A stretch of DNA of 64,000 nt from an uncultured Chloroflexia bacterium (GTDB taxonomy: Bacteria; Chloroflexota; Anaerolineae; Anaerolineales; E44-bin32): positions 265,439 to 329,438 of the forward strand of contig CAVPZJ010000005.1 of assembly GCA_963710255.1 (NCBI GenBank), read 5' to 3'. Positions 1-64,000 of the stretch are shown here, piece by piece. Under the pieces are notes generated by a model. That model did no database searches and was not told the DNA's origin. It was given only the letters and a program-made list of their open reading frames with translations. How positions within the stretch are numbered: the stretch's first letter is position 1; the number at the start of each line of letters is the position of its first letter. A program made the translations under genes and the position numbers.

Positions 1-2214
1 ATCGAGGAAGCGCGGCGCCTCGGTAATCACTACATCGGAACTGAACACCTCCTGTTGGGGCTCGTGCGCCAGAACGAAGGCGTTGGGGTCGATGTCCTGC
101 GCCGGCTTGGGATTACGCCGGAACAGGTTCGCCGACAGACACGGCGCGTGCTGCAGGAAAGCCCCACGCGCAGGATGGCTCAAAAATCGAGCGGCAGCCA
201 GCGAAAAGACCAGCCGAAAACCCCCCTGGTTGACCAGCTGGCAACCGATCTAACCGCCCTGGCCGAAGAAAACAAGCTTGATCCCGTGATCGGGCGCGAG
301 ATGGAGATCGAGCGCGTGATCCAGATTCTCGCCCGCCGGACAAAGAACAACCCAGCCCTGATTGGGGAACCGGGTGTAGGCAAGACTGCCATCGTGGAAG
401 GGCTGGCCCAGCGGATTATCGCCGGAGAAACACCAGGCCCGTTGATTGGAAAGCGCGTCCTCCAGCTTGATGTCGGGTCACTGGTCGCTGGGACGATGTA
501 CCGTGGGCAGTTTGAAGAACGCCTGAAGCGGGTTATCGACGAACTCAAGTCATCCGAAGCGATCCTTTTTATCGATGAAGTCCACATGCTCGTTGGCGCT
601 GGTTCGGCCGGTTCATCCGTCGACGCAGCCAATATCCTCAAGCCGGCACTCTCGCGTGGCGAGCTGCAGGTGATCGGCGCGACCACACTGGATGAGTACC
701 GCAAGCACATCGAGAATGATGCTGCGCTTGAACGCCGTTTCCAGCCGGTGATGGTCGAAGAACCTTCGATCGAAGAGACGATCGACATCCTGCGCGGGGT
801 TAGGCGTCCTTACGAAGAGCATCATAAACTGGTAATTACTGATGAAGCGCTCGAGTCGGCCGCCTACCTATCCGCTCGCTATGTCACAGACCGGTTCCTG
901 CCCGATAAGGCCATCGACCTCATCGACGAATCGGCCTCCCGCGTCCGGATGTACAAGAGCCCGGAAGCCGTCTCGCTGCGCGATATCATCGGACAGCTGC
1001 GCAAGATCCGTGAAGCCCATGCAATGGCCCTGGATGAGTCACGCTATGATGACGCCCAGGAGCTCGTGCAGCGTGAAGCCCAGCTCGAAGAGCAGCTTGA
1101 GCTCCTGCGCGGGGCCTGGGATCGAAGCGAAAGCGGCCCGCGGGTGACCGAGGAAGATATCGCCGAAGTTGTATCCATGTGGACCGGTGTCCCGGTGATG
1201 CAAATCGCCGAGGCTGAATCGGAACGCCTGCTGCAGATGGAAGATGCGCTGCACGAGCGCATCATCGGGCAGGACGAGGCCATCAGCGCCATTTCCAAGG
1301 CGGTCCGCAGGTCAAGAGCGGGATTGAAAGATCCCAAACGTCCGATTGGCTCGTTCATCTTCCTGGGACCGACCGGCGTCGGAAAAACCGAGCTGACCAA
1401 GGCGCTGGCCGAGTTCATGTTCGGCTCGGAGGATGCCCTGGTCCAGATCGACATGTCGGAATTGATGGAGCGTCATAGCGTCAGCCGGCTGGTGGGCGCG
1501 CCTCCAGGATATGTCGGTTACGAAGATGCCGGGCAGTTGACGGAAGCCCTCCGCCGCCGCCCGTACTCGATCGTCGTTTTCGACGAGGTCGAGAAGGCGC
1601 ACCCCGAAGCCCACAATATGCTGCTCCAGATCATGGAGGAAGGCCAGCTCTCGGATGCACGCGGCCGCAAGGTGGACTTCCGCAACGCGATCATCGTCAT
1701 GACCTCCAATGTGGGGGCCGATATGATCAAGCGCCAGACGCAGCTTGGCTTTGACCTGCCGGCGGACGAGAGCCTGGAAGAGCGCCTGGCGTATGACGAG
1801 ATGCACAAGAAGCTGACCGAGGCGCTGAAGAAGGTCTTCCGCCCCGAGTTCTTGAACAGGGTCGACTCGATCATGGTCTTCCACGCCCTGACCAAGGGAG
1901 AAATTACCGAGATCGTGGACCTGGAGTTGAGCAAAGTTTCAGACAGGCTCAGCGAGCATGAGATCATCCTCACCGCGAGTCCAGCGGCAAGGTTGAAATT
2001 GGCCGACCTGGGCTACGATCCGGATATGGGTGCTCGCCCACTGCGGCGGGTCATCCAGAGCAAGGTCGAGGATCAGCTCTCCGACGATCTGCTCTCCGGC
2101 AAATTCAAAGCCGGTGACCACGTCCAGGTCGACCTCGTCGACGATGAGATTGTGCTGGGCCTCGGCGCAGGCGCTCCCGAGGACGAGGCGCAGGAAGCAG
2201 TCCCGGCCACCTGA
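1..2214 (+). CDS. clpC: ATP-dependent Clp protease ATP-binding subunit ClpC (5' end outside window)
   Basis: Frame 1 is open from base 1 ([21 protein letters not shown], a Clp N-repeat). Two AAA+ modules with Walker A GEPGVGKT and GPTGVGKT. Stop at 2212-2214. Confidence 0.9.
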
Positions 2215-2236
2215 TCTCTGGCAATTTGAATGAAAA

Positions 2237-2267
2237 CCCGACACCGCCCGGTGTCGGGTTTTTGTTT
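2237..2267 (+). terminator. Intrinsic terminator after clpC
   Basis: Perfect 9-bp stem CCCGACACC (2237-2245) / GGTGTCGGG (2250-2258), loop GCCC, followed by TTTTTGTTT. Confidence 0.8.
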
Positions 2268-2307
2268 CACGAACGTCTGGCGCTGTATAATCCCGGCAGG
2301 AGGCAGG

Positions 2308-3684
2308 GTGGCCAAAGTACAAACCCAGTACGTATGCCAGCAGTGCGGGAGGACAGCCCCGAAAGCCCTTGGGCGCTGCCCGCAATGCGGCGCGTGGAGC
2401 AGCATGGTTCAGGAGGTCGTCACCCCGCCAGGCCGCAAGAGGGCGAAGGCGCGTGGGGCAGGGACCGCCCGCGCTGTCCCGCTCTCACAGGTGGAAGGAG
2501 ATGCTGGCCGGCGCCTGCACCTCCCCATTGCCGAGTTCGCCCGCGTGCTGGGCGGCGGGGTCATGCCCGGATCTGTGACCTTGATCGGTGGGGATCCCGG
2601 GATCGGCAAATCCACCCTCTTGCTTCAGATGGCGACCCTGATGGCTTCCGACGGCCGGGTGCTGTACGTCTCGGGCGAAGAATCCGAACTGCAGATCAAG
2701 GCGCGCGCACAGCGCTTGCTTCCCGGGGGAACCCTGCCCGAGGCGCTTTTCGTCCTGACCGAGACGGATCTGGACCTGGTCCTGGAACAAATCGAGGCCG
2801 TTGCGCCAACCGTCCTGATCGCCAATTCGGTCCAAACCCTGCAGCTGGCTAGCTTTGATTCGAGCGCTGGATCGATCACCCAGGTGCGTGAGTGTACTGC
2901 ACGCCTGCAGGCCCTGGCCAAGGGCACAGGCACGGCCGTCTTCCTTGTCGGGCATGTCACGAAAGAGGGCGCCATCGCCGGTCCACGCGTCATGGAGCAC
3001 ATCGTCGACACGGTGCTTTACCTGGAGGGCGATCCTTATCATGCATACCGGCTGCTGCGGTCGGTGAAGAACCGCTTCGGCGCCACGACGGAGGTGGGCG
3101 TCTTCGAGATGGGGCCGGAGGGCATGATCGAGGTTTTGAACCCATCGGAGGCCTTCCTCGCCGAACGGGTGGTCAATGCACCCGGCTCGGCGGTGGCGGT
3201 GACGATGGAGGGCACCCGGCCTCTGCTCGTGGAGGTGCAGGGGCTGACCAGCCGCAGTGGGTTCGGCAACCCGCGCCGCACGGCAAACGGTGTCGACTTC
3301 AACCGCCTGCTGCTGACGGCGGCGGTCTTGACCCGGAGGGCGGGAATGCGGCTCGATGACCAGGACATCTTCATCAATATCGTCGGTGGGCTGCGGGTCG
3401 GAGAGCCGGCCGCCGACCTGGCGATGGCGATGGCCATCATGTCGTCCATGATGGACAAGCCACTCCCGGCGGATGCGGTCATGATCGGCGAGATTGGTTT
3501 ATCGGGTGAGATCCGGGCTGTGCCCCAGATCGAAACTCGGCTGATGGAAGCGGCGAAGCTCGGGTTTGCACGCGCTTTCATCCCGCGCCACAAGCGGGGC
3601 AAGTCGAGCCAGGTGGCCGGGATCCAACTTGAGCAAATCCAGTCCATCAACGAAGCCCAGCGGGTTCTGTTCCCATCTTCCTGA
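2308..3684 (+). CDS. radA: DNA repair protein RadA/Sms
   Basis: GTG 2308 sits after AGGAGG (2298-2303) and downstream of the clpC terminator. N-terminal zinc ribbon CQQCG...CPQCG, RecA-like Walker A GGDPGIGKST, Lon-like C-terminal domain. The ORF-track start at 2230 lies inside the terminator. Confidence 0.9.
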   Translation: MAKVQTQYVCQQCGRTAPKALGRCPQCGAWSSMVQEVVTPPGRKRAKARGAGTARAVPLSQVEGDAGRRLHLPIAEFARVLGGGVMPGSVTLIGGDPGIGKSTLLLQMATLMASDGRVLYVSGEESELQIKARAQRLLPGGTLPEALFVLTETDLDLVLEQIEAVAPTVLIANSVQTLQLASFDSSAGSITQVRECTARLQALAKGTGTAVFLVGHVTKEGAIAGPRVMEHIVDTVLYLEGDPYHAYRLLRSVKNRFGATTEVGVFEMGPEGMIEVLNPSEAFLAERVVNAPGSAVAVTMEGTRPLLVEVQGLTSRSGFGNPRRTANGVDFNRLLLTAAVLTRRAGMRLDDQDIFINIVGGLRVGEPAADLAMAMAIMSSMMDKPLPADAVMIGEIGLSGEIRAVPQIETRLMEAAKLGFARAFIPRHKRGKSSQVAGIQLEQIQSINEAQRVLFPSS

Positions 3685-4274
3685 GTTCACCAGATCTCCG
3701 TTTGTCCACGCGCGCGGCGCGCGTGACGAATTCGTCCCTGCCACCAGAGGCATTCTCAAGAATCGCGCCCGGTGAACCTGCTGGAATCAGCGTTGCCTGC
3801 AGCCCGCTGACACGCTCGACGGCCGGCCGTTTATTTAAGTTTTAAGGTTTCCCCCTGACCATCGAGCGTTTCCCCATTTTTGATCACAAGATGTGGGGGA
3901 CCGGGTTGTGCCCTCCACGCCATATTGGGCCGATTGCGCCCAGGAGGGGGCGTGTTAGAAGAGCCGCTCCAGGTTGACGGCCGGAGATCCTTTAACATTT
4001 AGCTCTCTTAAAACTTTGTAAGTTTTAGGGTAGTCGACGGCTAAACGTATTGAAGGGTGGGTGAGGTTTTGCTAGAATGCAGCCACTGTGGGTGGAGGCG
4101 GCACCATGCACGAGGAGGAGCGCCCACAGGCCCCCAAGCCAATGTGAGCTCGTAGGTCGTCCCCTCGACGACGGAAATCCATCACAGCGGCATACCAGGG
4201 TCTTCGCCTAATCAAATTGAGACTGATCATCCGGCCGCGATTTATATCACGGCCAGGGCAGTTGGGAGGACTGT
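3685..4274. other. dnaA-upstream non-coding region, candidate oriC / dnaA control region
   Basis: 590-bp gap before dnaA with the only AT-rich tracts in the neighbourhood (3831-3850, 3991-4030). Three copies of an AAGTTTTAA-type motif (3836-3847, 4008-4016 inverted, 4019-4030). One 7/9 DnaA-box-like TTGTCCACG (3702-3710) and two TGTGG-core sites (3892-3900, 4087-4095). Confidence 0.35.
4050..4078 (+). promoter_or_regulatory. Candidate sigma-70-type promoter for dnaA
   Basis: TTGAAG (4050-4055), 17-nt spacer, TAGAAT (4073-4078), with TG at the extended -10 position (tgcTAGAAT). Confidence 0.5.
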
Positions 4275-5618
4275 ATGGGAGCAGAGCGGAGCTGGCAGGC
4301 AGCGCTCGGACAACTTCAGATGGAGATGCCGCGAGCAGCCTATGACACCTGGGTCCGCGATGCTGAATACCTCACCTACGAAGATGGCACCTTCGTCATC
4401 GGCGTCAAGAACGCATACGCCCGTGACTGGCTACAGGACCGGCTGCTGGCAACCGTCAAGCGCACGCTGACCGGGATCGTCGGAAGAACGGTCGACGTTC
4501 GTTTCGTTGTCTGGACCGGACCAGCCGCCGAGCAGGTCCAGGACGCAGAGCCCAACCTCCACCGGGTCTCACCTCCATCGAACGGCCATCAACCACAGCT
4601 CAACCGGCGATACACCTTCGACAGCTTCGTTGTCGGCACAAGCAACCGGCTGGCGCATGCTGCGGCGCAAGCCGTCGCCGAAAGCCCGGCCAAAGCCTAC
4701 AATCCGCTCTTCCTGTATGGCGGCGTCGGCCTGGGGAAAACACACCTGCTGCACGCCGTTGGCCACGCCTGCCTGGAAGCCGGCTTGCAGGTTCGCTACG
4801 TCTCCTCGGAGGAGTTCACCAACGACCTGGTCAATGCCATCCTCAGCCATACAACCGCCGCATTCCGCGAACGCTACCGCCGGGTAGATGTCCTGCTCAT
4901 CGATGACATCCAGTTCATCGCCGGCAAAGAATCCACCCAGGAAGAATTTTTCCATACCTTCAACACGCTCCACAGCGGCGACAGGCAGATCGTGCTCACC
5001 TCCGATCGGCCGCCACGGGCGCTCGTCACACTGGAGGAACGCCTGCGCTCGCGCTTCGAGTGGGGGTTGACAGCCGACATCCAGGCTGCGGATTACGAGA
5101 CCCGCCTGGCGATCCTGCGCTCGAAAGCCGAGCGGCAGGGTAGGCAAGTGCCGCACGCCATCCTGGAGGAGGTCGCCCGCCGGGTGCAGAGCAATATCCG
5201 CGAGCTGGAAGGTGCGCTCACTCGCGTCCTGGCTTACGCCGAGCTGCGCGGCGAAGCGCTCTCGACGGAGCTGGTCGAATCAGCCCTGGCGGACATGCTC
5301 GTGCAGACGGGCCGGCCGGACGGCGAGCTGGTCATCGATGCCGTTGCCAGGCGCTATGGCCTGGAACCGGAGCGCTTGCTCAGCCGTGATCGCACGCGCG
5401 AAGTGGCACGTCCGCGCCAGATCGCCATGTACTTGATGCGCCAGGAGACGGATGCCTCGCTGCCCAAGATCGGCGACATGCTGGGTGGGCGCGACCACAC
5501 GACCGTGCTGTATGGGTCCGAGAAGATATCTGAACTCATCGAGACCGACGACGCGCTGCGGCGTGAGGTGATGTCGATCCGCGAACAGCTCTACCGCCGG
5601 CTTGGCGCCACGCCTTAA
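4275..5618 (+). CDS. dnaA: Chromosomal replication initiator DnaA
   Basis: RBS GGGAGGA at 4264-4270. AAA+ Walker A GGVGLGKTHL, Walker B LLIDDIQF, and the C-terminal DNA-binding helix-turn-helix (GGRDHTTVLYG). Confidence 0.95.
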   Translation: MGAERSWQAALGQLQMEMPRAAYDTWVRDAEYLTYEDGTFVIGVKNAYARDWLQDRLLATVKRTLTGIVGRTVDVRFVVWTGPAAEQVQDAEPNLHRVSPPSNGHQPQLNRRYTFDSFVVGTSNRLAHAAAQAVAESPAKAYNPLFLYGGVGLGKTHLLHAVGHACLEAGLQVRYVSSEEFTNDLVNAILSHTTAAFRERYRRVDVLLIDDIQFIAGKESTQEEFFHTFNTLHSGDRQIVLTSDRPPRALVTLEERLRSRFEWGLTADIQAADYETRLAILRSKAERQGRQVPHAILEEVARRVQSNIRELEGALTRVLAYAELRGEALSTELVESALADMLVQTGRPDGELVIDAVARRYGLEPERLLSRDRTREVARPRQIAMYLMRQETDASLPKIGDMLGGRDHTTVLYGSEKISELIETDDALRREVMSIREQLYRRLGATP

Positions 5619-5799
5619 TCCCCAAATCAACCTGTTTGTCCCCCGCTTGATGCGCAGGCGATTGCAGGGCACACCCGTGTGTGCGCCCTGAGCGAAATGC
5701 ACGCGGGCCGACACGCAGGTCGGCCCCAGCGGTTCTAACCGTGTATGTATTTGGAAACGAAGCGGATGAAGGGGTGCACGCGTGTGTGCGCCCGAACCT

Positions 5800-6640
5800 T
5801 CAAGCCGGGTATGCGAAAACCCCGAGGATTCCTGGACCGCCATGGACGGCCAGCGAGGCGACCAGGTCCTCCATCAGCAGTTCATCAATCTGGAAGCGTC
5901 TTTCAAGCTTATGTTTCACCATCTCGGCCTCGGCGGCTGCGCGGGCGTGGATCACCGCCGCTTTCAGCGGGATCTCGGAGGAGAAGGACTTCTCCCAGCA
6001 GGTCGACGATACGCTCGAGGGCCTTCGACCGGGTGCGGATGTTCTCGCCGGCCTCAAGCATGCCGCCTTCGAGCGAGATGATGGGTTTTACGTTCAGCAG
6101 TGAGGCAAGTGCGCCCTGGAGCCGGCCGACTCGCCCGCTCATCTGGAGATACTTGAGGGTTGCCGGGGTGAGGAACAAGCGGCTGGTGGTGCGAATGTGC
6201 TCAAGGCGCTGAAGAATGGCTTCGAGCGGCTGGCCCGCCTCCGAGGCGCGGGCGGCCTCGAGCACCATCCACCCGGTTCCGAGCGAGATGCTGGCCGAGT
6301 CGAACACGGCCACATCCGCTTCCGGGACCATTTCCTTGGCCATCAGCGCCGAATCGTAGGTCCCGCTCAACTTGCCGGTGACGGTGATGACCAACCCGGA
6401 ATGTCCCTGCTCGCGCAGCTGCTGGTAGTAGTGGGCAAACGCGGCGGGAGCCGGTTGGGAGGTGGTGGGGATGATGCCCATGTCATCGATTTTCGCGTAG
6501 AACAAACTGCGATCGATGTTGATGCCCTCCTCGTACGTCTCCTCCTTGAACTGGATCGCGATGGGGGCGATGCGGATATCGTGTTGGTGGATGAGCTCGC
6601 TGGACAGGTTGTTGGTGCTGTCGGCAATGATTTTGATCAT
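5800..6640 (-). CDS. DegV family (fatty-acid-binding) protein, reading frame broken once
   Basis: ORF 5909-6640 carries the DegV N-terminal part. ORF 5800-6057 carries the C-terminal part (LKAAVIHARAAAEAE...GGPGILGVFAY). Removing one C from the CCC run at 5994-5996 joins them as DLLEKSFSSEIPLKAAVIHA. Confidence 0.75.
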
Positions 6641-6782
6641 CGGTAATCCTTTCTTGCTTGGTGCAAGTCGGTCTGTCCGGCGTATTGCGGGAGGGGAGAG
6701 GGGGTCAAGGATTTCCTAACAGCCGGTGAGAACCCATTGATTGTAGATCATGGCAGCCCGTGCAGACAAACCGCGCCGCGGG

Positions 6783-7226
6783 TCATCCCGGGGGCTGAAA
6801 AGGCGCCTTCCAGCTCGGTGATTTGTGGACGTGCACGACGCGCCACGCTCCGTCCAGCTGGACCAGGACGCGGGTTTCATTCACGCTGGCGACGTCGACC
6901 CCGGCGGTGGAGCTGCGCGAGATGAGCAGGGTATAGGTGCAGATGGCCGTGTCCCCATAGCGCTGTTCGTGGTAATTTACGAGGTCAAACCTCTGCCGGC
7001 CGCTGCCGCCTGGGGTTCCCTTTGGATCGAGCGGCATGCCGGGGTTGTCCTCGCGGCTTGTCTCTGCGAGCATGAACTCATGAAAGGGGAGGCCATCAAT
7101 CCGCTGGGGTGTGACGTACCATTCGTACAGCGTGAGATCTGGAATTGTGCTGGCCCGGTATGCATCGATGTCATTGTCGAAAATACCTTGCAGATGCTGC
7201 TCGAGAAACTCACGTGGTTCCTGCAT
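6783..7226 (-). CDS. NTF2-like (SnoaL/DUF4440-type) small protein
   Basis: 147 aa ending in the typical ...DGAWRVVHVHKS motif of DUF4440/SnoaL-like folds. No finer assignment is possible by eye. Confidence 0.55.
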   Translation of the reverse strand: MQEPREFLEQHLQGIFDNDIDAYRASTIPDLTLYEWYVTPQRIDGLPFHEFMLAETSREDNPGMPLDPKGTPGGSGRQRFDLVNYHEQRYGDTAICTYTLLISRSSTAGVDVASVNETRVLVQLDGAWRVVHVHKSPSWKAPFQPPG

Positions 7227-7255
7227 GGCTCAAGTCACCTCCATATTGAATGGTT

Positions 7256-9758
7256 CTAAAGCAAGCTGACCGGGTCGACATCCACGGACCAGCCGTCGGG
7301 CAGCTGCTCCGGGATCCAGTTGGTGGGATCGGAACCCCGCAGGATGAGATGCCAGTGGTGAAGGCCGCGGATGCGTTCGAAGTAGCAGGGCGCCGGACCG
7401 ATCAGGTCAAGCGTTTCGCCTGACCCACGCGCCGAGGCCCGCAGGATTTGCGCCATGCGCCCCGCCTCGCGCTCGGCTGCCTGTGCGCTGTTTGCCTTAA
7501 GCAGCAAGCGTACAAGCCGCGTGAAAGGCGGGTACAGGAGCTGCTTGCGGAAGGCGATTTCCTGGTCGTAAAACTCCCGGTAATCGTGCCTGGAGGCTGC
7601 CTTGGACCGCGTAGTGCTGTGGTTGGTAGGTCTGCAGGATGGCCCGTCCACCGAGCAGCCCGCGCCCGGCCCGACCTGCGACCTGGGTCAGGAGCTGGAA
7701 GGTCCGTTCGCCGGCGCGGTAGTCAGGCAGGTTCAGGCCCACGTCTGCGGAAATCACGCCTACCAACGTAACCAGCGGGATATCGAGCCCCTTGGCCAGC
7801 ATCTGGGTGCCGATCAGGATGTCGGCGCGATGGGCGGCGAAGTGGGCCAGGATGACGTCATGCGCGCCCTTCTCGCGCGTCGCGTCATGGTCCCAGCGCA
7901 GCGTCCGGGCTGCCGGGAAACGGCTTTCGACCTCGGCCTGGATGCGCTGTGTTCCCGCTCCGAAGTGCCGCACCCGGCTCCCCCCGCATTCCGGGCAGGT
8001 CACGGGTGCCTGGCGGCGGTATCCGCATTGATGACACACGAGACCGGCTGGGTCACGGTGCATCGTCAGGCTGCGGTCGCAGCGAGGGCAGGTGGCCACC
8101 CACCCGCAATCCCGGCAGAAGATGTGGGTCTCAGCACCGCGGCGGTTCAGGAAGAGGATGGCCTGCTCGCCGGCGGAGAGCACCTCCTGCAGGGCTTCTT
8201 CGAGCGGACGGCTGAAGATGGAGCGGTTGCCTGCTTTGAGCTCGAGGCGCATATCGACAACGCGCACGGGCGGCAGCGCGATCGAGCGCGCCTCGCCCTC
8301 CTCGCTCCCGTAGCGATCCGCAATCCCCAGCCGGGAGGCCTGGCCTGCCAGCCGGGCTCGATGGCCCAGGATCCGGCGCGGGAGTTCCAACCGCTGCAGC
8401 TGACCCCGTTCGGCGCGGAAGGTGGTCGTCACGTCAGGCGTCGCGCTGCCCAGGATGAGCGTCGCCCCGAGCGTGCGGGCATAGGCCTGGGCGGAACTCG
8501 CGGGCATGATAGCGCGGTGACCGCTCCTGTTCCTTGTAGGATTCGTCGTGCGACTCATCGAGCACGATCAAGCCGATGTCGGGAAGCGGGGTGAAAAGCG
8601 CGCTGCGCGGGCCGACGACAATGCGCAAGTCCCCGGCCCGGCAGCGGCGCCAGGTGTCGAAACGCTCACCCGCGGAGAGCTCGGAATGGATCAGCCCGAC
8701 CTGGCCCGGGAAGCGAGCCACGAACCTGCGCACAGTCTGCGGGGTGAGGGCGATTTCGGGCACCAGGATGATCGCGGTCCGCCCGCTTTCCAGCGTCTCG
8801 GCTACGCCCCGCAAGTAGAGTTCGGTCTTGCCGGAACCCGTGATGCCGTGGAGCAGGAAGGCGGCGTAGGTGCCCGCCCGGATAGCCTCGGAAAGCGGCT
8901 GCCAGACCGCCTGCTGGTCCGCTCGTCAGGCTGGGCGGCAGGGCCGGGACGAATTCCAATTCCTCGAGCGGATCGCGCCAGACCTCGGCTTCGCTCAAGG
9001 CGATCAACCCCTCCGCTCTCAAGTTTGCGCAGGTCACCCAGCGAGGCGGCGTGCTCGGCATACAACCAGGAGACCTCGATCGCCTCACCCTCGGCGATCA
9101 GGGTTTCGATGATGCCCTGTCTGCGAGCGTAGGCTTCGCTGCCCGGTTTGCCGATCGAGGCCACGCGCTCGCGGGCAAGGTCGGGTGAGGCTTGCAGGCG
9201 GGCATTGCGGACATGTTTCGGCCGGACGCGGGGCGGGTCGAGCACGGATTCGCGCTCGAGCACACCCTGCCGGAGCAAGGCCTGGACGGCAGCCTTCCAG
9301 GCCTGGCGGGGGAAGGCGCGCGCAATCTGCCGCGAACGGAGCTCGCCCTTTTTCTGCAGCAGGCTGATGACCTTCTGCTGCATGGCGTTCTTGGGCTCGA
9401 CCGGGGTGTCGATCAGCCGGATGACCGAGTCGGCCTGCTGGCTGAGCCCCGGGGGGAGCATCAGCGTCAGGGCGTCGATCAACCCGGCGTGATACGTGTT
9501 TGCAATCCAGGCCGCCAGTTCGAGCTGCGCGGGAGTCAGCACCGGGAACGGGTCGACGAGCGATTCGATGGCCTTGGTCTCGGCGACTGCGGGGGAATCG
9601 GGAAGGCTGACGACAACGCCCTGCGTTCGCTGGCGTCCAAAAGGGACCGTCACAAGGTGACCGAGAGCGATGCGCTCACGCAGATGCGGGGGAAGATGGT
9701 AGTCGAAGGTGCCGCGCACCTGGGGGAGGTTGATGGCAACCTCGGCGAACCTGTGCAT
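7256..9758 (-). CDS. priA: Primosomal protein N' (PriA helicase), frame broken at four sites
   Basis: Five ORF fragments (8802-9926, 8666-9088, 8434-8814, 7497-8558, 7256-7651) tile one PriA. Start is MHRFAEVAINLP. Walker A HGITGSGKTE is recovered after a frame fix, followed by DESHDESYK, the Cys4 zinc motifs (CRDCG..CPRC, CHQCG..CPECG) and the C-terminal domain. Breaks are near 9020-9027, 8919-8920, 8495-8496 and 7600-7601. Confidence 0.85.
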
Positions 9759-9762
9759 GAGC

Positions 9763-11110
<1,348 letters not shown>

Positions 11111-11143
11111 TGATCTGCTCCCTTCCCGGGATTGCCCGGATCT

Positions 11144-12066
11144 CTACGCAGCAGTACGTTCCTGAATCTTCTGATCGGTAGATCACAACCGAGGCGTATC
11201 CGACGACGGAGCTCTTATCGCCTGTGACAGCGGCCGATGTCGTGTGTTCCAAGGCCTTCACCTGGTTCGCGCCCATCGCCCGGCAGGCCCACATCACGGC
11301 CGCTACCGCACCCCGGCCGCAGGCGAACCCGGCCCCCTCCTTTTCCGCGTTTATCACCCCGGCCGGGTCGAAGCGCTCTATGCGCCGGATCATCTCCCGA
11401 TCCAGCACCAGCGCCTCCCGCTCGGGGTAGAAGTGAGAAAGATCTGAGCTGCCGATGATGAGCGTGCCCGGTTCAAGAACCCGGGCCAGGGTTTCGCCGA
11501 CCGCACGCGCCGTCCTCTCGCTCTGGTCGCGCAGCATGATGGCCAGCAGCTGGAACGGCTTGCTCAACGCCCGCTGCAGGAAGGGCAGCTCAATTTCCAG
11601 CGCATGTTCCTGATCCTGCCGGATCCTTTCGACCGTGATCCCGTGCTCTCGTTCCAAACCCTGTTCGAAGCGGGTTTGCAGTTCCTGGTTGATCGTGATC
11701 GACGCCGAGCGGGGTGGCGAACGCGTCGTGCCCGCTGGTTAACACTGCGCTCGCGGCCAGCCCATGCAGCGGGGAGAGGATGACGACCGTCGCCGGCTGC
11801 ATGCCCTGGACGAGCTTGAAAGCCTGGGCGGCGACCGACCCAGAGTAGCGGTGACCGGCGTGGGGAACGATTAATCCCAAGACCCGGCCATCGAGCGGCA
11901 CACCTGTGCCGGCCAGCTCGAGGTAGCGATCGATCGACTCGGCGAGGGTTTTTTGATCGCCGGGGTACCAGCTTCCGGCGATGGGTGAGGGGCGCACGTC
12001 CGTGGGTTCGGGTATTTCTGACACAGCACCGGCATTGTAGCATAAAGCTCCGCCCGCTTGACTCAA
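11144..12066 (-). CDS. Memo-like protein (AmmeMemoRadiSam system protein B family), frame broken; 3' end uncertain
   Basis: SPIAGSWYPG, VPHAGHRYSG, HALEIELPFLQ and GSSDLSHFY motifs. ORFs 11590-12066 and 10932-11657 join near 11705 (ATPLG/SITINQELQ). The ORF then runs into the next gene, so a further indel near 11175 probably hides the stop (candidate TAG at 11144-11146). Confidence 0.65.
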
Positions 12067-12094
12067 CCCGCCCGCCGCCGACCCGGAGAACCCC

Positions 12095-12140
12095 TTGACA
12101 TCCGAACACTTGTTCGAGTAAGATTAGAACACCTGTTCTA
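12095..12140 (+). promoter_or_regulatory. Promoter with two LexA-type (GAAC-N4-GTTC) operators
   Basis: TTGACA (12095-12100), 18-nt spacer, TAAGAT (12119-12124). CGAACACTTGTTCG (12103-12116) lies in the spacer. TAGAACA-CC-TGTTCTA (12125-12140) follows the -10. Confidence 0.6.
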
Positions 12141-12165
12141 CTATGTTCAGGCATGGAGGTGTTCG

Positions 12166-13138
12166 ATGGAAAGGGCGTTCTACCGTGAGGCCGCGTTTAA
12201 TCAACAGGCAAACCAGATTGAATCGGCGTTGACCCATCTCGCGCTGCCGGCGCGGGTAGCTGGCGGCGTGATTCGCGAGGATCGCGTGCGCTATCACCTG
12301 ACCCCGGCCGTCGGCGCGCAGCCGCTGCGAGTTCATCCAGCTCGCGGAAGATGTCGCCAATGCGATCGGGGTGGAGGAGCTGCGGATCGTGCGTGAAGCC
12401 GGCGAGCTGGCGATCGAGGTGCCGCTCAAGCACGCCTCGGATTTGCGCCTGCTGCCGCTGCTCCGGACCCTGCCGCGCTTGCAGCCGCTGTCGGCCCTGG
12501 TCGGCATGAGCCTCGATGGCAAGCCATTGGTGCTCGATCTTGCGCGCCAGCGCACCTGGCATGTGTTGATCCAGGCGCCGGCCGGCAGCGGGAAATCGGA
12601 ACTGCTGCGGACGCTGCTTCTCTCGCTTGGTTTATCCAGCCGTCCCGCGCAGGTCGGCTTCCTGGGGATCGATCCGGGCGGGCGCGAGCTGGCGCTGCTT
12701 GAGGCGCTTCCACATGCGTTGACGGACCTCGCCAGCGATGCCGGTTTTACCGAGGATTTGCTGCTCTGGCTGGCGGAGGAGATCGACCGTCGCCGGCTGA
12801 CCGGCGTGCAAAGCCCCCACATGATGCTCTTCATTGATGGGCTGGACGAGCTGCAGGCGCAGTTCGGGTCGGCCCTGCACGAGATGCTGTCACCGGTCCT
12901 GGCCCACGGGCAGGAAGCAGGCGTCCACCTCATCGCCAGCGCACGCCGCGCCGATTTGAACCAGGGTGATGCGCGCGGCGTGATGCGCGTGGATTGGCGT
13001 GAAGAGCAGGATGGGCGCGCGGGCCGCTTCTGCTTCCGGGCGGGGCTCGAAGCCGTCCTGGCTGATGTGGCCTGGATGGGTGCGCGCGAGCTGGATGAGG
13101 CTGTGCGCATGGTGCAGTCCGGCTGGCGCACAGGGTAA
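12166..13138 (+). CDS. Soluble FtsK/SpoIIIE-family P-loop ATPase (no TM, no gamma domain), one frame break
   Basis: RBS GGAGGTG, ATG at 12166. The N-terminal part aligns by eye with the FtsK alpha/beta start (RVRYHLTPAVGAQ-RCEFIQLAEDVANAIGVEELRIV). Walker A QAPAGSGKSELL, Walker B MMLFIDGLDEL, GVHLIASARR. Removing one C at 12322-12323 joins ORFs 12058-12396 and 12371-13138. Confidence 0.65.
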
Positions 13139-13195
13139 GAGGGTTGGCGCCAAACGGGAGCGAGGGAGCCGGGAAAGGTATGAGGTGAGGGTGAG

Positions 13196-13456
13196 ATGAG
13201 GGTGATCGAGACCAGCGAGCGCATACGGGTGCACCGCAGGGGTTTGGATGCCATCCCGCTCGAATTCAGCTGGCGCGGCCGCCGCTATGCGGTCAGGCGC
13301 ATCGAATGGATGCGGCAGGCGGGCGAGAGGGCGAGGAGCGGAAAGACGTATCAACTGCAAACAGTCCAGGGGCTCAAGTGCCGGGTCTCGCATGACGAGC
13401 AGGGTGATATCTGGCGGGTGGACCACATTCTGGGTCAGAGAGGAGGCATGCGATGA
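13196..13456 (+). CDS. Hypothetical 86-aa protein, second gene of the LexA-box operon
   Basis: RBS GAGGTGAGGG upstream. Intact ORF (…IPLEFSWRGRRYAVRRIEWMRQ…). I recognise no family. Confidence 0.5.
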   Translation: MRVIETSERIRVHRRGLDAIPLEFSWRGRRYAVRRIEWMRQAGERARSGKTYQLQTVQGLKCRVSHDEQGDIWRVDHILGQRGGMR

Positions 13457-13703
13457 ACGTCGGAATGTTGTGGTTGGATGAGGATCGAGGGCAACACGCT
13501 TTCGGTCCGGGTGGGACAGGCAGCTGAATACTACAGCCGAGAAGTACGGCACCAGGCCGAATACATGCGTGGTGCATCCGAAAACATTCGACGGGGAAGA
13601 CGTCGTTGGGCCGCAGGGCATGAACGTGCGCTCGAGCACAACAGTGCTTCCAGGGCACTTCTGGCTCGGGATAGATGAAGGCGGCTCTGAACCAGTGAAG
13701 TAA
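13453..13703 (+). CDS. Hypothetical ~83-aa protein, third gene, reconstructed across two frame breaks
   Basis: ATG 13453 overlaps the previous stop (ATGA), with RBS GAGAGGAGG. Stitched reading: MNVGMLWLDEDRG / NTLSVRVGQAAEYYSR / KYGTRPNTCVVHPKTFDGEDVVGPQGMNVRSSTTVLPGHFWLGIDE..., stop TAA at 13701-13703. The ORF track shows only 13478-13678. Confidence 0.4.
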
Positions 13704-13833
13704 AGCCGGACGAGGCGCGCTTGCAGTCGTCGGGCAAGGGACGCGTCATCGATGCCACCAGGCGGGGCGTAGCGGCTTTAACGAGGCTTAGGGGGGATGG
13801 GATCGAGGAACAAACGAGGAAAAGGGTCGTTAA

Positions 13834-14825
13834 TCAGGCAGGGGCGAGGGCTCCCACCAGGCGGTCCAGTGCCGTGTTCAAATCGACCTGGCTCGTCTTA
13901 ACTCCGATGTCGGTTCGCAGCAGATCATGGTAGATGAGGTCCAGGTCGGAGGCGGAGAACGTCCTGGCCTGGGAAGCCAGGCGCTTGACCAGGAACGCTG
14001 GAAGCGAAATAACCTGAGCCGGATCGGAGCCGTGGTCGATTGCCTCCCGCACCAGGATGAGCAGCCGGAACTGGCGGACGATCATGGCGAAGACATAACG
14101 GGGATCGTAATCGTCCAGCAGGCGGGCAAGCTGAATTTGTGCCTGCCGGGCCTGCCGCTGGGCAAGCGACATCGACGAATTCGAAAATGTCACCCTGTCC
14201 CCGGTATGGGGTCAGGAGCTCGATATCCCCGAGCTTGATCGCACGCTCGAAATCGACGTAGTCAAGAAGTTTGCGGAGCTCAAGATCGGCCAGGTAGGCA
14301 TCATCGGCCACCCAGTCGGCCAGGAGTTGCGCCGCATCCGGATCGATTTCACCACCGAGTTCACGGGCGTGATCCAGGATCCAGCGGACGAACTCAGGTC
14401 CACGTGGACTGGCCAAGAAGCGTACGTAACTTTTATCGGGATGTTCTTCCGCCCATTTCCGCAGCCAGGTCCGCCGCCAGGAATCGCGCGACCGGCGCGG
14501 GGGCTGGAGCTGTTCGATGCAGAGCAGGGCAGTGCTGGCCGGGAGCGATAGTGAGCATGGCCTGCATGCCTTCGACGAAGGCACTGCGCTTCGGCAGGTT
14601 TTGTGCCCGATCGACGATGACCAGCCGGCGCTCAGCCAGGAAGGGCATCTGGGAGCAGATCGTCTGCAGCTCATTCAGCTCGAGCTTGTCGCCCTCGAAA
14701 CGCTGGCGGTTCATCGCCACCGTCGAAGCATCCCCCAGCTTCTCGCTCAGCGTGGAGATAAACGCCTCCATGGCGAAGGAATCATCCCCGTACAGCAGGT
14801 AGAGCGAGGGTGCCTCTTCAGTCAT
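13834..14825 (-). CDS. holA: DNA polymerase III delta subunit, frame broken twice
   Basis: ORFs 14433-14825 (SLYLLYGDDSFAMEAF..., PFLAERRLVIV), 13925-14674 and 13834-14193 (YVFAMIVRQFRLLILVRE...) tile one HolA. Breaks are near 14530 and 14190. Confidence 0.8.
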
Positions 14826-15343
14826 CTTATGACCGCGTCAGCACACGGTGCAGGGTCATCCCCGCACCCTCGATCCGCTTCACCGGATAACACGCGCAGG
14901 TTGGCCGGGTCGCCATCTGTCGTGAGCTTCTCCTGTGCAAGCGTGCCCAGTGGCCGGGCGATGATCAATGCCAGGATGACATTGGCGACGGCGAGCGGGA
15001 ATCGCTCGAGCCGGCGGCGCCATCCTTTTCCTTCACTTCCCATGAACGTGAGCAAGGTTGCGCCACTGGCCAGCATGGCCGAGGTGACCAGGTTTGTTCC
15101 GCAGTTCGGGTGGATCGCGAGGGCACGCTCTCCCGCCCGCAGGCGTTCGAGGGCTTTGTTTGTGAACTCGGTCAAGGTGTCTGTATCGACCGCACCGTAA
15201 AGCAGGAAGCCATGAATATCTGACCGGCCGATGAAGGTGCGGTCGGGGTAGCTCCGGCTCAACAGGTGAATTGTGGCATGCTCGAGCCCGTGGTTCCGGC
15301 GAATGCTGGCGAGCGGGTACCTTCCAAGCAGGGATTGCAGCAC
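14822..15343 (-). CDS. Conserved hypothetical protein (RRNHGLEHAT and IHPNCGTN motifs)
   Basis: 173-aa ORF. The C-terminus is probably shifted: the alternative frame reads ...YPVKRIEGAGMTLHRVLTRS with stop at 14827-14829. No family name I can support. Confidence 0.45.
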   Translation of the reverse strand: MLQSLLGRYPLASIRRNHGLEHATIHLLSRSYPDRTFIGRSDIHGFLLYGAVDTDTLTEFTNKALERLRAGERALAIHPNCGTNLVTSAMLASGATLLTFMGSEGKGWRRRLERFPLAVANVILALIIARPLGTLAQEKLTTDGDPANLRVLSGEADRGCGDDPAPCADAVIR

Positions 15344-15412
15344 AGGCTGCCTCCAAATTCTCTATGTACGCGATTATACCCAGCCTTGCTGGCTGCCGCA
15401 GATGTGGCTGAC

Positions 15413-16456
15413 TTACGAAGGGATGGCGTTGATCGCATGCGAAGGGAGCGGGCCCGGAAACAATAAGGTTTCTTGTGGCAGGTTGATCCCGATCGCTTCA
15501 AGCAAGCGGTCAAGTTCCTCCAGGGTTGTGCAGCGCAGGATGGGTGTGAGTGCCTGCGGGGAGACCTGGAGCGGTGCCAGGTAGCGCTTTAAATGCTTGC
15601 GAAACCTGAGAAGACCTTCTTCATACCCGTGAAAATCAAGCATGCGGATGAGGTGTGTGCCGACCACCAGGGAAAGCTCATCGATGGGGACGTCCTCGGG
15701 CACCTGGTCCCTGAAAATCCATGGGTTGCCCATGGCAGCCCGGCCAATCATGACACCGTCACAGGAGGTTACGGCAAGCATCCGCCGGGCATCCTCCGGC
15801 GTCTGCACATCTCCGTTACCGATAACCGGAATGCGGATGGCCGATTTGATCTCGGCGATCGCCTGCCAGTCCGCCTCGCCCCGGAACCCCTGCTGGCGGG
15901 TCCTGGCGTGGACCGCCAAAAGCGATGCGCCGGCTCGCTCGATGGCTTGCGCCACCTGCATGTAATTTCGATCCAGGTCATCCCAACCGAGCCGGATCTT
16001 GGCCGTAATGGGGAGATCCAGCTCGCTCACAAGACTGCTCACAATGCGTTCGATCTTGCCCGGTTCACGCAGGAGGCCAGCCCCAGCCCCCCGTCCCGAG
16101 ACGCTGCGCACGGAGCAGCCCATGTTGACGTCGATGGCGTCAGGCTCGAGTGCGCGGATGGCGTGCGCGGCCTGAAGCAGCCGTTCTTCATCACTGTCAT
16201 AAATCTGGAAGATGACCGGGCGTTCGTGTTCCATGTAACGGAGGGTATGCCAGGCGGCGTCCGCGCCCTGCAGGATGTCGATGGCGTTCACGAATGCGGT
16301 ATAGCTGATCGAGGAGCCAAACTCCCGGCAGAGAGATCGAAACGGTAGATCGGAGAATCCGTCCATTGGGGCCAGAATCAATTCCCCGTTGACAGGGATA
16401 TCGCCAATATAAAAGGAAGCAGTTTCACCAAGCATGGCTGGAGTTATACCGGACAT
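15413..16456 (-). CDS. dus: tRNA-dihydrouridine synthase
   Basis: LILAPMDGFSDLPFR, DVNMGCS, FMN-binding TIM-barrel pattern, intact 347-aa ORF. Confidence 0.85.
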   Translation of the reverse strand: MSGITPAMLGETASFYIGDIPVNGELILAPMDGFSDLPFRSLCREFGSSISYTAFVNAIDILQGADAAWHTLRYMEHERPVIFQIYDSDEERLLQAAHAIRALEPDAIDVNMGCSVRSVSGRGAGAGLLREPGKIERIVSSLVSELDLPITAKIRLGWDDLDRNYMQVAQAIERAGASLLAVHARTRQQGFRGEADWQAIAEIKSAIRIPVIGNGDVQTPEDARRMLAVTSCDGVMIGRAAMGNPWIFRDQVPEDVPIDELSLVVGTHLIRMLDFHGYEEGLLRFRKHLKRYLAPLQVSPQALTPILRCTTLEELDRLLEAIGINLPQETLLFPGPLPSHAINAIPS

Positions 16457-16527
16457 GGTCTGGTGGGGTCAAGCACGTGATGCTCCCCAGGTTGTGAAGC
16501 CTGCCGCGCTGTAGGTACAATGATGGG

Positions 16528-17532
16528 ATGGGCTGGAAGATGATAGGGCACGATTGGGCAGTCGACCTGCTCCAGGGGCACATCAGCCGGGGCCAGGTCC
16601 GCCATGCTTACCTGATCACGGGTGCGGACGGTATCGGGAAGCGAGCGCTCGGCCTGCGCTTTGCGCAGGCACTTTTCTGCACGGGGGCAAGCTCCCCGGG
16701 TGAAATATGTGGAGCCTGTCGTGCATGCCGCGCGATTGAGGAAATGGCCTTCCCGGATTTGCATCTGGTAGCTCCGGACACTCCGGGAGGGACGATCAAG
16801 GTTGAGCAAGTTCGAGAACTGCAGGGCCAGCTCGCGCTCAAACCGTTCGAAGGCAGATGGCGCGTGGCCCTGTGTTTGGAGTTCCATGACGCCAATGACA
16901 GCGCGGCGAACGCGCTCCTGAAGACGCTCGAGGAGCCTGCCTCGAGCGTGGTGCTTGTCCTGACAGCCCGATCGGCCGAGGCTCTTCTGCCGACGATTGT
17001 TTCACGTTGTGAAGTCATACCGCTGCGCCAGGTGGCTGAAGCAACGATTTACAACGCACTCCTTTCAAAAGGAGCAGCCGAAGAGCAGGCGAGGCTTATC
17101 GCCCATCTGGCGGACGGCAGGCCGGAGTGGGCGTTCGCGGCGGAGGCGGATGCGGAACAGTTAACCAGGAGAACGCAATGGCTGGATGACATGTTCAGCC
17201 TGCTGCAGGAGACGTTGGCTGGGCGTTTCGCGTACCTGGATACGATGCTGGAAGATGAAGATTCTCAGAGCCAGCGTGCCCTGGCCCTGGAAGCCCTGGA
17301 GCACTGGTCGAGCTTGTGGCGCGATGCGCTCCTGCGAGGTCATGGGGCGGAAGGGGTGGCGCCGCGCAACATCGATCGGGTCAAAGACCTGGATGCGATA
17401 CTTGCGACCGTCGGCGTTGACACGATTGGCCAGATCCTGCGCGAGGCGGAGGCGGTGCGCGGTGCAATCCAACAAAACGCGAACGTGCGCCTGGCATTGG
17501 AGAACTGGTTTCTAGATTTACCGCACGGGTAG
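16528..17532 (+). CDS. holB: DNA polymerase III delta' subunit
   Basis: HAYLITGADGIGKRALGLRFAQALFC, zinc-module-like CGACRACRAI, SRCEVIPL sensor motif. The start could instead be M at 16540. Confidence 0.85.
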   Translation: MGWKMIGHDWAVDLLQGHISRGQVRHAYLITGADGIGKRALGLRFAQALFCTGASSPGEICGACRACRAIEEMAFPDLHLVAPDTPGGTIKVEQVRELQGQLALKPFEGRWRVALCLEFHDANDSAANALLKTLEEPASSVVLVLTARSAEALLPTIVSRCEVIPLRQVAEATIYNALLSKGAAEEQARLIAHLADGRPEWAFAAEADAEQLTRRTQWLDDMFSLLQETLAGRFAYLDTMLEDEDSQSQRALALEALEHWSSLWRDALLRGHGAEGVAPRNIDRVKDLDAILATVGVDTIGQILREAEAVRGAIQQNANVRLALENWFLDLPHG

Positions 17533-17610
17533 GCGCTCAACATTCAGGCCGGGGGTCGTGGACTCGTGGCGGTGTGACCGTGGGGGTTGAAGAGCTAGCG
17601 GCGTTGCGTC

Positions 17611-17871
17611 TCAGCGGGGCTCGACCACCAGGCGGATGGCAGTTCTTTCCTTGCCATTGATATCGACCGTCGTAAATTCGGGCAGGCAAGCCACGTCGAT
17701 GCCGTCTTCCTGCAGGTAGCCACGTGCGATGGCGACGGCCTTGACAGCTTGATTGACCGCACCAGCCCCGATCGCCTGCACCTCAGCTCGACCGTGTTCG
17801 CGGACAACCCCTGCAATCGCACCCGCCACAGCCGAGGTGCGAGACTCGGAAGAGACCTTGATGATGTTCAT
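17611..17871 (-). CDS. spoVS: SpoVS family protein
   Basis: MNIIKVSSESRTSAVAGAIAGVVREHGRAEVQAIGAGAVNQAVKAVAIARGYL... gives a typical 86-aa SpoVS. The upstream extension in the ORF track is unlikely. Confidence 0.85.
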   Translation of the reverse strand: MNIIKVSSESRTSAVAGAIAGVVREHGRAEVQAIGAGAVNQAVKAVAIARGYLQEDGIDVACLPEFTTVDINGKERTAIRLVVEPR

Positions 17872-18108
17872 CCGGCTCACTCCAATGGCGGATCGATAGT
17901 CGGCAGCCGACTTCGATCTAAATCGAGAGGATTGTACAGGAAGGGAAACTCGCAAGCAAATGGATGATCACATCGAAATCAAATCTTCGGGGTTATGGTA
18001 TGTGGGAAACAGGAGTACACTTGTCTGAAGTTGGTATTCTTGGTGGAAATTGCCAGGGATGTCCACATCCAATAACCAAGCGAGCAGAGAGCTCCAGGAG
18101 GAATTTTA

Positions 18109-18435
18109 ATGGAAGAACAACCGCAAGTTAGCAGTGACGATAAGTTGTGGGCAGCACTCGGATATCCGATCCCGATCATTCCCTTGATCGTGCTCCTCTC
18201 CGAGGAGAAGAAGGGCGTTCCCTTCTTGCGCTACCATGCAGTCCAATCCTTGATGCTGAACGTCGCGATCTGGGTTCTCATCGCCATCGTCGTGCCATTG
18301 ACTCTGGGATTTGGCGCAATTTGCGCACCATTGCTCTGGCTGGTGACCCTGTGGCCTGCCTACGATTCCTACCAGGGCCGGTTCACCGTGCTGCCGGTCT
18401 TGACTGATTTTATGAAGAAGCAAGGCTGGGCGTAG
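18109..18435 (+). CDS. Small membrane protein (DUF4870-like)
   Basis: RBS AGGAGG upstream, three predicted TM helices, LWAALGYPIPIIPLIVLL...YHAVQSLMLNV pattern. Confidence 0.5.
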   Translation: MEEQPQVSSDDKLWAALGYPIPIIPLIVLLSEEKKGVPFLRYHAVQSLMLNVAIWVLIAIVVPLTLGFGAICAPLLWLVTLWPAYDSYQGRFTVLPVLTDFMKKQGWA

Positions 18436-18450
18436 GGGTTTCTTTCAAGC

Positions 18451-18479
18451 AGATGAGCCCGCTATCAGCGGGCTCATCT
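18451..18479. terminator. Hairpin between convergent genes
   Basis: AGATGAGCCCGC-tatca-GCGGGCTCATCT, a perfect 12-bp stem, followed by a weak T tract (cgttt). Confidence 0.55.
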
Positions 18480-18540
18480 CGTTTAAGCATGACCTGGCCC
18501 GGGTATTCCCGGCCGGGACGAGCAGCAGCTGCAAGCGCCC

Positions 18541-19242
18541 TTAACCTGGATCCTCGCCGTTGGCGCGTGCGACCTCCTCTGCCCCGAAGATTACTTCCTC
18601 CTTGCCTGCCAGCTTCTCGTGAATTTTCGCGACGACCAGGTCGAGATGGCTCGGATGGGCGACATAGTCCAGGTCGTCGGCGGGCACGGAGAGGATCGGG
18701 CAGAGTTTGAAACGCTCGACCCAGGCGTCGTACAGGTCGTTCAAGCGCCTTAGGTATTCGGGTTGAATTTGGCGTTCATAATCCCGGCCGCGATGGGCGA
18801 TCCGCTCCTGCAGCGTCTCCACCGATGCCCGCAGGTAGACGACCAGGTCTGGGGGAGGCAGGAACCTGGAAAGCACCAGGTAGAGTTCGCGGTAGGTCTG
18901 GTAATCACGTTCCTGCATGTGGCCTTGGAGCCGGAGGTTGTACGCGAAAATCTCCGCATCCTCGTAGACGCTGCGGTCCTGGATGGCGGAGGTAGGGTGA
19001 TCGAGCAGCTGCCGGTGGGCGAGCAGGCGCCTGGTCAGGAAAAATATCTGGGAATGGAAGGACCAGGTTGGCATGTCTGCATAGAAATCCGCCAGGTAGG
19101 GGTTTTCACCAACAGGCTCATAAAACGGTGACCACCCCAGGCGTTTAGAAAGCAGATCGACGAGCGTCGATTTCCCAACCCCAATGTTTCCGGCGACGGC
19201 AACAAATCTCTTCGCCCCATCCCCGCGCTCGATTTCGTTCAT
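18541..19242 (-). CDS. Deoxynucleoside kinase (dAK/dCK-like)
   Basis: P-loop AGNIGVGKSTL, FYEPVGENPYLADFY, DRSVYED motifs. ATG 19242 overlaps the upstream stop (ATGA). Confidence 0.8.
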   Translation of the reverse strand: MNEIERGDGAKRFVAVAGNIGVGKSTLVDLLSKRLGWSPFYEPVGENPYLADFYADMPTWSFHSQIFFLTRRLLAHRQLLDHPTSAIQDRSVYEDAEIFAYNLRLQGHMQERDYQTYRELYLVLSRFLPPPDLVVYLRASVETLQERIAHRGRDYERQIQPEYLRRLNDLYDAWVERFKLCPILSVPADDLDYVAHPSHLDLVVAKIHEKLAGKEEVIFGAEEVARANGEDPG

Positions 19243-20231
19243 GCCCCATGCCTCACAGACCATTCGTCAATCCAGGATTGGTTCGAGTCGATGAACGAAC
19301 CTAGTTCTGCCATGCGGCTTGCATGCCAGGACCTTGAGAGCTGAAGGGTGTCGAGCAAGCTATCCCAAACCTGGACGAGTTCACCATCCGATCCCGTGCT
19401 GTCAAGGGCATAGGATGCGGTTTCCCACGTCTGAAGGAGAGGCCAGAGCAGGGCCTTGTCCTGGCCCTGCTCGGCGAGCTCCTGGAAGGCATTCAAGAAG
19501 TAATCCCGGCGCGGCGAGGTGAGCATCTCATCAAGGGCCAACCGGGACCCAGCATCGAAGGACTTTGCCCAGCTCGAAAGCAGTTCGGACATCGACGAGG
19601 CGTGCAGGTGGGGCGCTCCGAGCAGATTCAGGAAGCGTCCCCACAAGTCCGTGTAATCAAGGGCCTGGGCCGCGGCCGCTAGATGCATCCCTACCTGGCG
19701 GCCGGCGACCGGGAAACCGGTGAGGGAAGCGACGGCGTTGGCGGAGTTCATCAGAGCCTGGAGGTAGACCTTGACCCAGCGACTCGAGAGCGGAAGGAGG
19801 GAAGCAGCCTGCACCGCCTTGCGCTGAAAGGCAAGCGAGCGTGCGAGCATATGATCCGGCCGGTAGTATTGGCCGCGCGCCCCGGCTTGAGCCCACTCGA
19901 AGAAATGCTCTGGATCATAGAGGAAGATGGGTTCACACAGCGCAGGACCCAACCACGGATCCGTCCGCAGTTCACTCGGCTTGGCATAGCGCTCCCGAGC
20001 ATGGTGGGCGATGTCGAGATGGACCTGGTATGAGAGGCGTACCACTTCACGCGATTTCACAGGTGGTTGATCGTGGATGAGGACGAGATCGATGTCGGCA
20101 GTCCCGCCGACTTGCGGATCTCCCCTGGCAACCGAACCGATCAGGTAGCCTGAGATCACATCCGACGTCTCGCCGCGTTCGATCGCTTCGCGCTCTGCCA
20201 GCTCGATGAGAAGTTGGCGTTCGATTTTCAC
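19239..20231 (-). CDS. Nucleotidyltransferase-fold (Pol-beta superfamily) protein with helical C-terminal domain
   Basis: GYLIGSVARGDPQVGGTADIDLVLI, i.e. GS-x11-DxD. GTG start overlaps the stop of the upstream kinase (GTGA). Confidence 0.6.
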   Translation of the reverse strand: MKIERQLLIELAEREAIERGETSDVISGYLIGSVARGDPQVGGTADIDLVLIHDQPPVKSREVVRLSYQVHLDIAHHARERYAKPSELRTDPWLGPALCEPIFLYDPEHFFEWAQAGARGQYYRPDHMLARSLAFQRKAVQAASLLPLSSRWVKVYLQALMNSANAVASLTGFPVAGRQVGMHLAAAAQALDYTDLWGRFLNLLGAPHLHASSMSELLSSWAKSFDAGSRLALDEMLTSPRRDYFLNAFQELAEQGQDKALLWPLLQTWETASYALDSTGSDGELVQVWDSLLDTLQLSRSWHASRMAELGSFIDSNQSWIDEWSVRHGA

Positions 20232-20869
20232 TTCCCATCATCCCGGAGTGGGAGGGCTGGTTGATAGGGAGGAATGGCCAAGCGGGCGCGCACACGCTGA
20301 AGGATGCTTTCGAGATCTTCCCGATTGGCGACGAAATCGATTTGGCTGCTCTCGATCGTCAGCACTCCAGCGTCATCCCGATCACCGAAGAAAGCCTGGT
20401 AGGCCTGGTTCAACGCCTCGATATAGCCGCGGTCCATGTCGCGCTCGTAAGCCCGGTCACGGGCAGCGATGCGGCGCATGGCGACATCGGTTTCGACTTT
20501 CAAGTACAGGATCAGGTCTGGTTTCTGGAGCCGCTCTGCAAGCGCTTCATGCACCTGGTTATACGTGGTGAGTTCGTCGTTTTGCAGGTTCAAACGGGCG
20601 AAAAGGGCGTCTTTCTCGAAGGTGTAGTCGGTGATCAAGCTGCCTGAATCGAGCGCAGAAGGGATGGTTTTTCGCTGCTGGTGGTAGCGGCTGAGCAGGA
20701 AAAAAACCTGCGTTTGAAAAGCGTAGCGTTCCCGGTCGCCGTAAAAATTGCTGAGGAATGGGTTCTCCTCGAAGATTTCAAGCACAAGCTGCGCTTCGAG
20801 TTCCGGCGCAAGGAGCTTTGCGAGTGATGTTTTCCCAACGCCGATGACGCCTTCGATAGCCAGGTACAT
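20228..20869 (-). CDS. Deoxynucleoside kinase (dGK-like)
   Basis: P-loop EGVIGVGKTSL, EENPFLSNFY, ITDYTFEKD and RAYERDM motifs. Confidence 0.8.
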   Translation of the reverse strand: MYLAIEGVIGVGKTSLAKLLAPELEAQLVLEIFEENPFLSNFYGDRERYAFQTQVFFLLSRYHQQRKTIPSALDSGSLITDYTFEKDALFARLNLQNDELTTYNQVHEALAERLQKPDLILYLKVETDVAMRRIAARDRAYERDMDRGYIEALNQAYQAFFGDRDDAGVLTIESSQIDFVANREDLESILQRVRARLAIPPYQPALPLRDDGK

Positions 20870-20961
20870 GCCGGGACCCCGCTGCTTTGAGGATGGTTAA
20901 TGCTCGATGGGCAAGGATACATTCGTGGCGGTACTTGTGCAAACGAACAACCCGCACAGCG

Positions 20962-21790
20962 CTAGGGTTCGTATCGGAATTGCAAGCAATAGTGATGGTG
21001 GATATTGCTGACCCATGCGTTCCCCATCCCGTAGGGGGCAAGCGGGATGTTGTCCTGGACCCAGATGCGTTCGTCCTTGAGCGTGTAGTGGTCACGCAAC
21101 CTATGGGCCAGGTCCCAGGCCAGAGGATAAATTCGCCCGCCCTTTTTGACATTTTTCACGATGATGGTGAGGTACGCACGCGGTTTTAGGTGCCTGCTCA
21201 GGCCGGCGTAAATGTTCACCAGCGCATCGAGGAAATCGATCGTAATCGTGCATGTTGCCCAGATCGGCAGGGTGCTCGGAGTACGTTACGTCCAGTTCGG
21301 GGGCAGCGCGCCGGCGGTGTTGGGTTTCTGCCCCCTGAGCGTGAAGCATATCCCAATACGGGGGTGAAGTGAGTACGTAATCGATGGGTGGAAGTTCCAT
21401 CCCGGCAATTTCAGCCGCGTTGCCTTCGATGACCTCCAGGCGGGGCAACTCGCCGTGCGTCTCGTGTGCAGCACGCTCGTCTTCCAGGATTTGACGGGCA
21501 ATCGAGGCATAGGCCGGGTTGAGCTCCACGCCGAGGCCGTTGCGGCCGGAGCGGAGGCACGCCAACAGGGTTGACCCGGTGCCAACCATCGGGTCAAGCA
21601 CCATCCCCCCGCGTTTGGTAAAAAACTCGATGAAGGACTGCGCCATGGTTTCCGGGAACTTCGCTGGATGCCGCAGGACATCCTTGCGACGGGGGGGAGG
21701 GTTGTGCATGAACCAGGATTTCTGGAACTTTATCCACTCCTTGGTGGATAAATCGTTAAGGCGGTTGTTGAACGGGCGTTTTCTGGCCAT
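20962..21790 (-). CDS. DNA methyltransferase (N4/N6 type, SPPY motif), one frame break
   Basis: HPAKFPETMAQSFIEFFTKRGGMVLDPMVGTGSTLLA (AdoMet motif I region) precedes LTSPPYWD (motif IV). ORFs 21101-21790 and 20962-21219 join near 21232 (DYD-FLDALVNIYAGL). Confidence 0.75.
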
Positions 21791-21804
21791 GGAGGTTCCG
21801 ATCG

Positions 21805-22605
21805 CTACGGTGTCACATTTTCGGAGTTGTTTTCTGACAGACCCCAGAGCATGTAGTCATCGAACTGAACGGTAGTTTGGCCACCCTGGCGGGTCCGGAT
21901 GTACAAGCCTGAACCGCCACTGGTCAGCAAGCCATCGCTCACGCGGGCAATCTCACTCCCATTGACGTAGAGGGTGAAGTCCTTTCCACGCATGCGGACT
22001 GCGAGCACGTTATCGATCAGCAGCCCGGGGAAAACCGAGTCGGGCTGGGGGTCGGTAAAAATGACAAACTCTCCCTCGGTCGTAATGCGCGAGAGACGAG
22101 CGGCGCCCTGGCAGTTCAATGTGAAGCGGTAATACTCGCCGAGTGGGTTGGTGCGAAAAATGAGGCCATATTCGTCATCAGGCGAGCAGAGGATCGGACG
22201 GGCCGAAACCTGCAGGTAGGCGTCCGCTGTGATTGCAGCCGGGCTGAAGCCCAGGATCTGGGAGAAAGGTTGACGCGCGGACAGGCTGTAGGCACCCTCC
22301 AGCAAGCCTGCGCCCCCCGAGCCAAATATTTGTGGTTCCCAGCCGAGATCGCGCTCAAAGCCGTCTTCATAGATGACCTCCCCCAATCCCGAGAGCGGGT
22401 CGGCGGTGGGCGAGGGGGACGGCAGGGGGGTGAGGGTTGTGGTGGGGATCAAGGTCGGAAAGGGAAAGGTCGGGGTGCGGGTGGCAGGCAAAAGGGTAGG
22501 CGTTGGTGCGGGCTGGGTGGAGAGCGGGATGCACCCCGAGAGGAACAAGGCAATCGCGGTCAAAATCCGGCGCCGGTAAGGATGGCGTGCCCAGGCAGTC
22601 ATCAT
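21805..22605 (-). CDS. Secreted lipoprotein, Pro/Thr linker plus ~190-aa lectin/glucanase-like (LamG/DUF1080-like) domain, paralog 1
   Basis: Lipobox LSGC, PT-rich linker. C-terminal domain ends ...TVQFDDYMLW. Confidence 0.5.
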   Translation of the reverse strand: MMTAWARHPYRRRILTAIALFLSGCIPLSTQPAPTPTLLPATRTPTFPFPTLIPTTTLTPLPSPSPTADPLSGLGEVIYEDGFERDLGWEPQIFGSGGAGLLEGAYSLSARQPFSQILGFSPAAITADAYLQVSARPILCSPDDEYGLIFRTNPLGEYYRFTLNCQGAARLSRITTEGEFVIFTDPQPDSVFPGLLIDNVLAVRMRGKDFTLYVNGSEIARVSDGLLTSGGSGLYIRTRQGGQTTVQFDDYMLWGLSENNSENVTP

Positions 22606-22720
22606 GCGTCAGGCTCCGCAGGCAGGGAGGGAGACATGAGCTGTGGGCGCGCTGGCTGAAGGCATGGATTGAGGATACATCAAAGTACAGTTCAAGGGTA
22701 TATTGCGCGGTGGGCGTGAG

Positions 22721-23548
22721 TTACGGCGTCACATACCAGAGCTTGAAATCGTCAAATGTGACCGTCAGGCCGGGCGTGTTGGCGGCATTGGCGTACAAGC
22801 CATAGTTACCGCTGGCGAAACTCGAATCCTGGACCTGGGCCAGCAAATCCCCGTTCGCGAAGGCAGTAAGGGTATTTCCCTCCGCGAGCAACCCCATGAC
22901 GTTGGTGGCTTCTGAACCGGAGCGGATCGATCCGCTCGGTGTCCAATCCTGGAGCGCGATGAGAACTCCGCCAAACAGCTTCCGCAGCCGGAAAGCCCCG
23001 TCGCAGGAAAACTCGAGCATGTAGCCCGCGCTGCGCTGGCTGGGTTCAACCCGGATGGCCAGGCCGTATGCGTCTTTGCCGGAACAGTCCCCGATCTCAC
23101 CTGTCACCTCAACATACAGGTTCCCCGTTTCGATGTCGGCGATGGTCGTGCTCCACCAGAGGAACGTATCTGCCAGGTAGTCAGTTGCCCTGAGCTGGCC
23201 GTCATCCCACAGGTTGGAAGCCCCCTCAAAGTTCGGGCCGACCCAGGTCAGGTTTGAACTGAAGTCGTCGTAGTAATTCGGTGCGGCCAGGTTTAACCCG
23301 AAGCGTGGATCATCCGGGTCAAGTTCCGGCGCCGGCGGAGCCGTGGTTGGCCCTGGGGTGTCCGTCTGGGTCGGCGTGAGGCTGGGGGTGATGATCGGCG
23401 TCGCGCTCGGGGGCCGGGTTGCGCTCGGGAGTTGGATCAGCGGCGGCGCCTGGGTTGCGGGAGGCGGCGCCGCCACTGGAGCCTGGCGCGTGCAGCCGAG
23501 CAACACGCTCATGCCTAAACATAACCCGACCCACCGCGCAAATCTCAT
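22721..23548 (-). CDS. Secreted lipoprotein, same architecture, paralog 2
   Basis: Lipobox LLGC, PT linker. The domain has CSGKDAYGLAIRV...FSCDGAFRL...TVTFDDFKLW. Confidence 0.5.
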   Translation of the reverse strand: MRFARWVGLCLGMSVLLGCTRQAPVAAPPPATQAPPLIQLPSATRPPSATPIITPSLTPTQTDTPGPTTAPPAPELDPDDPRFGLNLAAPNYYDDFSSNLTWVGPNFEGASNLWDDGQLRATDYLADTFLWWSTTIADIETGNLYVEVTGEIGDCSGKDAYGLAIRVEPSQRSAGYMLEFSCDGAFRLRKLFGGVLIALQDWTPSGSIRSGSEATNVMGLLAEGNTLTAFANGDLLAQVQDSSFASGNYGLYANAANTPGLTVTFDDFKLWYVTP

Positions 23549-24471
23549 GGGATGAAGGGGATATGCCAGAAGGCAAAGTCGTCGAAGCTGGCGGTCAGGG
23601 GGTAGGTGACCTGGGCCCGGACGTAGGCTGCGAAGAAGCCGTATGAATACGGCATTCCGTTGTCAAAGAAATCCGAGATGAGCTCATTGTTGATGAACAG
23701 GTAGAACTTGCCGTCATATCCCCAGACCCCGATGCGGTTGGTCGCGCCGAGGCCCTGGTTGATGGCATCCGAGGCCGTCCAATCAATCAAGGTAGCGGTC
23801 GGCCGGCCGGCTTCACGGAAGCGGATGAAGCGGTAGGCGCCGTCGCATGACAGCTCTACCGCATAGCCGCTGGGTGTCACATCTGCCTGGACGCGCAGCA
23901 CGAGTCCGACCGCATCGCGGGCAGCGCAGTCCCCGTTGGTCACGCTCATCTCAACGTAAACCCGGCCAGATTGGGCGGAGGTATAGGACCAGTACAAGCC
24001 GGTATCCACCGCGTCGAGATCGGTGCCGATCAGCTTGCCATCCTCGATTTTGTATTCGGCCTTGCCGTTCGATTGGTCCGCCCCATACGTGTACCAGGTC
24101 TTGGGATTGTTGAAGAAATCGGTGTAGTCGGGGTTGGCAAGATTGAGGATGATGCGCGGGTCATCGCTGGCAACAGAGAAAGGCGTCGGCGTCGGTTCGA
24201 GCTCGAGCCGCTGGACAGCGGAGGTAGGAGACGCCTCCGGCTCGACTGCTGCCGGTTCCACGACGGTGGCGTCTGCCGGCGGGAACGTGGGCGCCGCTGG
24301 CGCTTCGGTTGCCGGGGCTTCCTGGCCAGCTGGAGTCTCTTCGGCTGGGCTGGCCGCCCTGCCTCCGAGCTGGGTTACGGCGATGAAGATGATGGCAAGG
24401 ACGAGAAGAACGCTGACGGCGATCAACAATATCCGTTCGATGCTCATCGGCTTATTGGTCGGGGTTGTCAT
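23545..24471 (-). CDS. Membrane-anchored protein, same architecture, paralog 3
   Basis: N-terminal TM anchor, A/E/P-rich linker. The domain has CAARDAVGLVLRV...LSCDGAYRF...TASFDDFAFW. Its stop overlaps the start of paralog 2. Confidence 0.5.
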   Translation of the reverse strand: MTTPTNKPMSIERILLIAVSVLLVLAIIFIAVTQLGGRAASPAEETPAGQEAPATEAPAAPTFPPADATVVEPAAVEPEASPTSAVQRLELEPTPTPFSVASDDPRIILNLANPDYTDFFNNPKTWYTYGADQSNGKAEYKIEDGKLIGTDLDAVDTGLYWSYTSAQSGRVYVEMSVTNGDCAARDAVGLVLRVQADVTPSGYAVELSCDGAYRFIRFREAGRPTATLIDWTASDAINQGLGATNRIGVWGYDGKFYLFINNELISDFFDNGMPYSYGFFAAYVRAQVTYPLTASFDDFAFWHIPFIP

Positions 24472-24480
24472 GGTTCCTCC

Positions 24481-25521
24481 TTAAGGGGTGAGCATGACTT
24501 TGCCTGAGGTCCCGGATGACATGGTTTCAAAGGCTTTGTCAAACTCCTCCATCTTGAAGTGGTGGGTTACAAGTGGGGTAAGATCCACCGCTCCAGATCG
24601 AATCAAGCCACGTGACTGGTACCAGGTCTGCCAGAGCCGGCGGCCGCTGATGCCGAGCACCTTGGCAGCTTTGAAGACGATGTGATGGTTCCAGTCGAAT
24701 TTGAATGGGCCAGGCGCGACCCCGAGCAGGGCCGCATCCCCGCCTGGTTTGAGCAATGAAAAACCTTGATCGATCGCCGAGGGGGCGCCGGACATCTCCA
24801 GCAGGACATCAACCCCCTCGCCATCGGTCGCCTCGCGGATGAGCTCAATCACCGGATCGTCAACGGCATGCAGGGCCAGGTCGGCCCCCATGCGCCGGGC
24901 GAAGTCGACACGGTATGGACTGACATCGGTGGCATAAACTGCCCGGGCTCCGATCGCCCGGGCGACGGCAATCGTCATCAAGCCAACCGGTCCGCAGCCC
25001 GTCACCAGCACCTTCTTCGCTCGCAGGTCCACTGCGAAGGCGGTGTGCACCGCGTTCCCGAAGTTCTCCTGCAGGACGGCGATCTCAACCGGGAGGTCGG
25101 GTGGATTGGGCCAGGCGTTCTGGGCGTCGATGGCGATGTACTCTGCGAACCCGCCGTCTCGATCCACCCCGATCAGACGCGTGTTTTCACAAATATGTCC
25201 CAGCCCGGTGCGGCAGAAGGCGCAGGTGTTGCAGATGACATGCGACTCGAGCGAGACAAAATCACCCACTTCGGGGGTTTTCACCGACGAACCGCGCTCG
25301 ACAACTTCTCCGCAGACCTCATGGCCGACGATGACCGGAGGCCGCACCCGGCTCGCAGACCATGCATCCCAGTTATAGATATGCAAATCCGTCCCACATA
25401 TCGATGCGGCACGGACCTTGATCAGAACTTCATCGGGTTGTACGGTGGGGATGGGCACCTCACGCATCTCCAGGCCGGGGCCGGCATGGCCCTTGACTAC
25501 CGCTCTCATCGTGTCTGCCAT
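24481..25521 (-). CDS. tdh: L-threonine 3-dehydrogenase (zinc ADH family)
   Basis: ICGTDLHIYNWDAWS...VGHEVCGEVV, NAD-binding VTGCGPVGL. Start chosen at MADTMRAVVK after GGAGGG. The longer ORF-track start is unlikely. Confidence 0.85.
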   Translation of the reverse strand: MADTMRAVVKGHAGPGLEMREVPIPTVQPDEVLIKVRAASICGTDLHIYNWDAWSASRVRPPVIVGHEVCGEVVERGSSVKTPEVGDFVSLESHVICNTCAFCRTGLGHICENTRLIGVDRDGGFAEYIAIDAQNAWPNPPDLPVEIAVLQENFGNAVHTAFAVDLRAKKVLVTGCGPVGLMTIAVARAIGARAVYATDVSPYRVDFARRMGADLALHAVDDPVIELIREATDGEGVDVLLEMSGAPSAIDQGFSLLKPGGDAALLGVAPGPFKFDWNHHIVFKAAKVLGISGRRLWQTWYQSRGLIRSGAVDLTPLVTHHFKMEEFDKAFETMSSGTSGKVMLTP

Positions 25522-25642
25522 GTACCTCGTTCCCTCCGGCAGGGTTCGGACCGCCTGGAGTATAGCACGATCAACCTCCCCCAGATTAGGCGAGGATATA
25601 ATCATCCCGGCATAGCGCATTCGTACTAGCAGGGAGGTTTTC

Positions 25643-26609
25643 ATGGAGTACAGGAGAATGGGACAGTCTGGGTCTGAAGATCAGCGCACTGTCTTTTGGT
25701 TCATGGGTGACCTTTGGGGATCAGATTGACCGGGAGGTGGCACGAACGCTGATGATCGCAGCCTATGAGGCTGGCATCAACTATTTCGATAATGCAGATA
25801 TTTACGCCAACGGGAAATCCGAGGCGGTCATGGGCGAAATCGTGAAGGATTTCCCCCGTGAAGCGCTTGTCCTCTCGAGCAAGGTCTACTGGCAAACGAT
25901 GCCCGGACCCAATGGGCGCGGACTCTCACGCAAGCACATCATGGAGTCCTGCCACGCCAGCCTACGGCGGATGCAGGTCGATTATCTAGACCTCTACTTT
26001 TGCCACCGCTATGACGACGAGACCCCGCTGGAGGAGGTCGTGCGGGCGATGGAAGACCTCATCCGCCAGGGCAAAGTTCTCTACTGGGGGACGTCGGAGT
26101 GGAGCGCAGACCAGCTCCGCCAGGCATATGCAAGCGCGTCGGCTGTTCAGGGATACCCGCCGGCCGTTGAGCAGCCGCAGTACAACATGTTTGTCCGGCG
26201 GAAGTTGGAGCAAGAACTGGCTCCTGCCTCCGATGAATTAGGTTTCGGCATGGTGACCTGGAGCCCTTTGAAATATGGGCTCTTGAGCGGGAAATACAAT
26301 GAGGGCATGCCAGGTGAAGAGACACGCTTGACGCGAGAACCCGAGTGGGGGGAGAAGGTCCTGAGCCCGGACCGGCTGAAGGCTGTGCGCGAGCTGACCG
26401 AGATCGCGGTCGAGATCGAGGCGTCGATGGCCCAGTTGGCGATCGCCTGGCTGCTGCGGTTGCCTCAGGTCAGCAGCGTCATCACGGGTGCGACGAAGCC
26501 CGGACACCTGGTGGACAACCTGGGCGCGCTCGATGTGGTGAAGCGTCTGACCAATCCGGTGTTGGAACGCATCGAGGCTGTGCTCAATGCTGTGCCCGAA
26601 ACATCCTAA
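25643..26609 (+). CDS. Aldo/keto reductase (Kv-beta-like), one frame break near the 5' end
   Basis: RBS AGGGAGG, ATG at 25643 (MEYRRMGQSG). Removing one G of GGG 25670-25672 gives ...LKISALSFGSWVTFGDQ, continuous with ORF 25707-26609. Confidence 0.8.
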
Positions 26610-26691
26610 TCGGGCAGGCTCGCGTCGCACCTGGCAGACAAGATCCAAGCCTCTTCAAGCTCTGCCAATTCAACATCATAAAAGCCGCTGC

Positions 26692-27678
26692 TCACCAACC
26701 CAACTCGGTCTCGAGCTCCAAGCCTACCGGATCGTCGAAGTCGATGCGGGCTGCAAAGCTGCGCCCGATCGATTCGAGCAGCTCCACCGCCCACACAGCA
26801 TCCAGGCCGATCGCGCTTACATCCACACCCGACGGGATCTCGACCCCCAGCAGCTGCATGACGTCTGGGGCCAGATCGAGCTGGTAGCGGCGAAAGTCGA
26901 GCTCGCCGCTTAGGTCGTATTCTCGCCGGGTAACGTAGGTTTGCCAATCCGCGGCGTCCTCCAGGATTTCGTCCAAACTCCAGCGCGCCCACTGGAGCAG
27001 ATTGGCCTTGTCGGCATCGATCCGGTGGGGGTGACGGCCGGTGCCGAAGGAGAGCAAGCGCGTCTCTCCTGGCAGGAATTCACCATCGGTGTAATGCAGC
27101 GCTTCGACCGCGGCATGGTATGCGGGGTTTCCAGCTACGCCGACTCCGCCGTCGACCCACACATGCGGCTGCCCGAGGACCACGGCATGGTGGGCAGGGA
27201 AGTAGGTCGGTGCGGCGATGCTGGCGAGAACCGCGTCCTTGAGCGGCATCGTTCCCCAGAGGGAGGCGTTGCCCGGCCCATCCTGGACGAAGAAGTCAGT
27301 GCGGCTGGTGCGGGTGTTCTTGGCTGTAATCAGGACCTTCAGCGGCAGATCGTTGAGTGGAGCGTCGGCGCCAATCGCTTCGAGCGTGGCGCGGATGAAG
27401 GCATTGCTGTAACGGTGGTTGCCCAGGTTAGCCAGCAACTGCCACCAGGGAAGTTTCTTGAAGGCCTGGCGCGCCAGGTCTTTATACAGCGCGAGCAAGC
27501 CGCGCGCGGTGAGGCCGAGCGCCAGGCCAGCGGCGATGATGGACCCGGTCGACGTGCCGGCCACCATGTCGAACAGCTCCGGCGCCGACTTCCCCTCACG
27601 CCGCTCAAGCTGGACAAGGCAGGCGAGCGGGATGATGCCGCGGATGCCGCCTCCATCGATCGAAAGGATCGTCTTCAT
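26692..27678 (-). CDS. Patatin-like phospholipase
   Basis: SIDGGGIRG oxyanion motif, GTSTGS nucleophile elbow, and a later DGGV catalytic Asp motif. Confidence 0.85.
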   Translation of the reverse strand: MKTILSIDGGGIRGIIPLACLVQLERREGKSAPELFDMVAGTSTGSIIAAGLALGLTARGLLALYKDLARQAFKKLPWWQLLANLGNHRYSNAFIRATLEAIGADAPLNDLPLKVLITAKNTRTSRTDFFVQDGPGNASLWGTMPLKDAVLASIAAPTYFPAHHAVVLGQPHVWVDGGVGVAGNPAYHAAVEALHYTDGEFLPGETRLLSFGTGRHPHRIDADKANLLQWARWSLDEILEDAADWQTYVTRREYDLSGELDFRRYQLDLAPDVMQLLGVEIPSGVDVSAIGLDAVWAVELLESIGRSFAARIDFDDPVGLELETELGW

Positions 27679-27724
27679 CTACACCTCCTGCAGACTGCGC
27701 AGGTTATCACGCTTGTTGGAAACC

Positions 27725-28477
27725 TCAGGTGCGGGAATCGTGCCAGACCGTCTCGCTGAACTCAAAGACCGCTGCGAAGGACTCCCCGACGTGCCGAACG
27801 ACCTGCTCCATCTCCGGTGCGGGCTGGAACAGGTCGGCCAGGGAGATCGCAGGGTGATCAACCAGGCCGCAGGCGATGATGCCCTCCCAATATTCCATAT
27901 CCGGGTTCACGTTCAAGGCGAAACCATGGCGGGTGATCCCCTGCGCGTCGACCTTGATGCCGATGGCGGCGATCTTGGAGGCCTGCCGGCGGGCGGAGGG
28001 CGGACAATGGGGGCAGCGTGAGGCGACGTCCGGCTGCACCCAGACCCCGGTTAACCCACCTATCTGTCCGCTGACCAGGCCCATCGCGGCCAGAGCCCGG
28101 ATAAGGCTCTCCTCCAGGCGGCGGATAAAACCCACGTAATCCGCCTGTGGCAGGCGCCCGAGTCTGGATACCGGGCCGAGCGGCAGCAGCGGGTAGCCGA
28201 CCAGTTGGCCAGGTCCGTGGTAGGTCACATCCCCGCCGCGATCGGTCCAGCGCACCTCTACCCCGCGCCGTTCAAGCTCGGCCGCATCCCAGAGCAGGTT
28301 GGCTTCCTGGCCGCGGCGGCCAAAGGAGTAGACGTGGGGGTGCTCCAGGAGCAACAAGGTAGGCGGCCGATTGTCGGCCTGGATCTCCTGCGCGAGTGCT
28401 TCCTGAAGGTCGCGCGCCGCATCAAACCCCGTCAGACCGAGCCGTATAACGTCGAGTCGTGTCCCCCCGGCCTTCAT
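27725..28477 (-). CDS. lipB: Octanoyltransferase LipB
   Basis: LLLEHPHVYSFG, RGGDVTYHGPGQLVGYP, KIAAIGIKV...TRHGFALN motifs. Confidence 0.85.
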   Translation of the reverse strand: MKAGGTRLDVIRLGLTGFDAARDLQEALAQEIQADNRPPTLLLLEHPHVYSFGRRGQEANLLWDAAELERRGVEVRWTDRGGDVTYHGPGQLVGYPLLPLGPVSRLGRLPQADYVGFIRRLEESLIRALAAMGLVSGQIGGLTGVWVQPDVASRCPHCPPSARRQASKIAAIGIKVDAQGITRHGFALNVNPDMEYWEGIIACGLVDHPAISLADLFQPAPEMEQVVRHVGESFAAVFEFSETVWHDSRT

Positions 28478-29335
28478 GGGGCACTTCCCTTGGCCAGCGG
28501 GAGTGGGCGAAGTTCAGGTTGCCGCCGCGCATAGACGGCATACTCCGTGAAACCAGCGTGGCGCATCTCGTACACAGCTTGCTGCCAGCCTGCGCCTACG
28601 TCACCCGCCCTGTGGGCATCGGACCCGAAGGTCACGAGCCGGCCGCCTTCCTCGCGGAACCAGCGCAGCAGGACACGGTCAGGCGAAGGTTCGGCAACAG
28701 GCCGGCGCAGCGTGCTCGTGTTCACCTCCAGGGCGCGCCCAGACCGGGCAAGCGCAGCCAGGACAGCCCGCAGCTCGGGTTCGAATGGGCGTGGATCGAA
28801 GGTACCGTAGCTGTCGAACCCATAGCGCTTGACGATGTCCATGTGGGCCAGGATGTCGAACTCATCCTGCCGCAACCAACTTGAGCAGCTCGCTGAAGTA
28901 GGTGCGGTATGCGAACTCGGCCGGCTGCTCGAAGTACTGCGGCGTGAAGACGGTCATGTCTCCGATCCAGTGCAGCGAACCGAGGACATAATCCCATGGG
29001 TACCTTCCCAGGAGCGATGTGGCCTCGGCCTGGAAGAGGTGGGGTTCGCCAAATTCGAGACCGGCGCGAATCGTGAGTGATGCGCCGAATAAGTCGCGGC
29101 AAGCTTCGATCGCCGTCCACCATGCCTGCGGTTCGAAAAAGCCTGAGCATTCGTCCAGAGGATGGTGATCGCAGTGATCGCTGATGCCGATCTCAAGCAG
29201 CCCCAGCTCCATTGCTCGCCGGCATATGCTCTCGACGCTTTCGTCGGCGTCACAGGAAAAGTTGGAATGGAGGTGATAATCTGGCAGCACCGGCCCTGCT
29301 CCTTGACGCCAGCGGTCCACAGCCCCGGGGGGCAC
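28474..29335 (-). CDS. PHP-family histidinol-phosphatase-like protein, one frame break
   Basis: DYHLHSNFSCD, ISDHCD, GSLHWI in ORF 28862-29335. HMDIVKRYG and FGSDAH in ORF 28474-28875. They join near 28870. Confidence 0.7.
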
Positions 29336-29380
29336 GCCTCTTGCAAGATTATAGTACTCCGGATAAGTTAGAATCAGCCC

Positions 29381-32284
29381 ATGCCTGGAACGCTCCAGAT
29401 CCTGCGATCACGACAGCAACGAGCCAAGCGCCACGCTGGCAGTCACCGCCTGCGCACCCTGGCGCATGTCCTGGCAGCCTTGTTCAGCTTTGTGGCCGGC
29501 ATGGCCGTGCTCGGCCTGGCGCTCACATTTTCCAACCTGGCCACGTCCCTGCCCCCCGTCCAGGACCTGGAGGGGGTTTTCGGTCCCTCCGGCCGGGAGA
29601 CCTTTCGACCGGCTCGATTTTACGACCGGGATGAAGAGCACCTGCTGTTCGAGTACTTGAACCCGGCTGCCGCCGATAGGCGCTGGATCTATCTCGATCC
29701 GACCGGGCCGATAGACCTGCCGCCCTATGCGCTGCAAGCCATGCTCATCGCCCAGGACGAAGGTTTCTGGAGCCACCCGGGCTATCTTCCAACCCAGGCC
29801 CTGTCGGCCATATCGGGTTACCTGCTGGGCACGCCGATCGATTGGAGCAGTCTGACGATCACTGAACAGCTGGCGCAAGCACAGCTTGCCCCGCTGGACG
29901 TCGAAGGCGGGAACCCCGGTGCGGTACGAGTTCAAGTGCTCCTGCTGGCGTCCGAAATCACACGCAGGTACCCACGCCAACAGATCCTCGAGTGGTACCT
30001 GAACAGCGCCGACTTTGGCCAGCGCGCGTACGGCATCGATGCGGCGGCTCTGACCTACTTCGGCAAGCACGCCAGCGACCTTTCGCTTGCTGAGAGCGCC
30101 CTGCTTGCGTCCATCCCGGGCAGCCCGCAGGCCAACCCGGTCGATGCACCAGAGGTCGCCACCCAAAACAAGCTGGGTGTCCTGCGAACCATGCTGCTGG
30201 CAGGTTTAATCAGCGAAAAAGAAGCCGACCAGGCGGGTGCGGCGCAGATAACGCTCGCTACCCAGGCACAGCTGCTGGGAAACCTGGCGGGGTTCGAAAC
30301 CTATCTCACGCAGCGCATCGAACGCAGCTTCGGCCGTCCCCTGCTCGGGCGGAGCGGGCTGCGCATCCGCACCTCGCTCGACTGGGATCTGCACCAGCAA
30401 GCCGCATGCACGCTTGAATCGCAGATCAACCGGCTTAATGGTGGTGAACCTGGAGCGGTCCTGCCCCCGCAAGACGGTTCGAACTGCCTGGCTGCCGGCC
30501 TGCTGACACCGGTCCGACCGAGGGATGCGGGCGTGGATCACGCTATCGAAGCCGGCGCCGTTGTCATCACCAAGCCGGATACGGGCGAACTGCTCAGCTT
30601 CTTGGGCCAGGTAAGTTCGCCGGCTCCGGTCGCCGGACTAACTTCGCCCTTCACGGCTCTTACCGCTTTCGCCCAGGGCTACAGCCCGGCGAGCATGCTG
30701 CTTGATGTATCCCCAATCGAGGCTGGGTCTAGCAGCCCGGGACCGGCATATCAGGATCATGGTCCGGTGCGCCTGCGGCTTGCGCTGGCCAACCAATACC
30801 AGGCTGCGCTCGAGCGTTTGGTCGACCAGGTTGGTGTGGAAAGCGTTCAGCGGACGCTTGCATCCTTCGGTTTCAAGGACGAACCCAAAGAGCTTCAGAC
30901 AGAAGATAACCGGCAGATGGATACATACCTGCTTGATCTAGCGAACGCATACGGCGTGTTCGCGAACGAAGGCACGCTGCGCGGCATATCTGTGCGAGAC
31001 GTGTCACCCGGAGGACACCTGGAACCGGTTGTGGTCCTGATGATCGAAGATGGCGCCCGGCGCTTGATTTACCAGGCGGATCCTGCTTCGCAGGCACTGG
31101 TGAGCGCGCAGCTCGCCTACCTCATGGTCGATATATTGAGCGACGAAGCGGCACGCTGGCCGAGCGTCGGAAAAGGCAGTCCGCTCGAGGTCGGTAGGAC
31201 CGCAGGCGTGGTGGCCTCGACCTCGCCTGGAGCCGGCCAGGCGTGGACCCTGGGCTTTACACCCGAGATCGTGGTTGGCGTGATGCTCCAGGCGCAGGAC
31301 GAGCTTGGAACGGAGGCCCTGACCGCACTGAATGGACCGGCGCCAGTTTGGCATGCGCTCATCCAGTACGCGACGCGCGATCTGCCACCCTCAGCCTGGA
31401 ATGCCCCGCCCGGGGTAAGCACCCTGGAAGTGTGCGACCCGTCGGGCTTGCTCCCCACGCCCTACTGCCCGTCCGTCGTCCGCGAGGTGTTTTTGAATGG
31501 TACCGAGCCGACGACCGCCGATAACCTGTTCCAGCCATTCCTGGTCAATCGTGAAACGGGCAAGCTGGCCACCCTCGACACGGCGCCCGATCTGGTCGAG
31601 GAGCAGGTCTTCATGGTCGTGCCCCCCGGCGCGGAAGCATGGGCCGAGCAGTCGGGCATCGCCCGCCCGCCGGAGGAGTACGACACGCTGCGGGCAGGCG
31701 AGATCGACCCGGCTGTGAACATCCGCACCCCCGGCCCCTTCACGTTTGTACGAGGCGTGGTTCGCATCACAGGCAGTGCAGAGGCAGAGTCGATGGAACG
31801 GTTCCGGGTCCAGTACGGCCGGGGTCTGAACCCGACCAGCTGGGTGCAGGTCGGCGAGGACGAAACGCGTCCCGTAGGCGGGGGTCAGCTGGCGACCTGG
31901 GACACCTCGGGCTTGAGCGGGCTGTACACGCTCCAACTGGTCGTCGTGGAGGATAGCGGGCGGCTGCGGACGGCCGCCGTGCAGGTCACCGTGGATAATG
32001 AAGCGCCCACGGCCGAAATCACGCTGCCAGGCCCCGGCCAGGTCATCGTCGGCACGGTCGACGACAGCCTCGTGCTCCAGGCGGACGTCGCCGATGACGT
32101 ACGGGGTGGCCCGGGTGGTGTTCTACGTCGACGGCCAGGTGGCTGGGACCTTGACGGATGCACCTTATTCGCTCGTGTGGAGTCTGTCCCGGAGCGGCGA
32201 GCACACGGTGGAAGTCGAGGCGTTTGACCTGGCAGGGAATTCAGGTCGCTGCGCCCGAATCTCGTTTCAGTCATCCGTCCCTGA
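29381..32284 (+). CDS. Class A PBP-like protein (GT51 glycosyltransferase, transpeptidase-like domain, C-terminal Ig-like domains), 3' part frame-broken
   Basis: GT51 motifs QDEGFWSHPG, LTITEQLA, ILEWYLN. The C-terminal part continues in ORF 31998-32372 (GVARVVFYVDGQVAGTL...AFDLAGNS). The probable true stop is TGA 32282-32284, just before a hairpin. Confidence 0.8.
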
Positions 32285-32305
32285 TCAAGCCACTGATAAT
32301 AGAAA

Positions 32306-32330
32306 ACCGCCCTGCACTATTGCGGGCGGT
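32306..32330. terminator. Hairpin between convergent genes
   Basis: ACCGCCC (32306-32312) / GGGCGGT (32324-32330), 11-nt loop, T-rich tail tctgtatctgtt. Confidence 0.5.
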
Positions 32331-32341
32331 TCTGTATCTGT

Positions 32342-33733
32342 TCATGTACGTTCAATGCGACTCAGCAGATGATCATACCAGAAGCCGAAGTTTTTGACAT
32401 TCTCATTGTTCTCAACTTCACCTGGCGAGAGGGAGTTACGCGGATTCGGAAGCCCGGGGCTTGGATCGTCAGCCCACCGCAGCTCCACCGGATACGACGA
32501 CCTGGACGCAGTAGTTTCCAGCGGCAAGCCCTGAGAAGATGTAAGTACCCGTCGCCGTGCTGTGTCGTTGATGCGATCACTGATCCACCACACCCGCCCT
32601 GGCGCAAGATTGACTGTCAGCCCGCTGCGTGGACCTTCGCCCGGATTGAAGCACCGTTGTTGTTCACATCGTTCACACGATTAACCGGAGATCGATCCAA
32701 CCGGCACAGGCGTCGCCGTCGGCGGCACATAGCACGCGCCCGGTTCGGTGCCGGTCGGGGTGAAACCGTAGCCCCAGCGGCAGGTGTTGTCGAGCAGCGC
32801 CACCGCCTTCAACGGGTAATGGCTGCTTTCGCTGGCCGGCGATCCGGCTTCGGTGATCGTGTAGGCATCGTGGTAGTCGAAGGATGAAGGATCCTGCAAG
32901 CCCTCGTCAGACCAGGCGCCCCACAGGAACTCACCGTCAGAACCGATCAGGCTGAACAGGAAGGCGATCTGGACGTAATCGGCGTGGGAGGGATCGCGCC
33001 GGATCCAGGCTTCGTCCGGGCTCAAGCCATACCCGCTGTCGAAGACGCAGTCTTCATAGCCATCACGGGAGGCGTTGGGCGTGTCCACGCGCATCGCGGT
33101 CGGGCCGCCGACATCACCGTTGGCATCCCGGCAGGCGCGCACGCCATCGGTCGTCCAGGTGCTGTCCGGTGGTACCTGGCCGAGGATCAGCCAATCGCCG
33201 TGACCATCGAGATCGAGATCGATCTCCACGCCGTAGGCCACATCCTGCCCGGCGGGCGCGCCGCCTTCAAGCTGGATGGTGACGTAGACGAAGGGTGGGT
33301 TGAGGCTGAGTTCACCCCGGGTGATGTCCAGGTAATCCTTGTAGTCCATCGCCTCCGGGCTGAAGGGCCGTTCGAGCAGGTTGATGTCGTAGTTGTCGGC
33401 GATGGCTCTGCGCTCCGAGGCAAGCGCGGCCGTGGAGCGGTCGGTCATGAAGCTTGCCACGCCGGCCGGGCTGCTGGGGATCGTGACATGAACCACGGTC
33501 GCGGTCGCCGTCGGTTCAACTGCGGGTGGCACTTCCGTGGCTGCCGCCGGCTCGACATCCGGGGCGGAGGTCGCAGCGCTTGCCTCGCGGACGGCCTGGT
33601 CGATCGTCGCGGCCGCTGAAAGCGTCTGTTCCACGGCCACTTCGATATCCACCTGGTTCGATCCGCAGGCCGTCAGGCTCATTACCAGGAGCGATAATCC
33701 GATCAGCAGGACAAATACACGTTTATGGCTCAT
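32342..33733 (-). CDS. Secreted lipoprotein with C-terminal SdrD-B/Cna-B-like domain; the last ~350 nt carry at least five frame breaks
   Basis: Lipobox LTAC. ORF 32681-33733 is intact. Downstream pieces in three frames read VNDVNNNGA / FNPGEGPRSGLTVNLA / GSVIASTT..DG / TYIFSGLAAGNYCVQVV / LSPGEVENNENVKNFGFW, the SdrD-B repeat pattern. Confidence 0.5.
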
Positions 33734-33915
33734 TGCAGTTCTCCTCCAGAATATGTTGATATCAAGCGCTATGCCAGATCACCCTTATAACGGGAGCGGG
33801 GTTGAGCTTGTGACAGCCTCGATCTTGCTGAGCTGCTGTCCAGTTGAATTTCCAATCGTACTGGAAGAACGAGATTTTCACCACGTGCAGATGCAACCAT
33901 TTCCCATACGAGAAC

Positions 33916-35937
33916 TCAGGGCGCGGCCGGGGGCTGCCAGTCAGGTTGAAGATCTCGCCCGGGATGATTGGTGAGGTTCATCTGGCCGGTCCCGTTGGTC
34001 GTCATGACGTAGATTTCCGGGTTTTGATCGCGGGTCGAGGTGAAGACGATCCACTGCGCGTCAGGCGAGAAATCGGGTTCCTTGTTGCCAAGGCTGTTGG
34101 TGAGCGATATCGGGTCCAGCCCGGGATTGGCGAGGGCGGCGATGTAAATCTCCTGTTTGCCGCGCTTGACGATCCAGCTGAAAGCCAGGTATGCACCATC
34201 GGATGACCAGGTAATCTGTTCCGCGCCCTGGATGCGGTCCTGCAAATCGAACAGGGCGGGGGCTTCCCCGTCGGCAGGTCGCAGCAAGATGCGTCCTGGG
34301 GCGCCGTTGATGGAAGCCGCAACCGCCAGCCGAAGCCCGTCGGGCGACCAGGCCGGGAAGTACTCCACGGCGTATCCGGCGCTCAGGTTGCGGGCTGATC
34401 CGACAGGCGTGCAGCCGGCCGGCAGCGGTTCACAGGCCAGATCCATCAAGAACACCTGCCGCTGCCCATTCACGCGGGTGCCTGTAAAGGCGATTTGCGT
34501 GCCGTCGGGCGACCAGGCCGGGTCGGTATCATCGCCCAGGCTCTGGGTCAGGTTGATCGGATCGACCGATCCGTCGAGGTTGATCAGGAAGATGTCACGG
34601 CCGAGGTCGTTCCCGTAGAGATCGACACCCCCGGGCGCGACATAGAGCAGCCGCTGTCCGTCGGGTGACCAGCGCGGCTGGGCCTTGTCGCCTGGGCCGA
34701 AGGTCACTTGCCGTGTGCCGCTGCCGTCCGGGTTCATCATCCACACCTGCAGCGTGACGCCGTCCTCGCGGTCGCTCACGAATGCGATGCGGGCGCTGCC
34801 ACCCAGGACAACCGGGGCAGTCGTTGGGGTGGCGCTCGGGCTTGGGGTGGGGGTTGCTTGCGGGGTGTCGGTTGGGCTCGGGGTGTGTGAGGGCGTGGCG
34901 GTTGGCGTGTCCCCGAGCACTGCCGCAGCAACCGTTACCGTGGGTTCAGCCTGGCTGGTCGGCGTCGGCCGGCCGAACGGCAGACCGCCTGAAAGCCCCA
35001 GGGTGATCCCGGCCGCTGCAAGCAGGATCCCGGCCGTCCCGGCGCCGATCCAGATCCCCCGCCGGCTGCGCCGGGCGGCGGCAGGTCGAACTTCAGGCTG
35101 GGGTGCGCGGATGGTCTCCAGAGCCAATTCGCCCTGGAGCGCGCGCTTGAAATCACTGATGCTGGCGAAGCGGGCATCCTTGTCCAGGGCGAGGGCACGC
35201 GTAAGCGCCGCATCAAGGTATTCGGGGATGGCAGGATCGTACTGGCGCGCCGGTCGCAGTTCTTCCTTGCCCAGCATGCGCTGGATGCTGTCAGCCGGTT
35301 TCTGCCCGGTGACCAATGAGTAGAGCGTCGCGGCCAGCGAGTACTGGTCGCTGCGGGCATCCGTGCGCTGATCGCCGTATTGCTCGGGAGGTGAGAAACC
35401 AGGGGTTAAGCCGCGTGCGCCGGTCGTCGTTTGCCCCTGGTCGGACACCTTGGCGATGCCGAAGTCGACCAACACCACGCGGCCATCCGGCTGCACCTTC
35501 AGATTGGCGGGTTTGATGTCGCGGTGGATGATGGGAGGAACGAGACGGTGCAGGTACTCGAGCGCATCACAGGTCGCCAGCCCCCAGGCGATGACTTCCT
35601 CGACGCTCGGCGGGCGTTCCAGAACGCGGGTGTGCAGGTCGACCCCGGCGATGTAATCCATCACAAGGTACTGGCGCTCATCGAGGATAAAGTGATCGGT
35701 CACGCGCGGCAGGTTCGGATGGCGCATCTCGGCCAGCAGTTTCGCCTCGCGCTTGAACTGCCGCTCCGATTCAGGGTTAAGGTTGAGGTTCTCTTTGACC
35801 GCTACCTGGATGTCGAGGGTGAGATCACGCGCCAGGTAAACGGCGCCCATGCCGCCTTTGCCAAGTCGACCCTCGATGCGGTAGCGATCATGGAGCACGT
35901 CATCCGGTTGAAGGGACATGGCGGCATTGTAAGCCAC
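33916..35937 (-). CDS. Ser/Thr protein kinase with TM segment, PT linker and TolB-like beta-propeller
   Basis: GKGGMGAVYLA, HRDIKPANL, DFGIAK, SPPE kinase motifs. Repeated PD40-type WSPDG segments follow. Confidence 0.85.
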   Translation of the reverse strand: MAYNAAMSLQPDDVLHDRYRIEGRLGKGGMGAVYLARDLTLDIQVAVKENLNLNPESERQFKREAKLLAEMRHPNLPRVTDHFILDERQYLVMDYIAGVDLHTRVLERPPSVEEVIAWGLATCDALEYLHRLVPPIIHRDIKPANLKVQPDGRVVLVDFGIAKVSDQGQTTTGARGLTPGFSPPEQYGDQRTDARSDQYSLAATLYSLVTGQKPADSIQRMLGKEELRPARQYDPAIPEYLDAALTRALALDKDARFASISDFKRALQGELALETIRAPQPEVRPAAARRSRRGIWIGAGTAGILLAAAGITLGLSGGLPFGRPTPTSQAEPTVTVAAAVLGDTPTATPSHTPSPTDTPQATPTPSPSATPTTAPVVLGGSARIAFVSDREDGVTLQVWMMNPDGSGTRQVTFGPGDKAQPRWSPDGQRLLYVAPGGVDLYGNDLGRDIFLINLDGSVDPINLTQSLGDDTDPAWSPDGTQIAFTGTRVNGQRQVFLMDLACEPLPAGCTPVGSARNLSAGYAVEYFPAWSPDGLRLAVAASINGAPGRILLRPADGEAPALFDLQDRIQGAEQITWSSDGAYLAFSWIVKRGKQEIYIAALANPGLDPISLTNSLGNKEPDFSPDAQWIVFTSTRDQNPEIYVMTTNGTGQMNLTNHPGRDLQPDWQPPAAP

Positions 35938-36068
35938 GCAGGGAGCGTGAGCAACTGGGCCAGGGTTATAATTAATTGCGGAGGCTCGGTTTGGTCTGAG
36001 ACAAGCCTCGTGACGAATGACCCTTGTTCCCAGCCATCGTCAGGGTTATGGTACCTCCAGGAGAACCT

Positions 36069-37790
36069 ATGTCCGCTGAGCGAAAAGTCGTCGATCACAC
36101 CGACCTTGAACCAGTCCTGGAAAAGTATGCCGGCCAGGGCCGGTCAGCACTCCTGCCGCTGCTGTTTGAGGTCCAGAACCAACAAGGATACTTGTCCGAA
36201 GAAGCTGTGACCGCCATCGGGAAGACCCTGCGGGTGCCGCTGGCGGATATCTTCGGCGTGATCGAGTTCTACACCTTGTTCTACACTGAACCGGTGGGGA
36301 AGCGTGTCGTCCGCGTTTGCACCAGCCCGATGTGTGCCATGAAGGGCAGCCAGGAAAACCTGATGTCGGCTGCCTCGCACCTGGGGGCCGAACTAGGACG
36401 GACGCGCGGGGACGGGGAGGTCCTGGTCGAGTCTGCACCCTGCCTGGGCCTGTGTGACCATGCCCCGGCTGTCCTGGTCGATGCTATTCCGGCTGGCCCG
36501 GTGAGCCCGGCGGATGTGGACCAGTGGAGCGTGAACCCGGTCGAGGCAGGCCCGGGGATCGTGGCTGGGGAACCGCGCTGGCTGACCGCGCGCTGTGGCG
36601 CGATCGCCCCCACGGACATCGAAGCCTATCGCTCGATGGATGGGTTTGCGGCCCTCCACAAAGCCCTGAAGGAACTCAAACCAGGTTCCGTGATCGACTT
36701 GATAAAAGCCTCCGGGCTGGTCGGTCGGGGTGGAGCCGCCTTCCCCACCGGCGTTAAATGGGAGTACACGGCGGGTGCCCCTGGCGACGAAAAATACATC
36801 GTGTGCAACGCGGACGAATCCGAGCCGGGCACGTTCAAAGACCGGGTCCTGATGGAGGGGGATCCGTATGCCATCCTGGAGGGCATGGCTATCGCCGGCT
36901 ATGCGATCGGGGCGAAGACGGGCTACCTCTACGTGCGCGGAGAGTACCCGCGGGCCCAGCGGATTCTCCGGGAAGCGATCGATCAGGCGCGTCTGGCAGG
37001 CTGCCTGGGGGAAGGCATCCTGGGGTCGGACTTCGCCTTCGATGTCATCCTTCGCTCTGGCGCAGGAGCCTATATCTGTGGGGAAGAAACGGCACTCTTC
37101 GAATCGATTGAAGGCAAGCGCGGCTTCCCGCGCCTGAAACCACCTTTCCCAACGACACACGGCTTGTTCGGCAAGCCGACTGCGATCAACAATGTGGAAA
37201 CGCTCTGTGCAGCAGCGTGGATCGTCCAGCATGGGGCGGAAGCCTACCGCAGCGTCGGTACAGACGGATCGCCCGGGTCGAAGCTGTTCTGTCTTTCTGG
37301 CGATGTTCAGAACCCGGGCGTGTACGAAGTGCCCTTCGGTACGCGCCTCGCTGATCTCATCGCCATGGCCGGCGGATCGACAGGTGAACTGCAGGCCATC
37401 CTGCTAGGAGGCGCAGCGGGCGCATTCGCCGGGCCGGGTGACCTCGACCTGCGTCTGAGTTTTGAGGACATGCGTGCCGCAAACCTCCCACTCGGATCGG
37501 GCGTTGTGACGCTTATCAACAGTGAAAGAGACATGAGGCAGTTCCTGCAAAGCCTGGCGCATTTCTTTGCCCACGAATCATGTGGGAAGTGTTTCCCCTG
37601 CCAGCTGGGCACGCAGCGCCAGGTGGAGATCATCGACCGCATGGCGGATGGTGGAATGCAGAAGGGTGACCTGGCCGCGCTCCAGGACATTGGCTTTGCC
37701 ATGACGAACGCCTCGCTTTGTGGGTTGGGGATGACCGCAGCCACCGCCATCCTCTCGGCGCTCGAGCGCTGGCCGGAGTTGGGGAGCTGA
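36069..37790 (+). CDS. NuoE-NuoF fusion (NAD/FMN/Fe-S diaphorase subunit of formate dehydrogenase or hydrogenase type)
   Basis: ATG at 36069. NuoE-like CxxxxC...CLGLC, NuoF GRGGAAFPTG, FMN/NAD motifs, ESCGKCFPC 4Fe-4S motif. Confidence 0.8.
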   Translation: MSAERKVVDHTDLEPVLEKYAGQGRSALLPLLFEVQNQQGYLSEEAVTAIGKTLRVPLADIFGVIEFYTLFYTEPVGKRVVRVCTSPMCAMKGSQENLMSAASHLGAELGRTRGDGEVLVESAPCLGLCDHAPAVLVDAIPAGPVSPADVDQWSVNPVEAGPGIVAGEPRWLTARCGAIAPTDIEAYRSMDGFAALHKALKELKPGSVIDLIKASGLVGRGGAAFPTGVKWEYTAGAPGDEKYIVCNADESEPGTFKDRVLMEGDPYAILEGMAIAGYAIGAKTGYLYVRGEYPRAQRILREAIDQARLAGCLGEGILGSDFAFDVILRSGAGAYICGEETALFESIEGKRGFPRLKPPFPTTHGLFGKPTAINNVETLCAAAWIVQHGAEAYRSVGTDGSPGSKLFCLSGDVQNPGVYEVPFGTRLADLIAMAGGSTGELQAILLGGAAGAFAGPGDLDLRLSFEDMRAANLPLGSGVVTLINSERDMRQFLQSLAHFFAHESCGKCFPCQLGTQRQVEIIDRMADGGMQKGDLAALQDIGFAMTNASLCGLGMTAATAILSALERWPELGS

Positions 37791-37791
37791 G

Positions 37792-38633
37792 TTGACCGCT
37801 TCACAGGATGTTAAAGCGCGCGGGGCCGTACCTGCTGAATGGATTGAGCTGGGCGATGGTGCCCGGCACGCGGCAGGCGAACTTATCGAGGAGGCCCTTA
37901 TCACGCTCTACCTCAATGGCCTCGAGCTGGCGACCCTGATGGGCACGCCGCAGCAGCTGGAAGCCCTGGCTTTGGGATTTATGACGACCGAGGGCTTGAT
38001 CTGCCGGCATGGCTGATGTCGATCACACTCACGTCAGTGCCCAGTCGTGTTGTGTTGATGTCTGGACTGTGCGACGGGTTGAGATACCCGAGAAGCGCAT
38101 CATCACCTCTGGCTGTGGGGGAGGCATTACCTTCGACGATCCCCAATCCGGGCTCGCGATCCTCGAGGATGATTTACACATTGAGGCCGGGCAATTGCTC
38201 GATCAATTCACCCAGCTGCAAAGCCCGGACAGTCTCTATGCCCGGTCACGCGGGGTTCACAGCGCCGGCCTATCCGATGGGACCAGCTTGCTGGCGGTGG
38301 CTGAGGATGTCGGCCGGCACAATACAATCGACAAAGTTGTCGGCCTGTGCCTGCTGAACGGGATCGAAACCCGCGGCCGGATCTTGCTCACGACCGGCCG
38401 GGTTTCTTCCGAGATGATGAAGAAAGCTGCCCGCATGGGATGCCCGATCATCGCCTCGAGAAACTCACCAACCTCACTTTCGGTGGCGATGGCACAGGCT
38501 TTGAACATCACCCTGGTTGGCTACGTGCGCCGGGCTAGCATGCGCGTTTACGCACATCCCGAGAGGCTGCGTATTGAGCCTGCTGACCTGATCGAGGATC
38601 TCTCGTCAAGTTTGAGCGTTTATCCAGGAGGGT

Positions 38634-38650
<17 letters not shown>
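37792..38650 (+). CDS. fdhD: Formate dehydrogenase accessory sulfurtransferase FdhD, one frame break
   Basis: ORFs 37792-38016 and 38009-38650 join near 38005. SGCGGG active-site loop and [11 protein letters not shown] motif. Confidence 0.8.
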
Positions 38651-39371
<721 letters not shown>

Positions 39372-39372
39372 C

Positions 39373-41449
39373 ATGCTGCAGGAAGAACGAATCGTACCGA
39401 CCACCTGCCCATATTGCGGCGTCGGCTGCCAGATGGATCTGCATCTGCGTGGCGAGCAAATTGTTCGCGTCGACGGCCGTTTCGACAACCACGTGAATTT
39501 TGGCAACCTGTGCGTCAAGGGCCGCTTCGGGTATGACTTCGTCTACGCGCCAGACCGCCTGGATGTGCCGTTGTCGCGTGGCTCACGTTCGGCGGAGTTT
39601 GAGCCGACAAGCTGGGAGTCCGCGCTGAAGCAGGTCGCCGGGCGACTGATGGACGTGCGCGCCAAGCATGGTCCCGACAGCCTCGCCTTCCTGACCTCGG
39701 CCAAGTGCACCAATGAAGAGAATTACCTGATGCAGAAGCTGGCGCGGGCGGTCGTAGGGACGAACAACATCGACCACTGCGCCCGGCTTTGACACTCCAG
39801 CAGCGTGGCCGGTCTGGCCACAACGCTCGGCTCAGGCGCAATGACAAATTCCATCGACGATATCACCTCCGCCAGGGTGCTCTTCGTCATCGGCAGCAAC
39901 ACGACCGAATCACACCCCGTGCTCAGCCTGCAGATGAAGAAAGCCGTTCGCGAATATGGTGCACGCCTTATCCTGGCTGACCCAAGGCGGATCGAGCTCG
40001 CTGATTTCGCGTACCTGCACCTTCGGCAGCGCCCAGGTACGGACGTGGCCCTGGTGAATGCCATCGGGCATGTGATCCTCGAGGAGAACCTGCATAACCC
40101 GGAATTTATCGAAGCGCGGACAGAGAATTTCGAAGCATACCGGGATTCGTTGAAATCGTGGACACCAGAACGCGCAGCCGAGATCACCGGCGTTCCGGCG
40201 ACCGACATCATCGAAGCCGCCCGGCTATACGCCACCTCCCCGGCCTCGGCCATTTTCTGGGCGATGGGCATCACCCAGCACACGACCGGAACCGACAACG
40301 TCAAATCCCTGGCCAACCTGGCCTTGCTCTGCGGGCAGGTGGGCCGCCCGGGTACCGGGTTGAACCCTCTCCGTGGTCAGAACAACGTGCAGGGCGCATG
40401 CGACATGGGCGGCCTGGTGAATGTTTATCCCGGGTATCAATCGGTGGCAGATCCGAACGTCAGGGCGAAGTTCGCAAAGGGGTGGGGCATCGCGGAGGAG
40501 TCGCTGAGCCTGAGAGCCCGGCTTGACCGTGACCGAGATCATGGATGGGGTGTTGGCGGGGAAGGTGAAGGCAATCTACGTGATGGGAGAGAACCCGATG
40601 CTCTCCGATCCAGACCAAACGCATGTCCGGGAAGCGCTGCAGGCGGTTGAATTCCTCGTCGTCCAGGATATGTTTGTTAACGAGACGGCTGAACTCGCCG
40701 ATGTCGTCTTGCCCGCGGTCAGCTTTGCCGAAAAAAGCGGGACCTTCACCAACACCGAGCGCAGGGTGCACCTGGTACGCAAAGCAATCGAGCCCAGGAC
40801 TGCCGCGCTCACAGACTGGGACATCCTCACCAGGCTGGCGAATGAGATGGGCGCCGGGTGGTCATATACAACCCCATCCGAGATCTTTGATGAGATGGCC
40901 GCCCTGACCCCGCAGTATGCCGGGATTTCGCATGGGCGCCTGGAGGGCGGCGGAATCCAATGGCCGTGCCCGACTTCGGATCACCCCGGAACACCCATTC
41001 TGCATGTGGGGAAGTTCACGCGGGGATTGGGTCTCTTTAGCGTGGTCGACTTCCAGGAAGCGGCCGAGTTGCCGAGTGACGAGTTCCCACTCATCCTTTC
41101 CACGGGCCGCGTCCTCTTCCACTGGCATGGGGGTACGATGTCGCGCCGATCCCCAGTGCTCGACAGCCTGGCGCCGGTCGCGGAGGTGGAGATTCACCCC
41201 GCTGATGCGGAGAAGTATGCCATTCAGGACGGTGGGATGGTGCGGGTCGTATCACCGCGAGGCGCCGTGGAAGCGCGCGCCCTTGTTACCCAGCGCTCCC
41301 CCCAGGGAACGGTCTTCATGACCTTTCACTTCGCGGAGGCGGCTGCAAACCTGCTTACGCCAAAGAACATCGATCCCGTAGCGAAGATCCCGGAGTATAA
41401 GGTCTCTGCGGTGCGGATAGAGCCCGTACACGAGCTGGCCCAGAGTTGA
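39373..41449 (+). CDS. fdhA: Formate dehydrogenase catalytic (molybdopterin) subunit, selenocysteine at UGA 39790-39792; one frame break near 40510-40520
   Basis: RBS GAGGAG, ATG at 39373, CPYCGVGC cluster. ORFs 39280-39792 and 39805-40650 are in the same frame across TGA: [36 protein letters not shown] 40523-41449 continues after a +1 shift (...[13 protein letters not shown]). Confidence 0.8.
39790..39827 (+). promoter_or_regulatory. UGA-Sec recoding site with SECIS-like hairpin
   Basis: TGA at 39790-39792. Stem GTGGCC (39805-39810) / GGCCAC (39816-39821) with apical loop GGUCU. Lower stem AGC/GCT with a 3-nt bulge. The upper stem starts 12 nt after UGA. Confidence 0.65.
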
Positions 41450-41475
41450 TCCAGGGGCAATCCCCCCGGGCACGT

Positions 41476-42246
41476 TTAAATCTTCAGTTCCCAGCTTTCG
41501 AGCGTTGGGAGCAGCGTGGCGGCCGTGAGGTCGAGCGAGAGCGGGGTGACCGAAACGTATCCATTGGCAAGCGCCCAGAAATCTGTGCCCGAATCTCGAA
41601 TCCCGGTCGGCGCTTCTCCACCAATCCAGTAGTACTTCTTCCCCCGAGGATCATCTCTTTCAACCAGCGCATCGCGATACACCCGAATCCCCTGCCGCGT
41701 GATGGCGACGCCCTTGATCTGGTCGGTCGGTATCAGGGGGACGTTGATGTTGAGGATCAACTCGCCCTGACGAGCACGGTCCATGGCCTGGGTGATGACC
41801 GAGCGAAAGATGGCTGCCGCAGGGTCATAGTCGATCCCACCCGGGTGGTCGGCAACAGGATCGACGGAGCAGGCAAAGCCAGGCAAGCCAGAAATACCAG
41901 CCTCCAGCGCCGCCGTCACGGTCCCGCTGTAGGTCAGGTCGTGACCGACGTTGGCGAGCGGATTGATACCAGAAACGACCAGGTCGAGCGGTTCCTGGAC
42001 CAGTCCCAGGACGGCAAGCGCGACGCAGTCCGAGGGCGATCCGTCTGTCGTCAAGGCGGGCGTGCCGTCCGCCAGGCGGGTCTGGTGCACGCGCAGCGGT
42101 CGGTGCATCGTTTTCACATGCCCTGAAGCGGACCAATTTCGATCCGGCGCAAGGACTGTGACCGTTCCGAGGTCTTTGAAGGCCTGGACGAGAGCCAGCA
42201 GCCCTGGCGCCTGAACCCCGTCATCGTTGGTGATGAGGATATGCAT
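41476..42246 (-). CDS. surE: 5'/3'-nucleotidase SurE
   Basis: MHILITNDDG..., NWSASGH, GINPLANVG and SGTVTAALE motifs. Start chosen at MHILITNDDG. Confidence 0.85.
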   Translation of the reverse strand: MHILITNDDGVQAPGLLALVQAFKDLGTVTVLAPDRNWSASGHVKTMHRPLRVHQTRLADGTPALTTDGSPSDCVALAVLGLVQEPLDLVVSGINPLANVGHDLTYSGTVTAALEAGISGLPGFACSVDPVADHPGGIDYDPAAAIFRSVITQAMDRARQGELILNINVPLIPTDQIKGVAITRQGIRVYRDALVERDDPRGKKYYWIGGEAPTGIRDSGTDFWALANGYVSVTPLSLDLTAATLLPTLESWELKI

Positions 42247-42484
42247 CGCTTCTCTCCGTAAGACGCAGATTGTACACTGTTCGTCCCCTCCGCTGGTGGT
42301 AATTTGAAAGGTGGTTGAAAGCTTGGCTGCCCACAGGCGTATTCTATACTCGGAGTGTCCCGTACAGGTCTGGTAACGGCGGCGAGCGAGTCGGCGCTGC
42401 ATGCCAAGCCTGGATTTGGCTCATCCAATGCATTTCGTTCAGTTCCGGCACGCATGGCAACCACACCGTAGCAGGAGTAAATCC

Positions 42485-44608
42485 GTGAAGAAAAATCCCC
42501 GTTCCCACCTCATCACGATCTGCACTCTAATCACAGCGATTGCGCTCGGGGCTTGCAGCTCTGCACAGCCACCCGCGCCTGCGGAACCCGCAGTGACCGA
42601 GGAAGCGCAGTCACCGTCTACCAGCCGCGTTGGCAAGCTGGAGGATGTTCGCCGAGCAACCGTGCTCATCGAGGCCACCGGCACCTTCCTCGACCCGGAG
42701 CAGGGCATGCTGCTCAATGCAGCGGGTACGGGCTCTGGTTTCATCATCGATGAGTCCGGGCTGGCGGTCACAAACAACCACGTCGTCACGGGCGCGGCCT
42801 TGTTGAAGGTCTGGGTGGAGGGCGACGATACGCCTCGCAATGCGCGCATCGTGGCCGTCTCGGAGTGTTCTGACCTGGCGCTGATCAACATCGAGGGGGA
42901 TGGGTATCCGTTCCTGGAGTGGCACGAGGGTGATGTTGGCGTGGGACTGGAGGTTTACTCGGCTGGCTTCCCGCTCGGGGATCCAGAATTCACCCTCACC
43001 AAGGGGATCGTCTCCAAGGCCAGGGCAGATGGGGAATCTTCCTGGGCCTCGGTTGACGCCGTCATTGAGCATGATGCGACCATCAACCCCGGCAACTCGG
43101 GCGGGCCGCTGGTCGACTCCTCCGGCAAGGTCGTGGCCATCAACTATGCCGAGGCGATCGGAAGCAACAACCAGTATTTCGCCATCAAGGGCGAAGATGC
43201 GCAGCCTGTCATTTCACGACTGCGAGAGGGTGAAAACGTCGATTCGCTTGGCGTAAACGGGATCGCTGTGCTGACTGATGATGGAAGCCTGAGCGGGATC
43301 TGGGTTTCTTCGGTCGCCTCAGGCTCGGCGGCCGACAAGGCCGGCCTCAAACCCGGCGACATCATCAACACCATGGAGGGCCTGGTCCTGGCCACCGATG
43401 GGACGATGGCCGATTACTGCGACATCATGCGGACACACGGCACGGATGCCACACTCAGCATCGAGGTGCTGCGCTATGCAACGGGCGAACTGCTTGAAGG
43501 CCAGTTTAACGGGCGCGAACTGCGCCTGGTCGAATCGCTCTCCGGCTTGCAAGGTGCTGACCTGAGCGCCAGCGGCGCAGGCTATGACGACTACCTGACC
43601 GTTTACGATGACAACGGCGTGCTCGAGCTGACGATCCCAGCCTCCTGGACGGATGTGGACGGCGCACCCTGGGAGGACGAGGCCGGCAACTACCTGAGTT
43701 CGATCTGGGCGGCGCCCTCACTGGACGACTTCTATGAAACATGGAATACGCCCGGCGTGAAGTTTGACGCCGTCGCCCATACAGAAAGCGTGGGAGGGGT
43801 TCAGGCGTACCTCGACCTGGTCGCGGAAAGCATCGCCTCGCAGTGCAGCCTCGTGGAGGCGGATACGTATGAGGACAGCGTTTTCAGCGGCCTGTATGAA
43901 CTCTATGGATCATGCGGCGGTGGCGACACGTCCTACCTAGTGCTGACGGCTGTCCCAACCGATGATCCGGGCGCCTTGATCGTCAGCCTGGAAGTGCAGC
44001 TGGTCTCAGATGAAGATTGGGATGCGCTTGAAGAGATCCTGGCCAGCTTCAACGTCATTGGATCCCTCCCAGGCAGCGCGACCAACTTCAGCGGTTCGGG
44101 CACCGGCGGGTACAGCGACTATGTCTGGGTGTATGACGATTTCAATTCGCTGCGCATGCAGGTGCCGGCGGAATGGGATCAAATCGACGGCAGCCCATGG
44201 TATGGCTTAAGCGATGAAATCGTAGGCGGTGGAATTACGGCAGCTCCAGACCTGGATGGGTATCGGACCACCTGGGATGTCCCGGGGGTCGCCTTCAGCG
44301 TTTCGGATGATTATGCGCGCCAGATCGGGTATCTCCAGCTCCTGGATGAGTTTCAATCCACCTACCTCGAGCAGTGTGAGTACGATGGCCGCTATGATTA
44401 CGAGGATTCGCTGTACCGCGGCAAGTACGACTTGTTCATCAAATGCGGTGGACCCGGCGGGCCAACCCAGTTTCAGCTGGCAGCCGTCTCGATCGAAGAT
44501 CAATTTGATTTTCTGATCCACCTTGAAGCAACCATCGTCAGCGATGCGGATTGGGATGCGATCGATGCCATCCTGAACAGCTTCGAGGTCGTTGGCCTGC
44601 TTCCCTGA
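42485..44608 (+). CDS. Secreted trypsin-like (S1C/HtrA-type) serine protease with PDZ domain and two C-terminal ~160-aa repeat domains
   Basis: GTG 42485 after AGGAG. Lipobox LGAC. TNNHVV (His), DLALI (Asp), GNSGGPL (Ser). PDZ GSAADKAGLKPGDII. Internal repeats at 43582-44070 and 44110-44605. Confidence 0.75.
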   Translation: MKKNPRSHLITICTLITAIALGACSSAQPPAPAEPAVTEEAQSPSTSRVGKLEDVRRATVLIEATGTFLDPEQGMLLNAAGTGSGFIIDESGLAVTNNHVVTGAALLKVWVEGDDTPRNARIVAVSECSDLALINIEGDGYPFLEWHEGDVGVGLEVYSAGFPLGDPEFTLTKGIVSKARADGESSWASVDAVIEHDATINPGNSGGPLVDSSGKVVAINYAEAIGSNNQYFAIKGEDAQPVISRLREGENVDSLGVNGIAVLTDDGSLSGIWVSSVASGSAADKAGLKPGDIINTMEGLVLATDGTMADYCDIMRTHGTDATLSIEVLRYATGELLEGQFNGRELRLVESLSGLQGADLSASGAGYDDYLTVYDDNGVLELTIPASWTDVDGAPWEDEAGNYLSSIWAAPSLDDFYETWNTPGVKFDAVAHTESVGGVQAYLDLVAESIASQCSLVEADTYEDSVFSGLYELYGSCGGGDTSYLVLTAVPTDDPGALIVSLEVQLVSDEDWDALEEILASFNVIGSLPGSATNFSGSGTGGYSDYVWVYDDFNSLRMQVPAEWDQIDGSPWYGLSDEIVGGGITAAPDLDGYRTTWDVPGVAFSVSDDYARQIGYLQLLDEFQSTYLEQCEYDGRYDYEDSLYRGKYDLFIKCGGPGGPTQFQLAAVSIEDQFDFLIHLEATIVSDADWDAIDAILNSFEVVGLLP

Positions 44609-44861
44609 GGTGAAGCCCCTGGCCAGGGTCGTTCCTCCGAACTGGATCGCCGGGGAGCCCGCGTGTAGCCCCTTAGGATGACGCCTTGGCTCGACCTCGC
44701 GAGCAGCCACAAGCCGCGGCGCGATCTCTCTGCTCCCATTTGTTCCCGGGCCTATGGGGAGATTGCTTCGCTGCGCGCGCAATGACACAAGGGGAGGGGC
44801 TCTCCAGCTTGAGGTGAGCGCGCGCTGCCTCAGGAGGGGGGAGATCGCAGCCTGCCTCGCG

Positions 44862-44891
44862 TTGACATGTCTGCTAGCGGCGTGATACTAT
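44862..44891 (+). promoter_or_regulatory. Candidate promoter upstream of the PIN/TRAM gene
   Basis: TTGACA (44862-44867), 18-nt spacer, TACTAT (44886-44891), with TG at the extended -10 position. Confidence 0.5.
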
Positions 44892-45094
44892 CATCGTGCG
44901 AGAAGGGTCGTTCATCTTTTATTTGCGCCTTCTCCGCCCGGAATCATCCGCACAATTCGTTGGCCTGCCTTCTACAATCGACCTGCAGCAACCGCTAACA
45001 TTCCAGGCCATCGGTCAACGAACCAAGAGGATGGGGGGTCTCCACACTGTGGGCGCCGGAACCGGGCGTCCACGGATTTGTTTAAGGTGGGTCT

Positions 45095-46171
45095 ATGAGC
45101 GTCGACTTCGCATTTCGATTGATTGGCATGGTCGCCTTCGCCGTCGGGGGGGTTTACCTGGGGACCGTGCTTGGCAAATCAGCCGGTGAGCAACCCGTGC
45201 TGTGGGCGAGCGTCTTCGGGCTTGTCGGGGCATTGATGGGGTTGGTTGTGACCCCGTTTATCACCACCCGGCCGGCGCGGGCGATCCGCTCCCAGATCTC
45301 CCAGCTTTCCGCCCGCAGCATTGTCGCGGGCGCGATTGGCCTGATTGTTGGCCTGATCGTAGCTGCACTGGTCGCTTTTCCGCTCTCGCTCTTGCCATCC
45401 CCCTTCAGCCAGATTCTCCCCTTCCTGGGCGTAATCCTTTTTAGTTACTTGAGCGTGGCCGTATTCATCACGCGCCAGAATGACATTCTGAACCTGGTCA
45501 GCTCGCGCTTCTCAAGCACGGTCCAGGAGGCGAAGGGTGCGGTAGGCGCAGGCGGGAGCGTCCTGCTCGACACGAGCGTCATCATCGATGGACGCATTGC
45601 CGATATCGCCCACACCGGGTTCATCAACGGGCCCATGCTCGTGCCGTCTTTCGTCCTGAATGAACTTCAGCACATCGCTGATTCTTCGGATAGCCTGCGC
45701 CGGCAGCGGGGGCGGCGAGGGCTCGACATCTTGAACCGGCTGCAGAAGGATCCAAACATTTCCTTCAAGGTCACGGACCTCGATGTCGAGGGCGTCCGCG
45801 AGGTGGATGACAAGCTGGTCGTCCTTGCCAAGCAGCTGCGGGGCAGCGTGCTGACCAATGATTACAACCTCAATCGTGTCGCGGAACTGCAAGGGGTAAC
45901 CGTGCTCAATATCAACGAGCTCGCCAATGCCGTGAAGACGGTCTTTCTCCCGGGCGAAAGCCTGGAGGTAAGCGTCATCCAGGAGGGGAAAGAGGTCGGA
46001 CAGGGCGTCGGCTATCTGGATGACGGCACGATGGTCGTCGTGGAGGACGGTAAGGGGTATGTCAACCAGGTACTCCAGGTCACCGTCACGAAGGTGCTTC
46101 AAACGGCAGCCGGGAGGATGATCTTCGCCCGGCCTGGATCAGACCCCGGACACGCGGTCCAGGGAGAATAA
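45095..46171 (+). CDS. PIN and TRAM domain membrane protein (YacL-like)
   Basis: Four N-terminal TM helices, PIN domain (LLDTSVIIDGRI...), C-terminal TRAM. Confidence 0.8.
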   Translation: MSVDFAFRLIGMVAFAVGGVYLGTVLGKSAGEQPVLWASVFGLVGALMGLVVTPFITTRPARAIRSQISQLSARSIVAGAIGLIVGLIVAALVAFPLSLLPSPFSQILPFLGVILFSYLSVAVFITRQNDILNLVSSRFSSTVQEAKGAVGAGGSVLLDTSVIIDGRIADIAHTGFINGPMLVPSFVLNELQHIADSSDSLRRQRGRRGLDILNRLQKDPNISFKVTDLDVEGVREVDDKLVVLAKQLRGSVLTNDYNLNRVAELQGVTVLNINELANAVKTVFLPGESLEVSVIQEGKEVGQGVGYLDDGTMVVVEDGKGYVNQVLQVTVTKVLQTAAGRMIFARPGSDPGHAVQGE

Positions 46172-46174
46172 AGG

Positions 46175-47569
46175 ATGCCGCAAACCATCTACAACACCCT
46201 CACCAGGTCCAAGCAGCCCTTCGAGACGATCGAACCGGGTAAAGTGCGGATGTATGTCTGCGGTCCAACCGTGTACGACAAGGCGCATGTTGGGCACGCC
46301 ATGTCTTCGATCGTGTTTGATGTCATCAAGCGCTACCTTGAATACAGCGGGTACCAGGTCAAGCATGTCATGAACTATACAGACGTGGATGACAAGGTGA
46401 TCCTGCGAGCCCAGGAGCTGGGCGTTGATGCGCTCGAGCTGGCCAATACCTATATCGAAGAATATGACCAGCATTTGAAGGACCTGAACGTCGAACCGGC
46501 AACGGTATACCCGCGCGTCTCGCTCGAGATTGAGACCATCATCGGGATGGTCGAGGGGTTGATCGAGCGTGGCTTCGCCTACGCCATCGAGGGCGACGTC
46601 TACTTCCGGGTTGCCAGGGACGAAGATTATGGCAAGCTCTCCCATCGCCAGCCGGAGGACATGCGCGCAGGTGCCAGGCTGGAAGTCGACAGCCGGAAAG
46701 AGGACCCCGCCGATTTCGCGCTGTGGAAATCCGCCAAACCCGGCGAACCGGCCTGGGAGAGTCCGTGGGGGCCGGGAAGGCCAGGCTGGCATATCGAATG
46801 TTCGGCCATGAGCCTGCATCACCTGGGTGAGCGGATCGATATCCACGGCGGGGGCAATGATTTAATCTTCCCCCACCACGAGAACGAGATTGCCCAATCC
46901 GAGAGCTACAACGGGGTGCCGTTCTCGACCTACTGGGTGCACAACGGCATGATGCAGCTGAGCGGTGCCGATATGTCGAAATCGACCGGGAACGTGTTCA
47001 CGGTCGAGGCCTTCCTGGAACAGTACGAGGCGGATGTCCTGCGCATCTTGATCCTGAACGCCAGCTACCGCAGCCCGGTTACCTTCAACGACGCGGTGAT
47101 CGAGCAAGCGACTGCCGCCCTCGCTCGTTTAAAGGGCGGCTTGCGGCCGGCGGTTCCCCTCGCCGACGTCCCAGCCGAGGTCTCCGGTCAACTCGAGGCG
47201 GCGATCCAGGCGGCCAGGGATGGCTTCCGGACGGCAATGGAGGATGATTTCAACACGGCCGGCGCGCTGGGGCATCTATTCGACCTGGTAAAGGCGATCA
47301 ATGCCGCCCGGGCAAGCGGCGCTGGCAGCGAGGATCTCGTCCACGCGCAGAGCGTCCTGCGTGAACTGAGCGCGGTGCTCGGCTTACGCCTCGAGGATGA
47401 AGGCATGGAGACCGGTGCCGGCCCCTTCATCGATCTTTTGATCGAGATCAGGCAGTCTCTGCGTGCTGCCGACCAGTTTGAACTCGCCGATCAGATTCGC
47501 GAGCGCCTGGCAGAGCTGGACATCACCCTTGAAGACAGCAAGGGAGTAACCACCTGGCGCAAAGCGTGA
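46175..47569 (+). CDS. cysS: Cysteine--tRNA ligase
   Basis: HVGHA (HIGH) and KMSKS (DMSKSTGN) motifs, zinc-site WHIECS. Confidence 0.95.
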
Positions 47570-47624
47570 CCTGTGCCATTTCCCCCGCCCATGAACCTTC
47601 TGCCATAAGACGGATGCAGGCTGC

Positions 47625-48368
47625 ATGACAACCAATGGAATGGAGACGCTCTATGGCCGCAACCCGATCGTGGAAACACTCCGGGCAGGCCGGCGGCGGA
47701 TAAGCGCGATCCGCATCGCCCAAGGGGCGCAGGCCGAAGGTGCTCTGGCGCAAATCATCGCGCTCGCCCGCCAGCTGGACATCCCGGTTGAATTCGTCCC
47801 ACGCCAGGACTTGGACCGGGCCGGCATCAATCACCAGGGGGTCACGGCCGTTGCGAGCCCCTATCCCTATGCCGATCTGGACGGCATCCTGGAGCAGTGC
47901 GACGAGTCCCCCGAAAGTGCGTTGGTATTGATCCTGGATATGCTCCAGGATCCGCAGAACCTGGGCACGCTCCTGCGCAGCGCCGAGGCAGTCGGCGTGG
48001 CGGGGGTCCTCATCCCGGCCCACCGCAGCGCATCGGTGACGCCCGCTGTCGTTCGAGCCTCGGCCGGGGCGACGGAATACCTGCACATCGCCAGGCAGAA
48101 CCTGGCCCAGGCCATGCGTGCGCTTAAGGAGGCTCAGTTCTGGATCGCTGGCCTGGAACAAGGTGCAAACGCCCAGGATTATGCCCGGGCTGCATACACC
48201 GGGCGGATGGCGATCGTGGTGGGTAACGAGGGCTCCGGGCTGCGGCGTTTGGTGCGTGAATCGTGCGATTTCCTGGTGGAAATACCCATGGGCGGGCGGA
48301 TTGGCTCGCTCAACGCCGCCGTGGCTGGATCGATCGTGCTCTACGCGGCTCATGCGCAGCGGAATTGA
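47625..48368 (+). CDS. rlmB: 23S rRNA (guanosine-2'-O)-methyltransferase RlmB (TrmH/SpoU family)
   Basis: SpoU substrate-binding N-terminal part, DPQNLGTLLRSA, VVGNEGSGL, SLNAAVAGSIVLY motifs. Confidence 0.85.
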   Translation: MTTNGMETLYGRNPIVETLRAGRRRISAIRIAQGAQAEGALAQIIALARQLDIPVEFVPRQDLDRAGINHQGVTAVASPYPYADLDGILEQCDESPESALVLILDMLQDPQNLGTLLRSAEAVGVAGVLIPAHRSASVTPAVVRASAGATEYLHIARQNLAQAMRALKEAQFWIAGLEQGANAQDYARAAYTGRMAIVVGNEGSGLRRLVRESCDFLVEIPMGGRIGSLNAAVAGSIVLYAAHAQRN

Positions 48369-48430
48369 GCGTCCATTGACGCTACCCCTAAATCTTGGTA
48401 AACTCGGCGCGCGAGGTCGGCAGGAGTGTC

Positions 48431-48439
48431 TGGTATAAT
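48431..48439 (+). promoter_or_regulatory. Extended -10 element (TGgTATAAT) ahead of the tRNA-tuf cluster
   Basis: TGGTATAAT lies 40 nt before tRNA-Thr. A second candidate is TTGACG (48376-48381), 17-nt spacer, TGgTAAACT (48396-48404). Confidence 0.45.
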
Positions 48440-48478
48440 GAAACAGCGCCGTGCAGGTGAGGCGCGTTTTGTTGTCAT

Positions 48479-48550
48479 GCCGACGTAGCTCAACGGCAGA
48501 GCAACCGCCTTGTAAGCGGTAGGTTATGGGTTCGATTCCCATCGTCGGCT
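48479..48550 (+). tRNA. tRNA-Thr (anticodon UGU)
   Basis: Manual cloverleaf: acceptor GCCGACG/CGTCGGC, anticodon stem ACCGC/GCGGT, loop CTTGTAA, T-arm ATGGG-TTCGATT-CCCAT. 72 nt, no encoded CCA. Confidence 0.85.
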
Positions 48551-48615
48551 TGGTTTCCCAGCAAGCCCACGAGGCCCACGACCAGGGAACTCTGGGAAGT
48601 GTACAGGGCGACCAT

Positions 48616-48702
48616 GGGCGGTTACCCAAGTGGCCAAAGGGGGCTGACTGTAAATCAGCTGGCATACGCCTTCGGAGGTTCGAAATCCTTCACCGCCCAC
48701 CA
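48616..48702 (+). tRNA. tRNA-Tyr (anticodon GUA), long variable arm, encoded CCA; T-loop has 8 nt
   Basis: Acceptor GGGCGGT/ACCGCCC, anticodon stem GCTGA/TCAGC, loop CTGTAAA. T-arm GGAGG-TTCGAAAT-CCTTC has one extra A. Confidence 0.8.
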
Positions 48703-48741
48703 GGTTTTTCAACGCTGCTCGGATCGGCAAGCGTGGTGCCT

Positions 48742-48814
48742 GCCCTCATAGCTCAGACGGTAGAGCACGTTCTTGGTAAGAACGGGGTCAGGGGTTCAAT
48801 TCCCCTTGAGGGCT
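48742..48814 (+). tRNA. tRNA-Thr (anticodon GGU)
   Basis: Acceptor GCCCTCA/TGAGGGC, anticodon stem CGTTC/GAACG, loop TTGGTAA, T-arm AGGGG-TTCAATT-CCCCT. Confidence 0.85.
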
Positions 48815-48862
48815 CTGAGGACCATACCAACCGGAAATTGACTGCATGAGGAGATAGGAACT

Positions 48863-50065
<1,203 letters not shown>

Positions 50066-50109
50066 GAGTGGTTTGAGCTTGCCGCCAGGCGGAGAGCTCG
50101 CAACCGATT

Positions 50110-50274
50110 ATGGCCAAGAAAGATGTACGCCCGGTAATTACCCTGGAATGCACGGAATGCCAGGAGCGAAACTACACATCTGAGAAAAACCGTCGGAATG
50201 ATCCTGGCCGGCTCGAGTTGAACAAGTACTGTTCGCGCTGCCAGAAGCACACGATGCATCGCGAGACAAAGTAG
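50110..50274 (+). CDS. rpmG: 50S ribosomal protein L33
   Basis: Not in the ORF track (54 aa). Own translation: [54 protein letters not shown]. Confidence 0.85.
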
Positions 50275-50295
50275 GGGCTAACAAGCCCTTTTCGC

Positions 50296-50372
50296 AGGCG
50301 AGTAGCTCAATTTGGCAGAGCACCGGTCTCCAAAACCGGGGGTTGCGGGTTCAAGTCCTGCCTCGCCTGCCA
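50296..50372 (+). tRNA. tRNA-Trp (anticodon CCA), encoded CCA end
   Basis: Acceptor AGGCGAG/CTCGCCT, anticodon stem CCGGT/ACCGG, loop CTCCAAA, T-arm GCGGG-TTCAAGT-CCTGC. Confidence 0.85.
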
Positions 50373-50429
50373 GTGAAACCCTGCGACGCCTGGCGGGAAC
50401 GGGCGTCGCTTAGTCTGAGGAGTAGTGGA

Positions 50430-50651
50430 GTGGCAAAATCCAAAGCCGCTTCGAAGCGGAAGTCCAACCCGATTACGCGCTACCTGCGCGAGTCGAGCGC
50501 CGAGCTGCGGAAGGTCACCTGGCCGACACGCCAGGAAGCCATTCGCCTGACGATCATTGTGCTCATCGTGGTTACGTTCATGAGCGCGCTGCTCGGCGTT
50601 CTGGACTTCGTGTTCTCGCGGGTCATCGCCTTCATCGTAAGCCTGGGTTAG
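50430..50651 (+). CDS. secE: Preprotein translocase subunit SecE
   Basis: GTG at 50430. ...YLRESSAELRKVTWPTRQEA followed by a single TM helix. The ORF-track start overlaps tRNA-Trp. Confidence 0.8.
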   Translation: MAKSKAASKRKSNPITRYLRESSAELRKVTWPTRQEAIRLTIIVLIVVTFMSALLGVLDFVFSRVIAFIVSLG

Positions 50652-50676
50652 AAGCTGGACTGCAAGGGAGTCACGA

Positions 50677-51606
50677 GTGAGCGAGTTTGAAGAAGAACGG
50701 GCTGAGGCGATCTCAGACGAGGAAATGACCGAAACGGCCGCGGCGGAAGCCGAAGCTTTGGATTCGGAAGCCGAGGCAGCCGAGCCGGAGGAGAGCCTGC
50801 CCGCGGCGTTGGCTGAGCTGGCGTCCGAGGATGCCGAGATGGAGGCCGAGGCCCCCGATGTAGAAGAAAGCGCAGCCGCAGACGAGCTCGAATCGCCGCA
50901 GGAACCGGCTACGCTGGAAGCGCCGGAAGCGATGGAGGAGCAGGAGGAAGACGAAGCGCCCGCCCCCGAAGCCCTGGAAGTGCCAACGATCCCAGAACCG
51001 GCCATGAGTGCCAAGGCGCAGGTTGAAGCCGAGGCCGAGGAAGAGCTGGAAGGGGAAACCCAACCGGCTGGCGAACCGGATGACGGCCGGCACTGGTACG
51101 TCGTGCACTGCTACTCGGGCTATGAAAACAAGGTGCGGCACAACCTTGAGCAGCGCATTGAGACCATGAACATGAAGGCCAAGATATTCGACGTTGTCGT
51201 CCCAACCGAAGAGGAGATCGAGGTCAAGGATGGCAAGCGCCGCACGGTTGAACGGCGCGTTTTCCCTGGCTACATCCTGGTCCAGATGCTGATGGACGAA
51301 GATTCGTGGTACGTCGTGCGCAACACGCCAGGCGTGACCGGGTTCGTCGGAATGGGCAACGACCCAACGCCGCTGCGGCCAGAGGAAGTCTCTTCCATCG
51401 TCAAGCGTATGGAGGCGGAAGCGCCCCGCATCAAGGTCACCTACAAGACTGGACAGAAGGTCCGCATCATCGATGGGCCCTTCAATGATTTCATCGGGAC
51501 CGTCTCCGATATCGATATGGAACGGGCGAAAGTGCGCGTGATGGTCTCTTTCTTCGGCCGGGAAACACCGGTCGAACTCGATTTCCTGCAGGTAGAGAAG
51601 GCATAA
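50677..51606 (+). CDS. nusG: Transcription termination/antitermination factor NusG with ~125-aa acidic N-terminal extension
   Basis: RBS AAGGGAG, GTG at 50677. The NGN domain starts at [17 protein letters not shown] domain at [16 protein letters not shown]. Confidence 0.9.
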
Positions 51607-51679
51607 GCTTCGGCTCGCCTGGGCGAGCCCAATGTGGGAGGGCTTGAAAGCCCGTTCGCACCACTGGAGGAGTAAGACT

Positions 51680-52105
51680 GTGGCGAAAAAACTAAAAGCA
51701 ATCCTGAAATTGCAGATTGAAGCCGGCAAGGCCAACCCTGCACCACCGATTGGACCGGCGCTTGCGCCGCACGGCATCAACTTGATGGCGTTTTGCAAGG
51801 AGTACAACGCTCGCACCTCGAGCAAGATGGGCGAGATCATCCCGGCCGAGATCACCATCTACACGGATGGCTCGTTCACCTTCACACTCAAGACCCCGCC
51901 TGCAGCGGTATTGCTGCGCAAGGCGGCCGGTGTGGAGAAGGGCTCGGCTGAACCAAACCGCGATAAGGTTGGCAAAGTAACCCGAAATCAGGTTCGCGAA
52001 ATTGCTGAAACCAAGATGAAGGACCTAAACGCCACGGACATCGAAGGCGCTATGCGCCAGATCGAAGGCACCGCGCACAATATGGGCATCGTCATCGAAG
52101 GTTGA
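51680..52105 (+). CDS. rplK: 50S ribosomal protein L11
   Basis: GTG 51680 after [32 protein letters not shown]. Confidence 0.95.
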
Positions 52106-52156
52106 TCGTGGGAGGGTCGCCAGCGAGCGGCCCGTTGGGACCACAGGGAGATGAGA

Positions 52157-52870
52157 ATGGCAAAGCAGGGCAAGAATTATCGCAACGCGCTCGAACAGGT
52201 CGATCGTCAGAAACTGTACGAACCCCTGGAAGCGCTCGAACTGATCAAGAGCATCGCTTTCACAAAGTTTGACAGCACCGTCGAAGTGCACATGCGGCTT
52301 GGCGTCGATACCCGCCACGCGGACCAACAGATCCGGGACACGGTGATGCTGCCCCACGGATTGGGCAAGACTGTGCGTGTCGTCGTCTTCGCCGAAGGCG
52401 ATGCGGCCAGGGCGGCAAGCGAAGCTGGCGCAGATTTTATCGCCGACGACGAATTGATCACACGCATTCAGGGCGGATGGATGGATTTTGATGCAACCGT
52501 CGCCACGCCCAACATGATGGGCAAGGTCGGGCGGCTCGGCCGCATCCTGGGCCCGCGCGGCCTGATGCCCAGCCCGAAGGCGGGCACCGTTGTGCCCGAG
52601 GATGACCTGGGCCGTGTCATCGACGAATTGAAATCCGGGCGGGTTGAATTCCGTACCGACCGGACCGCCAATTTGCATGTGCCGATCGGCAAGATTTCGT
52701 TCGAAGCCCAACAGCTGTATGAGAACATGGCGGCCCTGATGGATGCCGTGCGGCGCACGCGGCCGGCTTCCGCCAAAGGCGCGTACATCCGGCGCGTCGT
52801 CATCAGCAGCACGATGGGGCCTGGTATTCGCGTTGAGCCAAACGCCGCCCTTGCGCTGGGCGGGGGATGA
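52157..52870 (+). CDS. rplA: 50S ribosomal protein L1
   Basis: ATG at 52157, 6 nt after AGGGAG. MAKQGKNYRNA..., GRILGPRGLMPSPKAGTV. Confidence 0.95.
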   Translation: MAKQGKNYRNALEQVDRQKLYEPLEALELIKSIAFTKFDSTVEVHMRLGVDTRHADQQIRDTVMLPHGLGKTVRVVVFAEGDAARAASEAGADFIADDELITRIQGGWMDFDATVATPNMMGKVGRLGRILGPRGLMPSPKAGTVVPEDDLGRVIDELKSGRVEFRTDRTANLHVPIGKISFEAQQLYENMAALMDAVRRTRPASAKGAYIRRVVISSTMGPGIRVEPNAALALGGG

Positions 52871-52872
52871 CC

Positions 52873-53082
52873 TTCACAGCCTGGTAGATGCGCGGTACAA
52901 TGGCTGCCGCGTTAGACAATTGCATCATCGTTTCGCCTGAGACAGCAGGTGTCTGGCAGCAGACTTAATTTCCTGCCGAGGTGAAGACTCGATTGAATCC
53001 GGACTACCCCTGAGAGTCTTTGCTTGAGCCATCTGTGCGAAGCGAAGACTCGAATTGATTCTGGGGAAGGAGGATAGGAAAC
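52873..53082 (+). promoter_or_regulatory. rplJ promoter and structured leader
   Basis: TTCACA (52873-52878), 17-nt spacer, TACAAT (52896-52901). The ~180-nt leader contains two copies of GAAGACTCGA(A)TTGA(A/T)TC (52983-52999, 53044-53061). Confidence 0.5.
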
Positions 53083-53619
53083 TTGGCAATCTCTAAGCAG
53101 CGGAAAGAAGACCTCGTTTCGCAATACCGCGAGATCCTGGGACGAAACTCGAGCATCCTGCTGACCGAGTACAGCGGGTTGACCGTCAAGGAGACGGAAG
53201 CCTTACGCGAGAAAATTCGCGAGATGGGTGGAGAGTTCTTCGTCGTCAAGAATTCGCTGGCGAAACGGGCATTCGAAGAGTCAGGCTGGACACATCCAGA
53301 TGATGCATTCGAAGGTCCAACAGCGATGGGAGCAGCTTCGGAAGATATTCCGGGGTTGGCAAAAATCCTGGTCGATCTCTCGAAAGAGAAGGAAACCTTC
53401 AAGATAAAGGCCGGGATTATCGATGGTGAGATATTCAACGCAATGCAGCTTCATCATCTCGCCGAACTCCCACCGATGCCCGTACTCCAATCGCAATTCA
53501 TGGGCGTCTTGAACATGCCTGGGTCACAGCTGGCAGGCGTCCTGGCGGGATCGTTGCGGCAAGTCCTGAACGTGCTCCAAGCCCGGATCGATGCACAGCC
53601 GCAAGGCTCCGCAGCCTGA
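53083..53619 (+). CDS. rplJ: 50S ribosomal protein L10
   Basis: TTG start after GAAGGAGG. Typical L10 N-terminus (KQRKEDLVSQYREIL). Confidence 0.9.
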   Translation: MAISKQRKEDLVSQYREILGRNSSILLTEYSGLTVKETEALREKIREMGGEFFVVKNSLAKRAFEESGWTHPDDAFEGPTAMGAASEDIPGLAKILVDLSKEKETFKIKAGIIDGEIFNAMQLHHLAELPPMPVLQSQFMGVLNMPGSQLAGVLAGSLRQVLNVLQARIDAQPQGSAA

Positions 53620-53652
53620 CATTCATACTAAAAAACCAAGGAGAGCTTTATC

Positions 53653-54033
53653 ATGGCAGATATCAAGAAAATCAAGGATGAACTGAATAAGCTGACCATC
53701 CTGGAAGTTTCAGAACTGGTCAAAGAGCTCGAGGAAGAATGGGGTGTCTCCGCAGCTGCCCCGATGGCGATGGCCGTCGCGGCCGGCCCCGGTGGCGCGG
53801 CGGTTGAGGCCGAGGAAGAGAAGAGCGAGTACGACGTCATCTTGAAGGATGTTGGTCCGAAGAAGATCGACGTGATCAAGGCCATCCGCCAGATCACCCA
53901 GCTCGGGCTGGCTGATTCGAAGGAACTGGCCGAGACAGCTGGCGCCAAGGTGCTCGAGCAGGCTGGCAAGGAATCAGCCCAGGACGCCAAGGCCAAGCTG
54001 GAAGCGGCCGGCGCTACGGTTGAACTCGCCTGA
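53653..54033 (+). CDS. rplL: 50S ribosomal protein L7/L12
   Basis: LTILEVSELVKELEEEWGV, Ala-rich hinge, C-terminal ...KAKLEAAGATVEL. Confidence 0.95.
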   Translation: MADIKKIKDELNKLTILEVSELVKELEEEWGVSAAAPMAMAVAAGPGGAAVEAEEEKSEYDVILKDVGPKKIDVIKAIRQITQLGLADSKELAETAGAKVLEQAGKESAQDAKAKLEAAGATVELA

Positions 54034-54051
54034 GCATACGATGCCTTCTAT

Positions 54052-54077
54052 CAGAGCCGCCAAAAGTGGCGGCTCTG
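54052..54077 (+). terminator. Terminator hairpin after rplL
   Basis: CAGAGCCGCC-aaaagt-GGCGGCTCTG, a perfect 10-bp stem, then gtgtgttt. Confidence 0.65.
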
Positions 54078-54116
54078 TGTGTTTAAGCCTGTGGTATAAA
54101 CCACGCGGGAGGCGTA

Positions 54117-54806
54117 ATGCGTGAGTCGATCCTGATCATCGAAGATGAGGAGCGTATTCTTCAGTTTCTCAGGCGTGGCCTGACCTATGAGGGCTACCAG
54201 GTGGAAACCGCGTTCGATGGCACAGAAGGCCTGGCGAAAGCCGACAAAACGCCTCCCGATCTTGTCATCCTAGATTGGATGCTGCCTGAGCAGGAACCCG
54301 GGTTGGACGGCCTCGAGGTGTGTCGAAGGCTCAGAGCTGGCGGCGATCTCCCCATCCTGATGCTCACCGCAAAGGATTCGGTCGCAGATCGCGTCCGCGG
54401 TTTGGATGCAGGAGCCGATGATTACCTTGTAAAGCCATTCGCTCTGAATGAACTTCTTGCACGTGTGCGTGCCCTGCTGAGGCGCTCCAAGACGACCCTG
54501 CCTGAAGTCCTCAGCTACGAGAATTTACGCCTAGACACCGGCACACACCAGGCATTTCGCGGTGACCGGGCGATCGATCTCACTGCCAAAGAATACGAAC
54601 TCTTGGAACTGCTTCTCAGGCATCCGCGGCAGGTGTTGACACGAGATCTCATCTACGATCGCGTGTGGGGCTATGACTTCGGCGGTGAGAGCAACATCAT
54701 CGAGGTGTATATCCGCTACCTGCGCCAGAAGACCGAGGAGGGGGGAGCCCCGCGCCTGATCCATACCGTTCGCGGCGTCGGGTACGTGCTTCGGGAATCG
54801 GAATGA
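54117..54806 (+). CDS. OmpR-family response regulator
   Basis: Receiver domain ([10 protein letters not shown] phospho-acceptor Asp region, KPF) plus winged-helix domain ([12 protein letters not shown]...VRGVGY). Confidence 0.9.
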
Positions 54807-56200
54807 CCCTCAGAACCAGGCTCACAATCTGGTATACAGGTGTGCTCGCAGCGGTCCTGCTGCTCTTCGCCTCGATCGTCTACTTATCCCTGACGCTTAA
54901 TCTCACGAACCAGGTCGAACAAACACTCAGCCAAACTGCGGATGACGTGCTAGCCACCCTCTCCGGCGGTCTGCCTGAAGACCTGGCGCTTACGCTGCGA
55001 GCGCTCGACCTCACTTCCCAGGTCTCGCTGCAAATCTTGAACGACCAGGGGGCGGTAATCTGGCAGTCGACCAACACGCCGGTCGAAAACGGCGTACTCG
55101 ACCCGTCCAGCATTCCGGCTACGTCCAACGTTTACAGCAGCGTTTCGATTAACAGCCTGGATTACAGGGTGCTGACCGTGCCTGTCGTCCGACGCCCCGA
55201 TGATGTACTGCTTGGTTTTCTCCAGCTCAGCGAAGACCTGGGAACGGTGAAGGCGATCTCCAGCACGCTGCTCACCATGCTGCTTGGAGGCGGTGTATTG
55301 GCCTTGCTTGCGGCCGCGATCATCGGCTATGCGGCCGCCGGAGCCGCTCTGAGTCCCCTGGAGCAAGTCACGCAAACCGCGCTGCAGATCACGCGTGCCG
55401 ACGATCTGTCACGGCGCATTCCGCTGCTTGGGCCACCGCGGGGCGAGGTCGGTAATTTGATCCAGGCCTTTAACGAATCGCTCGAGCGGCTGGAAGGTGT
55501 GTTCCAGACCCAGCGGCGCTTCCTGGCCGACGTGTCCCATGAGCTGCGGACGCCGCTCACCGCTATCCGCGGGAATGTAGATCTCATCCGGCAGATGGGC
55601 TCAGCCGACGACGAATTGTTGGAGGTGATTACCTCCGAGGTGGACCGGCTTACCCGGCTTGTGCGCGACCTGCTGCTGCTGGCGCAGGCAGAGACGGGCA
55701 AGCTGCCGCTCGCACGCGAGAGCATCGAGCTGGATACCATCATGCTTGAAGTGTTCCAGCAGGCGAGGGTATTGGCGCGGGATGGTGTCGTGCTGCGCAT
55801 CGGACGCGAAGACCAGGCTTGTGTGGAGGGGGACCGTGACCGGTTGAAGCAAGTGCTTCTAAACCTGGTCGCGAACGCGCTGGAGCATACGCCATCGCCG
55901 GGTGAAGTCACACTGGATCTGACCTGCGATCAGAATTGGGCCGTTTGGCGGGTGACGGATAGCGGCCCAGGAATCCCTGAAGAAGATCTTCCGAACATCT
56001 TTGACCGTTTCTACCGCAGGGATCCTTCGCGCAAGAGAAAGCCAGGCGGCGGTGCGGGGCTGGGTTTGTCCATCGCCTACTGGATCACACGCAGCCATGG
56101 GGGTGACATCGAGGTCGAATCCATCGTTGGCAAGGGCTCGACGTTCATCGTTAGGCTTCCGTTGAGCAACGGGCGGGAGCAACATTCTCAGTCAACCTGA
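54803..56200 (+). CDS. Sensor histidine kinase (2 TM, HAMP, HisKA, HATPase_c)
   Basis: H-box [14 protein letters not shown]-box [12 protein letters not shown]-boxes DSGPGI and [10 protein letters not shown]. 4-nt overlap with the regulator gene. Confidence 0.9.
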
Positions 56201-56266
56201 CCACAAGCTGCACAGCGTAACAAGGAGCTGGCGAGAGCAAGTGATCTAGTGCTTGGATTGATAACG

Positions 56267-57022
56267 TTACCCGTCCTGAAATGAGGCCAACGCGGCCTGG
56301 CACAATCTTGCGCCCCCGGCCTCCAGCCAGGCAACGAGGGTTTCGCTATCGCCGGTAGACTGCTGCAGGTCTTCCCAGATCCCGGTCCCCCAGTAGACGT
56401 AGCGGCGGGTTTCATCTGGCCAGAGCGTCGGATCGCGTCCAATCTGGCCATGTCCACCGTTGTATCCTGCTAACGCCAAATCGATCCGGCCGCTGCCTAG
56501 CTCGAGAGCCCGGTGCAGATAGGCAAGCCCGCGCCGGGCGTTGATCTCCGGGTCAAAACCATTCTCCTCCCCCTCAAAATGATAAGGCATTACCTGGAAC
56601 AGGCCGCGTGCCCCGGCTGGGGATAGTGCGTGCGCATCACCGCACGACTCAATCTGCATCACGATCGCGACGAGCACAGGCGGCAGCTCGTAGGCAAGCG
56701 ACCACCTTTCGATCGAATCTGACCATCTCCTCACCTCCGGCGTGAAACCAGCCAGTTCCTGGCCGATGGTGGTGCCCGTACGTCCAGGAGCGCTTGACGC
56801 ACGCGCGCCGTCAACCCATTCGACCTGGGCTGGCGGTGCCTGATGTAAGGATTGGATAAAAGCTGCGCCATGCTGGGCAAACCAGACAACTAGGCCAGCC
56901 AGCAGAGCCGCTGGAAGGAAGTATTGGGCGATGAACGAAGCAGGGGAAGAACGCCGGGGGCGTAAGCCCCCGACGATCTGTGGGTGTCCCTGGCGCAAGC
57001 GCCCCCTCAGCGCAGTTTGCAT
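56267..57022 (-). CDS. Membrane-anchored lytic transglycosylase (SLT domain)
   Basis: N-terminal TM segment (FLPAALLAGLVVWF). SLT motifs MQIESCGD...SPAGARGLFQVMP...AGYNGG. Confidence 0.8.
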   Translation of the reverse strand: MQTALRGRLRQGHPQIVGGLRPRRSSPASFIAQYFLPAALLAGLVVWFAQHGAAFIQSLHQAPPAQVEWVDGARASSAPGRTGTTIGQELAGFTPEVRRWSDSIERWSLAYELPPVLVAIVMQIESCGDAHALSPAGARGLFQVMPYHFEGEENGFDPEINARRGLAYLHRALELGSGRIDLALAGYNGGHGQIGRDPTLWPDETRRYVYWGTGIWEDLQQSTGDSETLVAWLEAGGARLCQAALASFQDG

Positions 57023-57029
57023 GCTTCGC

Positions 57030-57737
57030 TCAGCGCCTGAAGTTAGATGGACGAGCAGCTACTGGGCGGCGCTGCCCGTTGGTTGGGATTGTGCCTGACT
57101 TCGGTGCAGGACGGATCGAGCGAGCCGGCGTTTCGGGCTCGGCGGCTACCGCTGTCCGCTGCGCACGCCCTGGATGATGGGCTTTCCTGCCGAACAGGCT
57201 GCGGGCAGCGAAGTCGCTGCTTGAGAGCGTGAAGGTGCCAATCATCAACACCCGGATCAGCCAGACGAGCATGGCGACGAAAAGCGGCACGCTTGAGAGC
57301 AACGTTTCGCGTCCGAGGATCTCGTTTCCAAGGCCGCTGTGGCCAATCAAGGCCAACGAAACCGCCCACCAGGTCAAGGCTGCGTTCATCGTCGCCGCGA
57401 GCAGCCACGAGCCAAGTAGATACCAGGTCTCCATGGAAGCCTTGGAGTCGCCCTGGGGCGAGAGCAAGCGCGCGATCCCGGCGAAATCCATGCCACAGAA
57501 AGCAAGGGCCAGGATGGTGGACCAGCGCACGCTGGCGAAGCTTAAGCCTCCCAAGAGATCCGTGAGGGCATACTCCGTTGTGCCGTAGTTGAAGCTCTCG
57601 AAGGCAATCAGGGCCCCGACCATGATCAAGGCGAAGAGAGAAGCCCTCGGCAAACGTGCTCGCTTCAACAATGCGCGCAGCGCAGGTTCGAGGCTAAAAG
57701 GGATTCGTGGACGGGACGTGCGAGCGTAGGTTGACAT
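57030..57737 (-). CDS. Hypothetical 4-TM membrane protein with basic, disordered C-terminal tail
   Basis: RBS GGAGG 6 nt before ATG 57737. Four hydrophobic helices and a Pro/Arg/Ala-rich tail. No family recognised. The stop lies 7 nt before the SLT gene start. Confidence 0.55.
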   Translation of the reverse strand: MSTYARTSRPRIPFSLEPALRALLKRARLPRASLFALIMVGALIAFESFNYGTTEYALTDLLGGLSFASVRWSTILALAFCGMDFAGIARLLSPQGDSKASMETWYLLGSWLLAATMNAALTWWAVSLALIGHSGLGNEILGRETLLSSVPLFVAMLVWLIRVLMIGTFTLSSSDFAARSLFGRKAHHPGRAQRTAVAAEPETPARSIRPAPKSGTIPTNGQRRPVAARPSNFRR

Positions 57738-57753
57738 GGCCGACCTCCATATG

Positions 57754-57807
57754 GAACAAGTGTTCTAGGGTAGGTGCAGTATAGAACAGATGTTCTTTCC
57801 TTGTCAA
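57754..57807 (-). promoter_or_regulatory. Promoter with two LexA-type (GAAC-N4-GTTC) operators
   Basis: Minus strand: TTGACA (57807-57802), 18-nt spacer, TATACT (57783-57778). AGAACATCTGTTCT (57796-57783) fills the spacer. GAACACTTGTTC (57765-57754) lies downstream of the -10. Confidence 0.6.
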
Positions 57808-57879
57808 CCCCCAATTTCCCTCAATCGGGCGCCGGGCATCGCATGGGATTGGATTGCGATGAAGTTGTGTTGAGGAGGC

Positions 57880-58797
57880 TCAGGCAGCCTGGGTGCGAGC
57901 GCGGGTATACAGCCGGATGATGAGCATGCCCAGGAGCATGGCCGGGAGCACAATCAGCCCCGCTTCGGGCCCAAAACCACCGCCTGTGATGAGGTCCGGA
58001 CCGGTTGTGGTTTGGCGGATGAGCGATTCGATCCGCAGCCCGCTTACCGGGAAGCCGAAGACGGTGCCTTCGAATAGGTTCCAGCCGACGTGCAGCCCGA
58101 TCGATAACCAGAGCTGGCGGGTGCGAATCCAACCATAGGCCAGGAAGATGCCGGCGGCAAAGATGCCCAGGCTGGAAAAGAGGCTGCTGTTCGGGTTGGC
58201 CAGGTGCAGCACTGCGAAAACGCTGGAGGAGAGGATCACGCCCCATTCCAGGTTGAGGCCATCCGCGAGGTTCTGCAGGTGATAACCCCGGCTGAGAAGC
58301 TCCTCGCTGATCCCTACCAGCGTGAAAAGAAGCAGCCCCTGAAGCAGGACGGGGAGCCAGGCTCCGCCAGCCATCGATTGCCAGGCGAAAGAGTCGATCG
58401 TCAACCACCCCATCGCCAGCTCGGTCATGAAGATCAAGCCCATCAACAGCGCGGGGATCCAGAAACCGACGAGCAGGTCCTTGACGGCATGGGCGTCGGG
58501 CCGGAAGCCCAGGGAAATGAAGCTGCGCCGATCGAGCCAGCGCCTGGCAGCGAAGGTGGCGAGGAGGATGGCAATCAGTTCGATCGTCGCATCCAGGGGA
58601 AGGCCGAGCTCGAACAGGCCTCCGTTGTTCCATAGGACCATCACCACGCCCAGCGTCAGCAGGCTCAAGCTCAGGCCGAAGAAGAGGGTGTGGAGCAGCA
58701 GACGCCAACCGGCGCGCAGGCGGGGTTCATCAGGTGACAGCAGAATCCGCCGAATCCAGGTCGACCGCCAAGGCTTTTGGGATGTCATCAGATGCAT
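57880..58797 (-). CDS. CPBP-family intramembrane glutamic endopeptidase (CAAX/Abi-type)
   Basis: Multi-TM protein with GISEELLSRGY (EExxxR) and FAVLHLANP (FxxxH) motifs. RBS GAGGAGG. Start at 58797 or 58788. Confidence 0.8.
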   Translation of the reverse strand: MHLMTSQKPWRSTWIRRILLSPDEPRLRAGWRLLLHTLFFGLSLSLLTLGVVMVLWNNGGLFELGLPLDATIELIAILLATFAARRWLDRRSFISLGFRPDAHAVKDLLVGFWIPALLMGLIFMTELAMGWLTIDSFAWQSMAGGAWLPVLLQGLLLFTLVGISEELLSRGYHLQNLADGLNLEWGVILSSSVFAVLHLANPNSSLFSSLGIFAAGIFLAYGWIRTRQLWLSIGLHVGWNLFEGTVFGFPVSGLRIESLIRQTTTGPDLITGGGFGPEAGLIVLPAMLLGMLIIRLYTRARTQAA

Positions 58798-58837
58798 ATC
58801 CTCCTCAGGGGCAGCGCCATCGTCGGGGTGGGCTGGA

Positions 58838-59521
58838 TCATGCTTCTGCCGCCCGGATAAGACGTCGGGCGAGGCCAGAGCCGAGCAAGGCCAGGCCATC
58901 TGTTGTCATGGCATGGCTGCAAGCCGCATCAAACAGGATGGAGGCACGTGCCGGAAAATCCTCATCCCCGGGCCAGAGTGCGGCACCGATCCTGATCCGC
59001 GGCAGAGGCTGGAAGGCATAGGCTGCCGGCGCAAGGTCCGGCAGGCGCTGCCCACCGAGTTGTGCGGCGGCGGTCGCCAGGTCGTCCAACTGGTCGCCGA
59101 AACGCCTGGCGAGCAGGTCGCCGCTGTAGCCCTGGAAAGCCTGGTTGTAGAACCCGCCATTGGGCAGCTCACGGAAGCCAATCCAGCGGTCAGCAAGCGG
59201 CGTCCCGTCGGCGGTGTCCAGGTAGTAGAAGACCATCGCCTGGTCGAAAGTGCTCAGCGGTTCCCCGTCGTCGACCCAGCGCACTTCAAGCCCAGGCCAC
59301 CCAACGAGGACCTGGCGCCCCCAGTACGCAAACCTCATTCCATCCGGCTCGATTGCCGCTTCCACCAGGGCCGCCAGGTGCTCGCGATTGCGCGACTGAA
59401 GCAGTTCCTGGAGTTCGCCCAGGCGGCGGGTCATGCTCGACTGCCAGGCTTCGTGCGCAGCGGCGATGGAGGCGTGCAGCGGGTCGCGGCCACCAGCGGC
59501 CTGGTCGGTGAGTCCCGGCAT
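58838..59521 (-). CDS. DUF3786-like protein
   Basis: Pattern ...VFYYLDTADGTPLADRWIGFRELPNGGFYNQAFQ...LWPGDEDFPARASILFD matches my memory of DUF3786. Start MPGLTDQ lies 2 nt after the upstream stop. Confidence 0.45.
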   Translation of the reverse strand: MPGLTDQAAGGRDPLHASIAAAHEAWQSSMTRRLGELQELLQSRNREHLAALVEAAIEPDGMRFAYWGRQVLVGWPGLEVRWVDDGEPLSTFDQAMVFYYLDTADGTPLADRWIGFRELPNGGFYNQAFQGYSGDLLARRFGDQLDDLATAAAQLGGQRLPDLAPAAYAFQPLPRIRIGAALWPGDEDFPARASILFDAACSHAMTTDGLALLGSGLARRLIRAAEA

Positions 59522-59523
59522 CC

Positions 59524-60852
59524 TCAATCCACCCGCATCTTTTCCATGTAATCTTTGATCGTCGGAAGGGCGGTCAGGCGTTCCTGGAAGAAGTTGTTCA
59601 CGAGGTTGATAATCTCCGCCCTGGTCGTCTCGACCTGGACCCGCCAAGCGTCGTCTTCCCCGCTCTTTCCGAGCAGACCGCGCAGCTGGAGCAGGGAGCG
59701 CACAATCTCGCTTTCCTGTTCGCCCTCGAGCGCTTCGACGACGGTCAAGATCAACTTGTCGGCTTGCTGGGTGAGGGTTTCGGCGGAGAACGTTCCGGGT
59801 TTGTCGACCACATCATCGATCGTCCGGATGAGCGACCAGACCTGGTACAGAGCCGTCGCGGGTTCATCGAAGAGCTCGCGCACGTAGGCAGCCTCCTCGT
59901 AGCGACCCGTCAAGCGGAAGATGTTGTACATGCGTTTGGCGGCCTTGCCGTAGTTGGCGTGCTGCCCGACGTATTTATGGACTTCCTTCTCCAGTTGGTG
60001 GACGTAGGATTCCAACGCATCGGCGGAAACGTGCTTGGCCAGCTTGGAGAAGAGCGGGATCGACTCGGCTTCCAGGTATACCTCCTGGAAGTAGGGGTCT
60101 AGGTACCCGTCGAGGGGTGTGATGCTGCCGTCGGGTGCCTCCCAGGTCACGTCGAGCATGTTGCTGGCGTTGGCCAGCGCCCCGCGCACGGGGTCGGCGA
60201 CGACCCAATCCAACTTGCACCAGCCTGGATCATCCGCGACCTGCATCCACTCGATCGATACGGGTTTTCCGTCGGCGCCGAGGGCGTCGATCCTGCCCGC
60301 CTGAAGCTCGTCTACCGACCAGGAGATAGGGGTGCCGGCGCGGTGAAACTGGTCCTCGCGGTTGACATCCGCCGGGTAGGAGCCGAATTTGACCTCGATC
60401 AACTGGTACGTTGGGCCGCTCAGGCTGTCGAGCGCTTTCGTGCGGATGAGATCGGCCAGGATGCTGCAGGCCTCCACCCGGGTCTCGGCGATGATGTTTA
60501 TCCGTTCGAAGTAGTCGCAGTCCCCGGGGTAGGTCTGGATCTTGGATTGGGCTGCGGAACCGGAGAGCGCAAGCGCCGTCTCAACCTTGCCCGGCGTGTC
60601 CTTGAATTCGACTAGCTGGCCGACCCGTCGAAAATAGGCCAAGTCATCCGGGCTGAAATCGAGCATGGTGACGGTGTGGCCGAACACACCGGCCTTGGTA
60701 TCGACGAGCACGTCTGCGCTGCCCTTGGCCGCGCTCACGGCCGAAAGCCATTGCAGCGCTTCCTCCTCATCCAACTCGACCCCCAGTCGAGCGGCAGATT
60801 GAAGGATGCGTTCGAGCGCCTCGCCGGCAGAGGATCCCTCTTGTTCTGGCAC
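59524..60852 (-). CDS. Unassigned 442-aa protein with nucleotidyltransferase-fold signature
   Basis: RBS GAGGAGGG 7 nt before GTG 60852. LALSGSAAQSKIQTYPGDCDYFERINI, i.e. G-S-x11-D-x-D (60514-60561). Long helical C-terminal half. I recognise no named family. Confidence 0.45.
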   Translation of the reverse strand: MPEQEGSSAGEALERILQSAARLGVELDEEEALQWLSAVSAAKGSADVLVDTKAGVFGHTVTMLDFSPDDLAYFRRVGQLVEFKDTPGKVETALALSGSAAQSKIQTYPGDCDYFERINIIAETRVEACSILADLIRTKALDSLSGPTYQLIEVKFGSYPADVNREDQFHRAGTPISWSVDELQAGRIDALGADGKPVSIEWMQVADDPGWCKLDWVVADPVRGALANASNMLDVTWEAPDGSITPLDGYLDPYFQEVYLEAESIPLFSKLAKHVSADALESYVHQLEKEVHKYVGQHANYGKAAKRMYNIFRLTGRYEEAAYVRELFDEPATALYQVWSLIRTIDDVVDKPGTFSAETLTQQADKLILTVVEALEGEQESEIVRSLLQLRGLLGKSGEDDAWRVQVETTRAEIINLVNNFFQERLTALPTIKDYMEKMRVD

Positions 60853-60882
60853 GTTTGTTCCCTCCTCAGGCTGGATCAGGTT

Positions 60883-61470
60883 TTAACTATCGCGGTTTAG
60901 CTGGCTCAAGATACGTTGAAACAGGTATGCCTGGTCCTGCGCATCTTGCAGTGCATTGTGAGAGAGCGTGACCGGGCTTTCAAGCCGTTCAGAGACGTGC
61001 TGCATCCCGGTCTCGGACCAGCGGATGTTGAGCAACCCCATCGCCAGGGCTTTCATGTCCAGCGCAGAATGTCCAAAGGGGTTTTCAACATCATACCGCT
61101 GGAAATAGGCCTGGACGAACATCCAATCGAAGGGAGCATTGTACGCGACGAAGATTGGAGGTCCAGCCGCGGCCCTGGCCAGGTTCGCCCAGCGGGCGAA
61201 CTCGCCCATGGCGCGGGCCGGGTCCACCCCGTCGATCTTCAGCTGCTCGATATCCAGGCCGCTAACCTTGAGCGCCTGGCGATCCACCAAGTCCCGATCG
61301 GGCTTTAGTTCCACGTAGAACGTTTGGCCCGGGTCTGCGACCTGGCAAGCCCCGATGGAGAGCATCGGATAGCGGGCTGGTGCCGGCCCGGCAGTCTCGA
61401 TATCAACCGAGATGTAGTTGGAATCCGTCCCCGTCTCAGCCTTCAATCTGTTGTCCTGGTCCAGGTCCAA
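60883..61470 (-). CDS. DEDDh 3'-5' exonuclease (DnaQ/RNase T-like)
   Basis: ISVDIETAG (Exo I), YNAPFDWMF (Exo II), HNALQDAQ (Exo III, H-x4-D). The TTG start is uncertain. Confidence 0.75.
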   Translation of the reverse strand: MDLDQDNRLKAETGTDSNYISVDIETAGPAPARYPMLSIGACQVADPGQTFYVELKPDRDLVDRQALKVSGLDIEQLKIDGVDPARAMGEFARWANLARAAAGPPIFVAYNAPFDWMFVQAYFQRYDVENPFGHSALDMKALAMGLLNIRWSETGMQHVSERLESPVTLSHNALQDAQDQAYLFQRILSQLNRDS

Positions 61471-61472
61471 GC

Positions 61473-62237
61473 CTAGCGGCCGCTGATCAGGTTGCCCAGG
61501 ATGTCGCCCCCGATGCCTGCGGCGCCCTTGCGTTCATCGACCTTCTGAAAACGGGCAGCCGCCAGCACGCGGTCGGCCAGGCGTGAGAACGGCAGGCTCT
61601 GCAGGTAGACCTTACCCGGACCGGTGAGGCGGGCCAGGAACAAGCCCTCTCCCCCGAAGAGTGCGTTGCGAAAACCCCCGATGAACTGGATGTCGTAGTC
61701 CACGGTCTCGGCGAAAGCAACCAGGCAGCCGGTGTCCACGCGCAGCGACTCGCCCGCAGCCAGCTCGCGTTCGATAATCGTGCCGCCGGCGTGTACGAAC
61801 GCCATCCCGTCCCCCTGCAGGCGCTGCAGGATGAAGCCTTCCCCGCCAAAGATCCCTGCGCCCAACCGCTTGGTGAAGGCGACCTCGATTTCGATCCCCT
61901 GGGCCGCGCACAGGAAGGAGTCCTTCTGGCATAGGATGCGCCCCCCGAAGGAGGTCAGGTCGATGGCGATGATCTTCCCCGGGTACGGCGCAGCAAAGGC
62001 GACTCGCTGTTTGCCCTGGCCGGTGTTGAGAAAGGCGGTGATGAAGAAGCTCTCACCCGTGAAGGCTCGCTTCAAACCTTTGAAGACGCCCCCGCCGGTG
62101 GAGGTTTGCATCTCGATCCCGTCATCCATGTAGGTCATCGTGCCCGCTTCGGCGCGCACGGCTTCACCAGGATCGAGCTCGATTTCAACCAGCTGCAGGT
62201 CATCGCCAAAAATCTTATGATCGATTACGTCGGCCAT
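61473..62237 (-). CDS. TIGR00266/AIM24 (DUF124) family protein
   Basis: LQLVEIELDPGEAVRAEAGTMTYM...FGGEGFILQRLQGDGMAFV...GGEGLFLARLTGPGKVYLQS repeats typical of AIM24. Confidence 0.7.
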   Translation of the reverse strand: MADVIDHKIFGDDLQLVEIELDPGEAVRAEAGTMTYMDDGIEMQTSTGGGVFKGLKRAFTGESFFITAFLNTGQGKQRVAFAAPYPGKIIAIDLTSFGGRILCQKDSFLCAAQGIEIEVAFTKRLGAGIFGGEGFILQRLQGDGMAFVHAGGTIIERELAAGESLRVDTGCLVAFAETVDYDIQFIGGFRNALFGGEGLFLARLTGPGKVYLQSLPFSRLADRVLAAARFQKVDERKGAAGIGGDILGNLISGR

Positions 62238-62254
62238 GGTGTTCTCCTTTGTTG

Positions 62255-62277
62255 GGTCGTTCGTGCGTGGAGTTTAC
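62255..62277. repeat. Left copy of an imperfect direct repeat flanking the RAYT gene
   Basis: GGTCGTTCGTGCGTGGAGTTTAC. Compare the right copy at 62846-62864. Confidence 0.6.
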
Positions 62278-62319
62278 CAGAGATGAATGGGCGTTCCAAC
62301 CCTGGTGTGACCAGGTGGG

Positions 62320-62825
62320 TCAGGTTTGCACGAAGTATCGATCGAGTTCCCATCGAAGCGGATTTTCGAGGATGTATTGGCGGTAGCGGGCGAGATCGGT
62401 TTCATCCCGGATGACGTGGTCGTAGAAATTGCGCTGCCAGAACTGTGTCCCAATGCTGCCGGTGAGCAAGTTGATCGATTTTGTAGTCTCGTACTTGTAG
62501 TAGGCAATAACTTCTCCGAGGGTTTCACGTTTTGTAGGGGCGGGGTCACCCCGCCCCTACGATTTGGTGATTCCTCAATGATGATGATTGCATGCAAGTG
62601 ATTTGGCATGATTACGTAATCATCAACCGAGACTCGGTTGAAATGCACTTGTGTGTGAGTCCAAAACTTGTCAGCGATCGTGCCTTCATTCGACGGTGAA
62701 AAAAGACCTCCGATGATTTTTCCTAGCCGGCATTCCCTACGGTTTACACAAATCGTCACGAAATACGCCCCGGGCTGAGCATAATCGTAGTTTGAGAGGC
62801 GCAGAGATTTTCTACCGGAACACAC
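62320..62825 (-). mobile_element. REP-associated tyrosine transposase (RAYT, IS200/IS605 TnpA-like), one frame break
   Basis: SLRLSNYDYAQPGAYFVTICV, VIMPNHLHAII (HuH). After a shift near 62520 the C-terminus reads ETLGEVIAYYKYETTKSINLL...FWQRNFYDHVIRDETDLARYRQYILENPLRWELD (catalytic Tyr region), with stop at 62320-62322. Confidence 0.75.
62534..62560. repeat. Perfect GC-rich palindrome inside the RAYT coding sequence
   Basis: GTAGGGGCGGGG-tca-CCCCGCCCCTAC, 12-bp arms. Encodes ...RRGGVTPPLQ... Confidence 0.8.
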
Positions 62826-62845
62826 CTCGATCCCCCTGGTGCATC

Positions 62846-62864
62846 GGTCGTGCGTGGTTTTTAC
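62846..62864. repeat. Right copy of the imperfect direct repeat flanking the RAYT gene
   Basis: GGTCGTGCGTGGTTTTTAC. Differs from the left copy by a 4-nt TCGT indel and 2 mismatches. Overlaps the stop of the small membrane protein gene. Confidence 0.6.
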
Positions 62865-63097
62865 AACTCATCCTCGTCGGGGGCTTGCCCGCTCAGGCGG
62901 CGCAGCGTGCGGAAGCGGCCCCGCGTCCGGGGCTGCCGCCGTCGAGCGCGCCGGTGAAGCAGCAATCCCAGTGCGGCGACCGAGGCGCCGAGCAGGAAGA
63001 CCCGCAAATCCGCCTGCCCAATCTGGAGCGTGAGCAGGAAGATGGTCAGGGCGATGAGCCCGATCAGGATGAAGGCAGAGCCTAGCCGGGAAGCCAT
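62861..63097 (-). CDS. Small 2-TM membrane protein with basic C-terminal tail
   Basis: MASRLGSAFILIGLIALTIFLL...LLGASVAALGLLL then an RRARRRQPRTRGR tail. Start could be GTG 63127. Confidence 0.4.
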   Translation of the reverse strand: MASRLGSAFILIGLIALTIFLLTLQIGQADLRVFLLGASVAALGLLLHRRARRRQPRTRGRFRTLRRLSGQAPDEDEL

Positions 63098-63149
63098 GTT
63101 AAGAAAAAGGCTCCCTGCCCGTATCACGGACAGGGAGCCACAGCTCCTC

Positions 63150-64000
63150 TCAACTGATCAAGGTGTGGATCTGTTCGTGCAGGTAAAGCGGCAGGTAGTA
63201 ATGACCGCCGGCATTCTTACCGGAGGACCCGGAGCCTTTCCAGCCCCCGAAAGGTTGGAAGCCCGGCCAGGCGCCGGTCGTGGCTCCCTGGGGCCGGTTG
63301 GCGTAGGTCACGCCGGCCTGGATGTTCTCAAAGAACCAGCCCGTCTCCTCCTGCGAGCCGTAGAAGCCGGCCGTCAGGCCGTATTGGCTGTCGTTGGCGA
63401 GCTGCATGGCCTGTTCGATGCTCTCGACCGGGTGGACCATTGTGATGGGCAGGAACATCTCCAGCGACCAAAGTCGGTGGTCATGCGGAACGTCGATGGC
63501 GATGGTCGGTTCGCAGAAGAACCCCTTCTTGTAATCCCCGTCGCCCAGCACGCGCCCGCCGGTCAAGAAGCTCCCGGCTTCCGAAAGCTCCTCGGTGAAG
63601 GCTTTGAAATCGCTGTAGGCGCTCTTGTTCACGACCGGGCCGAGGAAGACCTCGCGCCGGGTGGGATCGCCGATGACCATCTTGTTCGTGACCTCGGACA
63701 GGCGCTCAATGAAGCTATCGTAAACAGGTTTTTCGACATAGATGCGGGAGTTGGCGGAACACTTCTGTCCCTGTAACCCGAAAGCCGAGCGGACGATGCC
63801 GGAGACGGCCCGCTCCAGGTCCGCGTTGCGGGAGACGATCGACGGGTTCTTGCCGCCCATCTCGAGGATCGTGGGACGCGGGTATTGTCCGGCGGCGAAG
63901 GAACGGTAGATCCCCATCCCGACGTCGTAGGACCCGGTGAAGGTGATGCCGTCCACCTGCGGGCTGTCGATGAGCGCCTGGCCCAGGGTGCTGCCAGGTC
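63150..64000 (-). CDS. Aldehyde dehydrogenase, L-glutamate gamma-semialdehyde (P5C) dehydrogenase-like (5' end outside window)
   Basis: ILEMGGKNP, GQKCSANSR (catalytic Cys), FGGWKGSGSSGK. The reading frame stays open to base 64000. Confidence 0.8.
   Translation of the reverse strand, partial: PGSTLGQALIDSPQVDGITFTGSYDVGMGIYRSFAAGQYPRPTILEMGGKNPSIVSRNADLERAVSGIVRSAFGLQGQKCSANSRIYVEKPVYDSFIERLSEVTNKMVIGDPTRREVFLGPVVNKSAYSDFKAFTEELSEAGSFLTGGRVLGDGDYKKGFFCEPTIAIDVPHDHRLWSLEMFLPITMVHPVESIEQAMQLANDSQYGLTAGFYGSQEETGWFFENIQAGVTYANRPQGATTGAWPGFQPFGGWKGSGSSGKNAGGHYYLPLYLHEQIHTLIS

Follow-up and report, generated by a model that had tools for sequence, protein, structure and literature searches.

FdhA, the catalytic subunit of formate dehydrogenase (FDH), is the commonest bacterial selenoprotein (PMC1794560). 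Bacterial selenocysteine (Sec) insertion elements (bSECIS) have been described in general as stems of 6–8 bp whose loop contains a conserved G at a distance of ~20 nt from the UGA (PMC4605307). The arrangement considered here, a UGA codon followed by a SECIS hairpin, is textbook and not new, and Sec-type FDHs, including those of Anaerolineales, have already been described. We examined this arrangement in a 64-kb stretch of DNA (hereafter the window) that contains an fdhA gene with a stop-like, in-frame TGA. Our analysis indicated that this TGA is almost certainly a genuine Sec codon, decoded with the help of a conserved downstream RNA hairpin. The explanation that we favor for the locus as a whole, and consider very likely, is that it represents an operon for a probably NAD(H)-linked FDH, that UGA-140 is read as Sec via the SECIS, and that a frameshift near position 40516 is an assembly error.

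The formate dehydrogenase operon

The region of the window between 36.0 and 41.4 kb contains an operon for a cytoplasmic, probably NAD(H)-linked FDH. The features identified in this region are given below, with the evidence in parentheses.

36024–37790, + strand: NuoE-NuoF fusion, a diaphorase module, FdsG/FdsB-like (Pfam, NCBIfam, homolog identity)
37792–38650, + strand: fdhD, sulfurtransferase/maturation factor, split into two frames (Pfam FdhD-NarQ, relatives' ORFs)
38634–39371, + strand: separate Fe-S subunit, NuoG/HoxU-like N-terminal module with 2Fe-2S and 4Fe-4S (Pfam, NCBIfam)
39361–39366, + strand: GAGGAG ribosome-binding site, 6 nt 5' of the fdhA ATG (direct sequence reading; equivalent GGAG motifs in relatives)
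39373–41449, + strand: fdhA, Mo/W-bisPGD catalytic subunit of FDH (TIGR01591, Pfam, alignment with E. coli FdhH)
39790–39792, + strand: in-frame UGA, almost certainly the codon for Sec at residue 140, the Mo/W ligand (aligned with Sec140 of E. coli FdhH; TGA in relatives)
39805–39821, + strand: predicted bSECIS minihelix with a 6-bp stem and GGUCU apical loop (minimum-free-energy fold, RNAalifold, covariance model, weak Rfam SECIS_3 match)
40513–40519, + strand: 1-nt insertion site AGAGCCC, where fdhA shifts from the frame of 39373 to +1 (homology resumption, tblastn frame switch)

The operon partners of an FdsGBA-like, NAD(H)-linked FDH complex, including NuoE-, NuoF-, and NuoG-like modules and FdhD, are all present, and this domain content suggests that the enzyme may be NAD dependent. 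The start of the NuoE-NuoF fusion is uncertain, with homolog alignments beginning at ~36060–36093. Its product matches 2Fe-2S_thioredx, Complex1_51K, SLBB, and NADH_4Fe-4S in Pfam as well as nuoF_fam and nuoE in NCBIfam, and shares 64–70% amino acid identity with intact ORFs in the related loci L001, L003, L004, and L009. The fdhD gene, which is a single intact ORF of 273–306 aa in relatives, was found in two pieces (37792–38016 and 38009–38650) with a 1-nt insertion near 38005–38009. Pfam FdhD-NarQ was detected only over profile positions 68–236, in the second of these ORFs, the other frame carrying the N-terminal piece.

The Fe-S subunit ends at TAA 39369–39371 and matches Fer2_4, Fer4_7, and Fer4_Nqo3 in Pfam and HoxU and the hydrogenase-A6 N-terminal model in NCBIfam. 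Its stop-then-ATG boundary with fdhA is common to L001, L002, L003, L006, and L008. A third frameshift, leading from the Fe-S ORF into fdhA, was considered but dismissed, since relatives have kept the stop/RBS/ATG junction. The gene order of the whole operon is common to L001, L003, L004, L006, L009, and L010.

The fdhA gene starts at ATG 39373, and its product would have 691 aa if Sec is read at codon 140 and one inserted base is removed. This reconstructed protein scored 861.6 bits against TIGR01591 (Fdh-alpha; cutoff 666.25), covering profile positions 1–672 of 672, and contains the Pfam domains Molybdop_Fe4S4, Molybdopterin, and Molydop_binding. It could be aligned end to end with E. coli FdhH (43% identity), and its best solved relatives were 7qv7_S, 6tg9_A, and 1aa6_A. 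The N-terminal 4Fe-4S motif (C12-x2-C15-x3-C19...C47) aligned with its E. coli FdhH equivalents, as did the U140-H141 pair and R334 (His141 and the catalytic Arg333 in E. coli).

An earlier note on this DNA had described ORFs 39280–39792 and 39805–40650 as lying in one frame with TGA 39790–39792 as the sole separator, and these coordinates were borne out. It had also assigned positions 39373–41449 to an FDH gene. The identity of this gene was confirmed by TIGR01591, but an uninterrupted run to 41449 was not: the Sec codon aside, the frame is broken by a 1-nt insertion at ~40513–40519, beyond which frame 1 continues as nonsense to its end at 40650.

UGA codon 140 and the downstream hairpin

TGA 39790–39792 was aligned with Sec140 of E. 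coli FdhH, the catalytic Sec/Cys position of this known selenoprotein family. The peptide context of the codon mirrors the E. coli active site (CCARV-U-HGPSVAGL in fdhF), as had been noticed earlier. Of 81 homologs distributed over 80 genome loci, codon 140 is TGA in 54 and TGC or TGT (Cys-type) in 27, and all of the closest relatives (Anaerolineales MAGs L001–L017, at most 77% amino acid identity) have TGA. Nine further metagenome contigs, matched in a scan with the SECIS 35-mer and all at only 66–73% nucleotide identity, also have TGA at codon 140. An alternative genetic code in which UGA is a sense codon genome-wide was rejected, as 8 of the 13 window genes that were checked end in TGA. With UGA acting as an ordinary stop in the rest of the window, its recoding in fdhA would be local.

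The hairpin GUGGCC-GGUCU-GGCCAC begins 12 nt after the TGA, where it had been placed previously, and forms the core of the minimum-free-energy fold. Positions 39805–39810 are paired with 39816–39821 around the loop GGUCU (39811–39815), overlapping the codons for V-A-G-L-A-T. Both the 6-bp stem and the location of the loop G22/G23, 19–20 nt downstream of the UGA, agree with the general description of bSECIS elements (PMC4605307). Nowhere else in the window does the TGA-N12-hairpin pattern occur, and the number expected by chance is 0. On the other hand, a lower AGC/GCU stem with a bulge, which was part of the original proposal, had to be abandoned: it can be drawn, but only 53% of its cells are paired across relatives. 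An alternative lower stem in the minimum-free-energy fold was also rejected (65% paired across relatives). Folding energy is uninformative in coding sequence as GC-rich as this: over 45 nt the hairpin was not significantly stable (z = -0.93; 37 of 200 shuffled sequences matched its stability), and the 101-nt segment gave z = -0.29.

At the level of sequence, the comparative evidence for a SECIS hairpin is decisive. Two sets were compared: a Sec-type set composed of the window and its 54 TGA genome relatives (n = 55), and a Cys-type set with TGC or TGT (n = 27). Alignment with Sec- and Cys-type FdhA homologs revealed the Sec-type signature in the window, and Cys-type genes were found to be without it. 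Across the Sec-type sequences, 99.7% of the cells of the 6-bp stem are paired, whereas slid controls reached only 18–66%, and RNAalifold independently produced a consensus with the identical six pairs. Pair 18–30 is GC in 44 sequences, AU in 5, and CG in 5 and is broken in none, these compensatory changes falling at synonymous sites. The full stem is present in 54/55 Sec-type sequences but in 1/27 Cys-type sequences; the corresponding fractions for the GGUCU loop are 54/55 and 3/27.

Synonymous positions within the element are frozen in the Sec-type set (Ala GCC in 55/55, Gly GGU in 54/55, and Leu CUG in 55/55), flanking third positions being freely variable, and the same GCC/GGU/CUG positions vary in the Cys-type set. 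Such covariation and synonymous constraint, found in Sec-type genes only, indicate that the hairpin is maintained by selection. The combination of GCC GGU CUG GCC and the paired third-position couple provides a clean nucleotide signature that splits Sec-type from Cys-type genes in this FDH clade.

A covariance model built from the relatives without the window assigned 66.3 bits (E = 4.5e-12) to the window element, and the next best match in the window received 12.9 bits. With the same model, held-out Sec-type contigs scored 61–67 bits and Cys-type sequences at most 47 bits. When the window was searched with Rfam, only tRNAs were detected at the gathering threshold; relaxed settings yielded RF01989 (SECIS_3) at 39787–39845 with a local E of 0.0011. 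Taken together, these sequence comparisons support the interpretation that the gene for the FDH catalytic subunit contains a Sec UGA and a SECIS hairpin of the bacterial type.

We also searched for the genes of the Sec machinery. No tRNA-Sec, selA, selB, or selD was detected in the 64-kb window using ARAGORN, Pfam scans of ~40 ORFs, and tblastn with E. coli SelA, SelB, and SelD, and the only SelB-like match was EF-Tu, a SelB paralog. In 60 related loci no tRNA-Sec was found adjoining fdhA, and selD is near fdhA only in L036. Sec-type FDHs and SelB have been reported from Anaerolineales single-cell genomes (PMC4959059). We infer that selABCD are located elsewhere in the genome.

Decoding might proceed as in E. 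coli fdhF. The mRNA just 3' of the UGA would fold as the ribosome nears, and the 6-bp, GGUCU-capped hairpin (39805–39821) would put the loop G/U ~20 nt from the UGA. The C-terminal winged-helix domains of SelB may attach SelB-GTP-Sec-tRNASec to this loop, so that Sec is brought to the A site while RF2 competes for the codon, and the Sec at codon 140 would then ligate the metal (Mo/W). Both the binding of SelB and the actual insertion of Sec at UGA-140 are predicted by analogy with the E. coli system.

Frameshifts and alternative explanations

The true continuation of fdhA (PGLTVTEIM...) was found in the +1 frame from ~40517, owing to 1 inserted nt that none of the relatives has. This +1 frame has stops at 40505–40507 and 40511–40513, and tblastn with the intact ORFs of six relatives located the frame switch at 40509–40524. 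The frameshift, which is absent from the account in the earlier note, breaks fdhA in the assembly in addition to the UGA. Similar breaks occur elsewhere in the window: priA (7256–9962) is distributed over four frames (three shifts), holA is split, and fdhD and a PBP gene contain 1-nt insertions relative to intact orthologs. There are at least 8 frameshifts in 64 kb, approximately 1 per 8 kb, a frequency that calls for caution with any pseudogene or split-gene call in the window. Because priA, holA, fdhD, and the PBP gene are broken likewise, the shift near 40516 most likely stems from a 1-nt error of assembly rather than from biology. A scan of metagenomes with the pattern flanking the frameshift gave no match.

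One might instead suppose that the operon is a decaying pseudogene, which inherited its TGA and SECIS from a functional Sec-type ancestor and in which fdhA and fdhD are truly inactivated. Two frameshifts are indeed present within 5.4 kb (in fdhA near 40516 and in fdhD near 38005), and no same-species sequence was found against which they could be checked. However, like frameshifts break the normally indispensable priA (three times) and holA, as well as the PBP gene; with at least 8 in 64 kb, the two in the FDH operon are therefore no excess. Furthermore, the frames are clean apart from single inserted bases, identity to relatives is 72–79% on both sides of the shift, and the SECIS is perfectly preserved. 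Decay of the operon thus appears improbable.

It is very unlikely that the TGA itself results from a wrong base call or from a Cys codon that recently mutated to nonsense, either of which would imply a Cys-type or truncated FDH and a coincidental hairpin. The assembly is demonstrably error-prone, Cys-type homologs exist (27/81), and the stability of the hairpin is unremarkable, all of which such an origin would accommodate. Nevertheless, the detectable assembly errors are indels and not substitutions, the nearest relatives uniformly have TGA, and the window contains the complete Sec-type signature GUGGCC GGUCU GGCCAC (66 bits), whose stem is kept in only one of the 27 Cys-type sequences.

Hungry codons can promote +1 slippage, and the fdhA mRNA might be recoded twice, with Sec inserted at UGA-140 and a programmed +1 frameshift at CUG-AGA-G-CCC giving full-length FdhA. 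The Arg codon AGA is of a rare type and the shift in frame is precisely +1, but a frameshift at this site occurs in 0 of >60 relatives, a known +1 stimulatory motif is lacking, and identical-looking single-base frameshifts are found in unrelated genes across the window, so that dual recoding seems extremely unlikely. It is scarcely credible that the frameshifts in fdhA, fdhD, priA, and holA are all real, whether by double recoding of fdhA or in a lineage that tolerates or corrects pervasive frameshifts.

If UGA-140 is a Sec codon and the shift near 40516 an assembly error, as we prefer, the two ORFs (three fragments in the assembly) should be joined in the annotation into a single selenoprotein gene, with 39790–39792 marked as a translation exception. 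It is plausible that automatic pipelines would split fdhA at the UGA, as the earlier note predicted. Likely selenium use should be recorded for the organism, together with a formate-oxidizing or CO2-reducing, NAD-linked FDH.

Comparison with known systems

As in E. coli fdhF, the UGA of the locus occupies the homologous codon 140, and the two have the U-H pair and catalytic Arg in common. The proposed match between the apical GGUCU and fdhF was also upheld: GGUCUG occurs at the identical offset from the UGA (nt 22–27), with G22, G23, U24, and C25 in the same places, and covers the same V-A-G-L codons, including G-L. However, the two elements differ in several respects. The stem is GUGGCC/GGCCAC here and GGU-UGCA/UGCACC in E. 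coli, the predicted loop is the 5-nt GGUCU rather than GGUC closed by A-U, and U17, bulged in E. coli, is paired with A31 (U-A in 24 and U-G in 30 sequences). E. coli fdhF scores only 18 bits on the covariance model of the relatives. Since U17 pairs with A31 in both the predicted and the consensus structures, the window element does not have the fdhF architecture; it is SECIS-like in function without reproducing the E. coli element. In addition, the E. coli enzyme operates as part of the formate-hydrogenlyase complex, whereas that of the window has NuoE/F-like partners.

RF01989 (SECIS_3) was the sole Rfam family matching the region. Its full model (1–59) was placed with the UGA and the hairpin in register, and by gathering score the window element is not a member (24.6 vs. 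63 bits).

A closely related catalytic domain (E = 1e-184 to 1e-209) is found in the NAD-linked FdsGBA-type FDHs of Rhodobacter capsulatus (6tg9) and Methylobacterium (FoDH1; 7vw6/7e5z) and in FdhF of the Thermoanaerobacter kivui HDCR (7qv7). Like the FdsGBA-type systems, the window operon combines NuoE/NuoF-like and NuoG-like Fe-S modules with FdhD. Fds enzymes are reported to use Cys, and T. kivui FdhF has Cys at the position aligned with UGA-140. In FdsGBA-type enzymes the Fe-S module is fused to the catalytic domain (~950 aa); here it is encoded by a separate 245-aa gene, a split that is conserved in relatives, and NuoE and NuoF are fused, unlike in the FdsGBA type.

The Sec-type FDHs of Anaerolineales single-cell genomes were annotated with an active-site Sec in a study that contains no SECIS analysis, and several of these genomes encode SelB (Fullerton & Moyer 2016, PMC4959059). 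These FDHs belong to the same order as the closest relatives of the window.

A probable selenocysteine codon in the formate dehydrogenase gene

It had been proposed in an earlier note, from the sequence alone, that fdhA contains a UGA decoded as selenocysteine (Sec) and followed by a SECIS-like hairpin. This reading is supported by the alignment with Sec140 of a known enzyme, by TGA in relatives, and by a conserved, covarying hairpin. All features described in that note were found where it had placed them, including the two mechanically called ORFs (39280-39792 and 39805-40650). The operon and the fdhA features are as follows.

36024-37790, same strand as fdhA, upstream: NuoE-NuoF fusion (Pfam/NCBIfam domain matches)
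37792-38650, same strand, upstream: fdhD (Pfam/NCBIfam domain matches)
38634-39371, same strand, upstream: separate NuoG/HoxU-like Fe-S protein, 245 aa (Pfam/NCBIfam domain matches)
39361-39366, +: GAGGAG preceding the fdhA ATG, read from the sequence
39373, +: fdhA start ATG, from direct reading and translation
39790-39792, +: in-frame TGA, with ...NIDHCARL before it and the same frame continuing after it
39805-39821, +: hairpin GUGGCC GGUCU GGCCAC, 12 nt after the TGA

Three pieces of fdhA matched the Pfam domains Molybdop_Fe4S4, Molybdopterin, and Molydop_binding. A reconstructed FdhA of 691 aa, with Sec/Cys set at codon 140 and one base deleted, reached 861.6 bits over the full length of the NCBIfam profile TIGR01591 (formate dehydrogenase subunit alpha), whose cutoff is 666. 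Its best solved relatives were the HDCR FdhF (7qv7), the NAD-linked enzymes 7vw6 and 6tg9, and Escherichia coli FdhH (1aa6), with which it shares 43% identity in an end-to-end alignment. In this alignment the TGA coincides exactly with Sec140; the following His and the catalytic Arg are conserved. Because TGA is also the regular stop of most window genes, including the terminator of fdhA itself, UGA recoding must be local. Relatives keep the stop/RBS/ATG arrangement where the Fe-S gene meets fdhA, and the split between these two genes is thus genuine. The domain content of the operon suggests a cytoplasmic, NAD(H)-linked formate dehydrogenase.

A scan of species-representative genomes gave 80 loci with 81 homologous genes, the top relatives being Anaerolineales MAGs (L001 at 77% amino acid identity). 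The alignment of Sec- and Cys-type homologs, a check suggested in the earlier note, revealed TGA in 54/81, including every close relative, and TGC/TGT in 27/81; metagenomes added nine TGA-type contigs. Gene order around the operon is common to the best relatives, as is a tRNA-Thr/Tyr/Thr cluster ~7 kb downstream of fdhA. In the window this cluster (tRNA-Thr/Tyr/Thr, tuf, tRNA-Trp, nusG) occupies 48479-54033 (48.4-54 kb), probably followed by ribosomal-protein genes; its tRNA part lies equally far downstream of fdhA in the relatives L001, L003, L004, and L009. The position of dnaA (4227-5618) makes it probable that the window lies close to the origin of replication. Four Anaerolineales/Chloroflexota loci (L015:13865, L016:13368, L017:7021, and L019:13589) carry a second, divergent FDH-like paralogue 1.3-1.9 kb past the Sec-type fdhA stop (2.4-2.9 kb between matched motifs).

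Conservation of the hairpin

Folding the RNA returned the proposed hairpin as the core of the minimum-free-energy structure. The folding energy itself gives no support (z = -0.93; 37/200 shuffles fold equally well); unlike the thermodynamics, comparative data show that the hairpin is more than chance. Among 55 Sec-type genes (the window and 54 relatives), synonymous sites within the element are essentially fixed (Ala GCC 55/55, Gly GGU 54/55, Leu CUG 55/55). The third positions that directly flank it differ freely, and in Cys-type genes the synonymous sites of the element are themselves variable. The six stem pairs are formed in 99.7% of cells, and pairing falls to 18-66% when partners are slid by 1-3 columns. 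Pair 18-30 (counted from the U of UGA), which joins two third-codon positions, is G-C in 44, A-U in 5, and C-G in 5, and is broken in none. RNAalifold gave exactly the same six pairs. The full stem is present in 54/55 Sec-type versus 1/27 Cys-type genes, and the GGUCU loop in 54/55 versus 3/27.

The TGA-N12-hairpin pattern occurs once in the window (0 expected), and the 13-mer GGCCGGUCUGGCC has one copy per locus, invariably at the SECIS site. A covariance model built on the 54 relatives, with the window left out, was searched with filters off; it gave the window element a score of 66.3 bits (E = 4.5e-12), the runner-up across 64 kb reaching 12.9 bits. Scores were 61-67 bits for held-out Sec-type contigs, no more than 47 bits for Cys-type genes, and 18 bits for E. 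coli fdhF. The comparative evidence supports reading FdhA as a selenocysteine-type enzyme whose gene has a bacterial SECIS minihelix that is canonical and strongly conserved. The lower AGC/GCU stem of the earlier note is not supported, being only 53% paired across relatives; the alternative lower stem of the minimum-free-energy fold (65%) is likewise unsupported.

A Cys-type (TGC) gene of a Dehalococcoidaceae MAG (L035:10400-10447) keeps the 6-bp stem fully intact together with the GGUCU loop (GTGACCGGTCTGGTCACC, 46.9 bits), which looks like a SECIS "fossil" after a recent Sec-to-Cys switch. The sole Sec-type homolog with a GGGCU loop (L078:1357-1404) is a natural variant at U24.

Frameshifts and assembly quality

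The frame opened at 39373 later turns to nonsense and stops at 40650, which the earlier note overlooked. The homologous continuation (C-terminal 310 aa) lies in the +1 frame, where it begins at ~40517 and terminates at 41449. As relatives read through with the same residue spacing, one extra base is placed within AGAGCCC (40513-40519); when intact ORFs from relatives, six in number, served as tblastn queries, the matches changed frame at this site, as they did in fdhD (~38005) and a penicillin-binding-protein gene (~32099). Other interrupted genes are listed below.

37792-38016 and 38009-38650, +: fdhD in two frames, 1-nt insertion near 38005-38009 (CATGGCT); one ORF of 273-306 aa in relatives
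29381-32227: large transglycosylase/PBP gene, frame change at 32098-32100 near the C-terminus, 1-nt insertion (GAC-G-TAC) versus L001, L003, and L004
7256-9962, -: priA divided among four ORFs that overlap and differ in frame
14433-14837 and 13834-14211, -: N- and C-terminal domains of holA (DNA polymerase III delta) in separate ORFs

The pieces of priA, a normally essential gene, keep the canonical domain order (3'BD, DEAD/ResIII, Zn-ribbon plus Helicase_C, PriA_C), indicating three frameshifts. A Memo-like ORF (10932-11738, -) matches only profile positions 104-269; its N-terminal third may be encoded in a different frame, with ORF 11564-12154 as a candidate, which would add a further frameshift. 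The window has at least 8 frameshifts in its 64 kb, and several of them interrupt genes that are normally indispensable; this points to an indel-prone assembly rather than operon-specific decay, and an assembly artefact is the most likely explanation of the fdhA frameshift. Metagenome scans yielded no same-species DNA for checking the frameshifts. The value of these results lies in a correct fdhA annotation and a warning on assembly quality.

Sec machinery and known SECIS elements

The only tRNAs in the window are Thr, Tyr, Thr, and Trp. Pfam scans of its larger ORFs were negative for SelA, SelB, and SelD, and tblastn with the E. coli proteins matched only EF-Tu; these searches cover the 64-kb window and have no bearing on the rest of the genome. 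The retrieved flanks of related loci contained a single sel gene, in a Deltaproteobacteria MAG: this selD homolog (L036:15593-16621) is 44% identical to E. coli SelD and lies ~3.5 kb downstream of the Sec-type fdhA of that locus. Among bacterial selenoproteins, FdhA has the widest distribution (PMC1794560), and Sec-type FdhA is a very well known kind, already described in Anaerolineales, whose single-cell genomes were reported to have Sec-type FDHs and SelB (PMC4959059).

Rfam SECIS_3 was the only family matching the region, in register, at 24.6 bits, below its threshold of 63. Compared with E. coli fdhF (UGA CAC GGC CCA UCG GUU GCA GGU CUG CAC C), the window element has different stems, a paired rather than bulged U17, and a loop drawn, unlike that of fdhF, as 5 nt. 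The likeness of the apical loops suggested earlier is borne out: in both genes GGUCUG spans nt 22-27, counted from the UGA, and covers the same Gly-Leu codons. Bacterial SECIS hairpins have been described in general as having stems of 6-8 bp and, ~20 nt from the UGA, a conserved G in the loop (PMC4605307), and the window element conforms to this as well.

Follow-up and report, generated by a model that had tools for sequence, protein, structure and literature searches.

The window analyzed here, a 64,000-nucleotide stretch of DNA from an uncultured member of the Anaerolineales (Chloroflexota), contains five co-directional open reading frames (ORFs) on the minus strand between positions 57880 and 62237, all of which were verified. 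In order of transcription, they encode an AIM24/TIGR00266 family protein (61473–62237; PF01987, 1e-77; TIGR00266, 5e-44), a Cap18-like DEDDh exonuclease of 187 amino acids (60883–61446; PF16473/PF00929; PADLOC model PDLC00753), a putative nucleotidyltransferase of 442 amino acids with a GTG start (59524–60852; referred to as X442), a DUF3786 protein of 227 amino acids that starts at ATG 59521 (58838–59521; PF12654, 1e-39), and a CPBP/Rce1-like intramembrane protease (57880–58797, starting at ATG 58797 or 58788; PF02517, 1.6e-17). The stop codon of the exonuclease is separated by 30 nt from the GTG of X442, which is preceded at a distance of 7 nt by a Shine-Dalgarno sequence read directly from the DNA (GAGGAGGG, 60867–60860, minus strand), and only 2 nt lie between the stop codon of X442 and the ATG of the DUF3786 gene (TGAGGATG). 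The gap between the DUF3786 and CPBP genes is 40 nt if the latter starts at ATG 58797, just 2 nt after the motif GAGGAGG, and 49 nt with the alternative start at ATG 58788, which has the better spacing to the ribosome-binding site. The longest ORF of the exonuclease (60883–61470; 195 amino acids) starts at TTG 61470, and only with this start is its distance to the AIM24 gene 2 nt; because the gene called in the database for this genome (P0310) encodes 187 amino acids, the start is placed at TTG 61446, which leaves a gap of 26 nt. ORFs and junctions agree with an earlier note on this DNA, which described five tightly packed, co-directional genes with strong ribosome-binding sites. The tight packing is real but usual for bacterial operons, and on its own does not prove a functional unit.

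The same note had treated the five genes as one cluster that should recur in other genomes. Since only 3 of the 73 related loci with sufficient flanking DNA, all of them from close relatives, hold all five genes, this view is abandoned. AIM24 adjoins X442 in 6 of 117 loci, each with an X442 identity of at least 70%, and is a bystander that is syntenic only in the closest relatives, as had already been suspected. The CPBP gene, previously counted as part of the architecture, is located within 6 kb downstream of X442 in only 7 of 80 loci. Its product has no match among the PADLOC models, and an extra gene separates it from the DUF3786 gene in three loci (L002, L003, and L005). The CPBP protease is therefore a bystander with no link to the nucleotidyltransferase. 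The DUF3786 gene, which lies directly downstream of X442 in 22 of 128 loci, is a lineage-limited neighbor, adjacent only in the nearer relatives (9/9 loci at an X442 identity of ≥70%, 13/89 at 60–70%, and 0/30 below). A role as an accessory is possible.

X442 has no match in Pfam, NCBIfam, PADLOC, PHROG, or the sequences of the PDB, and the earlier statement that it cannot be placed in a named family holds also after fold searches. It has more than 6,223 homologs (577 clusters at 50% identity) and is encoded in at least 577 species genomes, nearly all of Chloroflexota and mostly of Anaerolineae. Residues 96–115 (LSGSAAQSKIQTYPGDCDYF) comprise the motif L-S-G98-S99-x11-D111-C-D113-Y, which corresponds to the hG[GS]-x11-DhDh pattern (codons of G98 to D113 at 60514–60561, minus strand). 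The G-S-x11-D-x-D signature recognized previously is thus confirmed; G98, S99, D111, and D113 are invariant in an alignment of 74 homologs and are retained in the most distant members. The third catalytic carboxylate is predicted, from the topology of the model, to be E153 (codon at 60394–60396, minus strand), which is at least 90% conserved in the 74-sequence alignment and replaced at most by D in all distant members displayed; the I152-E153-V154 triplet (h[DE]h) is located in the middle of a strand (β3, residues 149–158).

AlphaFold2 models (pTM 0.71 for the full-length protein; pTM 0.85 and pLDDT 86 for the core) indicate an N-terminal helical segment of low confidence, a Pol-β core with a β-rich insertion (residues ~66–260), and a helical C-terminal domain (262–441), the last in agreement with the helical C-terminal half noted before. 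The layout of the core model (a strand, the GS motif, a helix, and the strand bearing the DxD motif) is that of a canonical Pol-β fold. The insertion comprises approximately 100 residues and is rich in tryptophan, with several conserved positions (W178, W202, K213-D215-W216, D234, W237, D248-G249, and FQEVY). Judging from sequence and model, X442 is a nucleotidyltransferase of the Pol-β superfamily with an intact triad that is predicted to be active and falls outside any named family.

The suggestion that X442 resembles CD-NTases is not supported. No PADLOC cyclase model matches it at E ≤ 0.1, and it has no Pfam match, whereas the CD-NTase of a Pseudomonas plasmid, used as a positive control, matches 21 cyclase models (best 2.8e-241). 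A set of 20 diverse members of the X442 family yielded no match to CD-NTase, SMODS, or Mab21 profile models at E ≤ 10, and Foldseek found no significant match to a CD-NTase (cGAS/DncV-like) fold, so that both sequence profiles and fold speak against this assignment. The spacing between DxD motif and E153 (~40 residues) is closer to that of minimal, KNTase-, or PAP-type nucleotidyltransferases than to that of OAS, cGAS, or CD-NTases. FAM46/TENT5, KNTase/ANT, and class I PAP/CCA enzymes share with X442 the triad (hG[GS]…DhDh…hEh), the short spacing, and the succession of core and helical domain. However, the fold matches to this group are not significant (E 0.05–0.8, TM <0.3), and the β-rich, Trp-rich insertion was not matched.

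Significant fold matches of X442 are exclusively annotated nucleotidyltransferases or their viral homologs, and all of them belong to the giant-virus and virophage proteins described here. The full-length protein matches 4xul with an E value of 5e-7 over 445 columns, the core matches 4amq, 4ams, and 4xul (E 1e-4 to 1e-3, TMq ~0.5), Foldseek E values of 1e-4 and 3e-4 were obtained for 4amq and 4ams, respectively, and the BFVD contains 15 virophage or giant-virus matches with E < 1e-3 (best 1.4e-13, TM 0.60). The "new nucleotidyl transferase" of Megavirus and Mimivirus (4AMQ, 4AMS, and 4XUL with GTP) has in common with X442 a nucleotidyltransferase core followed by a helical domain; Mimivirus L544 and Megavirus chilensis Mg662 are presumably orthologs. 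A similar fold (TM 0.5–0.6) is present in the V21-like proteins of virophages (Zamilon V6BPH6, Mavirus, YSLV5, and QLV), and the Zamilon protein, with 442 amino acids, is also similar in length. Identities in the structural alignments are only 9–17%, and neither phmmer nor an HMM of the 74 sequences recovered 4xul, 4amq, or 4ams among all PDB sequences at E ≤ 10. Whereas X442 is bacterial and paired with an exonuclease, the L544/Mg662-type and V21-like proteins are encoded by eukaryotic viruses and have no known exonuclease partner. The literature searched contains no function for these viral proteins, and neither a paper nor enzymology on X442 or its viral structural relatives.

The exonuclease matches the PADLOC model PDLC00753 ("Effector/Exonuclease") over its full length (4e-62), with 207 bits versus 66 bits for the CRISPR-associated DEDDh model. 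It is ~47% identical to Cap18 of Escherichia coli upec-117 (PDB 7T2S; 3e-39), far ahead of the next PDB match (2e-8), and the bit scores for 7T2S (138), the exonuclease domain of PolC (38), and RNase T (25) point in the same direction. The source annotations are "ribonuclease T" or "Pol III epsilon-like". The catalytic DEDDh residues (D23, E25, D115, H171, and D176 in the numbering of the 195-residue form) are at least 95% conserved in 47 Anaerolineae orthologs and occur also in Cap18; N111, P29, and the NPFG motif are likewise conserved among the orthologs. Homologs on plasmids (44–49% identity) are situated within verified CBASS operons of types II and III, and in a crude neighbor-joining tree, the CBASS exonucleases form a sister branch to the X442-linked exonucleases of Anaerolineae. 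On sequence grounds, the enzyme belongs to the Cap18/CBASS-associated Exo clade of DEDDh exonucleases. It is not part of a CBASS operon, as its partner is X442 and neither the window cluster nor related loci contain a CBASS component. Because of this close homology to Cap18, the earlier hunch of a nucleotide-signaling context was better than realized.

According to a preprint, the Exo enzymes of the CBASS clade, among them upec-117 Cap18, are inactive on single- and double-stranded DNA and RNA and selective for 2'-5'-linked dinucleotides (intermediates) and 2-5A; in VcExo, the 2'-5' dinucleotide is positioned by a pocket formed by P15, D49, E51, V55, N97, and F120 (bioRxiv 10.1101/2025.03.04.641389). 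When this pocket is mapped by a constant numbering offset of +14 rather than by direct alignment, it corresponds to P29, D63, Q65, V69, N111, and H134, with four of the six positions identical (P29, N111, D63, and V69) and two substituted (Q65 for E and H134 for F). At offset-mapped position 134, three of four plasmid-borne or CBASS enzymes have F, whereas 24 of the sampled Chloroflexota enzymes have H. The replacement of F120, the stacking residue in VcExo, by His in most Anaerolineae enzymes, as placed by the offset, is a point against the reading proposed below.

The proposed pairing of nucleotidyltransferase and 3'-5' exonuclease is both real and conserved: 91 of 144 loci have a DEDDh exonuclease gene no more than 400 bp from X442, and four arrangements occur (up+, up−, down+, and down−). 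The frequency of such a neighbor declines with the identity of X442, from 9/9 loci at ≥70% to 74/100 at 60–70%, 8/31 at 50–60%, and 0/4 among the most divergent; in total, 53 of the 144 loci (37%) have no adjacent exonuclease. The latter would be expected if X442 acted alone on an acceptor other than a nucleic acid, by nucleotidylylation of small molecules or antibiotics (as ANT/KNTase) or by AMPylation or GMPylation of proteins, and if the exonuclease were a frequent neighbor without functional relation, kept by synteny. Weak fold matches to AadA and ANT(3'')(9) fit this explanation, as do the signal-peptide-like N-termini and the lectin or β-propeller fusions of some distant family members, which suggest roles that do not require a cytoplasmic exonuclease. 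However, the ANT matches are not significant (E 0.5–0.8), high conservation throughout a class is unexpected for a resistance enzyme, and the linkage to the exonuclease persists through inversion and relocation (up−, down+, and down−) while all other neighbors change, a persistence that inertia by itself can hardly account for. We consider such a solitary function improbable. The conserved unit consists of two genes, the Cap18-like exonuclease and X442, and is found across Chloroflexota.

Among the recurrent neighbors of X442 in 160 loci are rpoD, dnaG, glyQS, an NAD synthase, an MFS transporter, an aminoacyl-tRNA synthetase of class I, comEA/EC, rpsT, DUF3786, and a 2H phosphodiesterase. No effector of the SAVED, STING, TIR, nuclease, transmembrane, or phospholipase type is conserved in the window cluster or among these neighbors, and no gene of the window matches a PADLOC effector model except the exonuclease itself. 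Homologs of X442 were found neither in 72,556 plasmids nor in 50,697 phage records, and the pair is chromosomal and seems to be vertically inherited in Chloroflexota (mainly Anaerolineae). A role in defense, which had been inferred for the five genes, or for nucleotidyltransferase, exonuclease, and CPBP protease, in the form of a divergent CBASS-like or abortive-infection system with the protease as membrane effector, can draw on the use of Cap18 family exonucleases by CBASS, the adjacent nucleotidyltransferase, the tight gene packing, and the presence of CPBP/Abi-type proteases in some Abi systems. It conflicts not only with the lack of cyclase and CD-NTase fold matches and the rarity of both the CPBP gene and the complete cluster but also with the high identity of X442 (62–82% among the best 80 of at least 577 species genomes), which is unlike that of patchy, fast-evolving defense genes. 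With housekeeping flanks, a high and vertical-looking conservation, no homologs among the plasmid and phage records, and no conserved effector, nothing points to defense; such a role is unlikely for the pair, and very improbable in the form originally envisaged. In the type III CBASS of E. coli upec-117, too, a nucleotidyltransferase gene neighbors the gene of a DEDDh exonuclease from this clade, but the nucleotidyltransferase there is a CD-NTase, and the X442 pair has no effector, HORMA/TRIP13, or E1/E2/JAB gene. CBASS resides on mobile defense islands, whereas the X442 pair has housekeeping flanks and is absent from plasmids and phages.

The same genomic context would also suit a pair of enzymes for tailing and repair of RNA 3' ends, in which X442 would extend tRNA or some other stable RNA by additional nucleotides, to be trimmed by the exonuclease; in some lineages, LigT-like 2H enzymes would heal the ends. 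The end-turnover cycle of RNase T and the CCA-adding enzyme in E. coli is an established analog. Arguments for this possibility are the DxD-to-E153 spacing and the combination of nucleotidyltransferase and helical domains, which resemble those of PAP, FAM46, and KNTase-type enzymes, weak Foldseek matches to FAM46C and FAM46A, the annotation of the exonuclease in the sources, the neighbors with housekeeping and translation-related functions (glyQS, the class I synthetase, rpsT, and rpoD/dnaG), and the core-gene-like phyletic pattern of X442. A 2H/LigT-like phosphoesterase (PF13563), encoded downstream of X442 and co-directional with it in seven loci, can be counted here as well and is also compatible with 2'-5' or cyclic-phosphate chemistry. 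On the other hand, the FAM46 matches are not significant (E 0.05–0.3, TM <0.25), profile searches detected no RNA-binding domain in X442, and the exonuclease is much closer to Cap18 than to RNase T and belongs to a clade that reportedly has no detectable activity on DNA or RNA. RNA tailing appears rather unlikely.

The anatomy of the genes, the families of both proteins, their intact catalytic motifs, the conserved linkage, and the genomic context are shown by the analysis. Regarding product, substrate, and role alike, we tentatively infer a two-gene chromosomal module that makes and degrades a non-canonical nucleotide product, a reading that we favor and regard as quite possible, if far from assured. 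From NTPs, among which GTP is a possibility in view of Mg662, X442 would assemble a short product that most likely contains a 2'-5' phosphodiester, and the exonuclease would hydrolyze this product or a released intermediate, as the CBASS Exo/Cap18 enzymes do for cGAS-like enzymes, thereby setting its steady-state level. Instead of being an abortive-infection system, the pair would then synthesize and degrade a nucleotide that serves as a physiological signal or mark. Its putative likeness to synthase–degradase pairs of the OAS/PDE12 type is one of function only (a nucleotidyltransferase combined with a phosphodiesterase whose clade reportedly cleaves 2'-5' bonds, 2-5A among them); OAS and Mab21 are not homologous to X442, and an RNase L-like receptor is absent. 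The neighborhood contains no conserved receptor or effector gene that could provide a reader of the proposed signal. In a bolder and distinctly more doubtful version, X442 would represent a new family for the primer-independent synthesis of a 2'-5'-linked (oligo)nucleotide second messenger with non-immune housekeeping functions in Chloroflexota and the Cap18-like exonuclease would be its off-switch; Cap18/Exo of CBASS would have been recruited from this pair or share a recent common ancestor with it, and the nucleotidyltransferases of giant viruses (L544/Mg662) and virophages (V21-like) would, in the course of infection, produce nucleotides of a similar kind or imitate them.

With these results, a partner enzyme, a catalytic triad, and a predicted fold can be assigned to a family of over 6,000 "hypothetical" proteins with strong conservation in a major bacterial class, which provides an obvious assay. 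The Cap18/Exo clade, whose only known role had been the regulation of CBASS, has close chromosomal relatives tied to a different nucleotidyltransferase, which bears on the origin of CBASS accessory genes and on possible non-immune roles of 2'-5' nucleotide chemistry in bacteria. The structurally solved ORFan nucleotidyltransferases of giant viruses (L544/Mg662) and virophages (V21-like) gain a cellular counterpart with a genomic context. Even if the pair should instead serve in the tailing and trimming of RNA ends, X442 would still define a new family of nucleotidyltransferases.

On the minus strand, five co-directional open reading frames occupy positions 57880–62237, as the earlier note had described. 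Profile searches assigned four of them to AIM24/TIGR00266 (61473–62237), a DEDDh exonuclease (60883–61470 as the longest ORF), DUF3786 (58838–59521), and a CPBP/Rce1-like intramembrane protease (57880–58797); the central ORF, which encodes the 442-amino-acid protein X442 (59524–60852), had no profile match. Direct reading of the sequence bore out the short gaps and ribosome-binding sites: 30 nt separate the stop codon of the exonuclease from the GTG start of X442, which carries GAGGAGGG 7 nt upstream, 2 nt separate the X442 stop from the ATG of DUF3786, and the gap before the CPBP gene measures 40–49 nt, depending on the choice of ATG. Because the database gene call in the same genome is 187 amino acids long, TTG 61446 is probably the start codon of the exonuclease, whose distance from AIM24 is thereby revised from 2 to 26 nt. 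Tight gene packing on its own is ordinary in bacterial operons. A promoter and terminator scan of the cluster detected no internal terminators above shuffle expectation, and the sole strong promoter-like site, a near-consensus sigma-70-type sequence on the minus strand (57778–57807; TTGACA, 18-nt spacer, TATACT; 11 of 12 matches), lies downstream of CPBP, between its stop codon (57880) and the start of a 235-amino-acid membrane protein (57737). Since this site intervenes after CPBP, the “lysis-like” TM235/SLT pair is probably transcribed from a promoter of its own and does not belong to the five-gene cluster. An Rfam scan found no riboswitch near the cluster; its only matches were distant tRNAs (RF00005), with four genes at 48479–50369 on the plus strand, upstream of the ribosomal protein L7/L12 region, which are unrelated to the X442 cluster.

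The five genes do not form a conserved unit. X442 homologs with their flanks were taken from the best 80 of at least 577 species-representative genomes and from 80 metagenome contigs; among the 73 loci with sufficiently long flanks, all five genes are present in three (L003, L005, L110), which are close relatives (X442 identity 72–74%), and by the earlier note's own standard this refutes the cluster as a whole. AIM24 adjoins X442 in 6 of 117 loci and was rejected as part of a module because it is present only in the closest relatives; CPBP, located within 6 kb of X442 in 7 of 80 loci, was rejected as an effector for lack of co-conservation. DUF3786 adjoins X442 in 22 of 128 loci, comprising all nine with an X442 identity of at least 70%, 13 of 89 at 60–70%, and none of 30 at lower identity. 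Three loci (L035, L051, L073) retain the order X442, DUF3786, CPBP, and TM235, two of them (L035 and L051) also SLT, but lack the exonuclease, which indicates that synteny downstream of X442 and linkage to the exonuclease do not depend on each other. The adjacent ORF 62274–62825 (minus strand), previously called a RAYT insertion, could not be matched to Pfam even at E ≤ 5, and the sequence of its C-terminal half resembles low-complexity or out-of-frame translation. Because homologs (39–54% identity) are found at this site, flanked by the aldehyde dehydrogenase and AIM24 genes, in L001, L003, and L005 as well, the ORF did not arise by a recent insertion confined to this genome. The synteny of aldehyde dehydrogenase, exonuclease, X442 (71% identical), and DUF3786 was also encountered in a contig assigned to a “Methanosarcinales archaeon” (JAIWHF010000124.1); most probably, this is an Anaerolineales sequence that was binned into an archaeal MAG by mistake.

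The linkage of X442 to the exonuclease extends much further. Of the 144 loci whose upstream sequence extends for at least 700 bp, 91 encode a homolog of the exonuclease within 400 bp of X442: 9 of 9 loci with an X442 identity of at least 70%, 74 of 100 at 60–70%, 8 of 31 at 50–60%, and 0 of 4 below 50%. The exonuclease is usually located upstream of X442 in the same direction; in five loci (L100, L101, L103, L126, L128) it is divergently transcribed. In a more divergent branch of Chloroflexota (L108, L122, L159), the upstream homolog is replaced by a different DEDDh enzyme (33–35% identical to the exonuclease of the window) immediately downstream of X442, and this enzyme may have been recruited as a partner independently. 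No substitute hydrolase or effector recurs in the 64 loci that lack any exonuclease match; only housekeeping genes do. All other neighbors of X442 vary between lineages, and a linkage that outlasts such rearrangements is the signature of a functional, though not obligatory, partnership. The two genes are thus very probably functional partners; that the exonuclease is an unrelated neighbor is improbable, and less likely than a joint role in RNA tailing (see below).

By its sequence, the exonuclease is a homolog of Cap18. The whole protein aligns to the PADLOC model PDLC00753 (“Effector/Exonuclease”; 207 bits), and its best relative in the PDB (7T2S; 3e-39, ~47% identity; next match 2e-8) is the CBASS-associated exonuclease of E. 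coli upec-117 (PMC12345164, PMC11208441), which was named Cap18 (PMC9122588). Homologs with 44–49% identity occur on 96 plasmids; according to PADLOC, the copy of Pseudomonas amygdali lies inside a type II CBASS (cyclase, SAVED-HNH, ThiF, JAB) and that of Bradyrhizobium inside a type III CBASS (HORMA, TRIP13, TIR). Another homolog (47% identity), on the E. coli IncC plasmid CP042646.1 (17005–17532), is surrounded by hypothetical genes and has no recognizable CBASS cyclase, HORMA, TRIP13, or effector nearby; together with the Borg example (PMC11208441), it suggests further non-CBASS contexts of Cap18-like exonucleases. Members of the Cap18/Exo clade, including the upec-117 enzyme, are reported not to degrade DNA or RNA but to hydrolyze selectively linear dinucleotides with a 2'-5' linkage, which arise as intermediates of cGAS-like enzymes, as well as 2-5A, thereby setting an activation threshold (preprint 10.1101/2025.03.04.641389, 2025-26). 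The DEDDh residues (D23, E25, D115, H171, D176) are present, as are N111, P29, and NPFG, and all are at least 95% conserved among 47 Anaerolineae orthologs. The substrate pocket of VcExo, another Exo-clade enzyme, would map to D63, Q65, V69, and H134 by a constant numbering offset of +14; under this mapping, F occupies position 134 in three of the four plasmid-borne/CBASS enzymes compared, and H in most Chloroflexota enzymes. In a quick and crude neighbor-joining tree, the CBASS exonucleases form the sister group of the X442-linked clade of Anaerolineae, and the divergently oriented copies of Chloroflexota branch off immediately outside this grouping; the placement is tentative.

X442 itself belongs to a large family outside the named ones. 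It has no match in Pfam, NCBIfam, PADLOC, or PHROGs, nor among PDB sequences (phmmer, HMM), and 20 diverse members also lack Pfam matches at E ≤ 10. The family comprises more than 6,223 matches at E ≤ 1e-3 (577 clusters at 50% identity) in 577 or more species genomes, which belong almost exclusively to Chloroflexota/Anaerolineae; the top 120 matches (67–82% identical) are all labeled “hypothetical”. Residues G98, S99, D111, and D113 are invariant in an alignment of 74 sequences and persist in members with ~30% identity, and the third carboxylate (I152-E153-V154) is matched by an h[E/D]h motif in every distant member compared; GS, DxD, and E153 would thus complete the Pol-beta signature hG[GS]...[DE]h[DE]h...h[DE]h. 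The AlphaFold2 model of the full-length protein is usable (pTM 0.71) and that of the core (residues 62–265) confident (pLDDT 86, pTM 0.85), with the canonical order of strand, GS, helix, and DxD-bearing strand, a beta-rich insertion of ~100 residues with further invariant positions (W178, W202, K213, W216, D234, W237, D248-G249, FQEVY), and a helical C-terminal domain with KxAxRxYN and FDEP motifs. In the PDB, Foldseek matched only Megavirus/Mimivirus “new nucleotidyl transferase” entries (full length to 4XUL, Mg662 with GTP, 5e-7; core to 4AMQ and 4AMS, 1e-4 and 3e-4), and in BFVD 15 giant-virus or virophage proteins (best 1.4e-13, TM ~0.6), including a 442-amino-acid Zamilon protein, “V21 virophage-like”, a Pithovirus “nucleotidyl transferase”, an “L544-like helical domain”, and proteins of Mavirus, YSLV5, and QLV. 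Although the X442 family profile does not detect these viral relatives by sequence, the models place X442 as a Pol-beta nucleotidyltransferase (NTase) akin to this uncharacterized viral family, with which it shares its fold but no detectable sequence similarity; the earlier note's reading of a Pol-beta-style enzyme outside the named families agrees with this result. Matches to CD-NTases, FAM46, ANT/AadA, and MiD51 were all non-significant (E 0.05–1, TM <0.3). X442 was negative in every test of CD-NTase membership, whereas a true CD-NTase matches 21 PADLOC cyclase models, and this identity, supported by neither profile nor fold, was rejected; an ANT/KNTase resistance enzyme was likewise discarded, given the non-significant matches and the core-like distribution. 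X442 is likely an active NTase. The literature searched contained no usable work on Mg662, 4XUL, 4AMQ, 4AMS, or virophage V21, or on Cap18 with other NTases. In four distant members (P0244, 1291 aa; P0169, 1067 aa; P0219; P0210), the X442 module is C-terminal in long proteins with AbfB, F-box-associated (FBA), C-type-lectin, PLAT, or PQQ-like beta-propeller domains, and the N-termini of others resemble signal peptides; secretion or surface association is possible in some branches. The fusion partners (AbfB, FBA, lectin, beta-propeller) offer no mechanistic clue for the cytoplasmic X442 proteins of Anaerolineae.

The best-supported reading, which we favor tentatively, is a synthase–degradase pair with a physiological rather than an immune purpose. 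X442 would use NTPs to make a short nucleotide product of non-canonical type, plausibly with a 2'-5' linkage, and the Cap18-like exonuclease would hydrolyze this product or a released intermediate and thereby control the product level; an involvement of 2'-5' chemistry is possible but doubtful. This reading is weakened by the stacking residue, which is F in VcExo and H in most Anaerolineae enzymes, by the preprint status of the Cap18 specificity data, and by the 37% of loci without an adjacent exonuclease. The main alternative, an RNA 3'-end tailing and trimming pair resembling RNase T with the CCA-adding enzyme, would fit the short DxD-to-E spacing of X442 and its translation-related neighborhood, but the exonuclease is much closer to Cap18 than to RNase T, which makes this explanation unlikely. 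X442 is repeatedly flanked upstream by rpoD and dnaG, which are encoded on the other strand, and downstream by a fused glyQS; other lineages have NAD synthase and an MFS transporter, and further ones a class I aminoacyl-tRNA synthetase, comEA/comEC, and rpsT. In seven Anaerolineae loci, a 2H/LigT-like phosphoesterase gene follows X442 on the same strand (e.g., L061:7327–7917, plus strand; PF13563 “2'-5' RNA ligase superfamily”, 2.8e-13), either directly (L020, L059) or after a 168-amino-acid ORF (L052, L068, L069, L075), with a DUF1232 protein next. The family includes 2'-5' and cyclic-phosphate phosphodiesterases, and the protein could be a third, lineage-specific component with such chemistry.

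A role in defense, which the earlier note had drawn from the proximity of an NTase, an exonuclease, and a membrane protease, is highly improbable, and less likely than RNA tailing. The flanks are housekeeping genes, no effector-like gene recurs near X442 in the loci compared, PADLOC detected no system, and X442 homologs are absent from 72,556 plasmids and 50,697 phage records. The strong conservation throughout a bacterial class contrasts with the patchiness and fast evolution of defense genes, and the five-gene defense cluster is not supported as written. Instead, a previously undescribed and widely conserved gene pair links the Cap18 exonuclease clade of CBASS to a new NTase family; the pairing of an NTase with a Cap18-type exonuclease is of a kind already known from CBASS, and X442, as modeled, would be the cellular counterpart of the ORFan NTases of giant viruses and virophages.
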